Shown: piece after piece, positions 1 through 64,000 of the stretch | Numbering within the stretch: the stretch's first letter is position 1 | Layout of the letters: each line of letters begins with the position of its first letter | NCBI GenBank assembly: GCA_049472215.1 | Contig: JBLIRH010000002.1 | Location: 23,815 to 87,814 of the forward strand | Source of the DNA: Thermoplasmatota archaeon | GTDB taxonomy: Archaea > Thermoplasmatota > Penumbrarchaeia > Penumbrarchaeales > Penumbrarchaeaceae | DNA: 64,000 bases | Direction of reading: 5' to 3' | Notes under the pieces: generated by a model | Told to the model about the DNA's origin: nothing | Databases searched by the model: none | What the model saw: the letters and a program-made list of their open reading frames with translations, nothing else | Position numbers and translations under genes: made by a program

Positions 1-1011
1 TGATAGGTCCCAGATCACATTTGTGGTATTTCCCGTTAGATTTATCCATTCTCCCTTGGGGTCCAAGAGCGGTTCCCAGGGACCCCATTCACCATTGTTT
101 CGAGACCTTATCCAATGGTATATCCCGCCGCCCCCCGATAGCCCTTCTTTTGTGATATTCCCCCTGAACTTGTAAAGAAAATAGATCTGAGGCCGACTCT
201 TTGCCAGGAAGCTGTCCCAGGAATCAGGATTGAACCTTGTCAGGTCAAGGGGGGGCGATACCAGAGAATAGATTCCGGTCCTGGGAGACATGCCTGAAGA
301 ATCATTTCCCACCCAGAAGGCAGTGTTCGGTGTATGAAGGGTCTCGTATCCACTGGCCAAGGGGTGATCGCTCACGTGCCATTCCATCCCCTCCTCACCA
401 TCATCCGACTCAGAGGTCCAACCGTCCATGGAGGAACCGTTCCAGAAATCGGTCCCAACCCATAGCCCGTCCGTTATCGACTTCTGGTCCAATGCATACT
501 GAAGACCGGCGATCAGCGTCCTGTTGGTATATGGCCGCGGGTCCCCCGGCAGTTTTATCGTGATGTTCATGACATAGGCGCCGGCGAATTTCGGCACCCA
601 TCTGAATACGATCAGCTCGGAAAGGGCCCCATCGCCCTTTGGAATGTAAACAGTTGTCTGGTCCTTGTACATTATCCTACCTTTATCGAACGAGAATCCC
701 TTGTGGGCATCATACCAGTATAATGTCAGGTTCACCTGTATTCCGGAGAAGGGAGCATCGGCCGTGTTCTTCAATCTCAACTCGATGGATGTGGTCCTGT
801 TCACGATCCCGAGGCTATAGGGCCCCCATTGCGAGATACCTCCGGAGATGATCCTGAGATGCTCTTTGGGGATGGTCACAAGGCTCCTTGATGGTGGTGC
901 ATCCTGAATCGATGTATCCTCTTCAGTTCCACCCGCAGTTCCCATCACCGGCAGACCGACGAGAAGGACCATGACCATGATGGTCGCGATGTTCGTAGCT
1001 CGCCATCCCAT
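1..1011 (-). CDS. Secreted or membrane-anchored protein. The 5' end is complete and the 3' end runs off the left edge (partial).
   Basis: I translated the minus strand from the ATG at 1011..1009: MGWRATNIATIMVMVLLVGLPVMGTAGGTEEDTS... All 337 codons down to base 1 were checked triplet by triplet and contain no stop. It has a hydrophobic N-terminal signal/anchor followed by an N-x-S/T-rich ectodomain. It is absent from the ORF track because no stop lies inside the window. Confidence 0.6.
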   Translation of the reverse strand, partial: MGWRATNIATIMVMVLLVGLPVMGTAGGTEEDTSIQDAPPSRSLVTIPKEHLRIISGGISQWGPYSLGIVNRTTSIELRLKNTADAPFSGIQVNLTLYWYDAHKGFSFDKGRIMYKDQTTVYIPKGDGALSELIVFRWVPKFAGAYVMNITIKLPGDPRPYTNRTLIAGLQYALDQKSITDGLWVGTDFWNGSSMDGWTSESDDGEEGMEWHVSDHPLASGYETLHTPNTAFWVGNDSSGMSPRTGIYSLVSPPLDLTRFNPDSWDSFLAKSRPQIYFLYKFRGNITKEGLSGGGGIYHWIRSRNNGEWGPWEPLLDPKGEWINLTGNTTNVIWDLS

Positions 1012-1068
1012 GGTTTTGGAAAAAGGTCTGAGTTCAAAAAGATATCGGATATATGAGCCTCCTTTCCC

Positions 1069-1707
1069 CTATCGAGAGTACCTATCCAGAAGGAAATGGA
1101 TGATGGAGATGACCATATGAGAATGGAGGACCTTTTCACCGACCCGGAAACTCGAATAGGCCTTTTCCGTGACCACAGTTGATTCATCCATTGTAAGGTC
1201 CTGGTCGTCGGAAAGAACGAACATCAAGGGCGATCCCTGGAATTGAGCGATTACCGATCCGTCCATTTCCGACCCCATCTCATCCATCATGTAAACTTTT
1301 CCGGGGAACCTCCCAAGAACCATGTCGAGGTCAGCCCTGGCGATCGTGATCCCGGGTGAAGGTCGAACCACCGACCCCTTGATATCCGCCAGCTCGTGGG
1401 AAAGGCATTTTCTCATGAGAGCGGCGCATGCTCTCTCGTCAGGGTTCAGATATTTGACACTCTCCCCGTTGATAGATAGTAGCTTCGGAGGGTCTTCTGG
1501 TCCAAGGAGCAGAATGTGGACCGATGTATCTCGACGCATATCATGGGAGAGGAAAAGAGCTGATGTGATGGCCCTTGCCACCCCGTCCCATCTCCCCGAG
1601 GCGCCACAAAGGTCATTGATGTTTATCGAACCATCGGACCTGGCCCTGTGAGCGATGATCAAGAAGTTCCTGTCGGATGATCCTAGGACCTCTTCAAGTG
1701 ATTGCAT
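1069..1707 (-). CDS. trmY: tRNA (pseudouridine54-N1)-methyltransferase TrmY (SPOUT, DUF358 family)
   Basis: ORF 1069..1881 trimmed to the in-frame ATG at 1707 (MQSLEEVLGSSDRNFLIIAH...). The first 58 codons of the long ORF overlap gene 1727..1999 in another frame. Family-typical blocks are GASGRWDGVARAITSALFLSHDMRRD, NPDERA and the C-terminal HSHMVISIIHFLLDR. Confidence 0.75.
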   Translation of the reverse strand: MQSLEEVLGSSDRNFLIIAHRARSDGSININDLCGASGRWDGVARAITSALFLSHDMRRDTSVHILLLGPEDPPKLLSINGESVKYLNPDERACAALMRKCLSHELADIKGSVVRPSPGITIARADLDMVLGRFPGKVYMMDEMGSEMDGSVIAQFQGSPLMFVLSDDQDLTMDESTVVTEKAYSSFRVGEKVLHSHMVISIIHFLLDRYSR

Positions 1708-1726
1708 ATCGACTCCCGGCTGAAGG

Positions 1727-1999
1727 TCATTTCTTGTTCTTCTTTTCCTTCTTTTCCTTATCTTCCTTCTTCTCTTTCTCATCCTTCTCGAAGTGCAACC
1801 GGGCTTTCTCCTTTCTCCTGATCGCGATCTGAGCGGTCCTGATCCTTTCCTGATATTTATGGCGGGCCTTGGACCAACCATCCTTGTCTATTCGGCCCTT
1901 TTTATGATATTCCCTGGCTTCCTGGAGCTTTGCTTCGAACTTCTCGATATCCTGCCTTAACTTCTCGATATCCTTTGTCAACTTCTCGATCTTCCCCAT
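1727..1999 (-). CDS. Small Lys/Glu-rich coiled-coil protein, function unknown
   Basis: 90-aa ORF with heptad-like periodicity (IEKLTKDIEKLRQDIEKFEAKLQEAREY) and a KEKKEDKEKKEKKNKK tail. It sits between FTCD and trmY on the same strand. Confidence 0.45.
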   Translation of the reverse strand: MGKIEKLTKDIEKLRQDIEKFEAKLQEAREYHKKGRIDKDGWSKARHKYQERIRTAQIAIRRKEKARLHFEKDEKEKKEDKEKKEKKNKK

Positions 2000-2010
2000 G
2001 ACAATGCACC

Positions 2011-3675
2011 TCAGAGATTCTCATTCACGATCCTTCTGATCGAGGAGATAAGCTCCTCTTTCCTGGCTATCATTGACACGATCTTGGCATCCATGTCCGC
2101 TACGTAGTCCTCGTCCTTGATTGACCCGAGGTTTATCTTGATGTTCATTATCGCTCCGTCCAGGCCGGCTGAGGCCATATCAGCTCCGACCCCGACATCG
2201 GAAATGGAGTTTTTATTGCCTTTTTTAGCTATAGGCACACCAGCATCTAGTATCTTTAAACATACCTCTGCTGTTTCCAGAGGGGTGGCGATCGCCTTCT
2301 TGTACCCTGCCTGTATCGCTTTCGATCTTTCAGCCTTCTCCTCTTCTGTATCCTTGGGTAACTTGAAGGCCGCCATCACATCATTAAAGGCGTTTGCATC
2401 CTCATCCACGAGTTCCAGGAGACGGGCCCTCAGAAAAGATACTTCTTTTGCTTTCCCCTTCATCTCGTCCCACACTTCCTCGTATTTCTTCTTTCCAACG
2501 GTCAGATTGCATACCATTTCGAGAAGAGATGCGCCAAGGGAACCGGAAAGAGCGGCAACACTGCCCCCTCCTGGTGCTGGTGAATCCGAGGATAGCTCGG
2601 CGAGGAAATCCTTCATTCTCATCGATGCCAGGGGGCCAACCTCTTTGACCATGTAGTCGATCACTTTTTCATCAGGTTTGAACTCGTAGAGCTGGTTCAG
2701 TCCAAGTTCGGAGACCGCAAGGTCCAAAAGGTCCTCCTCGTTGGAAAGATCCCTGGCGAGTTTTCTTGCATAATGCATGCCAGCCTTTACCAAAGCAGCC
2801 TTGGGGACAAGTCCGACGATCTCCGAACCATTAACGTCGGCGCCTAGCTCCCTTGATATTTCTTTGCATGCGTCGAACACATGATGGAGGTTCACTTCCT
2901 CGAAATCGAGGAGGTTCATGGATACCTGGGCGATATCCTCGTTGTACATCATGCCGCCCGCCTGGACCCCCTTGAATCTTCCTGGTATCCTTTCGGGTTT
3001 TCCATCGGGTCCGATGATCTTCTCCCCGCTCTCATCTTTTTTTAGAACACCGCTTTCCCTGATCTTCCCCGATATGGCGGATGCTATTGACTTGTCCGCG
3101 GTGTTCAGATTTGCGTTGTAGGCAATGAGGATCTGTCTTGCCCCAGTAACGGATGCCCCGCTTTTAGGGACGAATACTGGATCTCCGAAATCTGGTTTGA
3201 ATTCCGGGTCCTTGAACTTCTCCTCAAGGGCCTCATATTCCCCTTTTCTTATCGAAGGGAGGCTGACCCTATCCTGCCTTCTCGCTGAATTTGCATAAAG
3301 GAATACCGGGATGCCAAGCTCATCCCACATCCTTGCCCCGAACCTTTTTGCGAGTTCGGTGCAGTCGTCCATTGTCACACCTTTGATCGGAATGAACGGG
3401 CACACGTCCAGTGCTCCCATCCTTGCATGTTCTCCCTTGTGCTTGGTCATGTCAATAAGGCGGGTCCCGATCCTTGCTGCCTGAAATGCCGCTTCCACCA
3501 CTTCGTCTGGTTCACCGACAAATGTGAAGACCGTCCGGTTGAAATCGGCTCCCGGATCCACATTGAGAAGTTTCACGCCCTTCACACTTCTGACAGCTGA
3601 GGCTATTGCCTCGATAACGGCAATATCCCTACCTTCACTGAAATTGGGAACACACTCGACTATCTTGTCCATCAT
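2011..3675 (-). CDS. Bifunctional glutamate formimidoyltransferase / formimidoyltetrahydrofolate cyclodeaminase (FTCD-like fusion)
   Basis: The N-terminal MMDKIVECVPNFSEGRD...VDPGADFNRTVFTFVG is the formiminotransferase signature. The C-terminal ~200 aa (FLAELSSDSPAPGGGSVAALSGSLGASLLEMVCNLT) is the cyclodeaminase helical domain. ATG at 3675 is preferred over the TTG at 3690. Confidence 0.8.
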   Translation of the reverse strand: MMDKIVECVPNFSEGRDIAVIEAIASAVRSVKGVKLLNVDPGADFNRTVFTFVGEPDEVVEAAFQAARIGTRLIDMTKHKGEHARMGALDVCPFIPIKGVTMDDCTELAKRFGARMWDELGIPVFLYANSARRQDRVSLPSIRKGEYEALEEKFKDPEFKPDFGDPVFVPKSGASVTGARQILIAYNANLNTADKSIASAISGKIRESGVLKKDESGEKIIGPDGKPERIPGRFKGVQAGGMMYNEDIAQVSMNLLDFEEVNLHHVFDACKEISRELGADVNGSEIVGLVPKAALVKAGMHYARKLARDLSNEEDLLDLAVSELGLNQLYEFKPDEKVIDYMVKEVGPLASMRMKDFLAELSSDSPAPGGGSVAALSGSLGASLLEMVCNLTVGKKKYEEVWDEMKGKAKEVSFLRARLLELVDEDANAFNDVMAAFKLPKDTEEEKAERSKAIQAGYKKAIATPLETAEVCLKILDAGVPIAKKGNKNSISDVGVGADMASAGLDGAIMNIKINLGSIKDEDYVADMDAKIVSMIARKEELISSIRRIVNENL

Positions 3676-3783
3676 ACCACCATGGAGCAAAACGATTACC
3701 CTCGGAATGCCTGAATGGGCCTAATGGGAATATGGTAAATAAATCCTTCACACTGAGGAGGAGGAGTTTCATCAACGTTGGAT

Positions 3784-3797
3784 AAAGTAATTTAATC
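3784..3797 (+). promoter_or_regulatory. TATA-like box for gene 3817..6258 (probably a leaderless or short-leader transcript)
   Basis: AAAGTAATTTAATC is centred about 26 nt upstream of the ATG at 3817, in an AT-rich intergenic region. Confidence 0.3.
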
Positions 3798-3816
3798 AGA
3801 AGACAAAATCACCTTC

Positions 3817-6258
3817 ATGTTTGCCGAGAGGGTAATCACGCCCCTGTCGATACGGAGGACTGTTATCACAGCGACCGTTTCGATGTTCCTCATACTGACA
3901 GGATCTGTTCTGCTATTCCCTATCGGGACCAATGGCGACACCCCTGAAGGGTTCTACTCGATGGAATACATGATGGGATCATATCCCTCAAGGATCGTGA
4001 AGGAAGGAGAGAATTACCGTGTCCTCGCGAATCTGGACATACCGGCCTCGAAACCATTATACATGGGACCGGGGACAAGGGTCCTCTTCGATGAGGGGGT
4101 CTATCTCAATCTGACGGGCGCGCCACTCATCAGCGGAGATCTGGAGCAGAAGGTCTATTTAGGTCCATATATCAAGGGTGAACCATGGGGCGGTATCAAC
4201 CTGATGGAGGGAGATCCAACCGCATCCTCGATTATTATGAACGCTACCGTGGAGGAGGCGGAGATAGGGATCAGGTCGCACTCATCTGATGTTGTGATAT
4301 CCGATACCGAGATATTAAACTGCTCGAGGAACGGATTGGACGTTAAAGGCCCCTTGGGGACCGGTAAATATCTATTCGCTGAGAGGGTCCGAATATCCAA
4401 TTCCACTTACTACGGAATTCATCTATTGAAGGTAGATGACTCCCGCCTAAATGATATCACGATCGAAGAGTGCGGGACCGGGATCCGGTCCTATCGGTCG
4501 GAGGGCCAGATGGTCGGATTGAATATACTGGAATCCAGCAATATCGGTTTCAACGCGGTGGATTCCGACCTCGTCATCATTGATCTCATCCTTTCCTCCG
4601 AAGAATCTGCCACCTCCCACCAGCTGCTTTCATTGAACTCCACCATCTCCCTGTCCAACGGAAGGGTCGAAGGTGCGAACGTTGGGATCTCGGCTTTGAC
4701 CCGGACCGTCTTGGATATGGACGGCATACGGATCAACAACATCTTCACCGACGGGATCCAGACATCCAGTGCGGAGATCACCATCCTGAACTCTGATATA
4801 ATGGCCTCCGGTGAAAGCGGACTGCACATGGTGGACACCACGTTCTGGGTAGGAGGCACCATATTCAACAACAACGGTGCAGGGACCGGCGAACTCGTTT
4901 TCTCCTCGATCTATTCCGATGGGTCCTCTGGCAAGTTCGAGGGATGTACCTTTACAGGTTCAGGTTACGCCCATATCCACTCGGTCTCATCCGATATCGT
5001 GGTCGGGAATGCTACCCTAGGCTCGGTATTGAACCCGAAACTGGTCCTGGACGAAGGATCGAAAATTGTGATGGTCGACACCGTCCCTCCTTCCGATATC
5101 GAGATACTCGATGACATCTCCCAGCTGATCTACCTGATAACCCTCGATGTGACCGTTCTGGAACACGTTGATAGGTACCCGGTAGCAGGGGTGCAGATCG
5201 ACCTCAGGGACGTGGATGGGCGGTGGATCGCCTCATCATATACTGGCCCCGATGGTGTCTCAGAGGACATTCCCATGACGGTTTATGAAAGGGACTCGAC
5301 AGGCATCTACTCCTATCTCCCCATCAATCTGATCGCACAGAAGGATGGTTTCGAAGTGACCTCATATGATGTGGAAGAACCCCTTCATGAGGTGGAGCTT
5401 CTCCTGTTCCCACCAAACGATGTGCCCTCGATCTTCCTAACAGGGCCAATTAATGGTACGAAGGTAACGGGATCTGTTGAGATAGAAGGCGACCTGACCG
5501 ATGACCTTGGTATCTTCAAGATCAAGGTAAGGTTCGACGAGGGTTATTACAGGACCTTTGAGGAGTTCGACTCCATTTCGGATGGTCATTTCAAGCTGAC
5601 CGTCCCGATAGGGAACCTTTCAGGCGGCCTTCATTCAATATCCGTACATGCGTTCGATGGAACCCATATCTCGCTTCCCGTGATCAGGACCATAATGGTC
5701 CTGGACCCCAGGATGAACGATACCGACGAAGATGGAATTCCTGATAGCGAGGAGGATGCAAACGGCAATGGGATCGTTGACCCGGGTGAAACGGACCCTC
5801 AGAACCCTGATACGGACGGCGACGGACTGCTGGACGGTATCGAAATAGATACCAGCGACGGCAATTCCACTGATCCTCTTGATCCCGATTCCGATGATGA
5901 TTTCCTCAAGGACGGCTTCGAGGACCAGAATGCCAACGGGAGGGTCGACCCGACCGAGACAGATCCGAATTCATGGGATACGGATGGCGACGGTGTCAAC
6001 GATCGGGATGATCGCTATCCGATCGATCCCTTTAGATCGAGTGACGAAGAACCCTCACCCAGTTCCATATGGGTGATAATCCTCGCAACAGTATTCATAA
6101 TGGCTCTCATCATCGCGGTATATCTCTTCTACATGCAGGTAAGGGGGGCAAGGGTGAAGGTTGTTGAGGACGAAGAGGAGATCAGAAGAGCTCGTCCACC
6201 CCAAAAAAGGCCAAGGGACATGCGTGAAACCCGCAGACCACCCCAACGGAGACGTTGA
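3817..6258 (+). CDS. Large cell-surface protein with a right-handed beta-helix (PbH1/NosD-like), thrombospondin-type-3-like Ca-binding repeats and a C-terminal TM anchor
   Basis: 813 aa with an N-terminal hydrophobic segment. It has periodic beta-helix repeats (NCSRNGLDV, ISNSTYYGIHL, IEECGTGIRS) and an Asp-rich repeat run (DTDEDGIPDSEEDANGNGIVDPGETDPQNPDTDGDGLLDG...DTDGDGVNDRDD). A TM helix (IWVIILATVFIMALIIAVYLFY) is followed by an Arg-rich tail. Confidence 0.7.
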   Translation: MFAERVITPLSIRRTVITATVSMFLILTGSVLLFPIGTNGDTPEGFYSMEYMMGSYPSRIVKEGENYRVLANLDIPASKPLYMGPGTRVLFDEGVYLNLTGAPLISGDLEQKVYLGPYIKGEPWGGINLMEGDPTASSIIMNATVEEAEIGIRSHSSDVVISDTEILNCSRNGLDVKGPLGTGKYLFAERVRISNSTYYGIHLLKVDDSRLNDITIEECGTGIRSYRSEGQMVGLNILESSNIGFNAVDSDLVIIDLILSSEESATSHQLLSLNSTISLSNGRVEGANVGISALTRTVLDMDGIRINNIFTDGIQTSSAEITILNSDIMASGESGLHMVDTTFWVGGTIFNNNGAGTGELVFSSIYSDGSSGKFEGCTFTGSGYAHIHSVSSDIVVGNATLGSVLNPKLVLDEGSKIVMVDTVPPSDIEILDDISQLIYLITLDVTVLEHVDRYPVAGVQIDLRDVDGRWIASSYTGPDGVSEDIPMTVYERDSTGIYSYLPINLIAQKDGFEVTSYDVEEPLHEVELLLFPPNDVPSIFLTGPINGTKVTGSVEIEGDLTDDLGIFKIKVRFDEGYYRTFEEFDSISDGHFKLTVPIGNLSGGLHSISVHAFDGTHISLPVIRTIMVLDPRMNDTDEDGIPDSEEDANGNGIVDPGETDPQNPDTDGDGLLDGIEIDTSDGNSTDPLDPDSDDDFLKDGFEDQNANGRVDPTETDPNSWDTDGDGVNDRDDRYPIDPFRSSDEEPSPSSIWVIILATVFIMALIIAVYLFYMQVRGARVKVVEDEEEIRRARPPQKRPRDMRETRRPPQRRR

Positions 6259-6262
6259 GATC

Positions 6263-6904
6263 TTGTCAAGGAATCGTCAAAGGTCCAAGCTGATCGCTCT
6301 GGGAGAAAGCAAGGTCCTTTTACTTGGTACTCTCAAAGGGCTCCTATCAGAAAAAGAGGTCGTGCGTTCTATTTTCATGGATTTCGATCCGGATGTCATC
6401 TGCCTCCATATCAGCAAGGAAGAGTTGAAGGGATTGAAAGCTGTTGTGAACGGCAAGGTAGAGAATACTTACCTTTCCACTACCGAGAAGATCTATGCAA
6501 GGGAAATGTCCAGATTCGGTGAGGTTCAGATACCCCCACCTTCACTGGTGGAGGCCTATAACATCTCCCGGGATGAAGGGCTCCCTGTCAGGTCCCTGGA
6601 TTTCGATGATACTTCCTACTCGGAGGTCTATACCAGAACGGTCAGCGGAATGACCCTGATCAGGCAGTCCCTGAGGATCAAGAAAATAAATAAAAGGAAA
6701 TTCAGTTCCGACAACCCCGAGGAGTTCGTCCTCGAATGGGACCGGACCATCAACAGGTTCAGGGGTTTTCGGAATCTCGAGATCGAAAGGGAGAAGAGAA
6801 TGGCCCGGAGGATAAGGGATATCTCTCGGAAGTTCTCCAGGGTTCTTGCGATCGTTGAATATGAGAGGATGAAGGGTATTTTCGAGAACCTCGACAAGGA
6901 CTGA
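6263..6904 (+). CDS. TraB/PrgY-family-like protein (conserved His positions substituted)
   Basis: VLLLGTLKGLLSEKEVVRSIFMDFDPDVICLHISKEEL resembles the TraB N-terminal block (hLhGTxHxSxxSxxxV...PDxVxVEL). EREKRMARRIRDISRKFSRVLAIVEYERMKGIFENL resembles the C-terminal ERDxxMA...AVVGAGHxxGI block. The ORF-track start at 6161 lies inside the upstream gene. The TTG at 6263, just after the upstream stop, is my guess for the start. Confidence 0.45.
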   Translation: MSRNRQRSKLIALGESKVLLLGTLKGLLSEKEVVRSIFMDFDPDVICLHISKEELKGLKAVVNGKVENTYLSTTEKIYAREMSRFGEVQIPPPSLVEAYNISRDEGLPVRSLDFDDTSYSEVYTRTVSGMTLIRQSLRIKKINKRKFSSDNPEEFVLEWDRTINRFRGFRNLEIEREKRMARRIRDISRKFSRVLAIVEYERMKGIFENLDKD

Positions 6905-7003
6905 ACTGGTATTCCTCTCAAAGGTTGATAAGATGGGGAACAAGGTAAAGTACATCCTAGACCTTTTTACAGAAAGTCAACTGCAGGATCAGGCGGTCGG
7001 TAG

Positions 7004-9403
7004 ATGAGTCCAGACGAGGATCTAAATCAATTCTTCTTCCAGAGTCCATGGAAGAATATCTTCCTTTGGCACTTCATGGAAGTTGAGAAAGAAGCGGTGA
7101 TCGCAACACCAACCATGGACATGGACATTCTGAGGAAGGTTCAGTCCATCCTCATCGCAAGATCGCAAAGGAAGCTTCATATCAGACTGATCCTGCGCTT
7201 CTCGGAATCCGACTTCATGATCAAGGGCATCGATCCAGAGGTCCTAAGAATACTGGCGCTGCTGCTCAACGAGCCAAGGTCCAAGATAGAGATCAGGTTC
7301 CTCAGGAACCTTTCCCTGACATCAATGGTACTGGACGGTAAAAAGGCCATAATCGCGACTGGGGACCTTTCATCGGACCAGCTCCTGAAGGACTTGGTCT
7401 ACGGGCAGCTCATAATAGGTAAGGACATGGTCGATACGATCCAAGAGGACCTCAATGAACTCTGGACTTCCTCCACCCCCGCAAGCTCAAAGGATATCAC
7501 CGATTACATGGTCCGGATCAAGGAAAGGGAGGAGGCGAGAAGGGCATGCGAGGCCTCCGATGGATCGATTGTGGATCCTGAGCTCAATGAAATGATATCT
7601 ATCGGAGATACCATCGAGCCACTGGGGAAGGACAGACCTGAACCCCACCTCGACGAGATCAAGAAGATCATCAAGGAACTTCTTGTTAGGGCCAGGGACT
7701 CTGTCGAGGATGACAACACCGAAACCGCACTTTTCTACATCGAGGAGGGTCTTACCCTCGATGGTGATAATCCAGACCTTCTTCTTGAGAAAGGAAAGGT
7801 ACTTTTTGGGGATGGAAACTACGAGAAGGCCTTGACCTGTTTCGACAGGATCCTTGATCAGAACGAAGATAACCGCGATGCCTGGGCTTATCGTGGTATG
7901 TGCCACCACGAACTGAACGATCTTGAAGAAGCACTCTGCTCATACGACCAGGCCACCGATATCGATCCTCAATACTATCCCGTTTGGATCAAGAAGGGAA
8001 TAATAATGGGTAAAACCAAGGGGAGGGAGGAGGATGGCTTGAAGTGTCTTGAATATGCCCTTTCGCAGGACCCTTACAACGAAGAGGCATGGTTCAACAA
8101 GGCACAGATCCTGGAACAGAGACTTGGCCGGATGGATGAATCCATCCTATCCTACCGGTCCCTGCTGAGGATCAACCCTAACCATGTTGTTGGTTCCTTC
8201 AGGATGGGATTGATATCATACAAAAAAATGAACGACATCGCCAAGGCAAAGAAATATTTCAACAAGGTGGTCGAGGCCGATCCTTCCCATGTCCATGGGT
8301 GGATGTTCAAGAGCGAGATAGCAGAGAAGGTTGATAAGGATTTCAACTCATCTCTTGAATTCCTTGATAATGCCCTTGAATCGAATCCCGACTCGCCTGA
8401 GGTCCTTCATAGGACGATAGATCTCCTGCTGCGGCACCGCAAGAAATTCAAGCGAGCGGTCGAACTTGCGGACCGGCTTCTGGAGACTAAGGGTAACGAT
8501 CCTGTCGCATTGTACGTTCGCGGTCTGGGGGCTCTGAAGATCGATAACGATCCCGACAGAGCTCTGGAGCTGATGAACGAATCCATCAAAGCGGACCCGA
8601 AGAACAAGAAGACGATAATCTCCAAGGCCAGCATACTGGCGGAGCACCTTGACCGGGCGGGCGATGCTGTTTCATTGTTGAAGGCGGCCCTTAAAAGGAA
8701 CGAGAAGGACCCAGAACTCTGGATGGAACTCGGAATGGTCTATTTCGACTCCCTATATGATCCGAAGGAAGCCCTGGACTGTTTCGACATGGTCACAAAG
8801 CTCGATAACAGGTCCTCGGATGGATGGTACAATAAGGGCATGGTCCTTTCCAGGGGTTTTGAGAAGCATCAGGAAGGCTTGAAATGCCTTGATCAGGCCA
8901 CAAACCTCGATGATTCGAACTATCTCGCCTGGCACGAGAAGGGAAGGATACTCGTCGAGATCTACAAGCTCACTGATGATGGTCTCAAATGCTTCAGAAA
9001 AGCTCTTACCATAGAACCGGAGGACGTCGAGATACTTGCATCCATGGCGAATGCCGTCAAAGGAAAAGGAGACCTCCCGGGTGCGCTTGAGTATTACAAC
9101 AAAGCTGTTACGATCGATCCAACCAATATCAATGTCCATCTCGACCTTTGTGAAACCTATTCCTCGATGAAGGATCTCGAAAATGCCCACCGGTCACTTA
9201 CCTCGGCACTTCAGGTCGATCCCAAGAACGAGAAAGTATGGATGATGAAGGCGGAGATCTTCCGGCAGCAGAACGAACCCCAAAAAGCGCTGGAATGCTA
9301 CAAGAGAGTTCTAAGGTTCAATCCCGACCACCAGGATGCTCTCAACAAGAAGACCTCCGTTGAGGCGCAGCTCGAAAGGAATGGTACTGCCCTGTCCTAT
9401 TGA
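7004..9403 (+). CDS. TPR-repeat protein with an N-terminal degenerate PLD-like domain
   Basis: 799 aa with about 16 consecutive 34-aa TPR units (e.g. AWAYRGMCHHELNDLEEALCSYDQATDIDPQY, VWIKKGIIMGKTKGREEDGLKCLEYALSQDPYN). The N-terminal ~150 aa has PLD-like topology (HIRLILRF...IEIRFLRNLSLTSMVLDGKKAIIATGDLS) but lacks the HxK motif. Confidence 0.75.
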   Translation: MSPDEDLNQFFFQSPWKNIFLWHFMEVEKEAVIATPTMDMDILRKVQSILIARSQRKLHIRLILRFSESDFMIKGIDPEVLRILALLLNEPRSKIEIRFLRNLSLTSMVLDGKKAIIATGDLSSDQLLKDLVYGQLIIGKDMVDTIQEDLNELWTSSTPASSKDITDYMVRIKEREEARRACEASDGSIVDPELNEMISIGDTIEPLGKDRPEPHLDEIKKIIKELLVRARDSVEDDNTETALFYIEEGLTLDGDNPDLLLEKGKVLFGDGNYEKALTCFDRILDQNEDNRDAWAYRGMCHHELNDLEEALCSYDQATDIDPQYYPVWIKKGIIMGKTKGREEDGLKCLEYALSQDPYNEEAWFNKAQILEQRLGRMDESILSYRSLLRINPNHVVGSFRMGLISYKKMNDIAKAKKYFNKVVEADPSHVHGWMFKSEIAEKVDKDFNSSLEFLDNALESNPDSPEVLHRTIDLLLRHRKKFKRAVELADRLLETKGNDPVALYVRGLGALKIDNDPDRALELMNESIKADPKNKKTIISKASILAEHLDRAGDAVSLLKAALKRNEKDPELWMELGMVYFDSLYDPKEALDCFDMVTKLDNRSSDGWYNKGMVLSRGFEKHQEGLKCLDQATNLDDSNYLAWHEKGRILVEIYKLTDDGLKCFRKALTIEPEDVEILASMANAVKGKGDLPGALEYYNKAVTIDPTNINVHLDLCETYSSMKDLENAHRSLTSALQVDPKNEKVWMMKAEIFRQQNEPQKALECYKRVLRFNPDHQDALNKKTSVEAQLERNGTALSY

Positions 9404-9522
9404 AGCACCGAGATCATAGGTTCTGAAAGTTGGGTCCGAGGTCACCCCGATCTATGGATGAAATTATGATCGAAGCAGAACCATTCGATAGATGTTAAAT
9501 AACCATTCGAACATCAACTTTC

Positions 9523-10257
9523 ATGGAAGGAAAGGATGGGGAGAGCTGTTTCGGAGTGGACCAACTTGACAACATCACCCTGGGAAAGATCTTACCCGGT
9601 TCCCTGGGCCTTTTCCATGGTCCAGCCGGTTGCGGGAAAAGTTCCATGCTCTATCATTTTCTTTTTCAGGGCGCGGGAATGAACAACAACGTTTGTTTCA
9701 TCACGAACGAACCACCAGACAGGATCTCTTCCCATATGTCATCCTTCAGGACCTTCCAATCGAACTGGTTGAAGGACGGATACATCTCGATATTCAACAT
9801 CCAGGACTTGATGGGTTTGATCGGCATGGACCTCGAAAATACAGGCCCCCAGGATGTTGACCTGTTCTTCGACCTCCTGGTACAGGTCGTCCAGCATCTT
9901 GATGCGAAAAGGCTCGTTATTGATCCTGTAAATCCGCTCCTTGAGATCCTGGAGGATTGGAACAAGGTCTTTTTCCTCCAGAGGTTGAAGGGAAAACTGG
10001 TCGAATTGGGGGTCTCGACCTTCATGGCAATGGATACGAACCTCCCCCTCCACGAGATGGACCTTAGATGCATGGAGCCCTACAATTTCAACATCATCAT
10101 CGGATTCAAGAAGGAGAAAGAGCCCCCAGTAATATTGAACACGATGACCATAGAGCGTTGGAAGGGGACCTCACACGCAAAGAACACGTACGTCATAGAG
10201 GTCTCGAAAGATGGTGTCTTCCTTGTGCCCAGGATCAAGCCCTTGGAGGTGAGATAG
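9523..10257 (+). CDS. KaiC/RecA-superfamily ATPase (intact P-loop)
   Basis: LDNITLGKILPGSLGLFHGPAGCGKSSMLYHFLFQG carries Walker A (GPAGCGKS). KRLVIDPV is Walker B-like. The single-domain KaiC-like layout ends ...IERWKGTSHAKNTYVIEVSKDGV. Confidence 0.7.
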   Translation: MEGKDGESCFGVDQLDNITLGKILPGSLGLFHGPAGCGKSSMLYHFLFQGAGMNNNVCFITNEPPDRISSHMSSFRTFQSNWLKDGYISIFNIQDLMGLIGMDLENTGPQDVDLFFDLLVQVVQHLDAKRLVIDPVNPLLEILEDWNKVFFLQRLKGKLVELGVSTFMAMDTNLPLHEMDLRCMEPYNFNIIIGFKKEKEPPVILNTMTIERWKGTSHAKNTYVIEVSKDGVFLVPRIKPLEVR

Positions 10258-10839
10258 ATGGTGGTCCAGAAGGTCAAATCCGTGTCCGACACAAGCTTGA
10301 GACCGGGGGCGCAGATCATGATCTCTTCCTCAGGGGAAGCGTTCATCAAGACCTTTACCGAATTGATCGAGAGACTCACCAAGAAAATGGGGAGAAAGGG
10401 GGTACTCATCTCCACCCAATGGTCGGCGAACGCCCTGTCGAGAAGGATCTCTCTCTCAAAGCTTCCCAAAAAGAGCGTCAAGGTGATCGATACTATCTCA
10501 CTATCCATGGGATCGAAGCTTCCCGCGACCGACGATTTCGCATTTCTGTCCACACCGGTCAGCCTTGAATCCATCCTCATGGAGATAGAACGAACCTTTC
10601 GGGGTTCCAACGGAGAGTATACATTCCTCCTTCTGGATTCCCTGACGCATTTGAACAGATATTATACCGAAGGGCAGATCAACGAATTCTTCCACTTTCT
10701 GCTCAGCAGGATGCTGGAAGAACAATGCCTGGTCATCCTGTTCGATCAGGAACCTCCTGGAAGCTCCAGGATATCTGACCAGCTTTCCAACATGATCGAT
10801 CAAACTCTTCAGCTCATGCCTGGAGGTGACCGCAAATGA
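10258..10839 (+). CDS. KaiC/RecA-like paralogue without a P-loop
   Basis: Its ATG directly follows the upstream TAG (10255-10260). The position equivalent to Walker A reads ISSSGEAF, and a Walker-B-like FLLLDSLTHL is retained. Length and secondary-structure pattern resemble the preceding gene. Confidence 0.45.
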   Translation: MVVQKVKSVSDTSLRPGAQIMISSSGEAFIKTFTELIERLTKKMGRKGVLISTQWSANALSRRISLSKLPKKSVKVIDTISLSMGSKLPATDDFAFLSTPVSLESILMEIERTFRGSNGEYTFLLLDSLTHLNRYYTEGQINEFFHFLLSRMLEEQCLVILFDQEPPGSSRISDQLSNMIDQTLQLMPGGDRK

Positions 10840-11582
10840 GGCTGATGGTCGGGAACGAGGATGTATCAAAAAGGATCATTTCCAAGGTCGGACTGTCAAA
10901 GTTGATACTCTTCAAGTCCGGCAAGGGAAGCGGGGGGGATCTTCTTCTCAAGCAAATGTTCGAGAACGTTCCTGAGGGAACGAACTCGATCTTTATCTCC
11001 ACACATCAGACGGAAGGGGAGCTGATGGAGGATCTGCTCGACCTGGGGATCGAAAGACAACCTGAACTTATTTCCCTGCTTCCAGTGATCGACCTCAGGC
11101 TATCAGAGGTGGCCAAGAGGGACAGGTTCATCAACGAAGGCATCATGGTGACGGATCTTCTGGAGATCTCGTCTTACTCGAGCGACAGGCCTGCATCTCA
11201 AAATACGCATATGAAGGTCCTCTCGACACTTTCTGATATTTCCTCAAAGCAGGTCCTGCCTTTCAGGATGGTGATAGATACCCTCGTCGATCTGGTGGAG
11301 GAATCCTCCCCCGAGGAGATCATCGACAGATTGAGGATCCTTAAGAGGTCCATAAGGGAAAATCAAGGACTCGTCATCGTGGGGTGCCCCCAGGGATACG
11401 ACGTTTTCCAGGACCTTGAGCAGACCCTTTTCGATGTTATCATAGAGGTCAAGGCGGAGAAGAGGGGTGAAGCATGGTTCAGGACCCTGAGCTTCGCTCA
11501 CATTAAGGGTTCGGGAGAACCCCCGGAGGAATGGCAGATCTCGACAGTTAAGGATATTCCCACAGCTCTTTCCGTTGACTGA
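10836..11582 (+). CDS. KaiC/RecA-like paralogue with a degenerate P-loop
   Basis: ATGA overlap with the upstream stop (10836-10839). It has LILFKSGKGSGGDLLLKQMF in place of GxxxxGK[ST], and FRMVIDTL is Walker B-like. The C-terminal ...FAHIKGSGEPPEEWQISTV parallels the first paralogue. Confidence 0.45.
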   Translation: MRLMVGNEDVSKRIISKVGLSKLILFKSGKGSGGDLLLKQMFENVPEGTNSIFISTHQTEGELMEDLLDLGIERQPELISLLPVIDLRLSEVAKRDRFINEGIMVTDLLEISSYSSDRPASQNTHMKVLSTLSDISSKQVLPFRMVIDTLVDLVEESSPEEIIDRLRILKRSIRENQGLVIVGCPQGYDVFQDLEQTLFDVIIEVKAEKRGEAWFRTLSFAHIKGSGEPPEEWQISTVKDIPTALSVD

Positions 11583-11656
11583 GAGCGGTAGTTATTCTAC
11601 CAAGGTTCCAAATTGGAGGATAAGCTTATATTCTAATAATTCCGCTCTTTCGATGT

Positions 11657-11932
11657 ATGGAAAAACACCGGGGCAACGGGCAGGTCCACATACACAGCTG
11701 CCTCCCATATTCGGATAAGTTCAACATGGAGAGTTTCTACTCTTCATACGAGCAGGATAGATGCCCCCGGTGCGGTTCCAAACACATTACCGTTTTCAAC
11801 AATGTGGTCACGAACCCCAAAGATGAGAAGCCCGTCTCCGGAGACCTCAGGTTCGGTACATTAGTGGTCGGTAAATGTCTCAGCTGCGGCATCCAGCTAC
11901 CGATGCGGTTCAAATGCATAAGGGAGGCCTGA
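11657..11932 (+). CDS. Small Cys4 zinc-ribbon protein, function unknown
   Basis: 91-aa ORF with two CxxC pairs (CPRCGSKH ... CLSCGIQ). The true start may be the internal MESFYSS. Confidence 0.35.
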   Translation: MEKHRGNGQVHIHSCLPYSDKFNMESFYSSYEQDRCPRCGSKHITVFNNVVTNPKDEKPVSGDLRFGTLVVGKCLSCGIQLPMRFKCIREA

Positions 11933-11944
11933 ACCAGTTCCCCC

Positions 11945-12731
11945 CTAATACAGTTCAGGCCTCCTTTCAACAAGGACCGGGATCCTCCTTCTTATCTCCC
12001 TGATCCTTCCTGGATCGATCCTGGCCCTGGCATATCCGCTGCTGTCATCGAGCCTGCAAAGGACATCCCCGAACGGAGCGACGACCATCGAATGACCTCC
12101 CATTGCAGTGGGTCCGTGATCCCCCACACCGCCAACCCCTATGACATAACACTGGTTCTCGATCGCCCTAGCCATGATCAGGGTCTCCCACTGGAATATC
12201 CTGAATGCCGGCCATTGGGCAGGATAGACAAGGATATCCACACCATTAAGCACATGTTTCCTCGCCAGCTCGGGAAATCGTACCTCATAGCAGATAAGGG
12301 GGGCGATCCTTGCCCCTTCCAAGGAAAATTCGGTCAGCGTCTTGCCCGGTGTGAAGAACTCATCTTCCCCCGCCCTTGAGAACAGATGGGTCTTATCGTA
12401 TGTGGCTAATTTCCTGCCGTCGCGGTCCAGGACCATGAACCGATTGTAGAACCTACCCTTGTCATTTATGACCAAAGTGAACATGATCGCAGTGGAATGT
12501 TCCCTGGCGATCTTGCCCATGTAACGAATGGTATCGGGGGCCTTTTTCGAGAGCTCTGGAAGGCTTTCATAGTGGAAACCGGTTGCAAAGACCTCCGGAA
12601 GGACTACAATATCCATCGGCCCCTCCCTGGAAGCGCTTTCAATCAGAGAAGAAGTGCTTGAGAGGTTCTCCTCGATGTTTCCGAGTGAAAGTTTTGGTTG
12701 GACTATACAGACCTCGAGGGGATCTTTCCAT
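11945..12731 (-). CDS. Carbon-nitrogen hydrolase (nitrilase superfamily). The 5' end has no in-frame canonical start, so a frameshift is possible.
   Basis: Catalytic triad context: VVLPEVFATGF (Glu), YDKTHLF (Lys), LICYEVRFPE (Cys). The conserved N-terminus LEVCIVQPKLSLGNIEENL begins near 12717. The only nearby ATG (12731) is in the +1 frame. The ORF-track start at 12997 lies inside the thioredoxin gene. Confidence 0.7.
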
Positions 12732-12774
12732 TCCGACTCCGGTATCGTCCCTATCGGATCACCCCTAGGATCAT

Positions 12775-13104
12775 TCAGAGGAGCTCCCTGATCTCCGTGA
12801 TCATCTTGCTCTTGGGGATGAAACCCATCTTTGACTTGATCATCTTTCCGCCCCTGTAAAATGCAAAGGTCGGGATAGACCTTATCCCCATGGACATCGA
12901 TGTCTTCATGTTCTTGGTGACATCCATCTTTCCGAAGGCCACCTGGCCCTTCATCTCCGCAGCAAGCTGTTCGAGCACTGGTGCCATCATCTTGCATGGG
13001 GCGCAGGAGGGGCCCCAGAAATCGACCACGGCTATGTTGTACTTCCTTGTGAATTCATCTATGGTGGAGTCTGTAAGTTCCACCGGTCTATCCGGCCAGT
13101 CCAT
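12775..13104 (-). CDS. trxA: Thioredoxin (variant CAPC active site)
   Basis: 109 aa. VVDFWGPSCAPCKMMAPVLEQLA...IRSIPTFAFY is the thioredoxin fold signature, with CAPC in place of CGPC. Confidence 0.8.
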   Translation of the reverse strand: MDWPDRPVELTDSTIDEFTRKYNIAVVDFWGPSCAPCKMMAPVLEQLAAEMKGQVAFGKMDVTKNMKTSMSMGIRSIPTFAFYRGGKMIKSKMGFIPKSKMITEIRELL

Positions 13105-13257
13105 GAGAGCACTTCCTTGTTGAGGGTTCCTTATGGAAGTGGTCTATTTATTGTTTTTTTCTGCTTTGTTCATTGAGATTCCAAATGGACCCACCGGGAT
13201 AAGCGGTAAAGGAATAATAGCAACATTACCATACCTGGTAAAAGAGGAATTGATACC

Positions 13258-13458
13258 ATGCAGCTCAAACTGAACATGAAATGCCCGCTTTGCGAGGAGG
13301 AAGCTTCTTTAAAGGTCTACAAGTTCAACGAGGACCATATAAAACAGAAGGCAGAACTCTCGGGCCAGTGCATAAAATGCCCCATGGAGTTCGAGTACGT
13401 GGTCAAGGGGATCGACAATATGATCAAGCTCCGTGAGCTTGTTTTTGAAGAAGGATGA
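13258..13458 (+). CDS. Small zinc-binding protein, function unknown
   Basis: 66-aa ORF with CPLCEEE ... CIKCP (two CxxC pairs), in an AT-rich intergenic island. Confidence 0.35.
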   Translation: MQLKLNMKCPLCEEEASLKVYKFNEDHIKQKAELSGQCIKCPMEFEYVVKGIDNMIKLRELVFEEG

Positions 13459-13517
13459 TTTCGGAAAATTTCTGATCATATGCCAACTATTATTTTCGTT
13501 TTCCGATAATTAGGAAG

Positions 13518-13530
13518 TTTTTATTATATA
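13518..13530 (+). promoter_or_regulatory. TATA-like box upstream of mini-ORF 13549..13704
   Basis: TTTTTATTATATA is centred about 23 nt upstream of the ATG at 13549. Confidence 0.3.
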
Positions 13531-13548
13531 GAAAACAATGAAATTGTT

Positions 13549-13704
13549 ATGGATGACATGAGATGTCCTAACTGTAATTCCGGTTTCGTAATCCATTTCT
13601 GCATCGGTACAAAGGAAGGATATATGAACTTCTGTCCGGCATGTCGTTCAAAATGGGATGCCATACTTCCGATCAAGGCCCTGTACGGCATCGGTCATCC
13701 TTGA
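13549..13704 (+). CDS. 51-aa zinc-ribbon mini-protein (below the ORF-track size cutoff)
   Basis: My translation is MDDMRCPNCNSGFVIHFCIGTKEGYMNFCPACRSKWDAILPIKALYGIGHP, ending at the TGA at 13702-13704. It has two CxxC pairs and a TATA-like box upstream. Confidence 0.35.
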   Translation: MDDMRCPNCNSGFVIHFCIGTKEGYMNFCPACRSKWDAILPIKALYGIGHP

Positions 13705-13736
13705 GATCGGATTGAAAAACAATTTAACACCAACCG

Positions 13737-13946
13737 GTGTTACGGTCTCCGATGTCGACCATTCCTGAATGGGACGAGCTTGTCTGCATAAGATGCGTTG
13801 CCTGTGTAGGGAGCTGCCCCGTGGGAGCCATGAGATTTTCCAACAACAGGATCCATATGATCGAGGACATCTGCATAGGATGCGGACGCTGTACAAGGAT
13901 CTGTCCTGTCGGGGCTTTGAACAAAGGAGGGGCTTCCGATGCCTGA
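13737..13946 (+). CDS. 2x[4Fe-4S] ferredoxin, probable dedicated electron donor for the downstream geranylgeranyl reductase
   Basis: CIRCVACVGSCP and CIGCGRCTRICP are two CxxCxxCxxxCP motifs. Its stop (13944-13946) overlaps the GGR start (13939) by 8 nt. Confidence 0.75.
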   Translation: MLRSPMSTIPEWDELVCIRCVACVGSCPVGAMRFSNNRIHMIEDICIGCGRCTRICPVGALNKGGASDA

Positions 13947-15132
13947 TATTATCGAGGTTGACTGCCTCATTATTGGAGCAGGGCCTGCAGGTAGCATAAC
14001 AGCAAGGGAGGTCGCCCGAGGAGGGTGGAAGGTCCTCATGATCGAAAAGAGGCCGGAAATTGGGGTTCCTGTTCGATGCGGGGAAGGCATCTCCAAGGAG
14101 CTATTGGACCTTATAGGACTGAAAAGCAACTCATCTTTCGTTCTATCCGAGATGGATGGTGCCAGGATCATATCACCCGGCGGACATGTCCTCACACTTG
14201 GCCCGGAGATCGCTGGCCCCGAGGTAGGCTTCGTCATCGACAGGGAGAAGTTCGATCAGGAACTTGCAGGTATGGCCGCAAGGGCTGGAGCAGAGATCTG
14301 GGTAAGGGCCGAGGCCGTCTCATATGAGGATACCGGGGATGGTGTTTCGGTCAGGGTCAAAGTTCTTTCCGATACCATCGAGGTCAAAGCCAGGGTCGTG
14401 GTAGCTGCCGATGGATTTGAATCACTGGTCGCAAGGTGGGCGGGAATTGGCACCGATCTTGACCTCAAGGACATCGATACATGCCTGCAGTACGAGATGG
14501 TGGGTGTCGAGACCAGCGGCAATTACACCGAGTTCTTTCTGGGCAGGAAATATGTCCCCGGGGGCTACATCTGGTGCTTCCCCAAGGGGCCTGACACCGC
14601 AAATATCGGCCTCGGCGTGAACGGCAGCATGCTGGAAGGAGTTGCTGACGCAAAAAAGTATCTTGATGATTTCATCGCACAGAACCCAAGGTTCTCAAAG
14701 GGGAAGATCACCGAGGTCAACGGAGGTGGCGTTTCGGTATCCCTTCCTCCGGAAGAAACGGTAGCGGACCACCTTGTGATAGTTGGTGATGCTGCGAGGA
14801 TGATAGACCCGCTTACAGGAGGGGGTATCTACAACGGCTGCTATGCAGCCCTTCAAGCGGGAAGGACCATATGCGAAGCTCTTCAAAACGGAGATACCTC
14901 CAAAGCCTCCCTGGAGCCATACGAAAGGAGGTGGAGGGACAGGTTGGAAATTGAGATGGCGCGGAACTACCTGGCAAAGGAGAAGCTCCTCGAGGTCTCC
15001 GATGAGACACTGGACAAGGTGATCTCGGCCATCTCGGAATATGAACTCAAGGAGATCTCAACCCAGGAGCTTCTCAAGGCTCTTGCTTCGAAATATCCCG
15101 AGGTCATCAGGGAGCTCGGGGACCTTGTTTGA
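13939..15132 (+). CDS. Digeranylgeranylglycerophospholipid (geranylgeranyl) reductase, FAD-dependent
   Basis: The N-terminal DCLIIGAGPAGSITAREVARGGWKVLMIEKRPEIGVPVRCGEGIS is the FAD Rossmann fold plus the RCGEG block typical of archaeal GGR. Further motifs are PGGYIWCFPKG and GDAARMIDPLTGGGI. An SD-like AAAGGAGGGG lies upstream. Confidence 0.85.
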   Translation: MPDIIEVDCLIIGAGPAGSITAREVARGGWKVLMIEKRPEIGVPVRCGEGISKELLDLIGLKSNSSFVLSEMDGARIISPGGHVLTLGPEIAGPEVGFVIDREKFDQELAGMAARAGAEIWVRAEAVSYEDTGDGVSVRVKVLSDTIEVKARVVVAADGFESLVARWAGIGTDLDLKDIDTCLQYEMVGVETSGNYTEFFLGRKYVPGGYIWCFPKGPDTANIGLGVNGSMLEGVADAKKYLDDFIAQNPRFSKGKITEVNGGGVSVSLPPEETVADHLVIVGDAARMIDPLTGGGIYNGCYAALQAGRTICEALQNGDTSKASLEPYERRWRDRLEIEMARNYLAKEKLLEVSDETLDKVISAISEYELKEISTQELLKALASKYPEVIRELGDLV

Positions 15133-15183
15133 TGGTCATGGTTCCATTTTAATACCATCTTACCCATACCCGGCCAAGGTGAT

Positions 15184-15657
15184 GTGATGACCACGTATGC
15201 AAAGATTGAGACGAACTACGGTGAAATGGTGGTGAGGCTTGAAACTGACAAGGCTCCGATCACCACTCAGAACTTCATGAAGCTGGCCGATTCAGGCTTC
15301 TATAACGGATTGATCTTCCACAGGGTGATCCCCGATTTCATGATACAGGGAGGCTGCCCGAAGGGCACGGGGACCGGAGGGCCGGGATACAATATCAAGG
15401 ACGAGTTCCACCCGCAGCTCCGGCATTCCAAGGGGGCGCTTTCCATGGCCAACGCCGGCCCCAACACTGGAGGATCCCAGTTCTTCATAGTGACCAAGAA
15501 CGGCGGCACTCCCTGGCTTGACAACCACCACAGCGTCTTCGGTTATATCGTCCAGGGGCAGGAAGTTGCTGACAAGATCCAGGCGGTCCCCAAGGGAGCG
15601 AACGATCGGCCGATCACTCCAGTCCAGATGAAGAAGGTCACCATCTTCCAGCAGTGA
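15184..15657 (+). CDS. Peptidyl-prolyl cis-trans isomerase, cyclophilin type
   Basis: The cyclophilin signature blocks [34 protein letters not shown] and LDNHHSVFG are all present. Confidence 0.9.
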
Positions 15658-15698
15658 TCAACTTCGAGGGGCCAGAACCCTCGGATACGAGGAAACGA

Positions 15699-18353
15699 TC
15701 ACTGCGGAAGCTCTACCTGTGGCGGTGCTTCCTGAGAGGCCCCCTGAGGAGTCTGCTGGGGGGCAGGCGGGATCGTTTGAGGAACCTGAGCTGTTGGGAC
15801 AGTCTGGCCCATAGCCTGGGGTTGCGCAGGGGGAAGCCCTTCGGGCGGCTGTGTCTGGGGTAGAGCCTGACCTTGAGACTGCGGGGCTCCGTACAACTGC
15901 TCGGCTGTCATAGCCTGCGGACCGCCGAAGACCATATCCTCTACGGACTGGTCCTGCTGCGGAATGTACATCGGTTCAGGCTCCTCCTTCTTCTCCTTCT
16001 TCCCGAGGAAGAATATCAGGAAGACCACGATGACCAGGATGATTATCAGTATGATAACGGAGGGGATCACTATCACGATCGGGTTCAAACCTTTCTTGGA
16101 GCCTCCGTTTCCATCCGTGGTCCCGACATTCACCTGGGGGACCTTTGCTCCGAACCCGCCGGAATCCCATGATTTGATTATCGTCACCTGACCTGTGGTC
16201 TTGGTCGCAGTGGTCTTCATGCTGGCGGTCACGTAAATGACGAAATCCGGATTGACGTTCATCTCATCGAGTTCCGCGACGGTGACGGTTATCTCGACCC
16301 CCATTTCCGTATCGAGCTTGCGGATGGCGGGGACCTTGTCAACGAGAGGATAGTATATGACCGATATCTGCCTGAGATCGAACTGCATCTTGTTGTATCG
16401 GTAGTTGGAGGTAGGAACCGGGAAAGAATAGGTGGGAATGTCCGAATCCCTCGGAGCCACCCTGTCCTCGAGGAAATCAGGTTTGAGGAAATATACGTCC
16501 AGGATCGGCTCCTGCTGCTTATCCTGAGTGAAGAGATAGTCCATCTTCTCCCCGAAGTTGATGCGAATACGGTACAACCTCTCGTTACCTGGGTCCCTGT
16601 ATCCTTCAACCGTCCTGATGTCAATGGATTCCTTGGAATCGAATTCCATGAACATCTCCTCCTGGCTTCTGTGGAGGACCAGGGGGTCGGAGACATTATC
16701 ATTGTAGGATTGGTCGATCTCCTTGCCTTCGAAGATCTCACCCAGTATCCTGGTCTTGATCACCTTGATGGTCCTTGTCACATTGGAGTAGAACTCTCCA
16801 TCGGTAACGTTCAGGCCAATAGAATACTCTCCCTCCTTGGCAAAGAGGTGTTCTATTACCATCCCCTCGCCGATCCGTTCGCCATTAATGGACCATCTAT
16901 AGGTCAACTCCTGGCCATGGATCAGGTCGGGGTCAGTGCTCCTCGTTGCATTGAACTCAACAGGCCATGTCGTGTTGTAGACGAAGGTTTCCGAGGGGGA
17001 ATCCATCCTGGCGGATGGAGGATCGTTCTTGTTAACGATATGGAGTGTGAAATTCGAATATATCCTGTAGGGGGTCACGGGGTAGTCACCCCTCGTTCCG
17101 AGTTCCTCCGAAGGCCTGTCGTTCACCCAGGCTGCGACCGGGTAGTCCCCCACGAGCTTGTTTTCGGTCAAGAACTCAAGTGTACCTTTCTTGGAGTCGA
17201 ACTGGTATCCTTCGGTGAATTCGAGCTGGACACCGGAACGCTCGAATACGGTTGTGGTGATATTTGTGCCATACCTCAATACCTGCTCATAATCGGGATC
17301 GACATCCGTGGCGGTGAACTGGATAACGGCCTTAGTGTCCTCGTTGACATAATGGTCGTCGGGGAGTTCCATTACAGGGACATCGTTCACAGGTCCGACA
17401 TACACATAGAGGTCCCCGAGGACATAGGCTCCTTCCAGATCGGAGCAGTTGAAACGGAAATGTGCGAAGAAATCGGACCAGGTCTTGTCCCCGCCCGGCC
17501 GGTAGTTCTTACCCTTCAATCGATCCTGGGTCGGAACGTAAGGGCAAGCCCAGTCAGGTGTGGGGGTGAATATTATGGAAGATCCTTCCGGGTCAAGGTC
17601 TATCGATATGTTCTCCGGGCTTGCAAGGTCGTTCATCGGTGTGTAGGTGTAGAGCAGTGTGTCGTCCGGATCTCGGTTATCCCCGAAGATGTCATCGAGC
17701 TGATCATTGTCCTTGTTGATCCCGTCATAATAGGAATCCTCGTTCATCGCAATGGAAAAGAAATCCTTTTCGGAGATCTGGGTCGGGGGATCGTTCACGT
17801 TCAGTACCTCGATCCAAAGCTCCGCCATCGAGCTGCCCGTGGAGTTCCATGCCGTCACCTTTATCTTGAAATGGTCCTGACCGTAAATATAGGAATTGAA
17901 ATCGGGGTCCTTGCAGGTAACTGTCGCGGTTGCAAAGTTCGTGTCGTAATGGGAGGTTACGAACTTGACCTCGATCGGGGTCGTCGACTTGTCGTATCCC
18001 CAAGGATAGGCGACCTCGAAAGCCTTGTGTGGGTATTGGATCTCCCCTTCCTTCCAGTTATAGTTGGGATCGAAGAAAATATCGAGGGAACCCCTGCCAG
18101 TGCCGTAGAAATACTGACCCGAGAACTCGTTGAAGTCCTCATAGAGAGTGATCTCCACCACCGATCGGTTGACAATTGGACCGACAGCCCTGGTCAGATC
18201 GGCGGCAAGGACCGGAACATCGTCCCCAGAGGCGATGATCAAACCGGAAATGACCATTAGTAGGGATATCGATAAGCCTTTCAGGAACCTGGCATGCGTT
18301 GACATGACCATGCAGAACACCTCGACCCAAAAACGACTGGATACGACCCTCAA
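15699..18353 (-). CDS. Large cell-surface protein with cadherin/Ig-like repeats, a PKD-like domain, a TM anchor and a Pro/Gln-rich cytoplasmic tail
   Basis: 884 aa with an N-terminal signal/anchor (GLSISLLMVISGLIIASG). It has a PKD-like block (LTYRWSINGERIGEG...YSIGLNVTDGEF) and a TM helix (IVIVIPSVIILIIILVIVVFLIFFL). A ~100-aa P/Q-rich tail follows (PQSQGQALPQTQPPEGLPPAQPQ...). Confidence 0.7.
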   Translation of the reverse strand: MRVVSSRFWVEVFCMVMSTHARFLKGLSISLLMVISGLIIASGDDVPVLAADLTRAVGPIVNRSVVEITLYEDFNEFSGQYFYGTGRGSLDIFFDPNYNWKEGEIQYPHKAFEVAYPWGYDKSTTPIEVKFVTSHYDTNFATATVTCKDPDFNSYIYGQDHFKIKVTAWNSTGSSMAELWIEVLNVNDPPTQISEKDFFSIAMNEDSYYDGINKDNDQLDDIFGDNRDPDDTLLYTYTPMNDLASPENISIDLDPEGSSIIFTPTPDWACPYVPTQDRLKGKNYRPGGDKTWSDFFAHFRFNCSDLEGAYVLGDLYVYVGPVNDVPVMELPDDHYVNEDTKAVIQFTATDVDPDYEQVLRYGTNITTTVFERSGVQLEFTEGYQFDSKKGTLEFLTENKLVGDYPVAAWVNDRPSEELGTRGDYPVTPYRIYSNFTLHIVNKNDPPSARMDSPSETFVYNTTWPVEFNATRSTDPDLIHGQELTYRWSINGERIGEGMVIEHLFAKEGEYSIGLNVTDGEFYSNVTRTIKVIKTRILGEIFEGKEIDQSYNDNVSDPLVLHRSQEEMFMEFDSKESIDIRTVEGYRDPGNERLYRIRINFGEKMDYLFTQDKQQEPILDVYFLKPDFLEDRVAPRDSDIPTYSFPVPTSNYRYNKMQFDLRQISVIYYPLVDKVPAIRKLDTEMGVEITVTVAELDEMNVNPDFVIYVTASMKTTATKTTGQVTIIKSWDSGGFGAKVPQVNVGTTDGNGGSKKGLNPIVIVIPSVIILIIILVIVVFLIFFLGKKEKKEEPEPMYIPQQDQSVEDMVFGGPQAMTAEQLYGAPQSQGQALPQTQPPEGLPPAQPQAMGQTVPTAQVPQTIPPAPQQTPQGASQEAPPQVELPQ

Positions 18354-18533
18354 AATGACCCTTCCATTATAAACATTTTGAGTTATCCCTTACTCGCGAC
18401 ACGGATCATGGACGGATATGTGATGCTTTCCTTTTTGAAACCACAAGGACCCTGACCAGATGTCCATAATGATATGGGCAAATCTTAATAACGGTTAGAG
18501 ACGATTCGAGAACAAGCTTGGGGGGGCGAAAGA

Positions 18534-18905
18534 TTGGAACAAGAAAAGGATGAAGAGGTCATCATAAGTCTACCCGTTAAAAAAAGCAGCATCTCGTCGG
18601 TTGACGGGGGCATCGCCAGACTTCATACATCGCACATGGACATGTTCGAGGATGAGGAATCACACATGGTCATTGTCAGATACGGGAAGAAGGACAAGGT
18701 CGTTCGTCTTGTATCGGACAGGTTCGCACCAAAGAATGTCATCATACTCAGACAGGGAGACATGGAGGACCTTGAGGTCGACGAGGGAGACGCAGTGGAC
18801 ATCGAACCTTATCACAAGCTCAAGGACGAGCTGAAGGAGACATGGGAGAAGTTCGCCTCCAGGTTCAGAAAGAAGGATGAAGACGAAGAAGAAAAAGGTG
18901 ATTGA
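18534..18905 (+). CDS. Small protein with a Cdc48/VAT-N-like (double-psi barrel-like) domain and an acidic tail
   Basis: IISLPVKKSSISSVDGGIARLHTSHMDMF...HMVIVRYGKKDKVVRLV...VIILRQGDMEDLEVDEGDAVDIEPY follows the pattern of VAT-N/AbrB-type barrels. It has a TTG start preceded by a GGGGGG run. It is the first gene of a five-gene cluster. Confidence 0.4.
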   Translation: MEQEKDEEVIISLPVKKSSISSVDGGIARLHTSHMDMFEDEESHMVIVRYGKKDKVVRLVSDRFAPKNVIILRQGDMEDLEVDEGDAVDIEPYHKLKDELKETWEKFASRFRKKDEDEEEKGD

Positions 18906-19178
18906 ATGGGAATAGGACAGAGCTTACAGGCCATCTCAGTGACCCACCCGTTATCCATCAACAGGAAGATCGATCAGTACCTCAGCGAGAAGCTGCCCTT
19001 GTTGATGGACGAATACAAGATCGCGGACCGCAACGATGTTGCGGACCTCGACAAGGAATTCGAGGGATTCGAAACCCGGATGGAGGAGATGGACAGGTGG
19101 AAGAAGAACTTCGATGAAAGACTCAGATCCGGCCGGGCAAGGCTCGATCGGCTCAAGATGAAATACGGAGTGAAGTGA
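18906..19178 (+). CDS. Small coiled-coil protein, function unknown
   Basis: 90 aa. Its ATG directly follows the upstream TGA. The C-terminal half is helical and charged (DLDKEFEGFETRMEEMDRWKKNFDERLRSGRARLDRLK). Confidence 0.45.
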   Translation: MGIGQSLQAISVTHPLSINRKIDQYLSEKLPLLMDEYKIADRNDVADLDKEFEGFETRMEEMDRWKKNFDERLRSGRARLDRLKMKYGVK

Positions 19179-19188
19179 GGTGGTTGTG

Positions 19189-19521
19189 ATGGGTTGGGAT
19201 TGGACGACTTTCTGGTACGTACTCGTGATAGGCTTGTTGTTGGTAGCCCTTGTCCTTGTCATCATCTGGTACTTCCAGCTTTCAAGGAAAAGGAAGAAGG
19301 GACCTTCGCATATCGAACTATATTTCGATGAGAACTTCCGGGGGATAATGAGCGAATGGGACTTCCTCACCAGGGACAAGGTGAAGGATTTCAAGAAGGA
19401 CATGCTCAAGAGGCTCGGCAAGGTGGGGGGCGATATCGACGGGCTTGAAAAGAAGAAGACCTCTCTTGACAAGAGAATGACCGTACTCGAGACCAAAATG
19501 AAGGACCTGGAGGGATTTTGA
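19189..19521 (+). CDS. Small membrane-anchored coiled-coil protein
   Basis: MGWDWTTFWYVLVIGLLLVALVLVIIWYF forms a TM helix, followed by a coiled coil (KKKTSLDKRMTVLETKMKDLEG). The ATG at 19189 is preceded by GAGGTGG. The ORF track uses the GTG at 19180. Confidence 0.45.
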   Translation: MGWDWTTFWYVLVIGLLLVALVLVIIWYFQLSRKRKKGPSHIELYFDENFRGIMSEWDFLTRDKVKDFKKDMLKRLGKVGGDIDGLEKKKTSLDKRMTVLETKMKDLEGF

Positions 19522-19530
19522 GGAGGTGAC

Positions 19531-19881
19531 ATGATGACGGAATATATCGAGGAAGAGCAGGAGAAGAAGGGGTTCTTCGAATGGTTCAGGTCCCTTTTCC
19601 GGGGTAAGGAGGAAGAGGAAGGGGAGGTCCAGGAAGCTCCGAAATACAAACGAAAGCTCCTGGACGGAAGGATCGAGAAGTACCTGGACCAGAACATGGA
19701 CGCCTACATCCAGGAGTACGGCATACTCACAGGCCTTGACATCGAATCCTACGAGATGAGATATACGAGTCTCACTTCAAAGATCTCGGGAATGAAGGAG
19801 TACATGATCGACGCTGACGCCCAGATATCGGCGATGGAAAAGGAACTGGCACAGGTCCAGACCGCATCTAAAAAGAAGTAG
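19531..19881 (+). CDS. Small coiled-coil protein, weakly similar to gene 18906..19178
   Basis: 116 aa with AGGAGGTGAC immediately upstream. IEKYLDQNMDAYIQEYGILTGLDIESYEMRYTSLTSKISGMKEY parallels LPLLMDEYKIADRNDVADLDKEFEGFETRMEEMDRW in the earlier gene. Confidence 0.45.
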   Translation: MMTEYIEEEQEKKGFFEWFRSLFRGKEEEEGEVQEAPKYKRKLLDGRIEKYLDQNMDAYIQEYGILTGLDIESYEMRYTSLTSKISGMKEYMIDADAQISAMEKELAQVQTASKKK

Positions 19882-19893
19882 GAGTGGAACCGA

Positions 19894-20382
19894 ATGCTGG
19901 CAAAGCTGATAGAGGATTACAAGGTAGTGAACTCGGTCGGTAACCACGTTGGAAAGATCAAGGACATCTACATTGACCTCAACAAATGGATGATCGTTGG
20001 GTTCGAGATCTCACCGGGAGCCCTGAAGAAGGATTTCATGATAAAGGTAGAGGATGTCGTCAAGTTCGACGAGGGAGACAAGATAGTGATCGTTAACGAC
20101 GAGTTCGAGACCCTAGATGCCCCGGAACACCCGATGAGGGAGAGATATCCCTTCGACGAGCTGAAAAAACATCCGGTACTTGATTCCGATGGGGAGAAGG
20201 TGGGAAAGATCTACAACCTCGAGATACCCTTCGAGAAGCTCAGGACCTTCAAAGTATGGAAGGTTCTCATCAGGACAGGTATATCCGAGAGAAGGCTAAG
20301 ATTGAACCCTTCGGAGATCGTAGAGATAATGGACGATATCAAGCTGGCCAAGACCGAGGAAGAATATCAGGGTATCGAGTAG
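19894..20382 (+). CDS. Tandem PRC-barrel domain protein
   Basis: There are two PRC-barrel-like units: YKVVNSVGNHVGKIKDIYIDLNKWMIVGFEI... and HPVLDSDGEKVGKIYNLEIPFEKLRTFKVWKVLI.... An SD-like GGAGTGG lies upstream. Confidence 0.6.
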   Translation: MLAKLIEDYKVVNSVGNHVGKIKDIYIDLNKWMIVGFEISPGALKKDFMIKVEDVVKFDEGDKIVIVNDEFETLDAPEHPMRERYPFDELKKHPVLDSDGEKVGKIYNLEIPFEKLRTFKVWKVLIRTGISERRLRLNPSEIVEIMDDIKLAKTEEEYQGIE

Positions 20383-20519
20383 CCTCTCACGGGTCATACC
20401 GGTCCTTGGTATGGGACTTTAACTTCGGATACGTCCCGTTCAGTTCAAGGGCCCTAAAAATGCCTAGTACTGTGAAAAATATATAACGAAGATACTTCAT
20501 CCACGGTCAAATCAAAGAG

Positions 20520-21128
20520 GTGAACCGGATGCCAACCACGGAGAAGATGATAAAACAGGTGCTGGAACTCCGGGAGAAAGGACTATCCAGGGAAGATATC
20601 GCGAAGGAGCTTCACCTGTCAGAGGAGACCGTAGGATGGCTGCTCTCACGGGGAGAGGGATCGGAGAAACCACCTGCGGACATCTATATCGGATGGAGGT
20701 CCATGGGGGTATATTCTTCGAGGCTCACGCATATGGCCAGGATCTTCTCGGACATCATTCTCGAAGAGTGCGCTAAGCATGATATGGACGTCGATGCGAT
20801 AATGGGGGTCGCCATAAACGGCATTCCGCTGGCAACCACCATCGCCAACGAGATGGACGTCGAACTGGTACTCTTCAGGCCAAAACGGGGTGAGGATACC
20901 GGTGAGGCAGTTGGATCGATCCTTTCCAATTTCGCTGGTGTTAGGGATAAGAGGGTGGTTATAGTGGATGACGTCCTATCCACCGGATCCACGATGAAGA
21001 ACGCCATCGAGTTCCTCAAGGCAAATCAGGGAGAGCCTGCCCTCTGCCTCGCGATCGTGAACAAACAGAACTTCGACCAGATAGACGGGGTACCAGTAAG
21101 GGCCCTTATAAGGACGCATGTCGTTTGA
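20520..21128 (+). CDS. HTH-fused phosphoribosyltransferase-like protein (PyrE-like/GfcR-like putative regulator)
   Basis: The N-terminus carries an HTH (VLELREKGLSREDIAKELHLSEETVGWLL). The C-terminus carries a type I PRTase PRPP loop (RVVIVDDVLSTGSTMKNAIEFL). Confidence 0.65.
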   Translation: MNRMPTTEKMIKQVLELREKGLSREDIAKELHLSEETVGWLLSRGEGSEKPPADIYIGWRSMGVYSSRLTHMARIFSDIILEECAKHDMDVDAIMGVAINGIPLATTIANEMDVELVLFRPKRGEDTGEAVGSILSNFAGVRDKRVVIVDDVLSTGSTMKNAIEFLKANQGEPALCLAIVNKQNFDQIDGVPVRALIRTHVV

Positions 21129-21149
21129 GGCCGTATCCTTGGTGATCGA

Positions 21150-22724
21150 ATGCACTGGGCTGACGTTATAGCTGGAAGGCTGAAGGATTCGGGCGGTCCC
21201 CACAGGATAGCTACGGGTATTACCCCTTCGGGACACATCCACGTGGGGAACATGAGGGAGATACTCACCGGAGACCTTGTCCATCGCGCCTCCAGGGAGC
21301 TTGGTGTGGATTCGACCTTGTATTACCTTGCTGATGATTTCGATCCTCTGAGGAAGGTCTATCCGTTCCTGCCCGATGAATACTCCGATCATATTGGAAA
21401 ACCCCTTTCGGAGATACCTTCCCCTGAGGGGGGCGGGAAGACCTATGCCCAGTATTTCCTGGAACCATTCCTGGAATCGGTCGAGGAGCTGGGGATCGAA
21501 CCGGTCGTGCTCCCCTCGAGCGAGTCATACAGGGAGGGAAAATACTCCCAGGCCATTGCGATCCTTCTCGATAAAAGAGAGGAGGCAAGGGAGATCCTGA
21601 ACAGGGTGTCCGGCAGGGACCTTCCCGATGACTGGTTCCCATACAACGCCAAATGTCCTTCCTGCGGAAGGATCAGCTCCACTCAGGCCTTTGAATGGTC
21701 AGCCCCATATGTCCTTTACAGATGCAGGTGCGGTCATGAGGGGAAAGCGGATACAAGGACGGATGACGGCAAGCTCCCCTGGAGGCTGGACTGGCCGGCA
21801 AGATGGTACTGGTTGGGAGTTACCTGCGAACCCTTCGGAAAGGACCATGCGGCATCCGGCGGCTCCTACGATACTTCCTCCGAGATCATCCGCAGGATCT
21901 TCGGAAGGGAGCCCCCGATACCTGTTGTATACGAATGGATACAGCTCAAGGGAAAGGGAGCCATGTCCTCATCGAGCGGGGTCGTCGTAAGCGGTGTGGA
22001 CATGCTTAGAATGACTCCCCCGGAGGTGCTCAGGTTCCTCATAGCAAGGAACCAGCCGGCAAGGCATATCGACATGGACCCCGGTCTCGGTATACTCAAC
22101 CTGGTGGACGAGTTCGACCGTTACGAGGAGAACTTCTACAAGGATGAGAGCGGGGACGATCCCGATGACATGAAGAGGACCTATATGCTCTCGATGGTGA
22201 GCGATGCCAAGGACAGGGAGCATATGGAGCATCTTGTGAACGTTCCCTACAGACACCTTGTAACGCTCACCCAGCTTTCAACGGACCTTGACCGGATGGT
22301 CGATATGATCAAGCGGTCCGAGGGGATCGAGGAGCTGTCGGGCGCATCGCTGGAAAGACTTATCCACAGGAAAGCATGCGTCGATTTCTGGCTGGAGCGG
22401 TTCGCACCGGAGGGGGTCAGGTTCGAGCTGTACGAAGAACCTCCGCTCGAGGAGATCGAGAAGCTGAACACAGAGATGAGGGCGGCCCTCGAGGGAATGT
22501 ATCAGGACTTCCAGGGCATCCCCTGGGACGGGGAGAACATCCATAATACGATATACGAGGGTTCGAGGGCAAGAGACATCGAACCCGGGACCACTTTCAA
22601 GGCCTTCTATAGGATACTCCTGGGCAGGGACAGGGGTCCAAGGCTTGGTTTCTTCCTTTCCACGATGGAAAAGGAGGAGGTCCTGAGGAAGCTCAAGATA
22701 GTCCTCGGTAAGAATGGGAATTGA
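21150..22724 (+). CDS. lysS: Lysine--tRNA ligase, class I (archaeal type)
   Basis: PSGHIHVGNMRE is the HIGH-type motif and KGKGAMSSSSG is the KMSKS-type motif. A zinc-binding CPSCGR...CRCGH insertion is present, as is typical of class I LysRS. Confidence 0.9.
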   Translation: MHWADVIAGRLKDSGGPHRIATGITPSGHIHVGNMREILTGDLVHRASRELGVDSTLYYLADDFDPLRKVYPFLPDEYSDHIGKPLSEIPSPEGGGKTYAQYFLEPFLESVEELGIEPVVLPSSESYREGKYSQAIAILLDKREEAREILNRVSGRDLPDDWFPYNAKCPSCGRISSTQAFEWSAPYVLYRCRCGHEGKADTRTDDGKLPWRLDWPARWYWLGVTCEPFGKDHAASGGSYDTSSEIIRRIFGREPPIPVVYEWIQLKGKGAMSSSSGVVVSGVDMLRMTPPEVLRFLIARNQPARHIDMDPGLGILNLVDEFDRYEENFYKDESGDDPDDMKRTYMLSMVSDAKDREHMEHLVNVPYRHLVTLTQLSTDLDRMVDMIKRSEGIEELSGASLERLIHRKACVDFWLERFAPEGVRFELYEEPPLEEIEKLNTEMRAALEGMYQDFQGIPWDGENIHNTIYEGSRARDIEPGTTFKAFYRILLGRDRGPRLGFFLSTMEKEEVLRKLKIVLGKNGN

Positions 22725-22833
22725 CCAAGCTGTTTAATTGATACTTGTTAATGCATTATTCATATGGTAGCCTCGTCGCCTTCGAACCATAGATATATGG
22801 CTTCGCCGATATTGGCACCAGCGAGGGAAGTTC

Positions 22834-23952
22834 ATGACAAGATACAGGATCGCGGAAATGCCTGGGGACGGCGTTGGTGTCGAGGTCGTAGAGGCTGCCA
22901 AGCTCGTTCTTGACGCCGTCGGCTTCAAGGCGGAATACAGGCTTGGGGACATCGGCTGGGAGTTCTGGAAGAGCGAGGGGAATGCTCTTCCGGATAGGAC
23001 CATCGAGCTTCTTAGGAACACTGACTGCGCGCTATTCGGCGCCATCACCTCCAAGCCAAAGGACGAGGCCGCAAAGGAACTGGACCCGACCCTCATTGAT
23101 AAGGGATATGTGTACTTCTCTCCCATAGTTGGCATGAGACAGCTGTTCCAACTCCATACCAATATGCGTCCCTGCAGGTCATACACCGGCAATCCGCTGA
23201 ACGTGAAGGACGGGATCGATCTTGTCGTGTTCAGGGAGAACACCGAAGGGCTCTATGCCGGGATCGAATGGTGGCCGGTCCCGGACGAGGTTAGGGAGAC
23301 CTTCCTAAGGCATCATAAGAAATGGGGTCCTTTTCAGGAGTTCCCTAGGGAGGACGTTGCTGTTTCCCTCAGGGTCATCTCGAGGAGAGGGGCCCGGAGG
23401 ATAATCAGGTCGGGATTCGAATACGCCAGGAAGTTCAAGAAGACCAGATTGACCCTGGCAGAGAAGCCGAACGTTCTTAGGGAGACCTCCGGCCTGATGA
23501 CGAAGGTTGCCAGGGAAATGGCATCCGAATACCCGGATGTCCCGATGGACGAGGCGAACATAGACGCCATGGCGATGTGGCTTGTCAAGGACCCGGAGAA
23601 GTACCAGGTCATAGTGGCCTCCAACCTCTTCGGGGACATCCTCTCCGACCTCGGCGGGGGGCTCGTCGGGGGGCTCGGATTTGCCGCTGCAGCCAACATC
23701 GGGGATGATTATGCCGTCTTCGAACCCACACACGGCTCCGCCCCGAAATACGCGGGGCAGGGGATCGTCAACCCCATCGCGATGATACTCGCATCAAAGC
23801 TCATGCTCGATCATCTCGGAGAGACCGAGATGGGATCCGTCATCGAAGGAGCTGTCTCGGAGGTCGTCAGGGAGGGCGTGGTGAGGACAAAGGACCTGGG
23901 GGGAACGAACTCCACCATGGAGATGGCAAAGGCCATAGCTTCCAAGGTATGA
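22834..23952 (+). CDS. Isocitrate/isopropylmalate/homoisocitrate dehydrogenase family enzyme (substrate not assignable)
   Basis: Beta-decarboxylating dehydrogenase blocks are present: IAEMPGDGVGVEV, LFGAITSKP, VVFRENTEGLYAG, NLFGDILSDLGGGLVGGLG and HGSAPKYAGQGIVNP. Confidence 0.8.
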   Translation: MTRYRIAEMPGDGVGVEVVEAAKLVLDAVGFKAEYRLGDIGWEFWKSEGNALPDRTIELLRNTDCALFGAITSKPKDEAAKELDPTLIDKGYVYFSPIVGMRQLFQLHTNMRPCRSYTGNPLNVKDGIDLVVFRENTEGLYAGIEWWPVPDEVRETFLRHHKKWGPFQEFPREDVAVSLRVISRRGARRIIRSGFEYARKFKKTRLTLAEKPNVLRETSGLMTKVAREMASEYPDVPMDEANIDAMAMWLVKDPEKYQVIVASNLFGDILSDLGGGLVGGLGFAAAANIGDDYAVFEPTHGSAPKYAGQGIVNPIAMILASKLMLDHLGETEMGSVIEGAVSEVVREGVVRTKDLGGTNSTMEMAKAIASKV

Positions 23953-23964
23953 AGGGGAGGTCTA

Positions 23965-24663
23965 GTGACCAGGACCGCGGATATTAAAAAAGAGGTCAAG
24001 AAGACCTACAACGTCATCGCTCCCCATTTTGCCGCAACCAGGGAAAGGGTATGGCCTCCAACCCGAAGCATCATAAATGAACTCGCTCCATGCAGAATGG
24101 GCGACCTGGGCTGCGGGACCGGCCGGGCCCTGGTTGAAGCTGCAGAGCTTGGCTGTTCCGTAACGGGGATCGATAGTTCTACCGGTCAGCTGGAGATGGC
24201 AAGGAAATTCCTTGAGAGGTCCGGACATCTGGGTGATGCCATATTGATGGAGGGGGACCTTGAAGAACTCCCTCTGGACGACGGGGTCCTTGACCTCTGT
24301 CTGATGATCGCTGCCCTCCACCACCTGCCCGACCGGAAAGCGAGGATCAGGGCGCTCGAGGAAGCTTACAGGGTGACCGCGGACGGAGGGTCCCTTCAGG
24401 TCTCGGTATGGACATGGGACCAGGAGCGGTTTCGCGAGCAACATCTTTCGAGGATCGAAGGACGAAGGGAGCCCGACGAACATGACGGCCCCCTTTCCGG
24501 GGATTTCATGGTTCCATGGAAAAAAGGGGAGGAAGCCATCAGGTTCTATCATCTCTACGGACCTGGAGAGCTTGAAGAGGAGGTCTCATCCACGGGATGG
24601 ACGCTCCTGAGGAGCTTCTTCGACGGAAGGAACCACTGGGTGGAATGCCTCAAAGCCCCCTGA
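23965..24663 (+). CDS. Class I SAM-dependent methyltransferase (Trm9-like pattern)
   Basis: DLGCGTGR is motif I. LCLMIAALHHLPDRKARIRALEEAYRVTADGGSLQVSVWTWDQERF resembles Trm9/ALKBH8-type methyltransferases. Confidence 0.7.
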   Translation: MTRTADIKKEVKKTYNVIAPHFAATRERVWPPTRSIINELAPCRMGDLGCGTGRALVEAAELGCSVTGIDSSTGQLEMARKFLERSGHLGDAILMEGDLEELPLDDGVLDLCLMIAALHHLPDRKARIRALEEAYRVTADGGSLQVSVWTWDQERFREQHLSRIEGRREPDEHDGPLSGDFMVPWKKGEEAIRFYHLYGPGELEEEVSSTGWTLLRSFFDGRNHWVECLKAP

Positions 24664-26833
24664 CGTTGCCGACATGACCCTCCGAGGCTCCGTCCTCCTC
24701 GAACTCTTCCGATGGCTTCTTCGGAGGTCTGTACCTGATCATGAAGAATGCGGCAACGCCCAGCACCACAAGCAGGAGGAGGATCACTATGAGGACGAAT
24801 ACCCCGGGTCCCGAACCCTTGTCTGTCTCTATGTCTATGTCGTCATCATCGTCGACCGGCTCCTGGGGATTCACCCTAAGTGTTCTCTCGGATGTTACGA
24901 TCTCCCTCCCGTCGATCTCGATCTCGAACCTGTAGGTATGGGTTCCCTTGTCGAGCTTCATGGTCCTTGTCAGGTTCATGCCGTCGATCGGGTCTCCGCT
25001 CTCGATATCGAGTGTGAACTCATCACCGTCCACCACGACCTTCTGGACGTCGGGACTTCTCCCCAGACCGTAGCGGAAATGGACGAAGAAGGTCACATCA
25101 TCCCCTTCAAAAGGTCCCTCGGGAATGTAACCGTCAAGGATGATCTGAGGATCGTAGACATCGGGACCCATCAATTCCCCGTTCCTGGGATACCGGAAGG
25201 TCGATCCGTCGATCTCTGCCAAGAAATAATAGCTGTGCGACCCTGAAGACATCATCGTCGAAGTCCTGAACTCCACTCCGGAGGAAGGATCGGTACCTTC
25301 GGTTGCCATACCATCGACCAGCTCCTCCCCGTCGTCCACGAACAGATAGACATCATCGGGCATCCTTCCCCGCGGGTCCTTCCAGTGAATGGTGAAAGTG
25401 AACAAAGTGTCGGTGTTCCCCTCCTCGAGGTCCAATGACGGGCCGTAGAGGACGGGATCCTCGGGAGAGGTGACCATCGGTCCGCTGTATTCTCCTGTCC
25501 CCGGAAGCCTCTGACCGTCAACCTCGAAATGATATGAATGGGATCCTTCAGCAAGAGTTCCAGACCAGGAATAGACCGCTCCGGACAGAATGTCCCCCGA
25601 TCCCTTCTCCATCGAGTTCCGGGACCCATCCACGAAAACGTTTACAACAGCAGGGACGTCCCCTTCAATGTCCCTGACAGTGATCCTGAATTCGAAAACC
25701 GTATCGATGTCCCCTCGTTCCGGATCGACCCCCCCCATGCTCAGCTCATGCGGATCGTCGACCGGGTTCACGATCACGGTTACCTCGGAGCTGACAGGAT
25801 CGTGCTGTCGGTCGGTAGCTGAGAGATTGAAGCTGAAGGTCCCATGCTCGTTCGCGGGAGGGACGATGACGATGCTGTCGCCGTCGATGTCCACCTCGAG
25901 GGGGGCGGTATCACTTGCGGAGTAGTCAAGTGCGTCACCGTCCGGATCGGTGAAGTAGAGGTTGGGGTCCAGGTCAGAATATACCTCGTCCTCGTCGATG
26001 GTGATGTCGGGGATCTCGGAAGCGACAGGGGGGCTGTTATCACCCGCGGTCTTCAGGACCAGCTCCTGGACCAGAACGTTACCTTCCCCGTAGGGGGCAT
26101 AGGTCTCCCACTTCACCCACCAGCCGACCGCGTCGGAATAGTAGAGGGTGGAGTTGTGAACGGTCTCCATCCCCTCCGTTTCCTTCATCTCCTTTACCAC
26201 GTAGACATCATGTATCGTGCCCCCCAAACTCAGGGTGGTCTGGTTGGAGCAGTACCTCCAGTGTACGTAGGTCTCGTCCGAGGTTCCCGAATCTATCGTC
26301 GATCCTCCCGATGTCAATGTCCATGAAGTTATGGACCTTACTTCATCGGTCCACGATGTCTGGGGGGCATCGGATCTCAGTGGGAACTTCACCCATCGGA
26401 AGTATGGGAGATCTATATCCGTCGAAGAGCTGTTCGTTCCGGAGATCCCGGATCCATCGACCACGCGGGTCAGCTCCCTCGTCGACCTGACCATCGAGAG
26501 GTCGTCCTGCTTGTAATACGCCTCCCATGTCCCGGATTCGTCTCCTGTGCCGTCCGGAGTGACGAACTCTCCCGTGATCGTGCCCGATACCTTGAAGATA
26601 TCCATCGAGTTCCATATGCCCGTGGCAACGCTCGCCGTCTGGACCCCGGTTCTGCTCGAGGTACCGTCCGGGCTCCATTCACTGTAGGACCATTCGAGAT
26701 AGGTCCCCTGCTGGAGCGAGGGGGCGTCTATCTTTCTGGACGGGGGTCCCGAAAAAACCATCGGTGATATCATGGTAAGCATGAACAGGGATACTGCTAG
26801 AAGCGCGAGGAGCCTCTTCCCCGACGGTTGCAT
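24650..26833 (-). CDS. Large cell-surface protein with repeated Ig-like modules and a C-terminal TM anchor
   Basis: 727 aa with a signal peptide (LLALLAVSLFMLTMISPMVFSG). It has recurring modules (DTVFEFRITVRD, DTLFTFTIHWKD, DDVTFFVHFRY, THTYRFEIEIDG). A TM helix (GVFVLIVILLLLVVLGVAAFFMI) is followed by a short tail. Confidence 0.65.
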   Translation of the reverse strand: MQPSGKRLLALLAVSLFMLTMISPMVFSGPPSRKIDAPSLQQGTYLEWSYSEWSPDGTSSRTGVQTASVATGIWNSMDIFKVSGTITGEFVTPDGTGDESGTWEAYYKQDDLSMVRSTRELTRVVDGSGISGTNSSSTDIDLPYFRWVKFPLRSDAPQTSWTDEVRSITSWTLTSGGSTIDSGTSDETYVHWRYCSNQTTLSLGGTIHDVYVVKEMKETEGMETVHNSTLYYSDAVGWWVKWETYAPYGEGNVLVQELVLKTAGDNSPPVASEIPDITIDEDEVYSDLDPNLYFTDPDGDALDYSASDTAPLEVDIDGDSIVIVPPANEHGTFSFNLSATDRQHDPVSSEVTVIVNPVDDPHELSMGGVDPERGDIDTVFEFRITVRDIEGDVPAVVNVFVDGSRNSMEKGSGDILSGAVYSWSGTLAEGSHSYHFEVDGQRLPGTGEYSGPMVTSPEDPVLYGPSLDLEEGNTDTLFTFTIHWKDPRGRMPDDVYLFVDDGEELVDGMATEGTDPSSGVEFRTSTMMSSGSHSYYFLAEIDGSTFRYPRNGELMGPDVYDPQIILDGYIPEGPFEGDDVTFFVHFRYGLGRSPDVQKVVVDGDEFTLDIESGDPIDGMNLTRTMKLDKGTHTYRFEIEIDGREIVTSERTLRVNPQEPVDDDDDIDIETDKGSGPGVFVLIVILLLLVVLGVAAFFMIRYRPPKKPSEEFEEDGASEGHVGNVRGL

Positions 26834-26927
26834 GCGGATGAAATCATTACAGATGATATTAACGCTTTCGGGCTGTAAGTGAAAGCATCGATGGATTTAA
26901 GGAGCGTTCCGCTTTTCGGAGGGACCG

Positions 26928-28073
26928 ATGAAAAAGCTCGGCTTCGTCGTGAACCCAATAGCAGGCATGGGCGGGAAGGTCGGTCTCAAAGGCACCGACG
27001 GCGTTGTCGAGGAAGCGATATCGATGGGAGCCGAACCTCGTGCGCCGGATCGGGCTCTGGAGGCCTTGATCAGGCTCCGGGAGGCGTTCACACGCCACCG
27101 TCTCAAGGAAGACATACTGTGGCTTACCGCTGGAAATGAAATGGGAGAGAACGAACTGGTCTCACTTGATGTGAACGAGTGGAACATCAGAAGGGTCCAC
27201 ACACCAAGCGACCACACGACAGCTGAGGATACAAGGGAATTCGTGAGAAAGGCGATCGAAGAGGGAGCCGAGCTCATTGTCTTCTGCGGAGGGGACGGAA
27301 CGGCAAGGGACGTGTTCGAAGCTGCGGGGAAGAACCCGATCTTCGGGATCCCCTCCGGTGTGAAGATGCATTCCGGGGTGTTTGCTATCGATCCGGTCAC
27401 TGCGGGGGAGCTTCTGGAGTTCTATATCCGGGGGGAGATGACCACGGGGGAAGGCGAGATCATGGACCTGGACGAGGAAAGGTACAGGAAGGGGGATTGG
27501 AACATCAGGTTGTACGGGATCGCCACGACGCTGTACGAGCCCGCTTTCATTCAGACGGGAAAGTTCATGATGGCCGAGCAGGAGGTCGCAACATTCCTCG
27601 AGGAGATCGCGGATGACATCGCGGAGCGGATGGAGGAAGAGCCCGGGTCCGTTTTCATACTGGGTCCTGGGGGGACCCTGGAATCAATAGGCGAGAGGAT
27701 CGGGATCGACAAGACCCTTCTGGGAGTAGATGTCGCCAGGGGGATCGAGCAGATAGGAAAGGACTGCGGAGAGAAGAAGCTGCTTTCTATCCTGGATGAT
27801 CTACCGGAAGGGACACCGGTCTATCTCGTCGTCTCCCCGATAGGTGGGCAGGGCTTCTTCCTTGGAAGGGGGAATCTTCAGGTCAGCCCCGAGATCATCC
27901 GGAGGATCGGTCTGAGGAACATAATTATCGTTTCCGTCCCACAGAAACTTGACATGACCGATGCCCTGAGGATCGATACGGGGGACCACCTGCTGGATAT
28001 GGAGATCAGAAAGGCAGGGAGCCTCAAGGTCCTCACAGGCTACAGGACATACAGACTTAAGAAAATTAAATAA
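26928..28073 (+). CDS. ATP-NAD kinase family protein (long archaeal form)
   Basis: KLGFVVNPIAGMGG, the diacylglycerol/NAD-kinase motif VFCGGDGTARDV, and IFGIPSGVKMHSGVF are present. Confidence 0.7.
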   Translation: MKKLGFVVNPIAGMGGKVGLKGTDGVVEEAISMGAEPRAPDRALEALIRLREAFTRHRLKEDILWLTAGNEMGENELVSLDVNEWNIRRVHTPSDHTTAEDTREFVRKAIEEGAELIVFCGGDGTARDVFEAAGKNPIFGIPSGVKMHSGVFAIDPVTAGELLEFYIRGEMTTGEGEIMDLDEERYRKGDWNIRLYGIATTLYEPAFIQTGKFMMAEQEVATFLEEIADDIAERMEEEPGSVFILGPGGTLESIGERIGIDKTLLGVDVARGIEQIGKDCGEKKLLSILDDLPEGTPVYLVVSPIGGQGFFLGRGNLQVSPEIIRRIGLRNIIIVSVPQKLDMTDALRIDTGDHLLDMEIRKAGSLKVLTGYRTYRLKKIK

Positions 28074-28100
28074 AAAAAAAAGGAGGCCGGAAGGCCTCCT
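28070..28100. terminator. Shared terminator between convergent genes: a perfect 8-bp GC-rich hairpin flanked by an A/T run
   Basis: AGGAGGCC-GGAA-GGCCTCCT (28081..28100) is preceded on the + strand by A9-10 (28072..28080). On the minus strand this reads as a hairpin followed by a T run, directly downstream of the stop of gene 28121..30076. Confidence 0.55.
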
Positions 28101-28120
28101 CATCCTTTATTGCGTTCTCC

Positions 28121-30076
28121 CTACTGGAAGCTTACACCGCAGCTCGGGCAGGATGCAGCATCCTCTTCTATGACCGCACTGCAGTTTGGACATTCCAAAG
28201 CCAGTTCGAACTCCGCACCGCAGTTGCTGCACCTCGAATCGTAGGGTCCGAGGGGGGCGCTGCACTCGGGACAGACGTCGCCGATCTCCTCCTCTGTCCG
28301 CTCCATTTCGTCAATGAGAAGCTCGAGGTCCTGGACCTCCTGCATCTCGGATTCCTCGGGAAGCCCCATGAGGTCCTTTGATGCGGCGGGAAAGGCCGAT
28401 TCCTCGATCTCGTCCATCAGGTCTTCATCGAACTCGTCCTCGAGGTCTTCCTCGTATTCTTCTGCAAGCGACGGAGCCATCTCCGGCACCATAGGTGCTT
28501 CCAGGGGTCCTTCATCGAACTCCTCGGGTGGCTGCGGGGCAAGTTCCTCCGGTATCTCCTCCTCTGCTTCGCCTCCGCGCATGACATAGAACACCACGGC
28601 CCCCACTATCGCGAGGATCACCACGATGATCAGTATTATCATCCAGACCGGAGGTCCGTCGGTCCCCTCGCTCTCGGTGACCTCTATCGTGATCTGTGAC
28701 TGGTCCGTTCCACCTTCACCGTCGGTGACGACCACTGTGAACGTATACGTGCCCGGTTCGAAATCGCCGAGGTCAACGATCACGGTCGATGTGCTGCCCG
28801 TCCATCCGGTGTTCGGGGTGACGGACCACGCATACGCAAGAGTGTCGCTGTCGGCATCGGATGCAGCCACCGTGAATTCAAGGTCCTTGTTCTTTGGTAT
28901 CCTTGTGGCAGAGGGTGAGATGTCATGAATGACAGGATGATGGTTCGTCACACCGGAATCGTACGGGTCAGTATCCTGGTCGTTCGGAATACCGTCACCG
29001 TCAATGTCCCCGTCGTTGTCCGTGAAGAGACCGTCACCGTCGATATCCAGCTCCACAACTTCGCCCATCGTTGGCGGAAGTTGTCCTGAGTAAGCAAGCT
29101 GCGAAGCCAAAATGGTCACCCAATCGGAGCTGGGTTGCCCGGGATCGATCGTACCCGTGATGTACTTGACCATGTCAAGGGTGAACTGTCCGCCGCCGCT
29201 GCCGATCGCCCTTATCACGGGATTCACTATCGTGGCATCCAGAGGGGCCTCGATAACGGCAACTATGGATCCGCCGGAGGATCTATATTTAACGCCATGG
29301 TCGGATGTTTTGAAGTCAGAAGCTCTTGTTCCGGAACCGAACAGCATCGAGCCCCCGTATTCAATATCGAGATCGGCGTTGGTGCCTGTGAGCTCGAAGA
29401 GATAGAACTCGAAATCGGCATCGATCACGAGATATGGATACGGAAACGGAGCGACGGAGTACCTGTTCGATGGACCGACGGTCTCCGTCTGTTCGTCGGA
29501 TACCTGAAGATTGATCGCCTCCGTCCCCATCTTTACGCCGGGGGTCGTCGGGGCGTTGAAATCAAGTGTTATCGTTATCCCTTCGCTGATACCGAGGTTC
29601 TCGTTATGGTCGAGGGCATCATCGATGTTTCCAGCAACATCGTACTGGGCGGAACCTCCGAAGACCCTGCCGGGCAGATCGTCCCTGGCATAGACCTTCG
29701 CAACATCCTCGCTTGTCTTGGAAAAGTCCCATTCATGTGTGAAAAGGGGGTCGAACCACTCAGCTGTGGCATTCAGGACCTCGCCGCCCGGGATGGTGAT
29801 GTAGACCGTGTCAATATCATTATCCTGGTCGTTGTTCGTTACCGTGAAATCGAGGCTGGCCTCCTGACCGGCACCGAATATCAGCAGGTCAGAAGGGAAC
29901 TCGGGAATGGCAAGGTGCCCCTGGTTCCTCTCCATCACCACGGTGAAATCGTCCTGACCGAAATCGTGACCTACCGTGCCGTGGGGCCTGTCAAGATATG
30001 CAACCGCCCCGAAGGCGGCAAAGAACAGCACCGCGGCAATGCCGACGATCAGCTTCTCCCTAAGTTTCCCATCCAT
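28121..30076 (-). CDS. Type I membrane protein with a PKD-containing ectodomain, a TM helix, an acidic cytoplasmic linker and a C-terminal double zinc ribbon
   Basis: 651 aa with a signal/anchor (LIVGIAAVLFFAAFGAVAYL), a Ca-binding-like DIDGDGLFTDNDGDIDGDGIPNDQD and a PKD-like TLAYAWSVTPNTGW...TFTVVVTDGEGG. The TM helix is VWMIILIIVVILAIVGAVVFYV, followed by a Glu/Asp-rich ~90 aa. The C-terminus is CPECSAPLGPYDSRCSNCGAEFELALECPNCSAVIEEDAASCPSCG (four CxxC pairs). Confidence 0.7.
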   Translation of the reverse strand: MDGKLREKLIVGIAAVLFFAAFGAVAYLDRPHGTVGHDFGQDDFTVVMERNQGHLAIPEFPSDLLIFGAGQEASLDFTVTNNDQDNDIDTVYITIPGGEVLNATAEWFDPLFTHEWDFSKTSEDVAKVYARDDLPGRVFGGSAQYDVAGNIDDALDHNENLGISEGITITLDFNAPTTPGVKMGTEAINLQVSDEQTETVGPSNRYSVAPFPYPYLVIDADFEFYLFELTGTNADLDIEYGGSMLFGSGTRASDFKTSDHGVKYRSSGGSIVAVIEAPLDATIVNPVIRAIGSGGGQFTLDMVKYITGTIDPGQPSSDWVTILASQLAYSGQLPPTMGEVVELDIDGDGLFTDNDGDIDGDGIPNDQDTDPYDSGVTNHHPVIHDISPSATRIPKNKDLEFTVAASDADSDTLAYAWSVTPNTGWTGSTSTVIVDLGDFEPGTYTFTVVVTDGEGGTDQSQITIEVTESEGTDGPPVWMIILIIVVILAIVGAVVFYVMRGGEAEEEIPEELAPQPPEEFDEGPLEAPMVPEMAPSLAEEYEEDLEDEFDEDLMDEIEESAFPAASKDLMGLPEESEMQEVQDLELLIDEMERTEEEIGDVCPECSAPLGPYDSRCSNCGAEFELALECPNCSAVIEEDAASCPSCGVSFQ

Positions 30077-30244
30077 CGAAACTTCTCCTTTGCGAGGTCG
30101 TCCTTGTATCTATGTATAGTATACTCTCGGACGACGGCCTATTCACAGGAGGTATAAAAAACCTTTCCATTCCATTATCACCAGGAAGCAATCACTGGAT
30201 AACAACCCTGTGATAGTTCTGTGATATTTCTGGCCCCCGGTATC

Positions 30245-30499
30245 CTAAGCGCCCTGGAGTATGAAATATACCTTCCTGATAACGATGAACGTGAATATGA
30301 ACAGGAAGGTGTAGATGAAGAAGTTCACCCTGTCCTTCAGGGGTTTGGACGTGTAGGCATCCGTCAGCTCCCTGAGAACGAGAATGCCAAGAAGGATGAG
30401 GACGAAGAAGACCTCCAGGGATTCAACGAAAACAAGGCAGATCGAGGTCCATACCGCAAGTGCGAGAACAAGCTTGGATTCAGGCCGCAGGTTCACCAC
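30245..30499 (-). CDS. Small multi-TM membrane protein
   Basis: ORF 30245..30658 trimmed to the in-frame GTG at 30499/30496, which overlaps the upstream stop (GTGGTGA). It has two or three hydrophobic helices (LVLALAVWTSICLVFV, FFVLILLGILVL, FFIYTFLFIFTFIVI). Confidence 0.4.
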   Translation of the reverse strand: MVNLRPESKLVLALAVWTSICLVFVESLEVFFVLILLGILVLRELTDAYTSKPLKDRVNFFIYTFLFIFTFIVIRKVYFILQGA

Positions 30500-31284
30500 C
30501 TCTCCAGTTTGTAGGTCACTTTGCCGTCTTTGTGTTCGACCGATGCGATCCGCAAAGGACTCCTTGAGATCCTCGCCGAGGCCGAAAGCACGGCCGAGCA
30601 GCCCGGACAACCCACGGTCGCATGAAGCCTTTCGTCCTCCTTCCACGCTTCCTCGCATACTTCCCTGAACCGTGAATGGGTTATCTCGATGAAGATGTCG
30701 ACACCCTTGGTCCTTGCCGAGATCGACCCGATGAGACCCGTCCCCTTCGACAGCCTTTCGAGGGTCTCGTTCAGATCTGACAGGTTCTCTTCCGAGAACC
30801 TCTTTCCGGAATCCTTCTCGATCCGGTCGACCATTCCGGAGCCAGGCGGGATCATTGAAACTCCCATGGACGATCCCGTGGTCCCGACGATGAGGACCTG
30901 TTCCGAGACCAGTTTTGGAAGGGGAAGGGGGCGCTCCTCGGCAGGTATGTAGACCCTCTCCTGCTTGAGCCTCCCCCCGACCGGTATGTAGATGCCGTTG
31001 CCTTTCAGCTCGAGCGACCCTAGCAGCCTCCCCATGTTCCTGTCCTGATCTAAAAGCAGAGGGTCGACCATTTCCTTGGGAACTGTCCTGAACGAGAACA
31101 GAAAGAGCATCAGGATCCCGATCAGGAAAGTACCGAACCCAGCCCTTAGAACGAATTCGGCCGCCTTGTCAGCGATGCCAATGTCGGCGAAGGGAACGAT
31201 CTTACCGGATATCAGGACCATGGCGAGGCCCGACAAGGCTAGCGCGATGCCGCCCAACCTCAGCAGGACCTCTTTCTTGTCCAT
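30493..31284 (-). CDS. Membrane protein with a soluble C-terminal domain, function unknown
   Basis: 263 aa with two N-terminal TM helices (LGGIALALSGLAMVLI, FGTFLIGILMLFLFSF). The C-terminal domain contains CPGC. I recognise no family. Confidence 0.45.
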   Translation of the reverse strand: MDKKEVLLRLGGIALALSGLAMVLISGKIVPFADIGIADKAAEFVLRAGFGTFLIGILMLFLFSFRTVPKEMVDPLLLDQDRNMGRLLGSLELKGNGIYIPVGGRLKQERVYIPAEERPLPLPKLVSEQVLIVGTTGSSMGVSMIPPGSGMVDRIEKDSGKRFSEENLSDLNETLERLSKGTGLIGSISARTKGVDIFIEITHSRFREVCEEAWKEDERLHATVGCPGCSAVLSASARISRSPLRIASVEHKDGKVTYKLERW

Positions 31285-31415
31285 CGACCCAACTATGCCC
31301 TTGCTGTAGATAAACGTGTCGAAACCTTTATGTCAGGAGATAATCTCACCTTTCAATTAGAAAGCCAGCTTCCCGGGTAGTTGACGGGATACGTGCTGGT
31401 GGGTCTGGTGCCGGA

Positions 31416-32531
31416 ATGATAGAACAGGTCAGGACCGCATACAGGTACCTACTGGTGATGGGTGCAGGACTGGTCCTCCTGATGTTCTCCGTAATGGTAC
31501 CTGTTCTTTCCTCGGATGCCGATTTCTCGATCTACAACACCGGCTGGAACGGTTGCTCCGAGATCGGAAGGGACACCTATTCCACCGGGTCCTTCATACC
31601 GACCATAGACCTGTCAGCCTCCTCTAGTGAGAGGGTCGTCCACAACTCATTTTCGGAACTCGAGGGAGGCCTGAGACCTTCACGTTCGGCACTGCTGATA
31701 ATCGGTCCCGACGGATCTTTCTCGAAGGAGGAAGGGAAGTTCGCCGATTCGTTCCTCAACGACGGGGGCTTGATCCTCCTGGCGGATGATATCGGAACCG
31801 GGAACGAGCTGCTCTCCTACCTCAACACCTCCACAAGGATATCCGAGAGGACCCTTCTCGATCTGTCATTCATGAAGAGCAGCAAGTTCTCCGTGACAAC
31901 GGAGTTCTCCGACCACGATATCACGAGGAACCTGACCATGCTCCTGATGAACCTGCCCTCAACGGTAATACCATCCGAGAGGGCATTCCCGGTCGTGAAT
32001 TCTTCCAGGACATCATGGCTGAGCCTTGACGGGGACGGTATCTGGGACGAAGGGGAGCCACTGGGACCTTTTCCATTGTTGACGATCGAGAGGTACGGAA
32101 GGGGGACGCTTATCGTTCTCTCGGAGCCAAGCCTTCTCATCAATCAGATGCGCGGCGAAATGGACAACGGGATCTTCGTCGGCAACCTCATCGAATTCAT
32201 CTCACGGGACAGGGAGAACATCATTGTGGACGAATCCCACAGGGACCTCACGAACCCGGTCCAGTTCACGAACTCGTTCGTGGCGGGTATGGACCCGTAC
32301 CAGAAAGTCGGGGTCCTGGTAGCGATCTCAGTGATCTTCATGATCCTGAACACATCCTATCCGAGAACGGTCCTCGGATCGCTTCGAAGGCTCATCGACA
32401 GGCTTCTATCGGAGAAGAGGGTTGTGCCTGGTGAACAAAGGCCTCCCATTGAGGCTGTCATGGAAGCACATCCGGACTGGGACCGAAGGGTGCTGGAGAG
32501 ATTGATCAAGGACATCGAGGGAGCTACATGA
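31416..32531 (+). CDS. DUF4350-like membrane protein (MoxR-associated)
   Basis: 371 aa with an N-terminal TM helix (YLLVMGAGLVLLMFSVMVPVL) and a C-proximal TM helix (VGVLVAISVIFMIL). Its stop overlaps the start of the MoxR gene (32528-32531). The layout is typical of DUF4350 partners of MoxR ATPases. Confidence 0.5.
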   Translation: MIEQVRTAYRYLLVMGAGLVLLMFSVMVPVLSSDADFSIYNTGWNGCSEIGRDTYSTGSFIPTIDLSASSSERVVHNSFSELEGGLRPSRSALLIIGPDGSFSKEEGKFADSFLNDGGLILLADDIGTGNELLSYLNTSTRISERTLLDLSFMKSSKFSVTTEFSDHDITRNLTMLLMNLPSTVIPSERAFPVVNSSRTSWLSLDGDGIWDEGEPLGPFPLLTIERYGRGTLIVLSEPSLLINQMRGEMDNGIFVGNLIEFISRDRENIIVDESHRDLTNPVQFTNSFVAGMDPYQKVGVLVAISVIFMILNTSYPRTVLGSLRRLIDRLLSEKRVVPGEQRPPIEAVMEAHPDWDRRVLERLIKDIEGAT

Positions 32532-33475
32532 GCACGGCTTCGCAGGAACTATACACAAAGGTCAGAGATGAGACATCAAAGGTCATCATCGGTTATGAGG
32601 ACATAATCGAGGACTTCCTGATCTGTCTATCGGCAGGGGGGCATATTCTACTGGAGGGTGTCCCGGGGATCTCCAAGACGACGCTTGCGAAGACCCTTTC
32701 CGACGTGGTCGGCCTCTCCTTCAAGAGGATACAGTTCACCCAGGACCTCCTTCCCGCGGACATTACCGGCCATTATTTCTACAACCAGAAGGAGCAGGAG
32801 TTCCAGTTCAGGAAGGGCCCCATATTCGCCAATGTCATCCTGGCGGACGAGATCAACAGGGCCCCGACCAAGACGCAGTCCGCACTCCTGGAAGCTATGG
32901 AGGAGAAGCAGGTTACGGTTGAAGGTACAACCTTCAAGCTCCAGGAGCCTTTTCTCGTGATGGCGACCATAAACCCGGTCGAACATGAGGGGGTCTACAC
33001 GCTGCCCGAGGCCCAGCTCGATCGTTTCATGATGAAGGGAATCATGGATTACCTACCGATGGAAAAAGAGCTGAAGCTCCTCGAGTTGAAGAACAAGGAA
33101 TGGAGGAGGCAGAACCACAGGCCCCTGAACGAGGATGTATTCAACATCCTTATCAGCGAGGTCCATTCCTGCAGAGCAGACGCGACGATCCTGGCCTATA
33201 TAAGGGATATTGTGAGGGAGACAAGGCTGGACGAACAGATCATACTCGGAGCCAGTCCGAGGGCGGGGGAGCAGATCCTATACGCTTCAAAGGCTGCCTC
33301 CGTCCTTTCCGGAAGGAACTACGTGATCCCCGACGATGTGAAGAAAGTTGTCAGAAAGATGATCCCGCACAGATTGACACTTTCCCTCGACAGCGAGCTC
33401 GAGGGTATATCGTCGGCCAAGGTCACGGAGGATATTCTTTCAAGGGTCGAGGTCGTGAAGCCCCAGGGGGCCTGA
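32528..33475 (+). CDS. MoxR-family AAA+ ATPase
   Basis: GHILLEGVPGISKTTLAKTLS is Walker A and ILADEINRAPTKTQSALLEAMEE is Walker B plus sensor. TFKLQEPFLVMATINP and LDRF are also present. Confidence 0.85.
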   Translation: MSTASQELYTKVRDETSKVIIGYEDIIEDFLICLSAGGHILLEGVPGISKTTLAKTLSDVVGLSFKRIQFTQDLLPADITGHYFYNQKEQEFQFRKGPIFANVILADEINRAPTKTQSALLEAMEEKQVTVEGTTFKLQEPFLVMATINPVEHEGVYTLPEAQLDRFMMKGIMDYLPMEKELKLLELKNKEWRRQNHRPLNEDVFNILISEVHSCRADATILAYIRDIVRETRLDEQIILGASPRAGEQILYASKAASVLSGRNYVIPDDVKKVVRKMIPHRLTLSLDSELEGISSAKVTEDILSRVEVVKPQGA

Positions 33476-33491
33476 AAGAAGGTGATGTGAG

Positions 33492-34841
33492 ATGGGTTCT
33501 CCGTTCCTTGCTTATGATATCAGGGGAAAGGTGGGGGAAGATATCACCGAGGAGATGGTCTACTCCATCGGCCTTGCCTACTGCGAGCTCTTCGGAACCA
33601 GGAAGGTGGTGTTGGGGAGGGACATCCGGCCCTCCTCTACCAAGCTGTCCGAGGTTCTCTCCGAAGGGCTTTCCGATGGCGGAGCGGATGTTCTCGATAT
33701 CGGCCTCTGCGGGACCGAGGTGGTGTATTTTGCCACCCCGCACCTTGATGCCGACGGCGGAATAATGATCACGGCATCCCACAATCCCAGAGGATACAAC
33801 GGGATGAAGATGGTGAAGAGGGGATCGGTCCCGATATCAAAGGACAACGGGCTCCATACCATCAAGGACATGGTAGAGAAAGGAGGACTCGGCAAGAGCG
33901 GTTCCCAAGGCTCCGTCAGAGAGGTCGACATATGGGAGCCGTATACCGGGAAGGTGCTGTCGTTCCTGAAGGACAAGGGGTCCCTGGAGGGCTTCAAGGT
34001 CGTGACCGACCCGGGCCATGGATGTGCCGGCCCCGCCCTCGACCTCGTTGCAGAGGAGACGGGATTGGTCCTCGACAGGCTGCATCACGAGCCGAACGGG
34101 ACCTTTCCGGCAGGGGTTCCGAACCCGATCCTGCCCGAGATGAGGGGGCCGATCTCGGAAAGGGTCGGAAGCACGGATGCGGGGCTGGGAGTGGCCTGGG
34201 ACGGCGATTACGACAGGTGCTTTCTTTTCGACGAGAACGGCGGTTTCACCGAGGGGTATTACATCGTCGGCCTGCTTGCCCGGAAGATGCTCGAGAGGGA
34301 GAAGGGAGGCAGGATCATTCACGATCCGAGGTTGACCTGGAACACCATCGAGATAGTCAACGAGATGGGGGGGGTTCCGGTCATGAACAAGACCGGACAT
34401 GCTTTTATTAAGGACCGGATGAGGCTGGAGGACGCCGTGTACGGCGGCGAGATGTCCGCTCATCATTATTTCAGGGATTTCTACTACTGCGATACCGGAA
34501 TGATCCCCTGGTTGATCGTTCTGGAGCATATGATCGAGACCGGAAAGGAACTTTCCGAGCTTATCGGGGAGAGGATGAGGAGGTATCCCGTAAGCGGTGA
34601 GATCAACAGGAAGGTGTCCGATCAGAAGGCCGTCATTTCGACCATCGAGGAGAAATACTCGCCGGATGCAGCGAACGTCGACCATACCGACGGCGTATCG
34701 GTGGAATACGAACATTACAGGTTCAATCTCAGGTCCTCGAACACGGAGCCCCTGATCAGACTGAATGTCGAAACAAGAGGGGATAAAAAGCTTCTTGACG
34801 AGAAGACGCGGGAGCTTCTCGACCTTATCGACAGTATGTGA
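33492..34841 (+). CDS. Phosphomannomutase/phosphoglucomutase (alpha-D-phosphohexomutase family)
   Basis: The active-site loop is ITASHNPRGYNGMK (catalytic Ser) and the metal loop is GVAWDGDYDRC. The sugar loop GGEMSAHH and the C-terminal RFNLRSSNTEPLIRLNVE are also present. Confidence 0.85.
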   Translation: MGSPFLAYDIRGKVGEDITEEMVYSIGLAYCELFGTRKVVLGRDIRPSSTKLSEVLSEGLSDGGADVLDIGLCGTEVVYFATPHLDADGGIMITASHNPRGYNGMKMVKRGSVPISKDNGLHTIKDMVEKGGLGKSGSQGSVREVDIWEPYTGKVLSFLKDKGSLEGFKVVTDPGHGCAGPALDLVAEETGLVLDRLHHEPNGTFPAGVPNPILPEMRGPISERVGSTDAGLGVAWDGDYDRCFLFDENGGFTEGYYIVGLLARKMLEREKGGRIIHDPRLTWNTIEIVNEMGGVPVMNKTGHAFIKDRMRLEDAVYGGEMSAHHYFRDFYYCDTGMIPWLIVLEHMIETGKELSELIGERMRRYPVSGEINRKVSDQKAVISTIEEKYSPDAANVDHTDGVSVEYEHYRFNLRSSNTEPLIRLNVETRGDKKLLDEKTRELLDLIDSM

Positions 34842-34852
34842 AGAGGGTTCGA

Positions 34853-35671
34853 ATGGAGAAGTTCAGGCTACTTGTTGATGAAACGGCGACCCCCTCCGAG
34901 AACATGGCAAGGGACGAGGCACTACTTAGAAGGGTGATAGCGAAGGAGTCCATGCCATGCATCCGTTTTTATCAATGGAGGCCTGCCGGACTTTCACTTG
35001 GGAGGTTCCAGAGCATCGAGAAGGGGGTCGATCTCGAGGCTTGTAATAGGTACGGGGTGGAGGTCGTGAGGAGATTGACAGGGGGGGAGGCGGTCCTGCA
35101 TGACGACGAGATCACCTATTCCATTATCGTTCCGGTGACGCATCCGAAGTTCGACGGCAAGGGGGTGGTGGACACCTACAGGACGATATCAAGGGCGCTG
35201 GTGAAGGGACTTCAGCTGACCGGGGTCGAATCCACCATGGCAGGGAGTGCCCCGACCCGTCCCGATCCTGCGGGGCAGGGGGTCTGCTTCTATACACCGA
35301 CGGTCTACGAGATAGTGGCCAAGGGGAAGAAGATCATAGGTTCCGCACAAACGAGGGAGAAACTTATCATCCTACAGCACGGATCGATCCCCATCGATTG
35401 GGATATCGACAAGCAGCTCGATGTGATGGGGATCCCCTCCGGGAACCGGGAGGTCTTCAGGGATCTCTTTACGACGAGGGCAACAACAATATCGGAACAG
35501 CTGGGGGGACGGCCGGGGTTCTATGACCTGGTCAAGAACTTCTCGAAGGGGTTCGAGGAGGTCTTCGATATGGAGCTGGAGCCGTCGGATTATTCCATGC
35601 AGGAGAGGAAGATGGCGGATTGGCTGGTGGAGAAGAAATACGCCAACGATGAATGGAACCTAAAGTTGTAG
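34853..35671 (+). CDS. lplA: Lipoate-protein ligase A catalytic domain protein (short archaeal LplA type)
   Basis: NMARDEALL, YQWRPAGLSLGRFQ, RRLTGGEAVLHDDEITYS and KKIIGSAQTR (catalytic Lys) are present. The ATG at 34853 is preferred. The ORF-track GTG at 34838 overlaps the upstream stop. Confidence 0.75.
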   Translation: MEKFRLLVDETATPSENMARDEALLRRVIAKESMPCIRFYQWRPAGLSLGRFQSIEKGVDLEACNRYGVEVVRRLTGGEAVLHDDEITYSIIVPVTHPKFDGKGVVDTYRTISRALVKGLQLTGVESTMAGSAPTRPDPAGQGVCFYTPTVYEIVAKGKKIIGSAQTREKLIILQHGSIPIDWDIDKQLDVMGIPSGNREVFRDLFTTRATTISEQLGGRPGFYDLVKNFSKGFEEVFDMELEPSDYSMQERKMADWLVEKKYANDEWNLKL

Positions 35672-36247
35672 CCCCTCGTCAATTTCCTGGAAGGTTTCAC
35701 CATCCAAACAACGTAACGAGAGCAACTCGGGTTCTGATGCAATAGCAATTCCCTTGTATCCTTTCTTCCTCCTTTTTCTGATAACAAGGAAAATGATCAG
35801 GATAATTACTGCAGAATGGAAGATAATGAATATCCAGAATGCGTCCTTTTCCCCATATTGTGTTAATTTGATCTTGTAATCCAGTCGGTCCAACGGGAAG
35901 AACTCGTTATCATTGACGACAACGATATAGCTCCTCCCCTTTGGGAGGTCCACATAGGTTTTAATGGATGATATATCATTGAAGCTCTTCTCGGGTTTGA
36001 AAAGGGCCCTATTAATGAAATTATAATATTCATCCTCTTTGAAGATGTAAATATCCATATTCTCATTCGAATCTATTCTGATGTATATCCTGTTGAATAT
36101 CCACGTCTTGAACGAATATTCCTTGTATGTCCCGATCCGAGACTCCTCATCCAGTACCTTTCTTGCGGAAATGGGGTGAGGGAGGAAAATGATGATCAAC
36201 AAAAGGACCAATGTTACTATAGCAAAGATCTTCCTTTGCATCCTCAT
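35660..36247 (-). CDS. Signal-peptide plus C-terminal-TM protein, function unknown (AT-rich gene)
   Basis: 195 aa with an N-terminal IFAIVTLVLLLIIIFL, a beta-rich middle and a TM helix (FWIFIIFHSAVIILIIFLVI) followed by RKRRKKG. Its composition is I/K/N/Y/F-rich, unlike its neighbours. Confidence 0.45.
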   Translation of the reverse strand: MRMQRKIFAIVTLVLLLIIIFLPHPISARKVLDEESRIGTYKEYSFKTWIFNRIYIRIDSNENMDIYIFKEDEYYNFINRALFKPEKSFNDISSIKTYVDLPKGRSYIVVVNDNEFFPLDRLDYKIKLTQYGEKDAFWIFIIFHSAVIILIIFLVIRKRRKKGYKGIAIASEPELLSLRCLDGETFQEIDEGLQL

Positions 36248-36331
36248 CAGATGATATTTCCATTCCCGATAATAAATACCTTATTCGTTCATGAAAGAAA
36301 GAAAATGGAAGATGGGGACAAAATATCTCGA

Positions 36332-36640
36332 TCATCCTTTCCTTATCAGGAGGACATCCCTGGCCAGCTTTTCAGGATGGTCCTCGACCTTCGATAGATA
36401 TTTTTCGATGTGCTTTTCATCTTCTATCTGAAAGTCGAAGGACGATCTGCATTTGCCGCAGGTGAATATTATCTTCAGCATGTCCTGCCCAATATCGTGG
36501 TTCATCTCTTTTATTTCCATTAGCTCGTTGTAACTGCAGATCGGACAGGGGCCGGTAAGCATCTTCAAGATATCACCTTTCAAATTCCAAATGGATATTG
36601 GATAATAAGGATTTCCGCTAAAATTTTGATCACGGACCAA
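36332..36640 (-). CDS. Small zinc-ribbon protein, function unknown
   Basis: CPICSYNE ... CGKCRSSF (two CxxC pairs). The start is uncertain and MLTGPCPIC is possible. Confidence 0.35.
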   Translation of the reverse strand: MVRDQNFSGNPYYPISIWNLKGDILKMLTGPCPICSYNELMEIKEMNHDIGQDMLKIIFTCGKCRSSFDFQIEDEKHIEKYLSKVEDHPEKLARDVLLIRKG

Positions 36641-36696
36641 GAATGTTCTCTGTCTTGCTAGGGTGGAGGTCGGTCATCCATCATCATTCCAGGAGG

Positions 36697-37383
36697 TCAT
36701 TTCGCCTCGACGTCTATCACAACATCTTCCGACCTCACCTTGTCGTAGAACTCCTTCAGATTGTCGCTTATGTGAAACTTCTTATCCATCTTGCTGTAGA
36801 TAACGTCTATCAGCAGGACCAGTGCTCCCTTTATCAGAAGATAGATGGCAGTGGACAGGGCGAGCATCACGCCTCCGATGATGAAGATGATGATGTAGGC
36901 CGCAAGATGAAAACCCGTGAACCCCGTGAAGTAGATCGATATGGAATCGGTCGTGACGACTGCGAGGATTATGAGCCCGACCACGATATCTATCTTGATG
37001 AGTCCTTCCCGGACCGGTTTGATGATGCTCTCCACCGCATCGTCCTTGAGAGCCTTTATCGGATGATAGACGATCTCCAGGACCCCCCAGAACTCCCTGA
37101 TCTCCATCCCGGTGAAGACTGCTATCCCGACGTAGATGAATCCGAAACACAGGTGGACGAGGTTCGGAACATCTATATTCCAGGGGTCGAAGAGGTCCCA
37201 TAGCAATATCGGTATGTGGATCAGGAGTGAAAGCAGCAGCAGGGGAACCCCCAGGATCAGGATCATCAGGAAAGCCGAGTGCCTCTTGGCTTTCTCTATC
37301 GGGTATCTGTCCCTGAACCTCTCGAGCATCCGGAGTATCCAGGAGAGTGATCTCACGAACGCTCCCTTTCTCCGTTTCCCCAT
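36697..37383 (-). CDS. Polytopic membrane protein, function unknown
   Basis: 228 aa with about five hydrophobic helices (AFLMILILGVPLLLLSLLIHIPILLW, LCFGFIYVGIAVF, IVVGLIILAVV, LAAYIIIFIIGGVMLALSTAIYLLI). I prefer it over the overlapping frame 36782..37393, which is Arg/Gly/Pro-rich nonsense. Confidence 0.5.
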   Translation of the reverse strand: MGKRRKGAFVRSLSWILRMLERFRDRYPIEKAKRHSAFLMILILGVPLLLLSLLIHIPILLWDLFDPWNIDVPNLVHLCFGFIYVGIAVFTGMEIREFWGVLEIVYHPIKALKDDAVESIIKPVREGLIKIDIVVGLIILAVVTTDSISIYFTGFTGFHLAAYIIIFIIGGVMLALSTAIYLLIKGALVLLIDVIYSKMDKKFHISDNLKEFYDKVRSEDVVIDVEAK

Positions 37384-37422
37384 GCCCTTTCAATTCAGGG
37401 TGGATATTTCTAACTTTTTCTT

Positions 37423-37824
37423 CTACAGCCTCCCTCGCCCGGAACGTATCCTTTCCGTTCTTCCCTTATCCCTGGGTTTCGCCTCCCACCCCAGTTCCGA
37501 AAGGAGCAAAAGCTTCCCGTCCGGAAGAGGATAGACAGATGACACCACGGACATGGTCCCCCTGGCCGAGGGTATCAGGCTGGTCCGCAGGTTCTGGGGG
37601 GCCCCCGTATCAACAGCTATCTTCAAAGCATCGGGTAGTCCCATCACCTTTGCCATTGGGATTGCTTCTTCGAGCTTCAATTCGGAGATAGGGGTATCGT
37701 TCAATGGAGGGAGGTCATGGGAAGCCGCCTCGTTCATCCAGAGAACGGACATGGACACAGGATCGATGAGGGCCGCCTTGACCTTAACCGGGCCGTTCTT
37801 ACCATCAATTTTTCTGTCCACCAT
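37423..37824 (-). CDS. Hypothetical protein
   Basis: 133-aa ORF with protein-like composition and a basic tail. I recognise no family. Confidence 0.35.
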   Translation of the reverse strand: MVDRKIDGKNGPVKVKAALIDPVSMSVLWMNEAASHDLPPLNDTPISELKLEEAIPMAKVMGLPDALKIAVDTGAPQNLRTSLIPSARGTMSVVSSVYPLPDGKLLLLSELGWEAKPRDKGRTERIRSGRGRL

Positions 37825-37892
37825 ATCATCCTGCCCTTAACTGCATGATTATGGAAAGATCCCGTCTTAAACATGCTGATGAAGGCGGGTTA

Positions 37893-38240
37893 TTACCTCT
37901 TGCAGGACATCCTTCCCTGCTCAACCATATCCTCGGCATACCCGAGCCGGCCGGCCTCCTTTATCCTTCTCAGGCTCTCGTTCCTGTTGGAGCGAAGGAC
38001 GAAGGAAATGGTCCTCGCAAAGAAATTGTTCAGCTTTGCGCAATCCTTCGGATCAGAGAATTCGGCACAATCGGCACAGGTGGAATACCCGTGCTCCATG
38101 TTGCACGTTCTCACCTGGCACCAGGTCGCCTTCTCGTTCTTGGCACAACCCGGACACCTGCCGTTCTTGAACTTGCCGCATTCGCCGCAGTAGAGCCCGC
38201 AGAATGCAACAAGATCGGCGTTCGCTAATTTCTCGGCCAT
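37893..38240 (-). CDS. Cys-rich DUF3795-like protein
   Basis: FCGLYCGECGKFKNGRCPGCAKNEKATWCQVRTCNMEHGYSTCADCAEF matches the DUF3795 cysteine pattern. Confidence 0.6.
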   Translation of the reverse strand: MAEKLANADLVAFCGLYCGECGKFKNGRCPGCAKNEKATWCQVRTCNMEHGYSTCADCAEFSDPKDCAKLNNFFARTISFVLRSNRNESLRRIKEAGRLGYAEDMVEQGRMSCKR

Positions 38241-38378
38241 AGAGATCCCTTTACCAGGTGGATGAACGGGTATTTAACCCCGTCCGGACAGGAGTTCCGT
38301 GAAAGTAATTCTTTCAGTGAGTCCGGCGAACATGACAAATATTGAAACTGGCAATGTCGAAAAGGGAGTCATAGGAAG

Positions 38379-39236
38379 ATGCGGGATGACGAGGAAGAGG
38401 ATGAGGTCTGGGAGTCCAATAGTCTTTTGATATGGACACTGATCGCTGGAGCTGCGATCCTGACCCTGATATTCATTTGGGCCGCTATAAGGTTCAGCTG
38501 CTATGCACTTGCAGGTGCGGCTCTGCTTCTTGGTCTGATCGTTATCCTCGCCATCATGGGCCGCAGAAAAATGGAGAAGGAACGCTGGTTCAAGAAACTG
38601 TACCTCAAGGAACTGACAAGGTTCCCCGGCCGGACCTTCATCGGAGTTCTGCCGGAACATATCCGTAGAACGATGAATTCGTCCTCCTTTGACTTCGGCA
38701 TCAACCAATGGTGGGTCTCAATAGAAAGGCGGGGGCATACTATTTACACGGGAACCTTCTTCCGCAGCGTTCCGTCGATGGGTAATGATGATCACCAGCC
38801 GCCGGAGTACCACCTTTGTGCGGTGATGGAGCTCCCGCTCAAGGGAAGACATGTTAGCTTGACAAAGAACATCGACCTCCTGAGCCTGCCGAGGAGATTG
38901 GGCATCTCGGATTACAGATACGGCAATAAGTACTTCGAGGATAATTTTACCATCGTGGCGGAACCGAAGGACGAGGGGCATCTCATACTCACGGGCAGGG
39001 TGATGGATCGGATAATGAACAGCCTTAACGACTGCGAGCTCTACATTGGGGACGGTCTGCTTATCGTATCCGACAGGATCTCGGAGCTCTACCTTTATCA
39101 GAGCGCTAAGAACCCTGATGTGGACTGCATCCTCTACAAATGGAACGACAGCGTACCGGACAAGATGATCGATCTAAGTGAGACGTTACTCGATAGGGAT
39201 CCGAAAGAAGTGATCATTGCAGCTGAAGTTCCATGA
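38379..39236 (+). CDS. Membrane-anchored hypothetical protein (DUF3137-like layout)
   Basis: 285 aa with two N-terminal TM helices (LLIWTLIAGAAILTLIFIWAAI, ALAGAALLLGLIVILAIM) followed by a soluble domain. It converges on the hydrogenase large-subunit gene with only ~21 nt between the stops. Confidence 0.4.
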   Translation: MRDDEEEDEVWESNSLLIWTLIAGAAILTLIFIWAAIRFSCYALAGAALLLGLIVILAIMGRRKMEKERWFKKLYLKELTRFPGRTFIGVLPEHIRRTMNSSSFDFGINQWWVSIERRGHTIYTGTFFRSVPSMGNDDHQPPEYHLCAVMELPLKGRHVSLTKNIDLLSLPRRLGISDYRYGNKYFEDNFTIVAEPKDEGHLILTGRVMDRIMNSLNDCELYIGDGLLIVSDRISELYLYQSAKNPDVDCILYKWNDSVPDKMIDLSETLLDRDPKEVIIAAEVP

Positions 39237-39257
39237 CCGTGCATTTGATCTCACTTG

Positions 39258-40556
39258 TCACTTCTCGACGATCTTCACCATGTGGGTGGCACATGAGATG
39301 CAAGGATCATATGCCCTTGCGATGAGCTCCATCTTGTTTCGGAGCTCCTGCTTTTCCAGCCCCTGGTCGCTGAGGAGCTTTCCGACCTTCTTCATGTCCT
39401 GGTCGATGATCAGATTGTTGATAGCGGTGGGGGTGATGATATTGGCATCGGTTATCATGCCTTCTTTGTCGATCCAATATTCATGATAGAGCGTCCCCCT
39501 GGGGACCTCCAGCGAACCTATTCCATGGCTCTCCCTGGGCTCCACCTTCATGGGCTTCTCATCCTTTATCCCCAGATACAGCAATCTGTCGATGAGCTCC
39601 ATCGCGCGTTCCCAGGCATAGATACACTCAAAGGCCTGGCCCAGGTTGTTGTGAAGTATGTTGTTCGATGGGAACGGGAAGAAGATATCCTTCGCCTCGA
39701 GGATGTGGGGGTGCCTGAACTCCTTCATGATGTTGAGCCTGGAAAGCGATCCCACCATCACGGCGTCCCCCCCGGAGGTCTTGCTCACCTTCGCTGTGGA
39801 CCATGGGATGATCTCCTCCTTGATCACCTTCCGGTAATCGGAGAGAGGGAACCTCCTGTCGTCAAGTGCGATCATGTCGCCCATCAACGTGAACTCGTCA
39901 TTTTCGGAGGAGACGAGCGTGGAATACGGAGCTGTCAGCTCCATCTCCGAGGGATACGACAACGATGAGAACAACCTGTAGGCCTCGACAGTATCCTTCA
40001 CGTTCTCCCTGAGCTTGTCTCGAAGCTCCACGAGCTTCCTTCTCGATGGGATCCCAGTGAAACCTCCGATTATCGGTTTCTCGGGATGTATCGGCCTGCC
40101 GCCGATGAGCTCCTGGATGTCGTTCCCGATCCCCTTCAGCTTCAGCGCCCTGTTGACCTCGACGGGATGGTCCTTGTAGAGGGCTATCGCGTTGGGCATC
40201 CCGAGATAGTCCGGCAGCGCAAGGAAATATGTGTGGAGATAGTGGCTCTCAAGGATCGATCCCATGTGTATGAGCTCCCTTAGAAGCTCCGTCTGCTCCG
40301 AAACCTCGACCTCGAATGCCTGCTCGATCGCTTTTATCGATGCAAGCTTGTGGGAAACGGTGCATATGGCGCATATCCTGGTCACTATGGAGGGAACATG
40401 CCTGAAGTATTTGCCCCGGACCAGGACCTCGAAGAACCTGGGACCCTCGGTGATCGAGAAATTTACATCCTTTATCCGGTCACCGTCGAATTCCAGGAAT
40501 ATCTCCCCGTGCCCTTCGACCCTGGCGACCGGCTCTATCTCTACGTACTTCTTCAC
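39258..40556 (-). CDS. [NiFe]-hydrogenase large (catalytic) subunit, group 3-like
   Basis: 432 aa. The N-terminal ARVEGHGEI and RICAICTVSH (nt 40350..40379) and the C-terminal DPCISCATH (nt 39282..39308, checked on the DNA) supply both CxxC pairs that ligate Ni-Fe. Only 7 aa (MVKIVEK) follow the His. The GTG start overlaps the upstream stop (GTGA). Confidence 0.9.
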   Translation of the reverse strand: MKKYVEIEPVARVEGHGEIFLEFDGDRIKDVNFSITEGPRFFEVLVRGKYFRHVPSIVTRICAICTVSHKLASIKAIEQAFEVEVSEQTELLRELIHMGSILESHYLHTYFLALPDYLGMPNAIALYKDHPVEVNRALKLKGIGNDIQELIGGRPIHPEKPIIGGFTGIPSRRKLVELRDKLRENVKDTVEAYRLFSSLSYPSEMELTAPYSTLVSSENDEFTLMGDMIALDDRRFPLSDYRKVIKEEIIPWSTAKVSKTSGGDAVMVGSLSRLNIMKEFRHPHILEAKDIFFPFPSNNILHNNLGQAFECIYAWERAMELIDRLLYLGIKDEKPMKVEPRESHGIGSLEVPRGTLYHEYWIDKEGMITDANIITPTAINNLIIDQDMKKVGKLLSDQGLEKQELRNKMELIARAYDPCISCATHMVKIVEK

Positions 40557-41245
40557 TGGTCATCCCTCCTTGATCCGGCAAGATGCTCCATGACCTTCTT
40601 TCCTTCCTCGGAGTAGGAGAAGAGCTTGATCAGATCGATCACGTGGTCGAGGTTGATCCCGTACTTCGTGTAATCCCTGACCGCGAACTTGATGAGGTCC
40701 TCGTGGAATACGACCCCCCTGCAGCCGATACAGGTCGAACCGTTCCTCGTGCAGTAAGCGTTGCACCCGGAATATGTGAGAGGTCCGAGACAGATGTTTC
40801 CCCGGTAAAGGTTGCAGGATTCTCCCTGAAGTGGACACATAGCGCATACGACCGTTGCTGACAGGTCAAGGTCCCTGCAGAGAGGAACATACGGGCAATC
40901 TCCCGATGTCGGGCAGTCCCGGCAGCTCTGCTCGTGCTGGGACATTGTCAGCTGAAGGATCGTCCTCCTGAGATCGTAGAGCTTCCTCGAATTGGTATGG
41001 ATGATCATGTTCTCCCTGATGGGGGTCTGGCAGGATTCCCTGATGATCTTCGACTTCCCCTCCCCCAGTTCCACCAAGCACATCCTGCAGTTCCCGGTGT
41101 TCAATTTCCCGAGCACCGGATTGTAGCAGATGTGGGGAAGCTCCACTCCCCTCTCAATGCAAAGCTGCAGTATGGTCTGGCCGGGTTTCCCGAAATACTC
41201 CTTGCCGTCAATGACCACCCTCACCTTCTTCTCCACCATCGTCAT
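40553..41245 (-). CDS. HoxU/NuoG-N-terminal-like Fe-S protein fused to the medial/distal-cluster half of a group 3 [NiFe] small subunit
   Basis: 230 aa. The [2Fe-2S] motif is C40..C53xxC56..C72 (HICYNP...GNCRMC...ESC). The His-ligated [4Fe-4S] is HEQSCRDCPTSGDC (Hx3Cx2Cx5C). Then follows VCAMCPLQGESCNLYRGNICLGPLTYSGCNAYCTRNGSTCIGCRG, with 8 Cys in the CLGPxTxxGCxAxC...CxGCxG pattern of MvhG/FrhG/sulfhydrogenase-delta C-termini. Confidence 0.8.
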   Translation of the reverse strand: MTMVEKKVRVVIDGKEYFGKPGQTILQLCIERGVELPHICYNPVLGKLNTGNCRMCLVELGEGKSKIIRESCQTPIRENMIIHTNSRKLYDLRRTILQLTMSQHEQSCRDCPTSGDCPYVPLCRDLDLSATVVCAMCPLQGESCNLYRGNICLGPLTYSGCNAYCTRNGSTCIGCRGVVFHEDLIKFAVRDYTKYGINLDHVIDLIKLFSYSEEGKKVMEHLAGSRRDDQ

Positions 41246-42988
41246 CTACTCCACCTCCTCGACGGGCTTGTCGAAGGGGCCCATCCTTTCAAGCTCCTTG
41301 TAGAGCCTGGCTTTCAGGATCTGGTTCGACCAGTGGATAGCTCCCTGATTGTAGTTCTTCATCCTATTGATGCGGTCCTCGATGACACTTGGGTCCGTAT
41401 TGGGATACTGACCGCCTCCGGTGATGCACCCCTTCAGGCACGGAATGAACTCCACGAAATCGTAATCCTCGATATTGGAGAGAACATTGTCCGCATTGGT
41501 CAGGTCGGTCACCGTCGCGACCTTGAAATGAACGTCGGGATAGTCAACGGTCCTAACCACGGTCCCATCCTCGAGAACGATCTTCTGAAGCACATTCTGC
41601 CTTACCTTCAGGGCCATGGTGTAGTCCACGACCTCGTCCCCGAGCCCATCGGTCGCAGGCGTATCCGCAAGGATATCGATCAACGGCTCCGTCATGACGA
41701 ACCTGTCGAAGGAGACCGTTTCGATATCGCAGAGGTCGACGTTGATGCGGTTCTTCTGGATCAGCCTCGAGACCTCCTTGGTGGAGATCACAGCATCGAA
41801 GTCCGCCATCTTCTTCATGGCAGTGCACGGAGTGATCATTGCCAGGAAAACGGGCCCGTACCTCTTCTCGATCATCTCCCTGGCGATCGGGCCTGGTCTC
41901 GCTTCAAGATCGAGATAGTCCTTGTACTCGAATTTGTGCTTGGTGATCCAGATGTTGGCGGAGGGGCACCACGACATGATCTTGGTCCTTCCCGGATCGT
42001 CCAGCGAATCCTGGACCGTCTTGAATATCGACACATGCTGGGCTGCGGCGAAGTTGAAGACCTTCCACATGCCGAGCTGCTTCAGAGCGACGATGACCTT
42101 CCTCATGAGGGCGTGGGTGTTGTCAGGTTCATCGACCTGAAGGTTCTCAGAAAGTGAGGCCAGGATCATGGGATCGACCAGGGCGACCACGCGCTCTCCG
42201 CTTTTCAGGGCGTTCTCGAGCTTCTTGATGTTGTGTTCCCTCTCCTTCAGGGCCCCGCAGAAGCAGAACTGCACGCACTGGCCGCATGAGATGCAGGTCG
42301 TCCTAGCAAAGGTCGACCCGAAGGGGGTCGAGACCCTTTCCTTCCAGTTCCTGCCCACCATGGAGATCGCCTTTACCCCGAGTCCCTCGTCGCAGACATT
42401 GACGCATCTCCGGCAGGATATGCACTTCTCGGGCAGATAGTTGACCACGGGGTCCTTGATCTCCTCAACATCATCCGGTAACTGCCTGTCGATGGGCAGG
42501 GGGAGCGTCACGTTCTTATGGGGGTCCATGGTAGCGAACTTCTGGAAGTAGTAGATGACCTCGGACTCCCTGACGGGGCAGCCCCTTATGGTGTAATCGA
42601 CCTCTATGAAATAGTCCAGGGGATACGCCTTCTTCAGCGGCGTGGTATTGATCATGGTGGTCCCGTAGACCGCCTTGTAAGCTTCGGAGGCTCCCTGTAT
42701 GTCCTTTCCCGTGGCAACCCCGCCGGATGCAGCGCAGGTCCCTATCCCCACCACCCTTCTCGAGTTCTTCCTGATGTGGTGGAGGACCTCGATATCCTCC
42801 TCGGTCACCACCGCACCTTCCACGAAGGCTATGTCAAGCATCCCGAAATCCTGCCCCGAGGAGGCCATGGAGAATACCCTGATGTCAAGGGATTCGAAGA
42901 TCTCCAGAAGCTCCTCCTCGCAGTTGAGAATGGCCAGCTGGTCGCCGGCGCAGGAAGTGAGACCGAATATGCCGACCTTCACCTTCAT
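41246..42988 (-). CDS. Fusion protein of a [NiFe] small-subunit proximal-cluster domain, a 2x[4Fe-4S] ferredoxin and an [FeFe]-hydrogenase H-domain (with its small-subunit-like C-terminus)
   Basis: ORF 41246..43114 trimmed to the ATG at 42988, which forms an ATGA overlap with the NuoF-like stop. The first ~155 aa (MKVKVGIFGLTSCAGDQ...GIGTCAASGG...IRGCPV) are the Oxidored_q6-type small subunit. CISCRRCVNVCDE and CISCGQCVQFCFC follow. The last ~330 aa align along their length to clostridial HydA (LKQLGMWKVFNF / MSWCPSANIW / ITPCTAMKK / DAVISTKEVSRLI / EFIPCLKGCITGGGQ / RINRMKNYNQ). Confidence 0.8.
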   Translation of the reverse strand: MKVKVGIFGLTSCAGDQLAILNCEEELLEIFESLDIRVFSMASSGQDFGMLDIAFVEGAVVTEEDIEVLHHIRKNSRRVVGIGTCAASGGVATGKDIQGASEAYKAVYGTTMINTTPLKKAYPLDYFIEVDYTIRGCPVRESEVIYYFQKFATMDPHKNVTLPLPIDRQLPDDVEEIKDPVVNYLPEKCISCRRCVNVCDEGLGVKAISMVGRNWKERVSTPFGSTFARTTCISCGQCVQFCFCGALKEREHNIKKLENALKSGERVVALVDPMILASLSENLQVDEPDNTHALMRKVIVALKQLGMWKVFNFAAAQHVSIFKTVQDSLDDPGRTKIMSWCPSANIWITKHKFEYKDYLDLEARPGPIAREMIEKRYGPVFLAMITPCTAMKKMADFDAVISTKEVSRLIQKNRINVDLCDIETVSFDRFVMTEPLIDILADTPATDGLGDEVVDYTMALKVRQNVLQKIVLEDGTVVRTVDYPDVHFKVATVTDLTNADNVLSNIEDYDFVEFIPCLKGCITGGGQYPNTDPSVIEDRINRMKNYNQGAIHWSNQILKARLYKELERMGPFDKPVEEVE

Positions 42989-44283
42989 GACCTGCCACCT
43001 CCCATGGGACAGACCTTTGAAGGGCACTCTCCGCGGATATGAGAGTCGAAGACCTCCCTGAAATTGTTGTAGGCGGAGGAGAATGGGGTGGAAGCCGTCT
43101 TTCCAAGGCCGCAAATTGAAGCGGTGTCCATGACACCGGAGATCTCCATCGCCCGCTCAAGCTCCCCGTCCTTGGCTTTGCCCGTTCTCAACCTCTCCAA
43201 TATCCTTGATACGTGATGGGTCCCGGTCCTGCAGGGCGTACACTTTCCACAGCTCTCGTGTGAGAAGAAACCCATGAGATTGTGAGCGATATCAACAACG
43301 CAGCTCTTCTCGTTGAAGACCACGATCACCCCCGATCCCAGGGTGAGGCCGTCGGCCTCCGCATCCTCCATGGAGAACTTCGTCTCCAACCTCTCTTTGG
43401 GTATCAGCGAACCGGATGCGCCCCCGAGGAGCACGAAACCGATCTCCTTTCCGTCCACCCCGCCGCCGAGGTCGTTGATGATATCCATCAACGTGCATTT
43501 ACCCATTTCAACCTCGTAGGCACCTGGAGACTTGACATGCCCCGTCAGGGAAACGATCCTCGTCCCCGTCGATTGGGTTGTTCCTATTGACCTGTAATTG
43601 TCCCCGCCCTCCATGATGATGTAGGGGACGTTGGCAAGGGTCTCAACGTTGTTGACACAGGTGGGTTTATCGAACACACCCGAGACCGAGGTCCTTGTTA
43701 TCTTTATCTTGGCCTGGCCGGCCATCCCCTCGATGGATTGGAGGATCGCGGAAGATTCACCGCAGACATATGCCCCTGCACCCTTTACGACCTCGATCTC
43801 CAGATCGAAGTTCTTTCCAAGGATCCCCTTACCGAGAAGGTTGCGGTCCTTTGCCGTCTGAATGATGGACCTGAGCTTTGGGGGAAGGAAAGGGTATTCC
43901 CCGCGATTGTAGATGAAGGCCTTTTCGATGCCCATCGCATAGGCCGCGATCGTCATTCCCTCGATCAGGAGGAATGGGTCCGTCTCCACCAGCGTCCTGT
44001 CCTTAATAGTGCCCTCCTCGCCCTCGTCGAAGTTTGCAATGAGGTACTTCGGTGTTTTGTTCTGCATGGCCACTGATTCCCATTTGAAGCCGGCGTGGAA
44101 CCCGGCCCCTCCCCTTCCCCTGATGCGGGATTTCGAGACCTCGTTCACGACCCACCTTGAACCTTTATCAAGGGCTTTCTTCAATGCCTCGTAACCGCCC
44201 GCGCTGATGTAATGGTCGATGTTCCACCCGTCGTAACCGCCCCTTCCACGGTTCTTCAAGAGGATCCTGGTTTCCTGGACCAA
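42985..44283 (-). CDS. NuoF/HoxF/HydB-like NAD(P)H-binding FMN and [4Fe-4S] subunit
   Basis: GRGGAGFHAGFKWE is the FMN site. ANFDEGEEGTIKDR, GAGAYVCGESSAILQSIEG, ESCGKCTPCRTG and ICGLG supply the N3-type cluster. The TTG start abuts the upstream TGA. Confidence 0.9.
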   Translation of the reverse strand: MVQETRILLKNRGRGGYDGWNIDHYISAGGYEALKKALDKGSRWVVNEVSKSRIRGRGGAGFHAGFKWESVAMQNKTPKYLIANFDEGEEGTIKDRTLVETDPFLLIEGMTIAAYAMGIEKAFIYNRGEYPFLPPKLRSIIQTAKDRNLLGKGILGKNFDLEIEVVKGAGAYVCGESSAILQSIEGMAGQAKIKITRTSVSGVFDKPTCVNNVETLANVPYIIMEGGDNYRSIGTTQSTGTRIVSLTGHVKSPGAYEVEMGKCTLMDIINDLGGGVDGKEIGFVLLGGASGSLIPKERLETKFSMEDAEADGLTLGSGVIVVFNEKSCVVDIAHNLMGFFSHESCGKCTPCRTGTHHVSRILERLRTGKAKDGELERAMEISGVMDTASICGLGKTASTPFSSAYNNFREVFDSHIRGECPSKVCPMGGGRS

Positions 44284-44763
44284 TCACTCACCCCCCTTTC
44301 TCAGATCCTCGATCAGCTGGATCGCCTTTCCAATGTCCAGGTTGCGGTGGACGTCGTGATCGATCATCATGGCAGGTGACCCATCACACTGGCCGATGCA
44401 CGAGCTTTCCTCCAAAGTGAACAAGCCGTCGGCCGTGGTCTCTCCCTCCTTTATGGATAGGTGACCGCTGATGCCTGCCATGAGGTCCTTCGATCCCTTG
44501 CCGTGGCAGACGACACCGCGGCATAGCCTGATGACATGCTTTCCTTCCGCTTTCAATGTGAATTGTTCATAGAAGGTGACTACCGAATATATCCGCGTCA
44601 AGGGGATCTCAAGAGCATCTGCGATGTACCTTGCTGTCTCCCAGGTGATGCAGCCCCATGTCTCCTGGATCTTGTGAAGAAGAAAAAGCACTGGGGAATC
44701 GAGTCCCTTCGCCTCAGCCAGCAATCCGTCCAGAACCTTTATGTCCTTGACCCCGATCACCAT
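44284..44763 (-). CDS. NuoE/HoxE/HydC-like thioredoxin-fold [2Fe-2S] subunit
   Basis: 159 aa. IRLCRGVVCHGKGS ... ESSCIGQCDGSPAMMID gives the Cx4C...Cx3C pattern of NuoE-type [2Fe-2S] proteins. Confidence 0.85.
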   Translation of the reverse strand: MVIGVKDIKVLDGLLAEAKGLDSPVLFLLHKIQETWGCITWETARYIADALEIPLTRIYSVVTFYEQFTLKAEGKHVIRLCRGVVCHGKGSKDLMAGISGHLSIKEGETTADGLFTLEESSCIGQCDGSPAMMIDHDVHRNLDIGKAIQLIEDLRKGGE

Positions 44764-44847
44764 CTGCTACACCGACGGCCTGTAGCTCACCATGTTATTA
44801 AAACTATCTGTGCAAGGGATCTGCAGCCGTCCCTCCTGGAGCAGATC

Positions 44848-45957
44848 TTAGCATATCCTTGGGACCGGATCCCCGTAGGGCGGGTCCATGATCCGCTTTC
44901 CGCCTACGACCGTCTGAAGGATCACGTTCTTCCCCTCGGGCCCCACGATCCCGATCACTGCGGCATCCTTACCCGCCTCCGTCCTTCTTATCGCTTTGAG
45001 GACCTCATCCTCGCTTCCCGGAGCAACGGCGAGGATGACCTTGCCCTCGTTCCCTATCTCGAAGGGATCGAACCCGAGCATGTCGCAGGCACTCGAGACA
45101 GCTTCCTTTACGGGGATATCGGATTCCCTGACCAGGATAGAGCACCCGCTCTTGGAGCACCATTCGTTCAATCCGTTGGCCAGCCCGCCCCTTGTCAGGT
45201 CCTTGGCGGCAATAACGCCTCCTACGTCCAAGGCGGCCTCGATCACTTCCCCCATCGGAGCGAGGTCGGAGACCAGGTCGGTTTCGAAACCGTAGCCCTC
45301 CCTGAACGAGAGCAGGGATATTCCATGGTCCCCCACGGACCCGGAAAGAATGATGATGTCCCCTTCCCGGACCGCATCGTCCCTCAGCCATCGGGAAACA
45401 GGTGATCTGGCCCCCCGCTTCGATCTAAGCTCTGATGCTCGTTCGAAGTTCCGTTGCAGAGCCGGATGCATCTCTCCGATACCGGCAGTGGTTATGACCA
45501 TCCCCTTCACCCCTCCCTTCTCCACGACCTTCGTGTCCCCCGTTACCACGGTTACATGGGCCCTTTCAGAAGCAATTCCGATCGACCCCGAGATCCTGCG
45601 GAGGAGTTCTTTATCGGTCCCTTCCTCGATCACCATCGATAGTGCGAGGGCTTTAGGCCTTGCCCCGACGACCCAGAGGTCATTCACAGTTCCAAAGACC
45701 GAGAGGGACCCAATATCCCCCCCGGGGAATTCGAGAGGCCATACGGTATGACCGTCGATGGTAAAGGCGACATTATCAATGACGGCGGAATCGTCCAGGA
45801 GTTCCGGCGGGACCCCTTCCCGGTCTTCGCCTCCCGATGACCTTCTAACGAAGGGGATCACGAGCTCCTTCAGCATCCTCTGCATCAGCTCGCCTCCTGC
45901 GCCCTCGCCGATCTTGACCTTCCTGTCACCGTTCATAAGTGGCCCCAAAAAGCTCAT
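44848..45957 (-). CDS. hypE: [NiFe]-hydrogenase maturation protein HypE (carbamoyl dehydratase)
   Basis: It has an AIR-synthase-like fold and the diagnostic C-terminus ...PPYGDPVPRIC. The N-terminal IGEGAGGELMQRML resembles the E. coli HGSGGQAMQQLI. The start is ATG 45957 or 45936. The ORF-track GTG at 45996 lies inside the upstream gene. Confidence 0.85.
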   Translation of the reverse strand: MSFLGPLMNGDRKVKIGEGAGGELMQRMLKELVIPFVRRSSGGEDREGVPPELLDDSAVIDNVAFTIDGHTVWPLEFPGGDIGSLSVFGTVNDLWVVGARPKALALSMVIEEGTDKELLRRISGSIGIASERAHVTVVTGDTKVVEKGGVKGMVITTAGIGEMHPALQRNFERASELRSKRGARSPVSRWLRDDAVREGDIIILSGSVGDHGISLLSFREGYGFETDLVSDLAPMGEVIEAALDVGGVIAAKDLTRGGLANGLNEWCSKSGCSILVRESDIPVKEAVSSACDMLGFDPFEIGNEGKVILAVAPGSEDEVLKAIRRTEAGKDAAVIGIVGPEGKNVILQTVVGGKRIMDPPYGDPVPRIC

Positions 45958-45967
45958 GTGGAACTGA

Positions 45968-48900
45968 CTAATCACCTTTGCGGTCCCTTCTGACACGGAA
46001 CGTGAAGAAGAGGTAGCCGCCGAGGCCGATCAGCGCTATCGCCGATACTATTGAGATAACTATTATCATCATGCGCTCACCGGAGGAGCGTCCACCATTG
46101 GAAACGATCCTGAACATATCCGAGATGTTCATCGTTCCACCATAGGTCCCGTTGAGGGTCTGGGCCTCTATCTCCAGAGCGATCAGGAGCTCTTCATCGA
46201 GTTTGAGACCTTCGGGCAGCTCTATCGTGATCCGTCCGTTCGACCTTGGTCCGATCATTATGTTCCTCTCTCCGGGAAGGGACATCGTCCCGACCTCGCC
46301 TGTGATCGTGAAACGAAGGATCAGGGGACTGTCGTTCTCGAGGGTTATCTCAAGATACGGTATCTCGGTGTCTATATTTCTTTCAGGTTCGGAGAAGACC
46401 GCCCTCCATGGCATATCGCCCCAGCCCCAGAGGGAGACAATAACATAGATCGTATCGAAGACAACATTACCTGCCCGGTCCTCAACTTTCAGGTCGATCC
46501 TGTGCTCCCCGGGGCTCAGGTCCCTTACCGTTCTCATTATCGACTGGGTGCTGATATGGATCACACCATCCTTGTCCGATGTCCATGTGACGTTCAATAT
46601 GTCGCCGTTTGGCATGTCAGGATCATACCCGGATGCCTCGAAGACGATCAGTGATCCCGGAAGAAGAACGCTTCCGTTCACCGGCTGAACGATGGAAACG
46701 TCTCGGGGAGGGTCTTCGACGGGCTCGACGATCACTCCGATAAGGTAGAATGCTTTCTCTTCGCCGTCCGATACGGAGATCTGAACATATCCTTCCCCCG
46801 CCTGGTCCTCCTCCGGCACTATCCAGAGGAGCCCGTCAGCGATCGTAGCCTTGAAGGGGAAGTATTCGGTGATGGCGAACATGAGCTCGTCCCCGTCTGG
46901 GTCCTCGAAATCATTCAAAAGGTCGCTGTACAAGGGACCTTCGTCCTCCACCATGTAAAGCACAAGTTCGCTGCCCCCGAAGATCGGCCTTTGATTGTTG
47001 TGGGCGGTGGTTCCGAAGATTATCCCGGACAGTTCGGACACGGGGCCGTCATCATCGACCGAGGCCATGACATATTCGTAGGTCGTGTTATCCGAAAGGC
47101 CCATGTCCTCATAGAACGGGACCGATCTGGAGAGCCTTGTTATCTCCTTGAAATCCTCATCCCCGGGATCCCTCCGATAGATGATATATCCCCAGATATC
47201 CTGGGTGAGAGGGGGGTCCCATTCGATGACAAGCGTGTTATTGCCGCGGGCCCTTGCCTCGATGTTCCTCGGGGGGCCGGGGGGTATGATGTCCACTGGG
47301 ATTCCCTTTATGATATCCGTACTATCCGAGGTCGATCCGGCATGATCAATGGAGACCATCCGGAACGAATACTCCTCACCGTTCTGGAGGCCCCTCACGA
47401 TGATGGCGTTGTCAGGATAGTAGACGATTATCGGATTGAATTCAGTCTGTCCCTTTTTCACGTAGATCAAGGCCCGGTACAGGTCCTCCCCTACCCAATC
47501 CCATTCCAGGGAGATGGCCTTGCCCTCGGGGATCGGTTCCAGCCTGAAGTTCCCCGGGGGGAGGGGTTTCTGGTCCACGTCCACCTGTGTAGTATTGCTC
47601 CACCCCTTCGATCCTACATCATTGTATGCCCTGACCCTGAAATACTGCGTGGTGTTCTCGTTCCCGTACACAGGCAAGAATGCATCCCGGGTGGACCAGG
47701 AAACGAGCTTCGATGAGAAATCCTTCGAGTTCGAACGCTGTACGATATATCTAGATCCTTCATCCGTCCAGCTGAGGTCCACCCTGTCAGATCCCCTCTC
47801 GTAACTGGATCCCAATTTTGGTATGTCCGGCATATCCCAGTACCTGTCCATCATGAGGGGGTAGGGATCACGTGCAAGAAAGGGGATGTCGGTATCTCCG
47901 ATGCCGTCACCCGGCTTTCGACCGTTGGAGCCGTCATCTTCTCCGGTGTATGAATCGTAATAATTGCCCTCGAGGGAAGTGGAGTTGTACCAGGTGGAGA
48001 GGGGGGGGCCGGTTGCCACCTTCTCGTTGTCGATGAAGGAGTTGTAGAATATCCGGGAATCCTCGCCCTCGTCGATCGCCTCCTTGTTACCTATGAACCT
48101 GCTGCGGGTGATGATGGAGTTGAACGGGTCTTCAAGTCCCTTGTCGCAATCGATGAACTCGGAATCCCTGACGACGCCGTTCGAGAGGTCCTTCACCGTC
48201 ACCATGTTCCTGAATGTGCTTCCGTGGATGGTCGATGTACTGGTGGAGGAAAGCTCAATTCGCCCCCCCTCTACCTGCGTATCTATCAAAGATAGATTCT
48301 GTGAAGATACCAATTGAATTGAATTATTGATGAGCCTGGAATCAATTAAAGTGACCTTGTCGATCCTGACATCCAATCCCACGGTACAATTCGATACGGA
48401 AAAGCTCTTGTAGACATTCCTGCCCAGCAGTATCGCACCCTTGCCGTAGTTGGATATCGAGACCCTGGTCATCGGCGTTGAGTAAAAGGGGATTATCGCG
48501 GTTCCCGTTCCGCTGCCCTTCATATCCAACCCATCTATCGCCGACCCCCATTCCATGTTCTTAATTGTGCAGTTCAACATTCGCACATCTTCGAATTCCA
48601 GCTTTCCCCATGTGAGATCGAAACCTTGGATGTAGGAGCGGTTGATGGTAAGGGAGGATGGCACATTCCTTACACCCTGAAGAGCGATCGTTGACGAGGG
48701 GGCCCCAGACGGCAAGAACAATATGCGGGAGCTGTCATCGGGGGTGTCAGCATCGCCGTCGAGATCGGTCGCGTTGAGATACCCATAGTTCAGTATCCCG
48801 ACATCTTTCATCATAAGAGAGGAATTTATCAGGGAAATATGGCCGCCGTTCGTGATACCGATATTCTCAACGACCACCGTTGAGTTCTTGATCGTGAGGT

Positions 48901-49105
48901 GATCGATCACTCCGATACCCTGACCGCAAAGAACCGATAGGTTCTCCCAGGTGACCGGGCCGGTCGATGCATTCACCATGAAGGTTTCGTTGAACTCGAG
49001 ATCGTATCCCGACCATGTTCGTCCCTGTACCGAACCCGTTGGTTCTAACTGGGGGACCGAAACCAGCAGAATGAGGGATAACAGCACTATACGAACTCTT
49101 TCCAC
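45968..49105 (-). CDS. Giant cell-surface protein with a right-handed beta-helix, two FN3 domains, cadherin/Ig-like modules and a C-terminal TM anchor
   Basis: 1045 aa with a signal peptide (IVLLSLILLVSVPQLEP) and beta-helix repeats in the N-terminal half. FN3 units are PPGNFRLEPIPEGKAISLEWDW...YSFRMVSIDHAG and PPRNIEARARGNNTLVIEWDPP...YEYVMASVDDDG. The TM helix is MMIIVISIVSAIALIGLGGYLFF, followed by RVRRDRKGD. Confidence 0.7.
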   Translation of the reverse strand: MERVRIVLLSLILLVSVPQLEPTGSVQGRTWSGYDLEFNETFMVNASTGPVTWENLSVLCGQGIGVIDHLTIKNSTVVVENIGITNGGHISLINSSLMMKDVGILNYGYLNATDLDGDADTPDDSSRILFLPSGAPSSTIALQGVRNVPSSLTINRSYIQGFDLTWGKLEFEDVRMLNCTIKNMEWGSAIDGLDMKGSGTGTAIIPFYSTPMTRVSISNYGKGAILLGRNVYKSFSVSNCTVGLDVRIDKVTLIDSRLINNSIQLVSSQNLSLIDTQVEGGRIELSSTSTSTIHGSTFRNMVTVKDLSNGVVRDSEFIDCDKGLEDPFNSIITRSRFIGNKEAIDEGEDSRIFYNSFIDNEKVATGPPLSTWYNSTSLEGNYYDSYTGEDDGSNGRKPGDGIGDTDIPFLARDPYPLMMDRYWDMPDIPKLGSSYERGSDRVDLSWTDEGSRYIVQRSNSKDFSSKLVSWSTRDAFLPVYGNENTTQYFRVRAYNDVGSKGWSNTTQVDVDQKPLPPGNFRLEPIPEGKAISLEWDWVGEDLYRALIYVKKGQTEFNPIIVYYPDNAIIVRGLQNGEEYSFRMVSIDHAGSTSDSTDIIKGIPVDIIPPGPPRNIEARARGNNTLVIEWDPPLTQDIWGYIIYRRDPGDEDFKEITRLSRSVPFYEDMGLSDNTTYEYVMASVDDDGPVSELSGIIFGTTAHNNQRPIFGGSELVLYMVEDEGPLYSDLLNDFEDPDGDELMFAITEYFPFKATIADGLLWIVPEEDQAGEGYVQISVSDGEEKAFYLIGVIVEPVEDPPRDVSIVQPVNGSVLLPGSLIVFEASGYDPDMPNGDILNVTWTSDKDGVIHISTQSIMRTVRDLSPGEHRIDLKVEDRAGNVVFDTIYVIVSLWGWGDMPWRAVFSEPERNIDTEIPYLEITLENDSPLILRFTITGEVGTMSLPGERNIMIGPRSNGRITIELPEGLKLDEELLIALEIEAQTLNGTYGGTMNISDMFRIVSNGGRSSGERMMIIVISIVSAIALIGLGGYLFFTFRVRRDRKGD

Positions 49106-49147
49106 GGTGAATGGACCTATTTATCCCGATTTATTATTTGTGGTAGG

Positions 49148-49495
49148 TCATCTCGTCAGGGGCCCAGTGAGCGACCTTCCCAGGTCGGTGATGGAGTATA
49201 TGATGTTCTTGCCATTCCTCTCCCCCGAGATCACTCCCGCCTTTTCGAGCTTCTTCAGGTGGAACGAAAGAAGGTTCGGTGCCATTCCGGTGAGTTCCGA
49301 AAGCTCCGATGGGGTAAGGGGAGAGAAATTGAGGTAGTAGAGGACCTCTATCCTGTTGCTGGAGGACAGGACGGAGTACATCTTTCCCAGCCTCTTCAGG
49401 ACCTGTGTGCCGGGTCTCAGCTTCTTCAGACCTTCAAGCCCCCCTAACTCCTCGAGGTCTGGGTCAAAGCCCTCGGGGGGTCCTTCGTCTCCCAT
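49148..49495 (-). CDS. ArsR-family winged-helix transcriptional regulator
   Basis: RIEVLYYLNFSPLTPSELSELTGMAPNLLSFHLKKLEKAGVISGERNGKNIIYSIT is the ArsR/SmtB HTH pattern. Confidence 0.75.
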   Translation of the reverse strand: MGDEGPPEGFDPDLEELGGLEGLKKLRPGTQVLKRLGKMYSVLSSSNRIEVLYYLNFSPLTPSELSELTGMAPNLLSFHLKKLEKAGVISGERNGKNIIYSITDLGRSLTGPLTR

Positions 49496-49529
49496 GTTCC
49501 ATAATACCCGTTCTGTTTATTCAAAACTA

Positions 49530-50993
49530 TCATGGACCGGGAGTGGGTTTTCTACCCCTTCTTCCCGAGATCATAAGGACGGCGAAAAGTAAGACCATTA
49601 TTGTCCCGGCCGAACAACCAACGATCAGCCAGAAACCATTTCCGGGGCCTTCTTTCTTGTTCTGGTCAGGTTCGACCGGAACATCATCGTCGACAGCGTC
49701 CCCCTTATCGAATGCCACTGGGTATTCGTCCGTGGCATTCGCGATACCGTCGATGATATAGGGGTCGTCAACGATGCTGTCGTTGTCATGATCCGGGCCC
49801 CAGTGGTCGGACCAGAGGTTCCCTTCGGTCCCTTCGTACCAGCTGTTGGACTCCCCGTTGTCCATAGCCTGGAAACCCTTCGGGCCGTTATCGTAGAATC
49901 TATTTGCATAGACCATGTTATGCCTGGATGGAGGACCCCTCCCCAGCCATGTGTCGATGGTGACAGCATGCCACGTTCCGTTGGAGAAAACGTTATGATG
50001 GACCATCGCTCCATCGGTCGAATCGAGGTACACGGCGTTCTCGTTCCCTTCGAAGTCCGAACCGGTTATTGCGATGCCGCTGGAATCGCTCAGGAACACA
50101 CCATATGTGTTCTTGTAGAAATTGCATTTCGATATGATAGAATCTGATGCAGCGGAGAGCTGGATGCCGTTGGTGTTGTAACGGATCGAGGTCTCCTCGA
50201 TCGAGGAGTTGGCGATACTCATCATGAATATGCCGTTGTTGTTCGTATCTATGTAGGACCTCGCTATCCTTATCCCGCTGGAAACGATCGACCCGTTCGA
50301 GGTCTCAGAAATTATTCCGAAGCCGTAGTTCAAGGTTGTAGTAGTGTCTATTATTTCCACCTCGCTGGAATCGACCAGATGTATTCCGGCTGTGAGTCCC
50401 AATATGGCTGTGTTCGATTCTGCTATAACGCTGCTGATGGTCACGTTACGGGACATGTTCACCAATATCCCGTTCTCCACGTTGACCTTGCAGAGGACCC
50501 TTTCTATGGAAATGCTCCTGCCCTGGACATATACCCCATCGTAGGAGCCGAAGAAACCCGAATCACCGATCCAGATGCCTGAACAGTTTCGGACCTCGAC
50601 CCCCCTAGTGCAGTAATATGTCGCCACGTTCCTGACCCTGACATTGGTGGAGTTCTCGATAAGGATGCCCGGGTGCTTTGGGAGTTTCCCGTTCACGAAA
50701 AGGTTGTAATCCACCACCACGTGTCTTGTAGAGTTCCTGATGACCACCCCCGGGGAGGTCGTGGTATTGAACCAGAAACCGGAGATCAAGTACGGATCGT
50801 CCAAGGTTCCGTTGCCGGTCACTCCCTCAGGAAGCTCCCCTGTGAAATTTGAATCGTTGATATGGATAGGGCCGTGGAGCTTCAATAATGGACCCTCGTC
50901 ATCCTGTCCGGAAACGATGCCATGGAACGATAGGATGATAACCAATGAGAACAAGGCCAGCAGAGATCTAGAAAGTTTGCCCATTGATCGCAC
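49530..50993 (-). CDS. Surface-anchored right-handed beta-helix protein (NosD/PbH1-repeat type)
   Basis: 487 aa with a signal peptide (LLALFSLVIILSFHGIVSG). It has about 10 PbH1-like repeats (VRNVATYYCTRGVEV, ISKCNFYKNTYGVFL, ITGSDFEGNENAVYL, VHHNVFSNGTWHAVTI) and a TM helix (FWLIVGCSAGTIMVLLFAVLMI). Confidence 0.7.
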   Translation of the reverse strand: MRSMGKLSRSLLALFSLVIILSFHGIVSGQDDEGPLLKLHGPIHINDSNFTGELPEGVTGNGTLDDPYLISGFWFNTTTSPGVVIRNSTRHVVVDYNLFVNGKLPKHPGILIENSTNVRVRNVATYYCTRGVEVRNCSGIWIGDSGFFGSYDGVYVQGRSISIERVLCKVNVENGILVNMSRNVTISSVIAESNTAILGLTAGIHLVDSSEVEIIDTTTTLNYGFGIISETSNGSIVSSGIRIARSYIDTNNNGIFMMSIANSSIEETSIRYNTNGIQLSAASDSIISKCNFYKNTYGVFLSDSSGIAITGSDFEGNENAVYLDSTDGAMVHHNVFSNGTWHAVTIDTWLGRGPPSRHNMVYANRFYDNGPKGFQAMDNGESNSWYEGTEGNLWSDHWGPDHDNDSIVDDPYIIDGIANATDEYPVAFDKGDAVDDDVPVEPDQNKKEGPGNGFWLIVGCSAGTIMVLLFAVLMISGRRGRKPTPGP

Positions 50994-51112
50994 TTCCCGG
51001 TTCGGTCCGATCGACCACTCTCTTTGATGATATCCTTTTCGGTGGCGTCCTGAAACTCATCGGAAAAGAATATTTGGTATCTCCAATATCAGGGTGCAAA
51101 GGGAGTATTTCA

Positions 51113-51361
51113 ATGACCGAGAAGAAATCCTACAAGGTCTCAGGTGACGACCTGTTGAAGAAGATCGACGACATCATAAAGGAGGGGAACGCCCGAAGGA
51201 TCAGGATAATCCACGAAGGAAAACCGCTTGTGGATATTCCACTATCTGTCGGGATCGGTGTCGGTGCGATAACAGTGCTGACCGCTCCTGTACTGGCGGC
51301 GGTCGGGGCCATCGCTGCGCTGGTTGCCGAAGTGACCATAGAAGTGGAGAAAGTAGAGTAG
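51113..51361 (+). CDS. DUF4342-like small protein
   Basis: MTEKKSYKVSGDDLLKKIDDIIKEGNARRIRIIHEGKPLVDIPLSVGIGVGAITVLTAPVLAAVGAIAALVAEVTIEVEKVE matches the DUF4342 pattern. The ATG at 51113 is preceded by GGGAG. The ORF-track start at 50984 overlaps the upstream divergent gene. Confidence 0.5.
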   Translation: MTEKKSYKVSGDDLLKKIDDIIKEGNARRIRIIHEGKPLVDIPLSVGIGVGAITVLTAPVLAAVGAIAALVAEVTIEVEKVE

Positions 51362-51372
51362 AAATATACCTA

Positions 51373-52218
51373 TCAAACCTGGTCCATGCTTCTCAATGCA
51401 GTGTGGAGAAGGACGCTCATAGATGACTTCCAGGCTTTTTCAGCATGCCTTTCAATGGTAAGTTTCAGTGCGTCGCGGGAAACCTTGAAATCGATATCCT
51501 TGAACTTCACATCCATCAGGACCAGACCGATCGGCGGCAAAGGCTTCACCTTGCCTCTGAGCGTCTCCACGTCCCCTTCCCTCTCTTTCAGGAGGACCTC
51601 GAGATCGACATTTTCGAGATCGCCCTTGACGACGCTCAGAGCCGCTCCGACCATCCTCCTTATCTGGTTCCATAAGAACCTGGAGCCCACCACATCCACG
51701 ATGACAAGCTCCCCCCTTCCGGACAGGTCGAAGGCCCTGGCGCTTTCGACGACGGTCACAGGGTTCTTCTCCTCCTCCAGTTTGCATAGGTACGAGAAAT
51801 CGTGCTCCCCCTCGAACAGGGAGAGGACCCTGTTGAATTCCTCCATATCCTCCACTTGAACGGTTCCAGGTGGCAGATGGTAGCGGTACCATCTCGATGA
51901 CGCCCATCTGATGTTCTGCTCCGGTCTGGGAGCCCCCCATCCCCAGCACCAGATATCGGTCAGATTGGCGTTCAGGGCCCTTAGCAGTTCATCGGGGTCC
52001 ATTCCGGTTTCCAGGGAGAATACGTTTCCAAGGGCTGATACACCGGCATCGGTCCTCGAAGAGAACCTGATCGGCCATTCCGACCATTCGATGTCCGGAC
52101 ACACCTTCCTAAGAGCGATTGCAATGCTCCCCTCGACCGAGAGCGGATCGTCGTCCCCCTGCCGCTGGGAGCCGTGGAAGGATGACCCGTCATAGGCAAC
52201 CTTTACCGCCAGATGCAT
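51373..52218 (-). CDS. truA: tRNA pseudouridine38-40 synthase TruA
   Basis: MHLAVKVAYDGSSFHGSQRQ is the TruA N-terminus and SSRTDAGVSALGNVFSL contains the catalytic Asp. Trimmed from 52308 to the in-frame ATG at 52218. Confidence 0.85.
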   Translation of the reverse strand: MHLAVKVAYDGSSFHGSQRQGDDDPLSVEGSIAIALRKVCPDIEWSEWPIRFSSRTDAGVSALGNVFSLETGMDPDELLRALNANLTDIWCWGWGAPRPEQNIRWASSRWYRYHLPPGTVQVEDMEEFNRVLSLFEGEHDFSYLCKLEEEKNPVTVVESARAFDLSGRGELVIVDVVGSRFLWNQIRRMVGAALSVVKGDLENVDLEVLLKEREGDVETLRGKVKPLPPIGLVLMDVKFKDIDFKVSRDALKLTIERHAEKAWKSSMSVLLHTALRSMDQV

Positions 52219-52270
52219 GCTCCCGTATCCCACCGGAAACAAATATAGCTTTACACTGTATCGCAGGGGC

Positions 52271-53011
52271 GTGAAAGATAACAGGGGGGGGGAACGACCC
52301 GAGTTCATCCCTGTGCTGGTCGCTCCTCTCTATCAGGGCAACATCGGCTCCGTTGCCAGGTTGTGCAGGAACTTCGGAATGAAGGAGATGGCCATGGTAG
52401 ATCCCCCTGAGATAGGCGACGAGGCAATTGCCTATTCCATGCACGGCAAGGATATTCTCCTATCGCATCGGACCTTCGCCTCCCTGGAAGAAGCTTCCGA
52501 TGAGTTCGATCATTTGGTGGGGACCTCCGGCATCTCGGATTCGGGAGAGAAATGCTATCAAAGGAACCCCCTCACACTTGAGGAACTGGTCAGATGGACC
52601 GGGTCTGTCCGCGGCAGGATCGGGATCGTTTTCGGGAGGGAGGACAAGGGCCTTGTGAAGGAAGAGCTCGAGCTCTGCGATATCCTCGTTACGATCCCGG
52701 CTTCCCCGGATTATCCCATATTGAACCTCTCTCATGCGGCAGCCGTGGTCTTCTACGAGCTTTGGAAAGGCCTGAACCGTACAAATTGGAGGAACTCCCC
52801 CACCATCACGCGCCTTGAGAAGAACGTGCTCCTGGAGCATTACGAGAGGCTCATGGAGGTTTCAAAGGTTCCTGAGCATAAAAGGCCCATCGCTCGAACC
52901 AATTTTCGAAGGATGATCGCAAGAGCGGCCCCCAGCCAGAGGGAGTTCAACTCCCTGATGGGAACGTTCTCAAGGGCCATGGATTACAAAAGGAAGAAGA
53001 AGGTTGAATGA
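52271..53011 (+). CDS. trmJ: SpoU/TrmH-family RNA 2'-O-methyltransferase (TrmJ-like)
   Basis: IPVLVAPLYQGNIGSVARLCRNFGMKEMAMVDP and IGIVFGREDKGL...ILNLSHAAAVVFYEL are the SPOUT motifs. The GTG at 52271 is proposed because the ORF-track ATG at 52217 would overlap the truA start codon. Confidence 0.7.
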   Translation: MKDNRGGERPEFIPVLVAPLYQGNIGSVARLCRNFGMKEMAMVDPPEIGDEAIAYSMHGKDILLSHRTFASLEEASDEFDHLVGTSGISDSGEKCYQRNPLTLEELVRWTGSVRGRIGIVFGREDKGLVKEELELCDILVTIPASPDYPILNLSHAAAVVFYELWKGLNRTNWRNSPTITRLEKNVLLEHYERLMEVSKVPEHKRPIARTNFRRMIARAAPSQREFNSLMGTFSRAMDYKRKKKVE

Positions 53012-55570
53012 TCATCTTCTGTCGACCGGCTGGAACCTGGGAGCGGACTGCGGCGGAGCGCCGCCGCCCCCGTAAGAGTACTGCACCGGATACTGTGTTT
53101 GTCTCGGAGGTTCCCTCTTCCTCCTGGACCTGGATATCATGAACCCGGACAGGGCCAGAAGAATGAATACCAGGAGAATTACCAGGAATATGATGGCTGT
53201 CGGACCTATGCCTGTCTGCCTTCCCTTGACATCCGTGGAGGAGGATGGTATGTCGATGATCAGCTGAACGGTGGCAGTATCGGTCCCGCCTCCGTAATCG
53301 TATACGGTCACCTGGATCTGGTAGGTGCCGTTCTCGAGATCGGTGACAGACGGAAGCTCAAGGGTGAACTCCAGATCGTCAGCGGCAACATCCGGGTCCA
53401 CGCCGTCGTTCAGCATCTCGATCCCCGAGCCGCCGCCGATGGACCTCAGATCGGCAATGACGATCTCGATGTCACCGAGGCCGTCGGGGTCCTCTATGAG
53501 CGCGTAGAGTATGATCCGCTCTCCGGAGGTGTTCGAATTGATAACCCCTGGCTCCACCGATACGAGGCTGATGACCGGCGGGGAGTTGATCGACTCCTCC
53601 CTCACATCGATCTCCAGCGACCTCGAATCGGTGCCCCCTTTGCCATCCAGGACGGTCACGGTAACCCTGTCCATCACGGGCTGGGAGGGGGCCTGGTAGA
53701 TCACCTCGTCCCCGGTTCCCTCGATCGTTCCCCTTTCGGCATCGTAATCGTACTCGAGTTCGTCCCCGTCCTGATCTATTGCGACGACCCGGAGGTTGGT
53801 GGTCCCATCGACCGTGAGCACGTTCTTGCCGGCCTTGAACGAGGTGATCACCGGGGGTCTGTTCGGGAGACCCTCCTGGACCATGACGAAGGTGGAGGCC
53901 GTATCCCTGCCTCCGGAAGGGTCCGAAACGGCCAGATTGAAGTAATATTTTCCGGGTTCGGAGGGTGCTTTCCAATCCCACAGGGGGCCTTCCCCTGTCA
54001 GTGTACCGTCGTCCACCGTCAAAGAATATGTAAGCGGCTCCTCGTCGATATCGGCTGCGACGGCCCTCACCCTGCAGGTGGATCCCGCAGTCGTAACATT
54101 GGGTTCGACGGCGAAATACGTTATCTCGGGCCTGTGATTGACGGGGACATAGGTCAATGACGTCTTCACCGCGTTGTAAGCGTCCAGCATTCCATAGCCA
54201 TACTGGGTATTATAAGTTGGAGAAAGGTCCCTGTCATAGGGCTCTCCCCTGGCCTCGGACGTCTGATGAAGTATCATCGAGATGTGGTTGGTCCTGTCCG
54301 TAGGTGCCAGAGAGGACTTTGCCTGAAGCATCAGTGCAACCGTTCCCGAAACATGTGGCGTCGCATAGGAGGTCCCGGACCCGGTCGACCATCCGCTGGC
54401 CCCCTGGAGCCGCGAAGTCCTGGAGGATGAAGCGAAGGATATTCCTACACCCGGGGCAACGACATCGGGCCTCATCTCGTCATAGGGATTGGTGTCTCCG
54501 TCATCGGTCCTCGGTCCGTAGGTTGAAGAGGCCCAGTACTCGTCATCGGACCTGTCGATCGTGTCCTGGTCGCTCACCGCCCCCACGACTATCGACCGGT
54601 CCGCCCAGGTCGTTCCCGCACCGGATGCGTACTGGGACCCTGAATTTCCCGCTCCCTGGACCACGACGATCCCCTGCACGGTAAGCTCGTCCATTGCCTG
54701 CACTACAGCACCATTATTGTTTCCCACACCGAGGCTCAATGATACTATGTCGACACCTGTGTAACCCGTGTCGCCCCAAACGGTCTCCCTGTTGTCCGAG
54801 CACCATTGGAAGGCATCCATGAGGCTGTTCTGGTTGAGGGTGATGCCGCTCTGGCCTATTATCTTGATATCGATAAGGCCCGCTGCGGGCGCCACCCCTT
54901 TATGGGACCCGTCCGCGTCACCCCTCCCAAGGGCGATCGAAGCGACCCCGGTCCCGTGCCCCGTCCTGTCGTCCGGATCGAAGCTTCCGTCGTCGGGATT
55001 GAGGGGGGTGTTAATCGGTGCTGTAAAATCGACCCCGGCCACGAAGGCGTCCTGGAATGTTGGATGCTCGTTATCGACACCAGTATCCAGGACCGCAATG
55101 GTGACTCCTCTTCCGGTCATCCCGAGTTCCCTGGCGGTCCTCGGGCTGTACTCGTCTGACGGATTCGCCTTTATCGCCGCTGTGGAAACGTCCATCAACG
55201 TTCTGACAGTATCCTGCTTCTCGATCCTGACGATACCTGGTATTGATAATGTCGATTCCAGTTCTTCGAATGAATCATATCTGACCGAGATCACCGGAAC
55301 GATGTCATAGGCGTTCCATACCTCGCCTCCCTTCAAGGTGATGGCTTCGGATGCTCCCTCGATATATGACCGGTCTCGAAAATGAACAAATGTCCAGGCC
55401 GGATAGGTTGCTATATATTGATTGCTGAGCTCCATGTCGATATCGATGATGCGAAGGCCGGGGAAGAGATTGGAACTTTCATCATTTCTACCCGATACGT
55501 GGAGAAGACCCGCCATGCTGAGCATCATCACGAAAAGGATCGGCATCACGAACTTCCTTGCACCGGACAT
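53012..55570 (-). CDS. Membrane-anchored subtilisin-like serine protease (peptidase S8) with Ig/PKD-like repeats
   Basis: The catalytic triad blocks are TIAVLDTGVDNEHP (Asp), GHGTGVASIA (His) and GSGTSYATPHVSGTVALM (Ser). Four Ig-like repeats follow (e.g. LTYSLTVDDGTLTGEG, LEYDYDAERGTIEGTG). The TM helix is AIIFLVILLVFILLALSGFMI, with a cytoplasmic tail. Confidence 0.85.
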   Translation of the reverse strand: MSGARKFVMPILFVMMLSMAGLLHVSGRNDESSNLFPGLRIIDIDMELSNQYIATYPAWTFVHFRDRSYIEGASEAITLKGGEVWNAYDIVPVISVRYDSFEELESTLSIPGIVRIEKQDTVRTLMDVSTAAIKANPSDEYSPRTARELGMTGRGVTIAVLDTGVDNEHPTFQDAFVAGVDFTAPINTPLNPDDGSFDPDDRTGHGTGVASIALGRGDADGSHKGVAPAAGLIDIKIIGQSGITLNQNSLMDAFQWCSDNRETVWGDTGYTGVDIVSLSLGVGNNNGAVVQAMDELTVQGIVVVQGAGNSGSQYASGAGTTWADRSIVVGAVSDQDTIDRSDDEYWASSTYGPRTDDGDTNPYDEMRPDVVAPGVGISFASSSRTSRLQGASGWSTGSGTSYATPHVSGTVALMLQAKSSLAPTDRTNHISMILHQTSEARGEPYDRDLSPTYNTQYGYGMLDAYNAVKTSLTYVPVNHRPEITYFAVEPNVTTAGSTCRVRAVAADIDEEPLTYSLTVDDGTLTGEGPLWDWKAPSEPGKYYFNLAVSDPSGGRDTASTFVMVQEGLPNRPPVITSFKAGKNVLTVDGTTNLRVVAIDQDGDELEYDYDAERGTIEGTGDEVIYQAPSQPVMDRVTVTVLDGKGGTDSRSLEIDVREESINSPPVISLVSVEPGVINSNTSGERIILYALIEDPDGLGDIEIVIADLRSIGGGSGIEMLNDGVDPDVAADDLEFTLELPSVTDLENGTYQIQVTVYDYGGGTDTATVQLIIDIPSSSTDVKGRQTGIGPTAIIFLVILLVFILLALSGFMISRSRRKREPPRQTQYPVQYSYGGGGAPPQSAPRFQPVDRR

Positions 55571-55617
55571 TATCTCACCTTGTCGAACGGGAGTGAAATT
55601 GATTTCACGGACTGTGA

Positions 55618-56160
55618 TCAGGAAAGATATTCCGGTTCCACCACCAGCGAACGCAGTTTCAGAACCTTGTTCGGGCTCAGCCCGATGTAAGTGTCCCCGA
55701 ATATCCCACCCTCAACCTCCAGCGGATAGGTTATCACCTGTGATCTCACAGGTTCGTCCTCCACCCTCTTCACAGGCTCCGCGGGTTTTGCAGGTTCCGG
55801 TACCTTGGCCACCGGTTTGAACTTGGCCTGGGAGACCGGAGCAGGTGGCACTGCCGGAGCCCTGGGACCCGGTGCCTTGGGCTGGACCGTTTCCAGGGGC
55901 TTTGGCTTCGATATTAGAGAGTAGGCTATGATGAGCGCGAGCGCCAGGAAAAGGACGACCGCCCCCACCAGCCTCCAGAGAGGTGGGAAGATCGGATCGA
56001 ACTCATCGGCCAGCAGGGACACGAACTTGGGCCCGATTATGAATATCCCCAGATACGCCACATAAAGCAGCAGGGCGAATATCGGGAACATCGGGAAACT
56101 GCCTTTGCCGGGGGGAGGCGGGCTCCCCTGGACCGGAGTGAACTTCGCGGGCACAGCCAT
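55618..56160 (-). CDS. Membrane protein with a Pro-rich linker, function unknown
   Basis: 180 aa with two TM helices (FPIFALLLYVAYLGIFIIG, LVGAVVLFLALALIIAYSLI), a PAPV/PEPAKP-rich linker and a small C-terminal domain. It lies immediately upstream of and co-directional with the S8 protease. Confidence 0.4.
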   Translation of the reverse strand: MAVPAKFTPVQGSPPPPGKGSFPMFPIFALLLYVAYLGIFIIGPKFVSLLADEFDPIFPPLWRLVGAVVLFLALALIIAYSLISKPKPLETVQPKAPGPRAPAVPPAPVSQAKFKPVAKVPEPAKPAEPVKRVEDEPVRSQVITYPLEVEGGIFGDTYIGLSPNKVLKLRSLVVEPEYLS

Positions 56161-56274
56161 GTCAAACGAGGTTAATGGAGCCTGTCTTTAAAATGTTTGC
56201 CTTTTAACTGGATAGCTAGGCCTCTCCCCTGCCCATCGAGAAAGATTATATGCACCGGGCTGTTTCGTGGAACG

Positions 56275-56865
56275 ATGTCCGACGCCATCACCGCGGGTTC
56301 GGTCTTCATGGACCTAGTTCGGATCGTTGTCACGCTGCTTCCGGCCATGACGGCAAACACCTTCGCTCCTTTTCTCGGAGGCGGGAAACCGGTGGACTTC
56401 GGACGGACCAGAAAGGACGGGAGGAGGTATCTCGGAGACGGGAAGACCTGGAGGGGGACGATCGGGGGCATCAGCTGCGCGGCCCTTTTGGGACTTGTCC
56501 TGCTCCTGCTCCTGCATTTTACAGGATTGTCCGATATGGATGATTCGTTGTGGGGCCCTTTTCCTGTGAATCTGGTGTTGATCATCGTTCTCCCCATGGG
56601 ATCACTTTTCGGTGACATGCTCGGGAGCTTCATCAAAAGGGCCCTGAACAGACCCAGGGGAAAGAAGACCCCTCTTCTGGACCAGTGGGACTACGTCATC
56701 GGGACGATCATCTTCATCCTGCCGTTTTACCCCTGGTGGTTCGATACCTTCATCGCCGGCGGGGCATGGATCGCTTCCATCCTTTTCCTGGTCGTGGCTT
56801 TCCTTGCCCACACGGTCGCGAACTGGATCGGCTACTGGATCGGTGTCAAGAAAGAGCCCTGGTAG
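56275..56865 (+). CDS. carS: CDP-archaeol synthase (CDP-2,3-bis-O-geranylgeranyl-sn-glycerol synthase)
   Basis: LLPAMTANTFAPFLGGGKPVDFG, LGDGKTWRGTIGG and FGDMLGSFIKRALNRPRGKKTPLLDQWDY are the CarS (DUF46) blocks. The in-frame ATG at 56275 is preferred to 56197. Confidence 0.8.
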   Translation: MSDAITAGSVFMDLVRIVVTLLPAMTANTFAPFLGGGKPVDFGRTRKDGRRYLGDGKTWRGTIGGISCAALLGLVLLLLLHFTGLSDMDDSLWGPFPVNLVLIIVLPMGSLFGDMLGSFIKRALNRPRGKKTPLLDQWDYVIGTIIFILPFYPWWFDTFIAGGAWIASILFLVVAFLAHTVANWIGYWIGVKKEPW

Positions 56866-56936
56866 CCTGATATTTCGAATAATACCCATAAGGATATTAA
56901 TAAATACCATAAAATTCATGATAAAAACGGGATGGT

Positions 56937-57479
56937 ATGCCGCGCTGGGATGTCCACCTTAGCTTCGGTTTAATGGCGTTCATAGTCATATTCTCAGCTC
57001 TGCTCATGGGTTCCAGCGACGGGCGCTCCCTTGAAGGATATGCTCGCGCAGCTGTATTGTTCGGCATCGTAGGGCTGCTTGGAGGAGGCGCCCTGGTCTT
57101 CGGGTCGGTCCTTCCGGACATCGACGGGAAGGGGAAGGTCCGGTGGATGGTGGGTCCTGCCGTCGGCGCTCTGCTTTTCGTACCACCCCTTATCGGAACC
57201 TTCAGGAGCGGGGGGCCGAGCGGAGCAATGGAGTTTATCGAGGGAACAGGATCGCTTCTCTTCCTTCTGGGAACTGTTGTCGGTTATCTGCTTCTGCTCG
57301 TTCCCACGAGGCACAGGGGAATACTGCATAGCAAATGGACCTGCGCAGCATACGGAAGCGTCTGGGGAGTATACGTCTTCTACACCGCATCCATGGCGTT
57401 CGATCAGTCCATGATGATAGGCTCGATGGGAGCTCTGGGGTATGGATGGCACCTGGCCCTTGACGGCAGGTTACTCTAG
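56937..57479 (+). CDS. Polytopic membrane protein (possibly a DUF457-type membrane-bound hydrolase)
   Basis: 180 aa with five or six hydrophobic helices. His residues lie near the N-terminus (WDVHLSFG) and the C-terminus (GWHLALDG). Confidence 0.4.
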   Translation: MPRWDVHLSFGLMAFIVIFSALLMGSSDGRSLEGYARAAVLFGIVGLLGGGALVFGSVLPDIDGKGKVRWMVGPAVGALLFVPPLIGTFRSGGPSGAMEFIEGTGSLLFLLGTVVGYLLLLVPTRHRGILHSKWTCAAYGSVWGVYVFYTASMAFDQSMMIGSMGALGYGWHLALDGRLL

Positions 57480-60400
57480 GACCTCGGCTACCAGTACCTC
57501 CTCGGTCTCGGGCGGCTCAACGGGGTAAGAAGCCTGGACCACAACGGCCTCCTCGACCGGGACAGGTCTGCTTCTCGATCCCGGGAGAATGACCAGGAGG
57601 AACAAGATCACCAGAACGGATAATATGACGAACGCTACAATGACAACTGCTATAATTGCGCTGAAACCTTCATTCGTGGCGGTGGAAAGGGAGTATACCT
57701 CTATCTCTCCGCTGGTCCTCATAAGCTCGCTCCCGGATTCGCAGACCACCTCGACGCTGTAATTGTAGGTCCCGGGGGATGCCAGGACCTGCAGGTCCGC
57801 TCCGTAGATGGAGTCGCCCGCAACCCTGTCCCCATCCCTGCCGTCATCCTTCAGCTCGATCCTGCCACCGTCGAGTATGATCTCCGAAACAAAGAACACC
57901 GACCGGATGGGGATCACTGAATCGACCCTCAGCTCCATATGGATGATCTGTCCCTCGAAGACCCTGTCGTCGCTAACGGTGAAGGTGCAATCCGCTTCCG
58001 CCACTATCTCGACCTCCACCTCTTCCCCGTCCGAGGCCCCTTCGCTGTCGATGACCGTGACCGTGACCATGTGAATGCCGGGGGTCGCTGAAAGAGAGGG
58101 GAGGAATTCAAGAGAGAAGACACCGTCGCCCTCTACCGGGTCCGGATGCGTCCCGTCATCTCTCATCACGACACGGGCGGGACCATCCATGGATGACAGG
58201 TCTGCAACGACCGTTAGCAGATCACCCGGGAGGTCGGGATCTTCCACTTCTGCGGTCAACAGCAAAGGAGTATTGCCGTCAAGGGGCAACGGCTGGGGTG
58301 CCGTTATGACCCTAATAATCTCGGGGGGTGAGTTAGGGTTCTGGACCCGGACCTCGCAGTTTGCAACTGCCGAGTAACGATCACCATCGTATGCCCTGGC
58401 ATAGATCGTGTAATCTCCGTTCTCGAGGGTCTTGGTGTCCAGCTGGAAATCCCAATCCTCCTTCCCGTCCGCCGGAGCCCAGTTCATCGAATACCCATCT
58501 CCCTCGATGCGCACATCGACGCGGTCGATATTCCCATCGTCGCTGGCCGTCCCCCTTATGGTCACCTTCCCCGAAAGCGGCCCTTCGGGGCATTCCAGAG
58601 TTACCTCTGGGGGATAGTTGTAATCGGCCGACCTCACAAGGACCTTGACCGTGTCGGAAGACCAGTAGCCATCATCGTCCATCACCTCGAATCGGGCAGT
58701 GTACTGTCCTTCCTCCTCATACCCGGAGTAATAAAAAGTGAGGCTGGTCTCGGAATCGAACTCCCAATCCCCGTCGGATTCCACATCCCATCGGGAGCGG
58801 ACGATCTCTCCGTCGGGATCCTCGGCCGATCCCGAGAACTCGACCTCGCTCAGGGCCTTCACATCCAGATCTGCCCCCGCATCCGCGGTCGGAACCTGAT
58901 TGAGCTTGAAATAATAGAGGAAGGTGGTCGTCGAGCCCCTTTCCCCGGCCCACAAGCGTACTCCGGATCTATTCGAGCCGACGGAAACCGATAGTTCCAC
59001 GATCTCACCGCTTTTTACCTCGAGCTCCTCTATATCCAGGATCACCTCGAAGGTCATGTTCGAACCGGAACCTGGATGTTCGAAAAGGGAGGTTTCCATG
59101 GCCTCGCCGGTCTCGGTAAGGATCTCGATCCTTACCTCAAGAAGACTGGGGGCGGCGGCTTCGAACACCAGAGCGGGCCTGACCGCGGTGTGGAGGATTA
59201 TGGTCCGCTCAACGGGCTCCATCCTCCATTTCCCTATTTCCAGGGGAGAGAGCGAGGTAGGTACTGCAAAATAGGCCGACCTGCCGGGCTCAGCGGAAAG
59301 TCCAAGACTTCCGTTGAGGTATAGGTCCATCTCCAGGGAGCTAACGCCCGTCACGTTGACCTGGACCTCATCCTCGTTCGTGCTCTCCTCGCCTCCGTTG
59401 TCCTTCACCCTCAATTTCGCATTGAAGGTCCCGCCCATTTTGTAGAAGTGGGTAATGGTGGGCTGGTCGATCCATCCCGTTGAAGTGCCGTCCCCGAAAT
59501 CGAAGTTGTAGGAGACGACCGCTCCCCCCCTTATGTTCGTGTCAGTGGACCCCGAACCGTCGAATGTGAACTCGGTTATCGTCGTGCCTGTCTGGGGGGT
59601 AACCTCAAGCTGGGCGATCGGCGGTGAATTGAATCCCAGAACGGAAACGGGTCTCTCGGCGGAGTTGTTGTCCTCGTTCGATTCATCTATCTCATCCTCG
59701 GGGTCGGCGATAACTGTGATCGCATGGATCCCGGCGTTCGCCTCCCAGGTCACTTCAGCGATACCGAAGCTGCCGCTTTCGATATCCATAGTGTCCTCTC
59801 CGATGACGGTTCCGGTCCTTTCCGGTCCGTCAATGAACCGGACCAAAGCATCCTCGACATACGTCGATCCCGTGTTGTTGACCCGGGCTGTGATCGTTAT
59901 CCTGTCCCCGGTCTCCGGGCGGGTCTCGGAGATCCAAACTGCCAGAGGGGTGATCGAGAGGTCAGGGGGAAGGGAATCGTAGATGATCGTGGAGTTCATT
60001 TCCTCCATCCGGCCGTCTATGCCGTTGATGGAGACAGACCCACGGAAAGTTCGGGTTTCCCCGATCCTTCCAAAGGGACGTACCTTCATACCAAGACCGG
60101 GGGTGGCCTGCTCGGTGGTGTCATTGTAATCTATCAATATCCGGACCACCCAGTCGGACCCGAGAAGAACAGGCCCCTGAACCGTATGCTGCGCCGAGGT
60201 CGAATCAGGATCGACCCAAATATCCGTGGGAACCCCCCAATCACCAGGGGTCCTCACCTCCATAAGTACCTGGTCTCCCTGGGTGTCATAATCCGTCTTG
60301 GTGAAATGCCCGGCGTAGCTGACATCGGTAGGATCGTTGAGACGCACCTCGTCCGGGACGAAGAGGCCGAAATCGCGCAGGTCCTGGGACCGCTTGACAG

Positions 60401-61832
60401 CACCGTATGCATCTATCGCGCCCCATCCGGACCTGTAATTGTATTTTTCATCCAGATCGGGCCTGGATGCGGAGAACCTCTGTTGAGCAGTATCCCGGAG
60501 GATCTGCTTTATATCACGGGGTGTAAGTGAAGGATCAGCTTCCAGCATGAGAGCGACTATTCCGGACACGTGGGGAGTTGCCATGGATGTCCCGGACATG
60601 TCGACGTAGTCCGCGATGGAATTGTGCTTTGGCGCCCTGATCTGCCTGCCGGGTGCAACGACGTCCGGCTTCAATTCGTCGATCCTGTCGTTGTCACCGT
60701 CCGATGACCTCGGCCCGTAGTTCGAATAGTACTCGACGTCGTCGTCGTCCCTTTCGATGGTAGAATGGTCATTCACCGCTCCCACAGTGATGGCGCCATC
60801 AGCAGATGCAGGACTGGGCATGCCCTGCTCTCCGTCGTTGCCTGCTGCAACGACCACCGCGACCCCTTCGTCCACTAACTGGTTCACAAGCCTCGACGTC
60901 GTGTCCCTTCCCGTGGTGAAGACAGTGGAGCCCCATGAACAGGACACGACCCTTATATCGAACTCCAGGTGATTCTCGATCACCCATTCGAGGGCTCTAT
61001 CCGCCGCTCCGGTGAAGTCCCCCTGGACCCTTGCATATCTGAGGTCTACCAGTTGTGCCGCCGGGGCGGTTCCCTGGTACGTACCGGAATTCCCTCCGGT
61101 TCCCATGACGGTCCCTGCGACATGGGTCCCATGACCGTCGATATCGTCTGGATCGAGACCCGGTATGGTCGTGGTCCCCGTGAAATCAACTCCGTAGACA
61201 TATTTCCCCCGTAGTGATTCGTGAACGTTGTTGTCCACACCGGAATCTATCACGGCGACCACCAACCCTTCACCCGTGTATCCGAGATCAGTGGCCGTCA
61301 TAGGCGAATATGTTGTGGAATCCCTTGCCCTTGTCGCCGGAGACGAGACGTCCAGGTAGTTGACGAAGACCGGCCTGTACTCTATCATCGTGATATCCGG
61401 GGCGAATATCCCCTGCAAACCTGGGATGAGGGGCCTCGGAACAGTCAGGTATAGGGCGGTCGAATATTTTCCGGCGTGGAGGAAGGTCGATCCTGGGCCC
61501 AATTCCAAGAGCGAACCCATGATCCGAAGGGCATCATTATAGGTCGGGTAGTGATCGAAATGGACGTTTATCCCGACCAGGGACCCATCACCGTCCAGGG
61601 TCGATGGATCTTCTTCAAGGAGGTCGTCGATCCTGTTCCCGTTGACGTCCCGGTCCCAACCGCTCCAATCGAAGGGGATCACCTCCCGCGTTTCCCAGGG
61701 ATCGATCCCGTTGGGGACTCCGGATGTCTCACTTCCCCCAATTACCGGCAGGACCGGGATCGCTAGAAGAAGGGCAAATGCAAGTACCTTGAGGACTCTG
61801 GACATCCCTGTTATTCTCCTGTGATCAACCAT
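57471..61832 (-). CDS. Giant membrane-anchored subtilisin-like serine protease (peptidase S8) with CARDB/PKD/Ig-like modules
   Basis: 1453 aa. The triad blocks are VVAVIDSGVDNNVH (Asp), GHGTHVAGTVMG (His), AAGNDGEQG (Asn) and MSGTSMATPHVSGIVALM (Ser). It has a PKD-like FDGSGSTD...YNFDFGDGTS...FNAKLRVKDNGG and many Ig-like repeats. The TM helix is AIIAVVIVAFVILSVLVILFLLVIL. Confidence 0.85.
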   Translation of the reverse strand: MVDHRRITGMSRVLKVLAFALLLAIPVLPVIGGSETSGVPNGIDPWETREVIPFDWSGWDRDVNGNRIDDLLEEDPSTLDGDGSLVGINVHFDHYPTYNDALRIMGSLLELGPGSTFLHAGKYSTALYLTVPRPLIPGLQGIFAPDITMIEYRPVFVNYLDVSSPATRARDSTTYSPMTATDLGYTGEGLVVAVIDSGVDNNVHESLRGKYVYGVDFTGTTTIPGLDPDDIDGHGTHVAGTVMGTGGNSGTYQGTAPAAQLVDLRYARVQGDFTGAADRALEWVIENHLEFDIRVVSCSWGSTVFTTGRDTTSRLVNQLVDEGVAVVVAAGNDGEQGMPSPASADGAITVGAVNDHSTIERDDDDVEYYSNYGPRSSDGDNDRIDELKPDVVAPGRQIRAPKHNSIADYVDMSGTSMATPHVSGIVALMLEADPSLTPRDIKQILRDTAQQRFSASRPDLDEKYNYRSGWGAIDAYGAVKRSQDLRDFGLFVPDEVRLNDPTDVSYAGHFTKTDYDTQGDQVLMEVRTPGDWGVPTDIWVDPDSTSAQHTVQGPVLLGSDWVVRILIDYNDTTEQATPGLGMKVRPFGRIGETRTFRGSVSINGIDGRMEEMNSTIIYDSLPPDLSITPLAVWISETRPETGDRITITARVNNTGSTYVEDALVRFIDGPERTGTVIGEDTMDIESGSFGIAEVTWEANAGIHAITVIADPEDEIDESNEDNNSAERPVSVLGFNSPPIAQLEVTPQTGTTITEFTFDGSGSTDTNIRGGAVVSYNFDFGDGTSTGWIDQPTITHFYKMGGTFNAKLRVKDNGGEESTNEDEVQVNVTGVSSLEMDLYLNGSLGLSAEPGRSAYFAVPTSLSPLEIGKWRMEPVERTIILHTAVRPALVFEAAAPSLLEVRIEILTETGEAMETSLFEHPGSGSNMTFEVILDIEELEVKSGEIVELSVSVGSNRSGVRLWAGERGSTTTFLYYFKLNQVPTADAGADLDVKALSEVEFSGSAEDPDGEIVRSRWDVESDGDWEFDSETSLTFYYSGYEEEGQYTARFEVMDDDGYWSSDTVKVLVRSADYNYPPEVTLECPEGPLSGKVTIRGTASDDGNIDRVDVRIEGDGYSMNWAPADGKEDWDFQLDTKTLENGDYTIYARAYDGDRYSAVANCEVRVQNPNSPPEIIRVITAPQPLPLDGNTPLLLTAEVEDPDLPGDLLTVVADLSSMDGPARVVMRDDGTHPDPVEGDGVFSLEFLPSLSATPGIHMVTVTVIDSEGASDGEEVEVEIVAEADCTFTVSDDRVFEGQIIHMELRVDSVIPIRSVFFVSEIILDGGRIELKDDGRDGDRVAGDSIYGADLQVLASPGTYNYSVEVVCESGSELMRTSGEIEVYSLSTATNEGFSAIIAVVIVAFVILSVLVILFLLVILPGSRSRPVPVEEAVVVQASYPVEPPETEEVLVAEVLE

Positions 61833-61861
61833 TGGATGACTGTGATGGAACTAACGTCTGG

Positions 61862-61880
61862 ACTTATTTATAGATTTATA
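61862..61880 (-). promoter_or_regulatory. Tandem TATA-like boxes upstream of the giant S8 protease gene
   Basis: The minus strand reads TATAAATCTATAAATAAG, 30-48 nt upstream of the start at 61832. Confidence 0.3.
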
Positions 61881-62057
61881 CTAGTTTTCCGGCCATGCCA
61901 TGATGACCTTCCTCTGAAAGGTCTCGACCCGATGTTATCTTAATTAAGTTTAATTAGAAGAATTTATGGGAATCCATTTGAAATACCGTATCCGAACCGT
62001 GTTTCATCCTAATTGTCCAATCATTATTACAAGGAATGTCCAACCACTATTGCTATC

Positions 62058-62070
62058 TTTGATATATATG
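62058..62070 (+). promoter_or_regulatory. TATA-like box for the ABC transporter operon
   Basis: TTTGATATATATG is centred about 31 nt upstream of the ATG at 62096. It is too close (about 10 nt) to the ORF-track TTG at 62075. Confidence 0.3.
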
Positions 62071-62095
62071 AGGCTTGAATGGTCATGCGGTCTCC

Positions 62096-63307
62096 ATGTT
62101 CCTCACACTGGTTCTCAAATCCTTCAAGATGAGAAAGTCCAGATATATCCTACCTACGGTTTCACTCTTGATCGGCATATCCATGATCACCTCCCTGGTG
62201 ATGGTATCCTTGGAAACGGAAGACAGGATCGCTCGAGGTTTACGGGCCTTCGGCCCCAATCTCCTTGTTGTTCCCAGGAGCGAAGATATCCAACTCAACG
62301 TGGGTGAGATCAACCTTGGAATGATCACCGAGACCGAGTACATGAGCGAATATGATGCTGTGATGATAAGGGACCTGCCACCCGAGGTCTTCGGTGACAA
62401 GGTCAAGGGCGTACTCGGCAAGAACGCATTGCTTTATTCCAAGGCAAGGGTGGACGGTTCAACGGACATCATCTTTGTAGGCACGTGGTTCGAGGAACTC
62501 GAAAGCATCAATCTTTGGTGGGAAATCTCGGGGAAATATCCCACCGATCATGGTTCCGTTGTTCTTGGTGTGGAAGCGGCACGTGTTCTTAAGAAGGGCA
62601 TTGGAGACAAAGTGAACCTTGATTATTCAGATTACAAGCTTGAGAACGAGACCAAGGTCCCTTTCACATCAAATCGTGACTTCACAATTTCCGGTATCGT
62701 TTCCACCGGAGGGAATGACGATTCGAGGATATTCGGCGATCTTGACATGGTCCAATCATTCACAGGCAAGGAAGGGCTGGTGAACATAATGCACCTATCC
62801 GCTCTCTGTAACGGGTGTCCTCTTGAGGATATTGCAGAGGTTATCGAGAACAACGTGGAGAGTGTCGAGGTAAAGACCGTGAAACAGGTCGCCATGGCGG
62901 AGATGGACACTCTGGATCTTGTTCAGAACCTCGTCGGACTGATCACTGTCATCTCCCTCGGGGCTTCCATACTTGCAGTTATGACCACGCTGAGCTTGAG
63001 CGTGGTGGAGAGAAGGAAAGAGATCGGCCTGATGAAAGCGGTTGGGGCCCATAATCTGAACATCTCGATGATCTTCATTGGGGAAGGGATCATTATATCG
63101 ATCGTTTCCGGCATACTTGGATTCGTTTCAGGTATCGGCATCTCGCAATTGATAGGCCAGTATGTATTCGGGACCTCTGTAGGAGTAAGGTACGAGTTGA
63201 TCCTCCTCTCTTTGCTAACTGCCCTGGGTATAGTGTTCATCGCAGCGATATTTCCCCTTAGGAAGGCCATGATGGTTGACCCGGCCGTTGTCCTGAGAGG
63301 TGAATGA
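62096..63307 (+). CDS. ABC transporter permease, FtsX/MacB type
   Basis: MFLTLVLKSFKMRKSRYILPTVSLLIGISMITSL is the typical N-terminal TM helix. A large periplasmic-type loop follows, then a C-terminal FtsX domain (RRKEIGLMKAVGAHNLNISMIFIGEGIIISIVSGILGFVSGIG). Confidence 0.8.
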   Translation: MFLTLVLKSFKMRKSRYILPTVSLLIGISMITSLVMVSLETEDRIARGLRAFGPNLLVVPRSEDIQLNVGEINLGMITETEYMSEYDAVMIRDLPPEVFGDKVKGVLGKNALLYSKARVDGSTDIIFVGTWFEELESINLWWEISGKYPTDHGSVVLGVEAARVLKKGIGDKVNLDYSDYKLENETKVPFTSNRDFTISGIVSTGGNDDSRIFGDLDMVQSFTGKEGLVNIMHLSALCNGCPLEDIAEVIENNVESVEVKTVKQVAMAEMDTLDLVQNLVGLITVISLGASILAVMTTLSLSVVERRKEIGLMKAVGAHNLNISMIFIGEGIIISIVSGILGFVSGIGISQLIGQYVFGTSVGVRYELILLSLLTALGIVFIAAIFPLRKAMMVDPAVVLRGE

Positions 63308-63989
63308 ATTGGCCGATGATGTCCTGGTCGAGATCAAGGGTGTAAATAAGATCTATCCTCCAAAAACCAAGGCTCTGGATGAGATCGATCTGAAGATCTT
63401 CGATGGCGATTGGACTGTGATCATGGGTCCTTCAGGGTCTGGAAAGACCACGCTTCTTAATCTGATCTCCTGCCTTGACAGACCTTCTTATGGAGAGATC
63501 AAGGTCCTTGGGGAGGATCCGAATAGCATGTCAGATCGTACGCTCGCGGTCTTCAGAAGGAACAATATAGGCATGATCTTTCAGCAGTACCATCTCATAC
63601 CATACCTCTCAGCTTTGGAAAACGTGGAGATCGCTCAATATTTTCACAGTATTGTCGATAGGGATTCGGCGAAAGAAGCATTGGTCCGGTTCGGCATGGA
63701 AGACCGCCTTGACCATATTCCCTCGAAACTTTCAGGAGGGGAACAACAAAGAGTCTCGATCGCAAGGGCTCTGATCAACGAACCGAGATTGATCCTTGCC
63801 GATGAACCCACAGGGAACCTTGACAGGAAGAACGGCCTCAGGATAATGGAGATCCTCAAAGAGCTCAACTCGAAGGGAATGACAATAGTATTCGTTACCC
63901 ATGATAATGAACTTGCTTCATGGGGCGATCGGATCGTAAAGCTGGAGGATGGCAGGATCGCTGATGATATTCAGAACGACAACAGGTGA
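63300..63989 (+). CDS. ABC transporter ATP-binding protein (MacB/LolD-like)
   Basis: GPSGSGKTT is Walker A, LSGGEQQRVSIARAL is the signature and LILADEPTGNLD is Walker B. VTHD is the H-loop. The GTG start overlaps the permease stop. Confidence 0.9.
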   Translation: MNELADDVLVEIKGVNKIYPPKTKALDEIDLKIFDGDWTVIMGPSGSGKTTLLNLISCLDRPSYGEIKVLGEDPNSMSDRTLAVFRRNNIGMIFQQYHLIPYLSALENVEIAQYFHSIVDRDSAKEALVRFGMEDRLDHIPSKLSGGEQQRVSIARALINEPRLILADEPTGNLDRKNGLRIMEILKELNSKGMTIVFVTHDNELASWGDRIVKLEDGRIADDIQNDNR

Positions 63990-64000
63990 TCGAATGGCAA

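Follow-up and report, generated by a model that had tools for sequence, protein, structure and literature searches.

The 64-kb window (the whole stretch of DNA analysed here, 64,000 nucleotides) carries, between positions 44763 and 39258, an operon in which parts of [NiFe] and [FeFe] hydrogenases are combined with a flavin module, which raises the question of what kind of enzyme it encodes. All five genes lie on the minus strand, in the order hydC (44284..44763, 159 aa), hydB (42985..44283, 432 aa, TTG start), a hyhS-hydA fusion gene (41246..42988, 580 aa), hydD (40553..41245, 230 aa) and hyhL (39258..40556, 432 aa, GTG start). The ORFs were found where the first-pass annotation had placed them, and its zero-gap or 4-nt-overlap junctions (TGA/TTG, ATGA, TAG/ATG and GTGA) were read on the DNA. 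For the fusion gene, the mechanical ORF reaches as far as a TTG at 43114; the start is placed at the ATG at 42988 because the NCBI record, like every homologue, begins with MKVKVGIFG. GGAGG-type Shine-Dalgarno motifs precede hyhS-hydA, hydD and hyhL. Every subunit is encoded and, from reading of the Cys and other ligands, the cofactor ligand sets are complete, in support of the earlier reading of a single coupled unit joining a NuoE/NuoF module, a [NiFe] large subunit and a small-subunit/H-domain chain. We consider it probable that the enzyme encoded by this Thermoplasmatota operon belongs to the group F [FeFe]/group 3f [NiFe] hybrid hydrogenases, most likely as a simple NAD(P)(H)-linked hydrogenase.

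The third gene product is where the two hydrogenase types meet. It is 100% identical to NCBI MGA1792471.1, and the three parts previously assigned to it, a [NiFe] small-subunit proximal-cluster domain, a 2x[4Fe-4S] ferredoxin and a full H-domain, were all found. Residues 1–165 (42494..42988, minus strand) form the small-subunit N-terminal domain, which matches Oxidored_q6 (residues 13–149, E=1.5e-21) and aligns to residues 2–163 of Pyrococcus furiosus sulfhydrogenase I (SHI) delta (E=3e-26). Its proximal-cluster ligands are C13, D16, C85 and C137, position 16 being Asp where relatives have Cys (CAGDQ versus CEGCQ; alignments A1 and A2). Residues 181–260 (42209..42448, minus strand) match Fer4 families and make up a HydA-type 2x[4Fe-4S] F-domain (C189/192/195/199 and C232/235/238/242), which together with the H-domain gives one contiguous alignment with residues 130–505 of Thermotoga maritima HydA.

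The H-domain itself occupies residues 261–545 (41354..42208, minus strand). The possibility that this region lacked any significant [FeFe] match, under which the earlier claim would have fallen, did not materialize: Fe_hyd_lg_C (PF02906) matches residues 266–525 over profile positions 2–245 of 245 (E=1.2e-22), and T. maritima HydA (PDB 7p5h_A) matches with E=2e-32. The AF2 model of the fusion, with pLDDT of about 85–95 across the H-domain, superposes on the same structure (Foldseek E=2.7e-23, rmsd 3.3–3.4 Å over ~415 columns). All of the Pfam matches predicted for the five proteins were obtained except Fe_hyd_SSU, for which the search found no match in the fusion protein.

Whether the H-domain converts H2 in vivo is less straightforward. 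It could instead bind H2 for sensing or regulation, as in group C/D [FeFe] hydrogenases, or be a cubane-only, Nar1-like appendage carrying just a [4Fe-4S] cluster for electron transfer or structure, with catalysis left to the [NiFe] site. Indeed, the canonical proton pathway is wholly absent (CpI C299/E279/S319/E282/R286 correspond to W340/T324/D360/D327/D331 in alignment A2), the Trp that replaces the relay Cys, in an SWCP motif, being almost invariant, and both second-sphere methionines are replaced (M353 by T386, M497 by I515). The 64-kb window contains no HydE/F/G maturases, and most archaea with [FeFe] hydrogenases lack HydEFG (Greening et al., 2024; PMC11216029). Furthermore, in one relative (P0039), a response-regulator receiver and a histidine-kinase ATPase domain are fused to the same module. 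Against this, all four H-cluster cysteines (C341, C388, C517 and C521), the Lys that binds CN (K392) and Pro P273 are retained, dN/dS values of 0.04–0.17 indicate purifying selection across every domain, and strong selection on the H-domain, and the domain search found no signalling output domain in the present operon. Biochemistry bears on both sides: two group F fusion proteins were active after [2Fe]adt maturation, and H2 production was seen for a group F fusion protein loaded with synthetic [2Fe]adt, yet of the two tested one had only low activity and the other 5% of that of CrHydA1 (Greening et al., 2024; PMC11216029). On balance, we regard an H-domain that does not convert H2 in vivo as unlikely, and favor a putatively catalytic one.

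The fourth product, HydD, was annotated as HoxU-like, which holds for its N-terminal half but not for the C-terminal one. Residues 1–125 (40871..41245, minus strand) form a HydA/NuoG/HoxU N-terminal module (Fer2_4, E=1.8e-15, plus NADH-G_4Fe-4S_3), which has ligands for a [2Fe-2S] (C40, C53, C56 and C72) and a His-ligated [4Fe-4S] cluster (H104, C108, C111 and C117) and aligns to 7t2r_A residues 2–115 and 8a6t_A residues 4–117. Residues 132–222 (40580..40852, minus strand), in contrast, belong to a [NiFe] small subunit of group 3, whose C-terminal half they form. They match NCBIfam sulfhydrogenase delta (positions 165–248, E=2.4e-13) and PDB 9nez_A (residues 162–255, E=3.8e-13), and eight Cys within residues 134–175 would suffice for two [4Fe-4S] clusters of medial/distal type. 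HydD is thus predicted to be a conduit subunit with four Fe-S clusters. With this half of the small subunit on HydD, both the HydA-type [FeFe] hydrogenase and the [NiFe] small subunit are reciprocally split over two chains: chain 3 combines the small-subunit N-half with the HydA F-domain and H-domain, and chain 4 the HydA N-terminal [2Fe-2S]/[His-4Fe-4S] module with the small-subunit C-half.

HyhL is a group 3 [NiFe] large subunit (NiFeSe_Hases, E=2.8e-29; NCBIfam ShyA/HydA alpha), with P. furiosus SHI alpha as its best PDB match (full length, E=1e-74). The Ni-Fe ligand motifs RICAIC (C62, C65) and DPCISCATH (C419, C422) are intact, as had been noted, and a 7-residue tail follows the His of the latter.

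Could such a mixture be a chimera created in assembly or binning, or the chance juxtaposition of two unrelated hydrogenase operons? The window does derive from a metagenome-assembled genome, but the fusion lies within a single ORF that recurs at 73–92% identity on many independent contigs of up to 192 kb. The complete order hydC-hydB-hydA/hyhS-hydD-hyhL is found in three further independent MAGs (74–92% identity) and in a distant metagenome contig (33% identity), so that the locus belongs to a sub-lineage of five loci, and ten more hold the same five genes in a different order. The small subunit is moreover split between genes 3 and 4, and neither “half” would therefore be functional alone. 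With GC content continuous throughout 39258–44763, this recurrence of gene order effectively refutes an assembly artefact, and the chance that the mixture is spurious is negligible.

The surroundings of the operon are archaeal (CDP-archaeol synthase, geranylgeranyl reductase, class I LysRS; NCBI name “Thermoplasmatota archaeon”). hypE, for cyanide-ligand synthesis in [NiFe] maturation (44848..45996, minus strand; TIGR02124, E=2.4e-100, above cutoff), lies 84 nt upstream of hydC, a position identical in the three MAGs. Between them, TTTTAATAA (44795..44803, minus strand), which resembles an archaeal TATA box and precedes the hydC ATG by ~36 nt, may be the promoter of the operon. A scan of the operon interior for bacterial-type promoters and terminators gave nothing above chance.

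The first-pass annotation had mentioned reports of hybrid hydrogenases from uncultured archaea, and this precedent is real and of the same architecture. Group F [FeFe] hydrogenases, described from 21 genomes, are defined by the HyhS-HydA fusion with contiguous HydB, HydC, HydD and HyhL genes, the hybrid being named group F [FeFe]/group 3f [NiFe] (Greening et al., 2024; PMC11216029). Because this architecture was published in 2024, the locus does not stand as the best candidate for novelty in the window, as had been proposed; it represents the published family in a pared-down form. The fusion is about 30% identical over residues 2–558 to that of the modelled reference, Thermoplasmatota UBA147 sp002496385 (PMC11216029), which has all five partners and shares the motifs SWCP, PC..K and PCxxGCxTGGGQ, and groups with it apart from group A outgroups in an unbootstrapped NJ tree.

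How the complex may work depends on its flavin module, whose NuoE-like and NuoF-like identities were borne out by Pfam. HydC is a NuoE-like, thioredoxin-fold protein (2Fe-2S_thioredx, E=1.8e-42; NCBIfam matches of NuoE/HoxE type) with a [2Fe-2S] cluster at C81, C86, C122 and C126. HydB (Complex1_51K, SLBB and NADH_4Fe-4S) is a minimal NuoF-like diaphorase, much shorter than that of the published reference, and has a single [4Fe-4S] (C345, C348, C351 and C391) besides its FMN/NAD(P)H site. This minimal pair is the sole nucleotide-binding module of the complex.

Complex formation and the electron path are proposed here by analogy with homologous solved complexes and with the published AlphaFold model of a relative of 30% identity, in which MvhG (5ODC_E) was the template for the HydD cofactors (PMC11216029). 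The fusion and HydD chains would have to interlock, so that the Ni-Fe site would be wired through the proximal cluster to the HydD medial/distal clusters, and the H-cluster to the two F-clusters. Both arms would then join one Fe-S chain, running from the HydD N-terminal clusters via the HydB [4Fe-4S] to FMN, and the complex would thus link two sites of different chemistry, both carrying out H2 ↔ 2H+ + 2e−, to the NAD(P)+/NAD(P)H couple. Judging from sequence, it is likely a two-headed hydrogenase of the cytosol, linked to NAD(P)(H) and with heads that are probably distinct in their bias, affinity or tolerance of inhibitors, and surface clusters may provide a ferredoxin-docking site. With NADH as the only electron donor, thermodynamics allows H2 to be evolved only when its pressure is very low. 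Placing two H2 sites on a single wire would be catalytically redundant, which counts against a two-headed reading, as do the altered proton pathway and methionines and the lack of maturases in the window; the original authors called the arrangement peculiar (PMC11216029).

A bifurcating or confurcating enzyme (H2 + NAD+ + oxidised ferredoxin ↔ NADH + reduced ferredoxin) would follow the UBA147 proposal, HydABC and the Acetomicrobium mobile NiFe-HydABCSL. The published family model does propose bifurcation, with the low-potential (ferredoxin) site on a GltD-like module (PMC11216029), the set of HydB, HydC, NuoG-like, small and large partners matches that of A. mobile, and the HydB core is nearest to Bfu-type bifurcating beta subunits (376–356 bits, against 325 for Aquifex NuoF). 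However, HydB residues 4–426 align only to 102–524 of these 584-aa subunits, and domain search and PDB alignment found neither the N-terminal [2Fe-2S] extension nor the C-terminal 2x[4Fe-4S] ferredoxin domain present in every matched solved Bfu beta subunit. The Fer4_20 + Pyr_redox_2 module carried by HydB of UBA147-type loci is also absent, and the window contains no GltD-like gene elsewhere. With these elements missing, it is doubtful that bifurcation as modelled for UBA147 carries over, and we give this mechanism even less weight than an inactive H-domain. The present variant is, on its predicted domains, most likely a simple, reversible redox valve.

Among the closest known systems, the UBA147 locus shares the archaeal host, the HyhS-HydA fusion with contiguous hydB, hydC, hydD and hyhL, every H-cluster and Ni-Fe ligand, the L1 motif in its SWCP variant and a four-cluster HydD whose C-terminus resembles a small subunit. 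It differs in gene order (A/S-C-B-D-L, here C-B-A/S-D-L), in partner subunits (36–42% identical), in a Cys at the Asp16 position and in HydB (~1050 aa versus 432 aa), which there includes a GltD-like FAD/NAD(P)H module of ~480 aa and about 145 aa of additional N-terminal sequence, both missing here; hypE lies directly upstream in the present locus. The bacterial, electron-bifurcating [NiFe] hydrogenase HydABCSL of A. mobile (7T2R/7T30) likewise combines NuoE-, NuoF- and NuoG-like subunits with a [NiFe] large subunit: 7t2r_E (179 aa, proximal cluster only) matches fusion residues 2–150, 7t2r_A matches HydD residues 6–123, and 7t2r_B and 7t2r_D match HydB and HyhL. Unlike the present fusion, its HydA has no H-cluster domain, and its HydB (597 aa) has additional N- and C-terminal cluster domains. 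The electron-bifurcating [FeFe] Bfu-type HydABC (group A3; T. maritima, 7P5H; Thermoanaerobacter kivui, 8A6T) matches the fusion F-domain and H-domain in fold, the HydD N-terminus through HydA residues 1–117, and HydB and HydC in their cores. Here, in contrast, two genes share the HydA sequence, which alternates with parts of the [NiFe] small subunit, HydB is without the accessory clusters, there is a [NiFe] large subunit in addition, and TSCCP, MPC and ExMxC become SWCP, TPC and ExIPC. The soluble P. furiosus SHI (group 3b [NiFe]; 9NEZ, 5YXY) is the best solved match for HyhL and, through delta residues 2–163 (gene 3) and 162–255 (gene 4), for both small-subunit halves, but in the present locus the NuoE/F module replaces its beta/gamma (FAD, NADPH) subunits, and the small subunit is split and bears an [FeFe] H-domain. 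Finally, the bidirectional, NAD+-reducing HoxEFUYH (group 3d; 5XF9) similarly wires a NuoE/NuoF/NuoG-type diaphorase to a [NiFe] dimer whose small-subunit domain has the proximal cluster only. The counterpart of HoxU is the HydD N-half together with the gene 3 F-domain, but HoxU is unsplit and lacks the small-subunit C-terminal half, Hox has no H-domain, and HyhL resembles group 3b (E=1e-74) more than HoxH (3e-45).

The minus-strand operon from 44763 to 39258 belongs to the hybrid hydrogenase family published in 2024, for which the names group F [FeFe] and group 3f [NiFe] hydrogenase were proposed, and is not a new system (Greening et al., Cell 2024, PMC11216029). The defining feature of that family is a single polypeptide that joins an N-terminal small-subunit domain of group 3 [NiFe] type to a C-terminal [FeFe] H-domain; the fusion gene is contiguous with four others, encoding HyhL, HydB, HydC and a four-cluster NuoG-like HydD, and the family was found in 21 archaeal genomes, Thermoplasmata among them (Greening et al., 2024). 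As read from sequence, the window carries every defining feature. Pfam, PDB and fold matches place small subunit and H-domain in one chain, which is contiguous with genes for HyhL, HydB (NuoF-like), HydC (NuoE-like) and HydD (NuoG-like). The fusion holds ligands for the H-cluster and three [4Fe-4S] clusters, with D16 replacing the fourth proximal Cys, and its H-domain groups with group F and apart from group A, the one outgroup used in the comparison. When one genome per GTDB species was scanned, the contig modelled by Greening et al., that of Methanomassiliicoccales archaeon UBA147 (locus L005), was among those retrieved. In tblastn the window fusion matches this locus over residues 2-558 with 30% identity (E=7e-68); for group A proteins the E-values are only about 1e-16 to 1e-22. 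In a neighbor-joining tree of the F-domain and H-domain region (358 columns, no bootstrap, only group A outgroups) the window clade branches among the fused proteins, and an SWCP signature is common to the window fusion and UBA147. The first-pass annotation had mentioned hybrid hydrogenases from uncultured archaea; these are real and have the same architecture, so the novel system that it proposed had already been described (Greening et al., 2024).

The hybrid enzymes are known from metagenomes alone and no purified complex exists; the authors call the physiological role unclear (Greening et al., 2024). Two SG8-5 fusion proteins loaded with [2Fe]adt produced H2, one at 5% of CrHydA1 and the other at a low level (Greening et al., 2024). 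In the collection of papers that we searched, no work on either group was more recent than that paper. The family is rare: only 20 proteins were retrieved at E<=1e-30 among 1.84 billion 50%-identity representatives, with the window clade making up one representative.

A six-frame ORF list returned the five genes, hydC, hydB, the hyhS::hydA fusion, hydD and hyhL, at exactly the coordinates first assigned to them, and the four junctions, checked on the reverse strand, also read as described: hydC ends GAG-TGA directly before the TTG of hydB, genes 2 and 3 overlap in ATGA, the TAG of gene 3 abuts the ATG of gene 4, and genes 4 and 5 share GTGA. Genes 3, 4 and 5 are each preceded, 5-10 nt before the start codon, by a GGAGG-type ribosome-binding motif. 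For gene 3 the mechanical ORF reaches back to a TTG at 43114; the 580-aa form, which begins at the ATG at 42988, is common to all homologues and 100% identical to NCBI MGA1792471.1 ("Thermoplasmatota archaeon"). Two gene pairs, hydC/hydB (TGA, 44284-44286) and fusion/hydD (TAG, 41246-41248), are in frame and one stop apart, and stop-codon read-through, pyrrolysine and selenocysteine were rejected there as unlikely, since the same junctions are frame-shifted in the homologous loci L002 and L003, where fusion and hydD overlap by 4 nt and hydC and hydB lie in different reading frames. hypE is directly upstream of the operon in the window and in L001-L003. Between hypE and hydC, on the minus strand at 44795-44803, ~36 nt upstream of the hydC start, TTTTAATAA is plausibly an archaeal TATA-box-like element, which suggests that the five genes can have a transcript of their own, apart from hypE. 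A scan of the operon with bacterial models, for sigma-70 promoters and intrinsic terminators, found sites no more often than in shuffles, which is uninformative on archaeal promoters.

The domain content assigned by the first-pass annotation was returned by Pfam and NCBIfam, with Fe_hyd_SSU the sole predicted domain without a match, and its interpretation of the locus is supported by domains, ligands and structure matches. HydC is a 2Fe-2S_thioredx protein with C81/86/122/126 as ligands. HydB (432 aa) combines Complex1_51K, SLBB and NADH_4Fe-4S and retains C345/348/351/391 together with glycine-rich FMN and NAD(P)H motifs. In the fusion, Oxidored_q6 (residues 13-149) precedes two ferredoxin-type 4Fe-4S motifs (C189/192/195/199 and C232/235/238/242) and Fe_hyd_lg_C (residues 266-525), with H-cluster ligands C341, C388, C517 and C521; the hybrid reading hung on a significant H-domain match here, and one was found that covers the whole profile (E=1.2e-22). 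HydD matches Fer2_4 and NADH-G_4Fe-4S_3, and its ligands (C40/53/56/72, H104/C108/C111/C117 and eight further Cys between 134 and 175) suffice for a [2Fe-2S], a His-[4Fe-4S] and two more [4Fe-4S] clusters. HyhL (NiFeSe_Hases; C62, C65, C419, C422) is a full-length group 3 large subunit, nearest to the alpha subunit of P. furiosus soluble sulfhydrogenase I (SHI; E=1e-74).

Sequence comparison of each protein with solved structures shows that genes 3 and 4 are both composite. Residues 2-165 of gene 3 correspond to residues 2-163 of the SHI delta (small) subunit, and residues 175-540 align contiguously with residues 130-505 of T. maritima HydA, that is, with its 2x[4Fe-4S] F-domain and H-domain. 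An AlphaFold2 model of the fusion (25 homologues) has pLDDT of ~85-95 through the H-domain and a low-confidence linker at residues 160-178, and Foldseek ranks bifurcating HydA subunits and CpI at the top (7p5h_A, T. maritima HydA, E=2.7e-23, rmsd 3.4 A). Gene 4 had been called HoxU-like, which holds for residues 6-123, a match to the [2Fe-2S]/His-[4Fe-4S] module at the N-terminus of HydA, NuoG and A. mobile HydA, but not for residues 132-222, which match SHI delta residues 162-255 (PDB E=3.8e-13; NCBIfam E=2.4e-13). Chain 3 is thus the N-half of a small subunit with the C-part of HydA, and chain 4 the N-part of HydA with the C-half of a small subunit: a [NiFe] small subunit and a HydA-type protein, each cut at a domain boundary, are recombined here. 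Greening et al. evidently saw the likeness of HydD to a small subunit, having used the small-subunit structure 5ODC_E as their HydD cofactor template (Greening et al., 2024). Recurrence of the arrangement on many independent contigs, together with a small subunit that is shared between genes 3 and 4, excludes an assembly chimera.

The proximal cluster of the fusion would be held by C13, D16, C85 and C137. Its second ligand (residue 16, codon 42943-42945) is Asp (CAGDQ) in the whole window clade, Cys in UBA147-type proteins, and Asp or Glu in three other relatives (P0033, P0034 and P0036). Asp ligation of the proximal cluster also occurs in F420-reducing hydrogenase.

Around the operon the window is archaeal, encoding CDP-archaeol synthase, geranylgeranyl reductase and a class I lysyl-tRNA synthetase. 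The whole 64 kb was searched for HydE/HydF/HydG, Hyp proteins, a maturation endopeptidase and a GltD-like protein, of which only hypE was found, and no other hydrogenase was found within it. Directly downstream of hyhL a run of ORFs (38379-39236 on the plus strand; 37423-37824, 36697-37383 and 35660-36247 on the minus strand) has no match to a Pfam family, and a Cys-rich DUF3795 protein is encoded at 37893-38240 on the minus strand. Very large proteins predicted to be secreted or surface-exposed (beta-helix/NosD, fn3, PKD, Big_9, CARDB and two subtilases of 852 and 1453 aa) are unusually dense around the operon, at 3817-6258, 15699-18353, 24650-26833, 28121-30076, 45968-49105, 49530-50993, 53012-55570 and 57471-61832.

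The pocket of the H-domain, judged on a MAFFT alignment with group A sequences, retains K392, the Lys that hydrogen-bonds a CN ligand, and P273, the Pro of the APx motif. The proton-relay residue C299 of CpI is replaced by the nearly invariant Trp of SWCP, the other canonical proton-pathway residues E279, S319, E282 and R286 by T324, D360, D327 and D331, and both pocket methionines are changed (M353 to T386, M497 to I515). Against L001-L003 the domain is under strong purifying selection like the other domains (omega 0.04-0.17, a rough estimate with dS near saturation). Such an altered proton pathway, the lack of HydEFG within the 64-kb window and a relative, P0039, in which receiver and kinase domains are fused to the same module speak for a sensory or regulatory role of the H-domain, which we nevertheless regard as unlikely. 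In P0039, an 859-aa protein of the representative library and not of the window, response-regulator receiver and histidine-kinase ATPase domains stand N-terminal to the small-subunit, 2x[4Fe-4S] and shortened H-like module, the last with an SWCK motif. This hints at a sensing role, for H2 or redox state, in the relatives with short H-domains (P0017, P0040, P0042 and L007; 476-515 aa).

Observed directly are which parts and ligand sets are present, that each segment is homologous to a solved electron-transfer module, and that the locus is conserved and syntenic; the geometry of SHI, HydABC and the Acetomicrobium mobile HydABCSL enzyme, with the published model of a relative, suggests how the parts might be joined. 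Chains 3 and 4 would interlock, rebuilding the small subunit and the N-terminal wire of HydA, and the Ni-Fe site and the H-cluster would both feed one trunk ending at the HydB [4Fe-4S] cluster and FMN. The most economical reading is that the complex would be a reversible NAD(P)(H)-linked hydrogenase, because its HydB lacks both a GltD-like module and the accessory clusters of every solved bifurcating beta subunit. For UBA147, the AlphaFold model was read as bifurcating, with the flavin module as the place of NAD+ and the glutamate-synthase-like domain of HydB as that of a ferredoxin-type acceptor (Greening et al., 2024); with both the module and the clusters missing from the window HydB, we consider flavin-based bifurcation by this complex improbable.

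This difference in HydB is a property of a sub-lineage. In tblastn of the window proteins with thirteen full-length loci, two arrangements were seen. Ten loci, UBA147 included, have the order hyhS::hydA-hydC-hydB-hydD-hyhL and a HydB of ~1050 aa, in which a ~145-aa N-terminal extension and the NuoF core are followed by Fer4_20 and Pyr_redox_2, a GltD/NfnB-like module (for example 1049 aa in L004 and 1055 aa in L007, both with Fer4_20 and Pyr_redox_2). The order hydC-hydB-hyhS::hydA-hydD-hyhL is that of the window, L001-L003 (92, 75 and 74% identity) and a distant contig, L081 (33%), and in all of these HydB is 413-432 aa, the NuoF core alone. The glutamate-synthase (GltA/GltD-like) domain of the UBA147 reference, which the window HydB lacks, was not stated as defining. 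One of L001-L003 is the Guaymas MAG ex4484_6, and because it has been public since 2017 we assume that the short-HydB type was probably among the 21 genomes of Greening et al. and do not claim it as new. The long-HydB cluster also occurs in four soda-lake sediment MAGs that are GTDB species representatives labeled Balneolales/Balneolaceae bacterium (L007, L009, L010 and L012), with hypF upstream in L012 and a maturation endopeptidase downstream in L009; the same samples also yielded a Thermoplasmatota MAG with the cluster (L013). Either the family, hitherto reported from archaea alone, has bacterial members in these four, or their contigs are archaeal and were mis-binned.

All these traits might be taken together as a sub-family of its own ("type II"), with a function that departs from the published model, a joint reading that we hold only tentatively. 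Its scope would be the window, L001-L003 and the 33%-identical L081, and its marks the gene order that begins with hydC, a bare NuoF-core HydB and often an Asp/Glu-ligated proximal cluster. It would work as a two-headed hydrogenase that uses NAD(P)(H) only and does not bifurcate. Its H-domain, without the canonical proton pathway, would be a slow or regulatory H2 site, and the reciprocal exchange between a HydA gene and a [NiFe] small-subunit gene that created the hybrid family would be preserved in its neighboring genes 3 and 4.

The interest that is left lies in a minimal-diaphorase sub-lineage that misfits the bifurcation model, an Asp-ligated proximal cluster and a clean reciprocal split of the parent proteins. 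The whole sub-lineage lacks the GltD-like module on which that model depends, and the window locus is a complete, well-assembled example on a long contig. No version of the complex is smaller (five chains, ~1830 residues), and none is a simpler target for heterologous assembly, for cryo-EM or for asking whether a pair of H2 sites on a single wire is redundant, biased in different directions or regulatory. The reciprocal split itself bears on how two unrelated hydrogenase families became physically coupled.

Membership in three other known systems was rejected on defining features. Group 3b sulfhydrogenases have beta and gamma (Fe-S / FAD-NADPH) subunits, homologues of which were found neither in the operon nor elsewhere in the 64-kb window, and an undivided delta, whereas here delta is split between gene 3 (residues 2-163) and gene 4 (residues 162-255); all NCBIfam scores were far below the equivalog cutoffs. 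Group 3d Hox enzymes (HoxEFUYH) lack an H-cluster domain and have a large subunit of HoxH type and HoxU in one piece, whereas the large subunit of the window is nearest to group 3b, its counterpart of HoxU is distributed over two genes, 3 and 4, and an H-domain is present. In Bfu-type HydABC (group A3), HydB carries an N-terminal [2Fe-2S] and a C-terminal 2x[4Fe-4S] around the NuoF core. The window HydB, whose nearest solved homologues are Bfu-type beta subunits, matches just their central ~420 residues, with residues 4-426 corresponding to 102-524 of the 584-aa proteins (148-570 of 630 in 8a6t_B), and alignment to the solved structures shows no counterpart of their ends. HydA of HydABC is moreover one chain, with [2Fe-2S], His-[4Fe-4S], 2x[4Fe-4S] and H-domain in succession and the motifs TSCCP, MPCxxK and ExMxCxxGC, whereas in the window the N-terminal module is in gene 4, the rest is in gene 3, and the motifs read SWCP, TPCTAMK and EFIPCLKGC.

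Follow-up and report, generated by a model that had tools for sequence, protein, structure and literature searches.

Which chains carry the small subunit of the [NiFe] hydrogenase encoded in this Thermoplasmatota contig, and what are its parts joined to? In the 64,000-nt stretch of DNA analysed here (the window), one gene encodes a 230-aa iron-sulfur protein, called Y below, that begins like HoxU. A first-pass annotation had read its second half as the medial/distal-cluster part of a [NiFe] small subunit. We estimate a probability of about 80% that Y is a chimera, the "HydD" of the Thermoplasmatota group F [FeFe]/group 3f [NiFe] hybrid hydrogenase, and that its neighbour X holds the complementary pieces. 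Both belong to a five-gene run (HyhL, Y, X, HydB, HydC) on the minus strand at 39258-44763, in which neighbouring genes abut or share 4 nt:

39258..40556, minus strand: HyhL, group-3b-like [NiFe] large subunit, 432 aa (NCBIfam ShyA, PDB 9nez_D)
40553..41245, minus strand: Y ("HydD" in the literature), chimeric Fe-S subunit, 230 aa (open reading frame, domain matches, AF2 model)
41246..42988, minus strand: X, HyhS-HydA fusion, 580 aa (Pfam, NCBIfam, PDB and profile-profile matches)
42985..44283, minus strand: HydB, NuoF-like diaphorase, minimal form, 432 aa (Pfam, NCBIfam)
44284..44763, minus strand: HydC, NuoE-like [2Fe-2S] thioredoxin-like subunit, 159 aa (Pfam 2Fe-2S_thioredx, E 1.8e-42)

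HyhL starts with GTG in a 4-nt overlap with the stop codon of Y; its best NCBIfam match is ShyA (325.8 bits), and it matches PDB 9nez_D at E 1e-74. HydB carries the Pfam domains Complex1_51K, SLBB and NADH_4Fe-4S and matches nuoF_fam at E 6e-127 (NCBIfam). The 230-aa product of Y is read from an ATG on the minus strand, and a 580-aa protein annotated in a Thermoplasmatota MAG (P0273) is 100% identical to X.

The operon is a known hybrid hydrogenase type. The group F/3f hybrid was published in 2024 (Greening et al., Cell; PMC11216029) and comprises, in the main text and methods of that paper, the same five genes (NuoE-like, NuoF-like, HyhS-HydA fusion, HydD and HyhL), likewise in Thermoplasmatota hosts. 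We assigned the window operon to this group by its architecture and its host (from MAGs), both of which agree with the published group: HyhL, NuoF-like HydB, NuoE-like HydC and a four-cluster HydD are contiguous, and X unites an N-terminal group-3 small-subunit domain with a C-terminal H-domain, including its H-cluster Cys ligands, on one chain. The published HydD belongs to the same protein family as Y, is assigned four Fe-S clusters and is named a "NuoG-like conduit" protein in the same sections, which also describe an AF2-multimer complex; the activity reported there is that of two related HydA-HyhS fusions alone. The modelled complex contains a HydB with a GltA domain. The HydB of the window has the minimal NuoF form of 432 aa, which leaves it uncertain whether the enzyme of this operon bifurcates electrons. 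The X/Y small-subunit split is unmentioned in the main text and methods of the paper, and our literature search found no later paper describing it. It refines a known system and does not define a new kind.

X and Y lie in one frame, with a lone TAG between them and an ATG immediately after it, an arrangement that could in principle mean that the split is not real, with one gene interrupted by an in-frame stop or a mistake in sequencing, or with translation continuing past the TAG. The corresponding junctions of eight related MAGs make such an artefact exceedingly improbable, given that a stop codon, a ribosome-binding site and an ATG recur across them: the stop is TAG in five, TAA in one and placed earlier in two, and GGAGGTG or a purine-rich variant precedes the ATG of Y in all eight. 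These junctions also rule out TAG read-through or pyrrolysine. At one related locus (L010) X and Y overlap but are read in separate frames, at four others (L013, L015, L019, L020) further genes lie between them, and more than 100 clusters of Y-type proteins of 206-238 aa were recovered by profile search. The family is far larger by this search than by a single-sequence search of a 1.84-billion representative library, which was dominated by NuoG N-termini and surfaced only four to five full-length relatives. As read from these comparisons, the X/Y split is genuine and comprises two separately translated genes. Comparing gene organisation in relatives had been suggested with the first-pass annotation; X-type and Y-type genes co-occur on contigs of several archaeal lineages (Thermoplasmatota, Bathyarchaeia, Asgard and Zestosphaera-like), in differing orders and not always adjacent.

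Four features of Y define its two halves:

40988..41230, minus strand: [2Fe-2S] domain, aa 6-86, ligands C40, C53, C56 and C72 (Pfam Fer2_4, E 1.8e-15)
40895..40936, minus strand: His-Cys3 [4Fe-4S] motif H104-x3-C108-x2-C111-x5-C117, HEQSCRDCPTSGDC, aa 104-117 (Pfam)
40607..40858, minus strand: small-subunit medial/distal-cluster domain, aa 130-213 (NCBIfam, PDB, hhalign)
40715-40849, minus strand: 8-Cys core, VCAMCPLQ...CIGCRG, aa 133-177 (sequence)

The N-terminal half is of the HoxU/NuoG type, as had been proposed from its plant-type [2Fe-2S] Cys4: the Fer2_4 match is followed by an HxxxCxxCxxxxxC [4Fe-4S] site, and the motif that had been quoted after the Cys4 is present at aa 104-117. NADH-G_4Fe-4S_3 covers aa 93-117 at E 9.3e-5, under the Pfam gathering score. 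This half corresponds to HoxU positions 6-117 (NCBIfam, E 4.9e-19), and in a profile comparison aa 7-129 align with HydA positions 1-119 at E 3.9e-33. When the whole Y model was compared with the PDB using Foldseek, each of the best 50 hits was to an N-terminal region of NuoG or HydA type, over 105-156 alignment columns.

HoxU and NuoG bear two [4Fe-4S] clusters at the position of the second half, and with a HoxU-like first half one might take aa 125-180 for an ordinary ferredoxin domain of this type whose small-subunit likeness is a chance effect of Cys richness. We consider this next to impossible. The two ferredoxin-type CxxCxxCxxxCP clusters that follow the His-ligated cluster in HoxU and NuoG are absent from Y, and Pfam finds no Fer4 family in it at E <= 0.1; a family search with the C-terminal segment alone gives none either. 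A standard Fer4 assignment, which the first-pass annotation had named as the outcome that would count against it, did not appear; the sole matches of the segment searched alone are two sulfhydrogenase-delta families. The 8-Cys core, spaced C-x2-C-x6-C-x7-C-x8-C-x3-C-x6-C-x2-C as in the C-terminal domain of group-3b small subunits, lies within a match to sulfhydrogenase delta (HydD; aa 132-213 to positions 165-248 of 261, NCBIfam E 2.4e-13). Together with the helical tail, it aligns with P. furiosus SHI delta (9nez_A; aa 132-222 to residues 162-255) with eight of eight Cys in register (phmmer against the PDB, E 7.5e-14). An hhalign comparison of a profile of 103 Y family members with one of 40 intact small subunits gave a probability of 99.6% (E 1.5e-23, columns 168-251). 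In addition, a HoxU-type Fer4 domain (HoxU positions 145-219) is encoded in the operon, but in X.

Homology to small-subunit C-termini, proposed for aa 125-180, is thus upheld by the profile comparison, except that it extends further, to about aa 213-222. The motif located at 40715..40846 is likewise real and ends 3 nt later, at 40849. As for the relatives that had been named, the likeness is strong to sulfhydrogenase delta, weaker to MvhG (5odc_E; phmmer against the PDB, E 3.8e-5) and unsupported for FrhG, whose ferredoxin-type C-terminus aligns with X and not with Y. Pfam finds no Oxidored_q6 (the proximal-cluster domain) in Y, this domain being located in X; Y thus carries half of a small subunit and does not itself count as one. 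Its C-terminal domain has no matching Pfam family, which is why Y is annotated merely as "2Fe-2S cluster-binding protein" or "YjgC".

Across 103 homologues with 29-95% identity to the window protein, 15 of the 16 cluster ligands of Y never vary, and the remaining one, C161, is kept in at least 90% of sequences; among the eight C-terminal Cys, the count is seven invariant plus C161. This conservation exceeds chance by far. The AF2 model of Y is confident (mean pLDDT 91.5, pTM 0.83), which indicates that its two halves pack as one unit.

The missing parts are found on X:

42494..42988, minus strand: small-subunit proximal-cluster domain, aa 1-165, motifs C13-A-G-D16, C85 and C137 (Pfam, NCBIfam, hhalign)
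42239..42445, minus strand: HydA/HoxU-type 2x[4Fe-4S] F-cluster domain, aa 182-250 (family search of the segment alone)
41351..42193, minus strand: [FeFe] H-domain, aa 266-546, motifs SWCP, TPCTAMK and PCLKGCITGGGQ (Pfam, alignments)

Its N-terminal domain is matched by Oxidored_q6 (aa 13-149, Pfam), by sulfhydrogenase delta HydD (aa 2-166 to positions 5-168, NCBIfam), by P. furiosus SHI delta (aa 2-165 to residues 3-164) and by the profile of intact small subunits (aa 1-172 to columns 7-174; hhalign, E 1.6e-47). The remainder follows HydA: FeFe_hydrog_A6 is matched over positions 138-529 (NCBIfam), aa 182-544 align with HydA positions 139-525 (profile comparison, E 1.2e-44), and Fe_hyd_lg_C covers aa 266-525 (Pfam, E 1.2e-22). 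X thus pairs the HydD match over positions 5-168 with an H-domain, and the proximal-cluster half sits where the first-pass annotation had placed it, in the preceding gene. The SWCP, TPCTAMK and PCLKGCITGGGQ motifs align with the P1, P2 and P3 H-cluster motifs of 7p5h_A, 8a6t_A and CpI; the four H-cluster Cys ligands are present, and the proton-relay Cys of TSCCP is replaced by Trp (SWCP).

X could also be taken for a complete, FrhG-like small subunit with a ferredoxin-type C-terminus. This was ruled out on three counts: the Fer4 segment alone finds FeFe_hydrog_A6 (positions 139-225) as its best family (E 2.7e-21, 75.6 bits), FrhG is not in the best 25 of the 41 families found with it, and the segment is colinear with HydA into the H-domain. 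Compared with HoxU, aa 186-259 of X correspond to positions 145-219, the HoxU-type Fer4 domain.

Taken together, X and Y add up to exactly one M3-type HydA and one small subunit, cut at inter-domain linkers and rejoined crosswise. The ancestral small subunit had been described as divided, its halves fused to different partners; X covers profile columns 7-174 and Y columns 168-251, in agreement with this description, and the two different partners are, on the alignments, complementary parts of a single [FeFe] hydrogenase of HydA type. The small-subunit ranges in X and Y meet within a few residues, and HydA lacks only a 19-residue linker. In NCBIfam, the top-ranked families are those of group-3b delta for both small-subunit halves and FeFe_hydrog_A6 for both HydA halves. 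A chimera of X1-163 and Y130-230 (264 aa) is colinear with intact small subunits of 257-276 aa, with a 3-residue indel at the junction, and aligns with 9e1j_A and 9nez_A over 258-263 columns at 34-35% identity.

The closest known enzymes arrange these pieces differently. In P. furiosus SHI delta (9nez, 9e15, 9e1j) a single chain of 261 aa comprises both small-subunit domains and feeds electrons to the beta and gamma subunits; here the domains are distributed over two chains, and each is joined to a portion of HydA. The large subunit of the window is also closest to SHI/SHII alpha. HydA of the electron-bifurcating [FeFe] hydrogenases HydABC (8a6t, 7p5h) is one chain (8a6t_A residues 4-117 match Y aa 8-126, residues 132-521 match X aa 176-542), and its counterpart in the window is cut after the His-ligated cluster. 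HoxY/HoxU of the NAD-reducing [NiFe] hydrogenase (5xf9) and HydS/HydA of the A. mobile NiFe-HydABCSL (7t2r) share the NuoE/F/G-like diaphorase module with this operon, and 7t2r_A residues 2-115 match the N-terminal half of Y. Their truncated small subunits (5xf9_C, 189 aa; 7t2r_E, 179 aa) have no medial/distal domain, in contrast to the window operon, which keeps this domain on the HoxU-like chain Y.

With Y aa 7-129 matching HydA 1-119 and X aa 182-544 matching HydA 139-525, the event looks like a reciprocal exchange. It would most likely stem from a single recombination in which a hydA gene and a neighbouring small-subunit gene swapped parts; if a segment reaching across the hydA/hyhS boundary were excised once and reinserted, both chimeric products would result. 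The wider proposal, that one such exchange between adjacent M3-type HydA and group-3b-type small-subunit genes founded the hybrid lineage, and that the same scaffold occurs in a larger, barely described archaeal family (Bathyarchaeia, Asgard and Zestosphaera-like) with an H-domain that lacks one H-cluster ligand, is put forward tentatively, at a little under even odds. Two independent fusion or fission events might instead have produced the chimeric genes, an origin we consider possible and somewhat less probable. Gene order varies between lineages, as such a history would allow, and fusions usually survive at inter-domain linkers: domain boundaries being natural fusion points, matching breakpoints are partly expected and are no proof of a single event. 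Independent events fit less well with the finding that no piece was lost or duplicated between X and Y, and intermediates, such as an intact small subunit fused to the C-terminal part of HydA, are absent among the matches listed.

In the complex, Y would bind four clusters, and its C-terminal domain would dock on the proximal-cluster domain of X beside the large subunit, much as the two domains pack when the small subunit is intact. The route from the Ni-Fe site would then lead from the proximal cluster (X) through the medial and distal clusters to the His-ligated [4Fe-4S] and [2Fe-2S] clusters (Y). Electrons of the H-cluster would reach this Y module by way of the F-clusters of X, and from there the NuoF/NuoE-like flavin module and finally NAD(P). 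Such crosswise connectivity would interlock both hydrogenase modules. The AF2 model of the chimera X1-163 + Y130-230, built with an alignment of 40 intact small subunits, is weak (pLDDT 67.9, below 50 across the Cys-rich aa 164-204); in Foldseek it is colinear with SHI delta at a TM-score of about 0.51 and an rmsd of 12 Å.

The canonical packing was not recovered in this model, which leaves some room for a different route in which the C-terminal domain of Y is an independent ferredoxin-like branch, for instance for ferredoxin docking or exit. The proximal cluster of X would then pass electrons straight to the F-clusters of X, as in the Hox and A. mobile HydS/HydA types, leaving the medial/distal pair as a side branch. 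Hox-type and A. mobile-type enzymes do work with small subunits that have no C-terminal domain, and at one locus (L017) the small-subunit-derived domain of Y is found both in genes of its own and repeated in tandem. We nevertheless regard a side branch as unlikely: conservation of the Y domain and its eight Cys is strict, an X-type gene invariably accompanies it, and the published AF2-multimer work placed the HydD clusters using a small-subunit structure, 5ODC chain E, listed in its methods as the HydD cofactor template (PMC11216029).

The division of the small subunit between X and Y changes the assignment of clusters to modules in models of electron flow. In the main text and methods of the published work, three clusters are given to the small-subunit part of the fusion protein; here, two of these are HydA-type F-clusters, and the medial/distal domain sits in HydD (Y). 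X expressed without Y would have an incomplete [NiFe] relay. The same paper takes hybrid [FeFe]/[NiFe] hydrogenases to show that the two main H2 enzymes have long had an intertwined history (PMC11216029). Since the small subunit and HydA were both severed at a linker before being joined crosswise, an M3-type HydA and a 3b-type small subunit would have existed in complete form beforehand. If a single founding exchange did occur, the published placement of three small-subunit clusters in the fusion protein would need correcting, and modern multi-domain hydrogenases of the [FeFe] and [NiFe] kinds would be the source of the hybrid enzymes and not their descendants.

The 230-aa protein Y (HydD of a hybrid hydrogenase) is encoded by the fourth of five genes in a tightly packed minus-strand cluster:

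44763-44284, minus strand: NuoE-like protein (HydC), 159 aa; abuts the NuoF-like gene
44283-42985, minus strand: NuoF-like protein (HydB), 432 aa; 4-nt overlap with X
42988-41246, minus strand: X, a HyhS-HydA fusion, 580 aa; stop TAG, followed at once by the ATG of Y
41245-40553, minus strand: Y, 230 aa, ATG start; stop overlaps the GTG start of the large subunit (GTGA)
40556-39258, minus strand: [NiFe] large subunit (HyhL), 432 aa; last in the cluster

The start of X (MKVKV) matches that of P0273, an annotated, 100% identical protein of a Thermoplasmatota MAG. Immediately upstream of the operon lies a gene for HypE, a [NiFe] cofactor maturation protein (44848-45996, minus strand; AIRS and AIRS_C domains, C-terminus ...PRIC), and HydE, HydF and HydG were not found among the few flanking ORFs scanned. 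A 115-aa Cys-rich DUF3795 protein is encoded on the same strand ~1 kb downstream of the large subunit (37893-38240, minus strand). The operon is also flanked by genes for three large proteins predicted to be secreted or at the cell surface (45968-49105, 49530-50993 and 53012-55570, all minus strand): one of 1045 aa has a C-terminal hydrophobic anchor, another is a NosD/beta-helix protein, and the third is a subtilase carrying PKD and Ig domains.

The first-pass annotation had proposed that Y joins a HoxU/NuoG-like N-terminus to the medial/distal-cluster half of a [NiFe] small subunit. Each motif it quoted is found in the translated ORF 40553-41245, and the Cys-rich stretch lies where it was placed (aa 133-177, nt 40715-40849), the quoted end falling 3 nt short. 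The N-terminal likeness was borne out by Pfam (Fer2_4 at aa 6-86, NADH-G_4Fe-4S_3 at aa 93-117) and NCBIfam, which aligned this part with HoxU positions 6-117 and aa 8-132 with positions 1-121 of an [FeFe] hydrogenase family. For the C-terminal half, the Pfam, NCBIfam, structural and profile-profile results together argue against a standard Fer4 identity. Pfam detected no Fer4-type family in Y even at E ≤ 0.1, and two sulfhydrogenase-delta families were the sole matches of the C-terminal segment alone; aa 132-213 correspond to positions 165-248 of the 261-position sulfhydrogenase-I delta model (NCBIfam, E 2.4e-13). Among solved structures, the C-terminal 113 aa aligned with residues 162-255 of SHI delta, the Pyrococcus furiosus group-3b small subunit (E 7.5e-14), with 8/8 Cys in register and the helical tail after the Cys-rich stretch also aligning. 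Comparing profiles of 103 Y-family sequences and 40 intact small subunits placed aa 130-213 on small-subunit positions 168-251 (probability 99.6%, E 1.5e-23). Of the relatives originally named, sulfhydrogenase delta was thus recovered and MvhG matched more weakly (E 3.8e-5), while the likeness to FrhG was not borne out because FrhG aligns with X. Across the 103 sequences, 15 of the 16 predicted ligands are invariant; the other, C161, shows at least 90% conservation. AF2 (pLDDT 91.5, pTM 0.83) predicts that the two halves of Y form one packed unit.

The proximal-cluster half was likewise located as proposed, in the preceding gene and fused to the H-domain. X aa 2-166 correspond to sulfhydrogenase delta positions 5-168 and aa 180-546 to [FeFe] hydrogenase positions 138-529 (NCBIfam; PDB equivalents exist); profile-profile alignment gave small-subunit positions 7-174 for aa 1-172 (E 1.6e-47) and HydA positions 139-525 for aa 182-544 (E 1.2e-44). 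Alone, the ferredoxin-type segment of X reached 75.6 bits with an [FeFe] hydrogenase family and 49.3 bits with HoxU; FrhG was not among the best 25 of the 41 families it matched. Judged by sequence, the two ferredoxin-type clusters of X are part of the HydA piece.

The proximal motif of X (aa 13-16; 42941-42952, minus strand) reads C-A-G-D, Asp replacing the second Cys of other small subunits. CAGDQ is invariant in related intact 3b-like small subunits, and the motif is CAGE in the related locus L010 and CxGC in form II X-type proteins. Compared at X aa 335-345 (window, L010, L012, L013, L015, L019, L020 and L021), X-type proteins fall into two forms, each paired with a Y-type gene. Form I (window, L010, L013) retains the H-cluster P1 Cys, and the proton-relay Cys of TSCCP is replaced by Trp (SWCP). 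Form II (442-477 aa; Bathyarchaeia, Asgard and Zestosphaera-like contigs) has lost the P1 Cys and retains P2 and both P3 Cys; its H-domain looks degenerate.

Y aa 7-129 align with HydA positions 1-119 (profile-profile, E 3.9e-33), so that on HydA coordinates the sole gap between Y and X is a 19-residue linker (positions 120-138); on small-subunit coordinates X and Y meet within a few residues. A chimera of X1-163 and Y130-230 (264 aa) aligns colinearly with intact small subunits of 257-276 aa, apart from a 3-residue indel where the two pieces join. Its AF2 model is of low confidence (pLDDT 67.9) and superposes poorly on SHI delta (TM about 0.51), although it is colinear over 258-263 columns. 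The complementary profile ranges and the colinear chimera indicate that X and Y together comprise exactly one group-3b-type small subunit and one M3-type HydA, each cut at a linker and joined to the other's piece. The original observation is therefore confirmed, and its interpretation is supported and sharpened: the small subunit is cut in two, and the supposedly different partners are the two halves of one protein, HydA.

X and Y share a reading frame with only the TAG between them (41243-41248, minus strand), and a read-through product would measure 811 aa. Read-through into one chain was rejected, and X and Y are taken to be translated separately, because the stop varies in eight related Thermoplasmatota MAGs (TAG in five, TAA in one, an earlier stop in two) and GGAGGTG or a purine-rich variant precedes the ATG of Y in 8/8. 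Gene organization in relatives likewise has X and Y as separate genes, in orders differing between lineages. In L010 (Y 45% identical) they overlap in different frames; in other lineages they are not adjacent, the order being X-E-F/GltD-Y-L or E-F-Y-L-X' (E, NuoE-like; F, NuoF-like; L, large subunit). A profile search returned more than 100 clusters of Y-type proteins (206-238 aa), whose only annotations are "2Fe-2S cluster-binding protein", "YjgC" or "ferredoxin"; their sources are Thermoplasmatota, Bathyarchaeia, Nitrososphaerota, Asgard archaea and Desulfurococcaceae/Zestosphaera.

Directly adjoining the hybrid operon of L010, on the opposite strand, is a canonical four-gene group-3b hydrogenase (L010:9758-13687) whose small subunit is intact (248 aa), so intact and split designs coexist in one genome. 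A Bathyarchaeia MAG (L021:3337-12705) carries E-F-Y-X' without an adjacent large subunit; next in line are an HdrA/MvhD-like protein of 825 aa, an intact small subunit of 247 aa and a large subunit. On one metagenome contig (L017:1072-2487), separate genes downstream of a GltD-like gene encode the pieces, namely a NuoG-N-type protein of 146 aa, a small-subunit C-domain fragment of 82 aa and a 248-aa protein with two tandem C-domains.

Across hydrogenases, complex I and formate dehydrogenases, small subunits in one piece and the order 2Fe2S-His4Fe4S-2xFer4 are near-universal, so the simplest reading is that the split state is derived. One excision and reinsertion, or unequal exchange, of a segment across an adjacent hydA/small-subunit gene boundary would have created both chimeras together. 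This agrees with how exactly the pieces complement each other, and no intermediate forms appeared in the lists searched. Since domain linkers are favored fusion sites anyway, two separate events may have made them instead, though this is somewhat less likely.

Y is predicted to bind four clusters, one [2Fe-2S] and three [4Fe-4S]. The C-terminal domain of Y would dock onto the proximal-cluster domain of X beside HyhL, in the manner of an intact small subunit, completing a proximal-medial-distal relay. C117, the last ligand of the His-cluster, and C134, the first small-subunit Cys, lie only 17 residues apart, so a connection of the distal or medial pair to the N-terminal clusters of Y itself is probable. 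As in HydA, electrons leaving the H-cluster would pass through X's two F-clusters to this Y module and on to the NuoF/NuoE-like flavin module. Alternatively, the small-subunit-derived domain may be a side branch, the proximal cluster feeding the F-clusters of X directly as in Hox-type and A. mobile-type enzymes, whose small subunits lack the C-terminal domain that is kept here, on Y. The crosswise connectivity would lock the two catalytic modules together. Electron bifurcation by the window operon is doubtful because HydB is a minimal NuoF (432 aa, 42985-44283, minus strand). The L010 diaphorase subunit is also minimal (413 aa); several other lineages have NuoF with Fer4 domains (606-657 aa), L013 has a 1052-aa NuoF-GltD fusion (L013:3096-6254), and the diaphorase of L015 lies at L015:5035-6996. 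This variation may separate bifurcating from non-bifurcating versions.

The same gene cluster has been described as a group F [FeFe]/group 3f [NiFe] hybrid hydrogenase (Greening et al. 2024, PMC11216029), and the window system is a further member of this class. Of the recombinant fusion proteins in that study, one was clearly active and a second only weakly so, and an AF2-multimer model of the complex was presented. Its methods list 5ODC chain E (MvhG) and 7T2R chain A as cofactor templates for HydD; with the former, the small-subunit likeness was used implicitly. The main text does not mention a split small subunit, and our literature search found no later paper stating it. For this class, the present analysis corrects the assignment of domains and clusters and adds an evolutionary reading.

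Follow-up and report, generated by a model that had tools for sequence, protein, structure and literature searches.

The 64,000-nucleotide stretch of DNA analyzed here (the window) contains a five-gene operon that very probably encodes an archaeal hybrid hydrogenase of group F [FeFe] / group 3f [NiFe], an enzyme in which two H2-activating sites would share one NAD(H)/FMN module (Table 1). The gene at its center joins a [NiFe] small-subunit domain to an [FeFe] hydrogenase H-domain. A previous sequence-only reading had already recognized both domains on a single polypeptide, and this is confirmed by Pfam, PDB sequence searches and Foldseek. Its companion statement, that no such hydrogenase was known, is out of date: this exact fusion was described as the group F/3f hybrid hydrogenase by Greening et al. 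(Cell 2024; PMC11216029), together with a five-gene cluster made up of HydC, HydB, HyhS-HydA, HydD and HyhL, and was reported in Thermoplasmata/Thermoplasmatota and other, uncultured archaea (PMC11216029). Since the hybrid hydrogenase was already described in 2024, the present locus is a further example and not a discovery. What is added here is a split small subunit, a bare NuoF-type HydB and a lack of HydEFG among the window ORFs scanned.

The class assignment relies on the co-occurrence of a group-3 small-subunit domain (N-terminal) and an H-domain (C-terminal) in one protein, on the presence of the four H-cluster cysteines, on the archaeal host and on the contiguity of the genes for HyhL, HydB (NuoF-like), HydC (NuoE-like) and HydD (NuoG-like, four FeS clusters). 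As in the published hybrids, the fusion adjoins these four partners in a Thermoplasmatota host with no HydEFG nearby. The window is of archaeal (Thermoplasmatota) origin: its fusion protein is identical to MGA1792471.1, which NCBI names "MAG: Thermoplasmatota archaeon", and the four loci most often used for comparison below (L001-L004) belong to Thermoplasmatota/Thermoplasmatales MAGs. MGA1792471.1 is a newer MAG deposit than the published hybrid set. The window also encodes a class I LysRS and a geranylgeranyl reductase.

In hybrid hydrogenases the two main catalysts of H2 activation share one electron wire, and these enzymes bear on the co-evolution of [NiFe] hydrogenases, [FeFe] hydrogenases and complex I modules, as well as on the redox balance of uncultured anaerobic archaea. 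This broad significance must be credited to the 2024 discovery, and the locus alone opens no new question. It does add a Thermoplasmatota example that is well assembled, has a minimal diaphorase and shows clearly how the small subunit is split; this version may be the simplest one for heterologous or structural work.

Table 1 Features of the hybrid hydrogenase locus, with positions in the window
Feature	Position	Strand	Description
hypE	44848..45996	-	[NiFe] maturation protein; directly upstream of the operon, same strand; NCBIfam TIGR02124 2.4e-100, above cut-off
Archaeal TATA-box-like element TTTTAATAA	44795..44803	-	About 36 nt ahead of the hydC start codon (ATG); read from the sequence
hydC	44284..44763	-	NuoE/HoxE-like thioredoxin-fold [2Fe-2S] subunit, 159 aa; Pfam 2Fe-2S_thioredx 1.8e-42; NCBIfam NuoE/HoxE
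hydB	42985..44283	-	Bare NuoF-type FMN/NAD(H) diaphorase, one [4Fe-4S], 432 aa; Pfam Complex1_51K, SLBB and NADH_4Fe-4S only
hyhS(N)-hydA fusion gene	41246..42988	-	580 aa; subject of the finding
Fusion residues 1-165	42494..42988	-	[NiFe] small-subunit proximal-cluster domain (N-domain); ligands C13, D16, C85, C137
Fusion residues 181-250	42239..42448	-	2x[4Fe-4S] ferredoxin (F) domain; Pfam Fer4_7; alignable with the F-domain of CpI and TmHydA
Fusion residues 255-545	41354..42226	-	[FeFe] hydrogenase H-domain; Pfam, HMMER, Foldseek
hydD	40553..41245	-	230 aa; NuoG/HydA N-terminus plus [NiFe] small-subunit C-terminal domain
hyhL	39258..40556	-	Group-3 [NiFe] large subunit, 432 aa; Pfam NiFeSe_Hases; motifs RICAICTVSH and DPCISCATH

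The fusion gene is intact and conserved

The open reading frame at 41246..43114 (-) is genuine. The upstream TTG start assumed at first, which gave 622 residues, has been replaced by an ATG at position 42988, which corresponds to residue 43 of the longer version and leaves 580. This is the probable start; it overlaps the hydB stop codon as ATGA and is preceded by GGAGGTG 7 nt upstream.

The frame was checked for a hidden stop or frameshift between the domains, and it is continuous both in the window and in L001-L004, four independent MAG loci that each have a single fusion ORF of 578-580 residues. The same fusion, unbroken, with 576-581 residues and 73-100% identity, is found in at least 14 independent protein clusters drawn from NCBI, JGI, ENA and Logan, and the fused state extends to distant relatives at about 30% identity. 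Every domain of the fusion, including the H-domain, is under strong purifying selection (dN/dS 0.02-0.17); the interdomain linker is likewise conserved and constrained, and 15 cysteines are invariant in the family alignments, among them C341, C388, C517 and C521. An assembly or frameshift artifact uniting two separate genes, for which there is no argument beyond the generic risk of MAG contigs, was rejected on the recurrence of the ORF across clusters and MAG loci and on the low dN/dS, and can be regarded as extremely improbable. The fusion is thus real, unbroken, conserved and selectively constrained.

The closest relatives found for the protein are all fusions. Its identity to classical HydA is about 21-25%, in line with the published hybrids, and bacterial group A enzymes are only 21-27% identical to it. 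A profile built from diverse group F sequences, searched with a word index that limited the candidates, added no fusions to the roughly 14 clusters; the exhaustive search of representatives is more informative on relatives than this profile search.

Domains of the fusion protein

The N-domain is related to the small subunits of group-3 [NiFe] hydrogenases. Pfam places Oxidored_q6 at residues 13-149 (1.5e-21), residues 2-165 match residues 2-163 of the Pyrococcus furiosus sulfhydrogenase I delta subunit in the PDB sequence search (3e-26), and the domain covers positions 5-168 of the 261 in the NCBIfam sulfhyd_HydD profile. Because this region was poor in the whole-protein AlphaFold2 model, it was modeled alone with a deeper alignment, and Foldseek then retrieved group-3 [NiFe] small subunits (9e1j_A, 1.5e-13, TM 0.70). 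The small-subunit identity proposed by the sequence-only reading therefore stands, including its group-3 type, but only the N-terminal, proximal-cluster half is present; the medial/distal half lies on HydD. The proximal cluster is ligated by three cysteines and by Asp16 in place of a fourth Cys. This aspartate was dropped as a special feature, because the nearest free-standing small subunits have it too, with a conservation of at least 90%.

The two ferredoxin-type cysteine motifs noticed before correspond to two [4Fe-4S] clusters with eight invariant ligands (C189, C192, C195 and C199; C232, C235, C238 and C242), so that, with the proximal one, three [4Fe-4S] clusters are ligated on the fusion. 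Pfam Fer4 covers residues 186-246, and since the alignment of this block starts at residue 144 in CpI and at residue 130 in TmHydA, it can be regarded as part of an [FeFe] hydrogenase F-domain.

The C-terminal region, judged from its alignments, is a true H-domain, and none of the four cysteines that ligate the H-cluster is missing. It matches Pfam Fe_hyd_lg_C at residues 266-525 (1.2e-22), and in the PDB sequence search residues 175-540 match Thermotoga maritima HydA (2e-32) and residues 186-538 match CpI (7e-21). The CpI blocks aligned in the sequence-only reading were reproduced by HMMER (SWCP vs SCCP, PCTAMKK vs PCTSKK and EFIPCLKGCITGGGQ vs EVMACHGGCVNGGGQ). The three motifs are L1 SWC341P, L2 PC388TAMKK and L3 PC517LKGC521ITGGGQ, in which C341, C388, C517 and C521 align to CpI C300, C355, C499 and C503; these cysteines and the GGGQ motif are invariant in the fusion family. 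The whole-protein AlphaFold2 model is moderate (pLDDT 67.7) and weak in the N-domain, with values of 80-96 across most of the H-domain, and its Foldseek comparison leads to the [FeFe] hydrogenases TmHydA, TkHydA1 and CpI (1e-19 to 1e-16; best value, 1.5e-19). The H-domain is nevertheless far from the prototypical group A: it has SWCP and not TSCCPxW in L1, PCTAMKK and not MPCxxKxxE in L2, a TIGR02512 score of 119.8 bits (cut-off, 405.95), and all NCBIfam [FeFe] models remain far under their cut-offs (145 vs 765 bits). CpI K358 aligns to a Met, with a Lys one residue further on.

These departures raise the question of whether the H-domain is catalytic. It could carry in vivo just the [4Fe-4S] subcluster, or be empty, and serve as an electron-transfer, structural or regulatory (H2-/redox-sensing) module, leaving the NiFe site as the sole catalyst. 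The canonical proton-relay Cys is absent, with a Trp at the position of CpI C299 throughout the family, and the proton-pathway residues E279 and E282 of CpI are not conserved either, as in putative sensory [FeFe] hydrogenases. Some shortened members of the family (P0017 and others) have reduced H-domains. Moreover, the Pfam scan of window ORFs detected HypE but no HydE/F/G, HycI, other Hyp proteins or GltD-like protein; it covered the six operon proteins and 39 further ORFs, selected from the 76 that reach 150 aa together with one shorter ORF, so that small ORFs were partly covered. HydEFG are also missing from most archaeal genomes carrying hybrid genes (PMC11216029). Yet the four H-cluster cysteines and GGGQ are invariant, and dN/dS is equally low in the H-domain and the small-subunit domain. 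Furthermore, recombinant, artificially matured fusions from Thermoplasmata SG8-5 produced H2; one matured group F fusion from Thermoplasmata did so at about 5% of CrHydA1 activity, and Th1 is reported as active after artificial maturation (PMC11216029). A non-catalytic H-domain thus seems unlikely.

The partner subunits and the divided small subunit

The TATA-box-like element upstream of hydC is a putative promoter of the operon. The gene order hypE-hydC-hydB-fusion-hydD-hyhL is found again in L001, L002 and L004, while the shorter contig of L003 runs only from the end of hydB through the fusion and hydD into hyhL. In L009 the core genes follow this order as well.

HydD is the second chimeric protein of the operon. 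Its residues 6-123 match the N-terminus of NuoG/HydA, with its [2Fe-2S] and His-ligated [4Fe-4S] clusters (7t2r_A, 1.7e-17), and its residues 132-222 (nt 40580-40852), with eight Cys, match the C-terminal medial/distal-cluster domain of group-3 [NiFe] small subunits. The latter relationship is seen with residues 162-255 of 9nez_A (3.8e-13, or 7.6e-14 with the C-terminal part of HydD alone), and the NCBIfam matches show the same division, with positions 1-121 of the FeFe_hydrog_A6 profile and positions 165-248 of sulfhyd_HydD. The small-subunit C-terminal domain of HydD is kept in all group F loci examined. The sequences therefore look like a reciprocal domain swap, in which the small subunit has been split and HydD has received the N-terminus that an M3-type HydA would have and the fusion lacks.

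The known structures illustrate both sides of this exchange. The soluble hydrogenase I of P. furiosus (group 3b; 9NEZ/9E1J) provides the best match to HyhL (full length on the alpha subunit, 1e-74) and to both small-subunit halves, since delta residues 2-163 correspond to the fusion and 162-255 to HydD; unlike the operon enzyme, its delta subunit is one chain, its beta/gamma partners are sulfite-reductase-like and NADPH-related instead of NuoEFG-like, and it has no H-domain. The NCBIfam ShyA/HydA alpha matches to HyhL fall under the cut-off. The HydABC enzymes of T. maritima and Thermoanaerobacter kivui (group A3; 7P5H, 8A6T) share the NuoE/NuoF partners and give the best match to the F- and H-domains (2e-32; Foldseek 1.5e-19), but in them one chain makes up the entire M3-type HydA (2Fe2S-His4Fe4S-2x4Fe4S-H), which has a TSCCP motif. 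In the window, HydD carries the N-terminal third, its place in the fusion is taken by a NiFe small-subunit domain, and L1 reads SWCP.

The electron-bifurcating NiFe-HydABCSL of Acetomicrobium mobile (7T2R/7T30) also has NiFe large and small subunits wired to a NuoE/F/G-like module, its HydA N-terminus being matched by HydD (1.7e-17) and its small subunit by the fusion N-domain (2.5e-14). However, its subunit A matches the fusion through the ferredoxin block only (residues 176-253), its small subunit is a free protein of 179 aa and its HydB, of 597 aa, has extra cluster domains; according to Greening et al., it has no true H-cluster subunit (PMC11216029). Finally, HoxEFUYH/HoxFUYH (group 3d; 5XF9), a soluble [NiFe] hydrogenase that is linked to NAD(H) by a NuoE/F/G-type diaphorase, represents the favored functional analogy. 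Membership of group 3d is not indicated, as HyhL is nearer to 3b than to 3d (1e-74 vs 3e-45 for HoxH, 5xf9_D) and the small subunit is divided between two chimeric proteins; HoxU and HoxY are unsplit, and Hox has no H-cluster arm.

Proposed electron path and function of the complex

The five co-translated genes, hydC-hydB-[hyhS_N-hydA]-hydD-hyhL, would form a soluble complex. In the proposed arrangement, the fusion would contribute the HyhS proximal-cluster domain and the HydA F- and H-domains, and HydD the HydA/NuoG N-terminal domain ([2Fe-2S] and His-[4Fe-4S]) followed by the HyhS medial/distal-cluster domain. As apparent reciprocal chimeras, the two proteins probably interlock, which would make both the small subunit around HyhL and the M3-type HydA whole again. 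If so, the N-terminal clusters of HydD would be the meeting point of the NiFe wire (proximal, then medial, then distal cluster) and of the H-cluster wire (FS4A, then FS4B); both this meeting point and the subunit arrangement are inferred from homology. From there, electrons would pass to the HydB [4Fe-4S], FMN and NAD(H). The H-cluster arm would tend to evolve H2, and the NiFe arm to take it up. Ferredoxin may dock at the N-terminal domain of HydD.

The interpretation of the electron flow depends on HydB. Bifurcation was proposed for the Thermoplasmatota UBA147 model, in which HydB has a glutamate-synthase-like domain and the second arm was built on the 7MFM template (PMC11216029). The same architecture could therefore bifurcate or confurcate electrons in the window, linking NADH and reduced ferredoxin to H2 in either direction; the NuoE/NuoF/NuoG-like trio is common to Bfu-type HydABC and NiFe-HydABCSL, and the best PDB matches of HydB are bifurcating enzymes (9bov_B, 8a6t_B and 7t2r_B). 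Nevertheless, HydB matches just the core of such chains (148-570 of 630 in 8a6t_B, 160-566 of 626 in 7p5h_B and 116-537 of 597 in 7t2r_B) and ends with it: Pfam and the PDB search detect in it neither their N-terminal [2Fe-2S] nor their C-terminal 2x[4Fe-4S], nor a GltD-like domain. Contrary to the UBA147 model, the operon has the order hydC-hydB-fusion-hydD-hyhL and a HydB without the Fer4_20 + Pyr_redox_2 (GltD-type) arm, an extension of about 600 aa that is the basis of the published second arm. A bifurcating enzyme thus appears rather improbable, and the bare NuoF core favors a non-bifurcating, NAD(H)-linked bidirectional enzyme, comparable to Hox as a redox valve.

Both forms of HydB exist among group F loci. 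The short form (413-432 aa) is found in the window, L001-L004 and L009, and a long form of about 1050 aa, of the UBA147 type and with the Fer4_20 + Pyr_redox_2 extension, in the distant loci L005-L007 and L012. It can be tentatively suggested, with less than even confidence, that the short-HydB loci represent a non-bifurcating, NAD(H)-linked subtype, not yet explicitly described, in which the fusion and HydD interlock and combine, in reciprocal fashion, parts of an M3-type HydA with parts of a group-3 small subunit. In that case, the interlocking chimeras would point to a defined event behind the [NiFe]/[FeFe] hybrid, either a single reciprocal exchange or an insertion into hyhS.

The fusion protein and its conservation

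The flagged gene stands third among five closely packed minus-strand genes (window ORFs, 44763 to 39258). It was listed as a TTG-started ORF of 622 aa. Since the ATG at 42988 overlaps the stop of the preceding gene (ATGA) and follows a GGAGGTG, the protein most likely has 580 aa, beginning MKVKVGIFGLTSC... The operon has hypE directly upstream (NCBIfam TIGR02124, 2.4e-100), a TTTTAATAA element ~36 nt ahead of the hydC ATG and a convergent gene next downstream. About 1 kb downstream from hyhL the minus strand also codes for a small DUF3795 protein rich in Cys.

Features of the operon, of its relatives and of the rest of the window
Feature	Position	Strand	Size or content
hydC, NuoE-like	44763..44284	minus	159 aa
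hydB, NuoF-like, bare NuoF core	44283..42985	minus	432 aa
fusion gene	42988..41246	minus	580 aa most likely
hydD, iron-sulfur protein	41245..40553	minus	230 aa
HydD C-terminal part, medial/distal-cluster domain of a group-3 [NiFe] small subunit	40580-40852, within 40553-41245		~95 aa, 8 Cys
hyhL, [NiFe] large subunit	40556..39258	minus	432 aa
long HydB, related loci	L005 7883-11029; L007 3559-6708; L012 8218-11409		
DUF3795 protein	37893-38240	minus	
KaiC-like ATPase and two DUF7090/DUF7504 genes	9523-11582		
large predicted secreted/surface proteins	3817-6258, 15699-18353, 24650-26833, 28121-30076, 45968-49105, 49530-50993, 53012-55570, 57471-61832		

The sequence-only reading, which saw a [NiFe] small-subunit domain joined to an [FeFe] H-domain, is borne out by profiles, sequences and predicted structures. 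Pfam finds Oxidored_q6 at residues 13-149 (1.5e-21), ferredoxin-type 4Fe-4S motifs at 186-246 and Fe_hyd_lg_C at 266-525 (1.2e-22). Among PDB sequences, residues 2-165 match the delta subunit of Pyrococcus furiosus sulfhydrogenase I (PfSHI; 3e-26), residues 175-540 HydA of Thermotoga maritima (2e-32) and HydA1 of Thermoanaerobacter kivui (2.4e-32), and residues 186-538 the Clostridium pasteurianum [FeFe] hydrogenase (CpI, ~7e-21), whose block-by-block likeness, given in the sequence-only reading, was reproduced by HMMER. The AlphaFold2 model of the whole protein has a mean pLDDT of 67.7 (80-96 in the H-domain), and its top Foldseek matches are all [FeFe] hydrogenases (7p5h_A, 1.5e-19; CpI, ~1e-16). 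When residues 1-170 are modelled on their own (pLDDT 76), Foldseek finds PfSHI delta as the best group-3 [NiFe] small subunit (1.5e-13, TM 0.70), followed by MvhG, A. mobile HydS, HoxY and FrhG.

An identical protein exists at NCBI (MGA1792471.1, on a 93-kb Thermoplasmatota MAG contig), and the NCBI, JGI, ENA and Logan assemblies hold 14 protein clusters of 576-581 aa with 73-100% identity. The gene is a single uninterrupted ORF of 578-580 aa in all four Thermoplasmatota MAG loci (L001-L004), and relatives at ~30% identity are likewise fused. The order hypE-hydC-hydB-fusion-hydD-hyhL is common to L001, L002 and L004; L003, a shorter contig, carries only part of it. Against L001, L002 and L004, pairwise dN/dS values of 0.02-0.17 were obtained for all three parts, the small-subunit domain, the ferredoxin domain and the H-domain; dS is saturated for L003 and some L004 segments. 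A hidden stop or frameshift between the domains is thus excluded by the unbroken ORFs of the window and L001-L004, the same-length clusters and the distant fused relatives, and the fusion stands. Nor is the H-domain decaying. It is a rare family: of 1.84 billion cluster representatives, just 20 match at E <= 1e-30.

The claim that no such hydrogenase was known is out of date, since this exact fusion, HyhS N-terminal and HydA C-terminal, defines the group F [FeFe] hydrogenases (Greening et al., Cell 2024, PMC11216029). That study reported it in 21 genomes, Thermoplasmata among them, contiguous with HyhL, HydB, HydC and a four-cluster 'conduit' HydD, and proposed the names group F/G [FeFe] and group 3f/3g [NiFe]. 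Our locus agrees with group F in every criterion tested (domain architecture, gene neighbours, cluster ligands and archaeal host) and is a further member of this hybrid kind, from a Thermoplasmatota MAG. What it adds is modest: an explicit split of the small subunit by what looks like a domain swap, and a short-HydB operon type.

A small subunit split between two proteins

The structural reading largely held for domains and folds; it fell short in that the small subunit is complete only with the C-terminal part of HydD. HydD residues 132-222 match the medial/distal-cluster C-terminal domain of PfSHI delta (162-255; 3.8e-13, or 7.6e-14 when this part is searched alone), with 8/8 Cys aligned, and residues 6-123 match the N-termini of NuoG and HydA (7t2r_A, 1.7e-17). 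The [NiFe] small subunit is thus split between fusion and HydD, whose N-terminus is the M3-type HydA piece missing from the fusion. NCBIfam coverage is complementary (fusion, sulfhyd_HydD positions 5-168 and FeFe_hydrog_A6 138-529; HydD, FeFe_hydrog_A6 1-121 and sulfhyd_HydD 165-248) and, together with the PDB matches, makes each of the two proteins look like a chimera, the reciprocal of the other, of M3-type HydA and group-3 small-subunit parts. HydD is built in this way in every group F locus examined. Greening et al. termed HydD NuoG-like in their main text and used MvhG (5ODC chain E) as its template in their methods, so they at least implicitly saw the small-subunit part (PMC11216029).

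Cofactor sites, operon types and proposed electron flow

Fifteen cysteines are invariant in the fusion family alignment. C13, C85 and C137 are the predicted proximal-cluster ligands; at the fourth position the window clade has Asp16, where some distant members have Cys. Asp16 is ordinary for this branch, as the nearest free-standing small subunits conserve it at 90% or more. C189/192/195/199 and C232/235/238/242 form two [4Fe-4S] ligand sets. HyhL, which resembles group 3b most closely (PfSHI alpha, 1e-74), has the motifs RICAICTVSH and DPCISCATH.

In the HMMER alignment the other four invariant cysteines, C341, C388, C517 and C521, fall on CpI C300, C355, C499 and C503. The H-cluster surroundings are, by their residues, atypical: L1 reads SWCP, with Trp replacing the proton-relay Cys299 in at least 90% of a diverse 11-member family alignment, the Lys of L2 (PCTAMKK) lies one residue beyond CpI K358, and the Glu/Ser/Arg proton pathway shows no recognisable conservation. 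HydE/F/G, HycI and Hyp genes other than hypE were not found among the scanned ORFs of the 64-kb window; as to HydEFG, this agrees with the reported lack of those genes in most archaea that have hybrid hydrogenases (PMC11216029). An H-domain non-catalytic in vivo might be read from such residues. We regard it as unlikely; the domain is under constraint, and of two fusions from Thermoplasmata SG8-5 that were matured artificially, one made H2 (PMC11216029).

HydB form goes with gene order. The window type (hydC, short hydB of 413-432 aa, fusion-hydD-hyhL) occurs in the window, L001-L004 and L009. L005-L007 have the second type (fusion, hydC, long hydB, hydD, hyhL), of which L010 and L011 hold partial copies; in L005/L006 hycI follows hyhL. 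Long HydB (~1050 aa) is a NuoF core fused to a GltD-like Fer4_20 and Pyr_redox_2 module. The five-subunit complex modelled for Thermoplasmatota UBA147 used a glutamate-synthase template for HydB (PMC11216029) and corresponds to this second type.

The domains and ligand sets, the co-linear gene order and the selective constraint are directly observed; the mechanism is inferred. Interlocking of fusion and HydD would bring the proximal, medial and distal clusters together beside HyhL, and would reunite FS4A/FS4B and the H-cluster with the His-[4Fe-4S] and [2Fe-2S] domain of HydD. Both catalytic arms would feed the HydD N-terminal clusters and then the HydB [4Fe-4S], FMN and NAD(H), HydC supplying an off-path [2Fe-2S]. 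Because the window HydB has none of the extra cluster or flavin domains of the matched, structurally characterised bifurcating HydB chains or of the long-HydB loci, a non-bifurcating NAD(H)-linked enzyme is favoured for this operon type. Alternatively, HydD might offer a ferredoxin site through which bifurcation proceeds; with so bare a HydB this seems rather unlikely. The favoured non-bifurcating enzyme would serve as a redox valve of the kind proposed in PMC11216029.

Distant relatives and the rest of the window

In L012 (CAZSNS010000043.1, genes 3595-13280) the distant fusion P0028 (573 aa) carries SFCPS as its L1, and Phe stands in place of the second proximal ligand. An HdrA/FlpD-like gene flanks it upstream, and an HdrD-like gene (Fer4 + CCG) follows hydD where the [NiFe] large subunit would stand; the locus may encode a hybrid-derived complex that lost its NiFe partner. 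Shortened relatives of 430-520 aa (P0017, L005/L006 6001-7431; P0026, P0030, P0032, P0034-P0037, P0039, P0041, P0044 and P0128) miss ~60-120 H-domain residues but retain the small-subunit domain, both ferredoxin clusters and a C..C..GGG motif resembling L3. By simple pattern search L1 or L2 is recognisable in only some, and P0017 gives no Pfam match to Fe_hyd_lg_C.

In a search of window 1-64000 with ARAGORN no tRNA gene was found. A KaiC-like ATPase gene is followed by two adjacent DUF7090/DUF7504 genes. The window is unusually rich in genes for proteins of very large size (651-1453 aa) that are predicted to be secreted or at the surface. They bear PKD, Big_9, fn3, NosD/beta-helix and CARDB domains, two of them are subtilases, and they suggest that the host archaeon lives by degrading proteins outside the cell.
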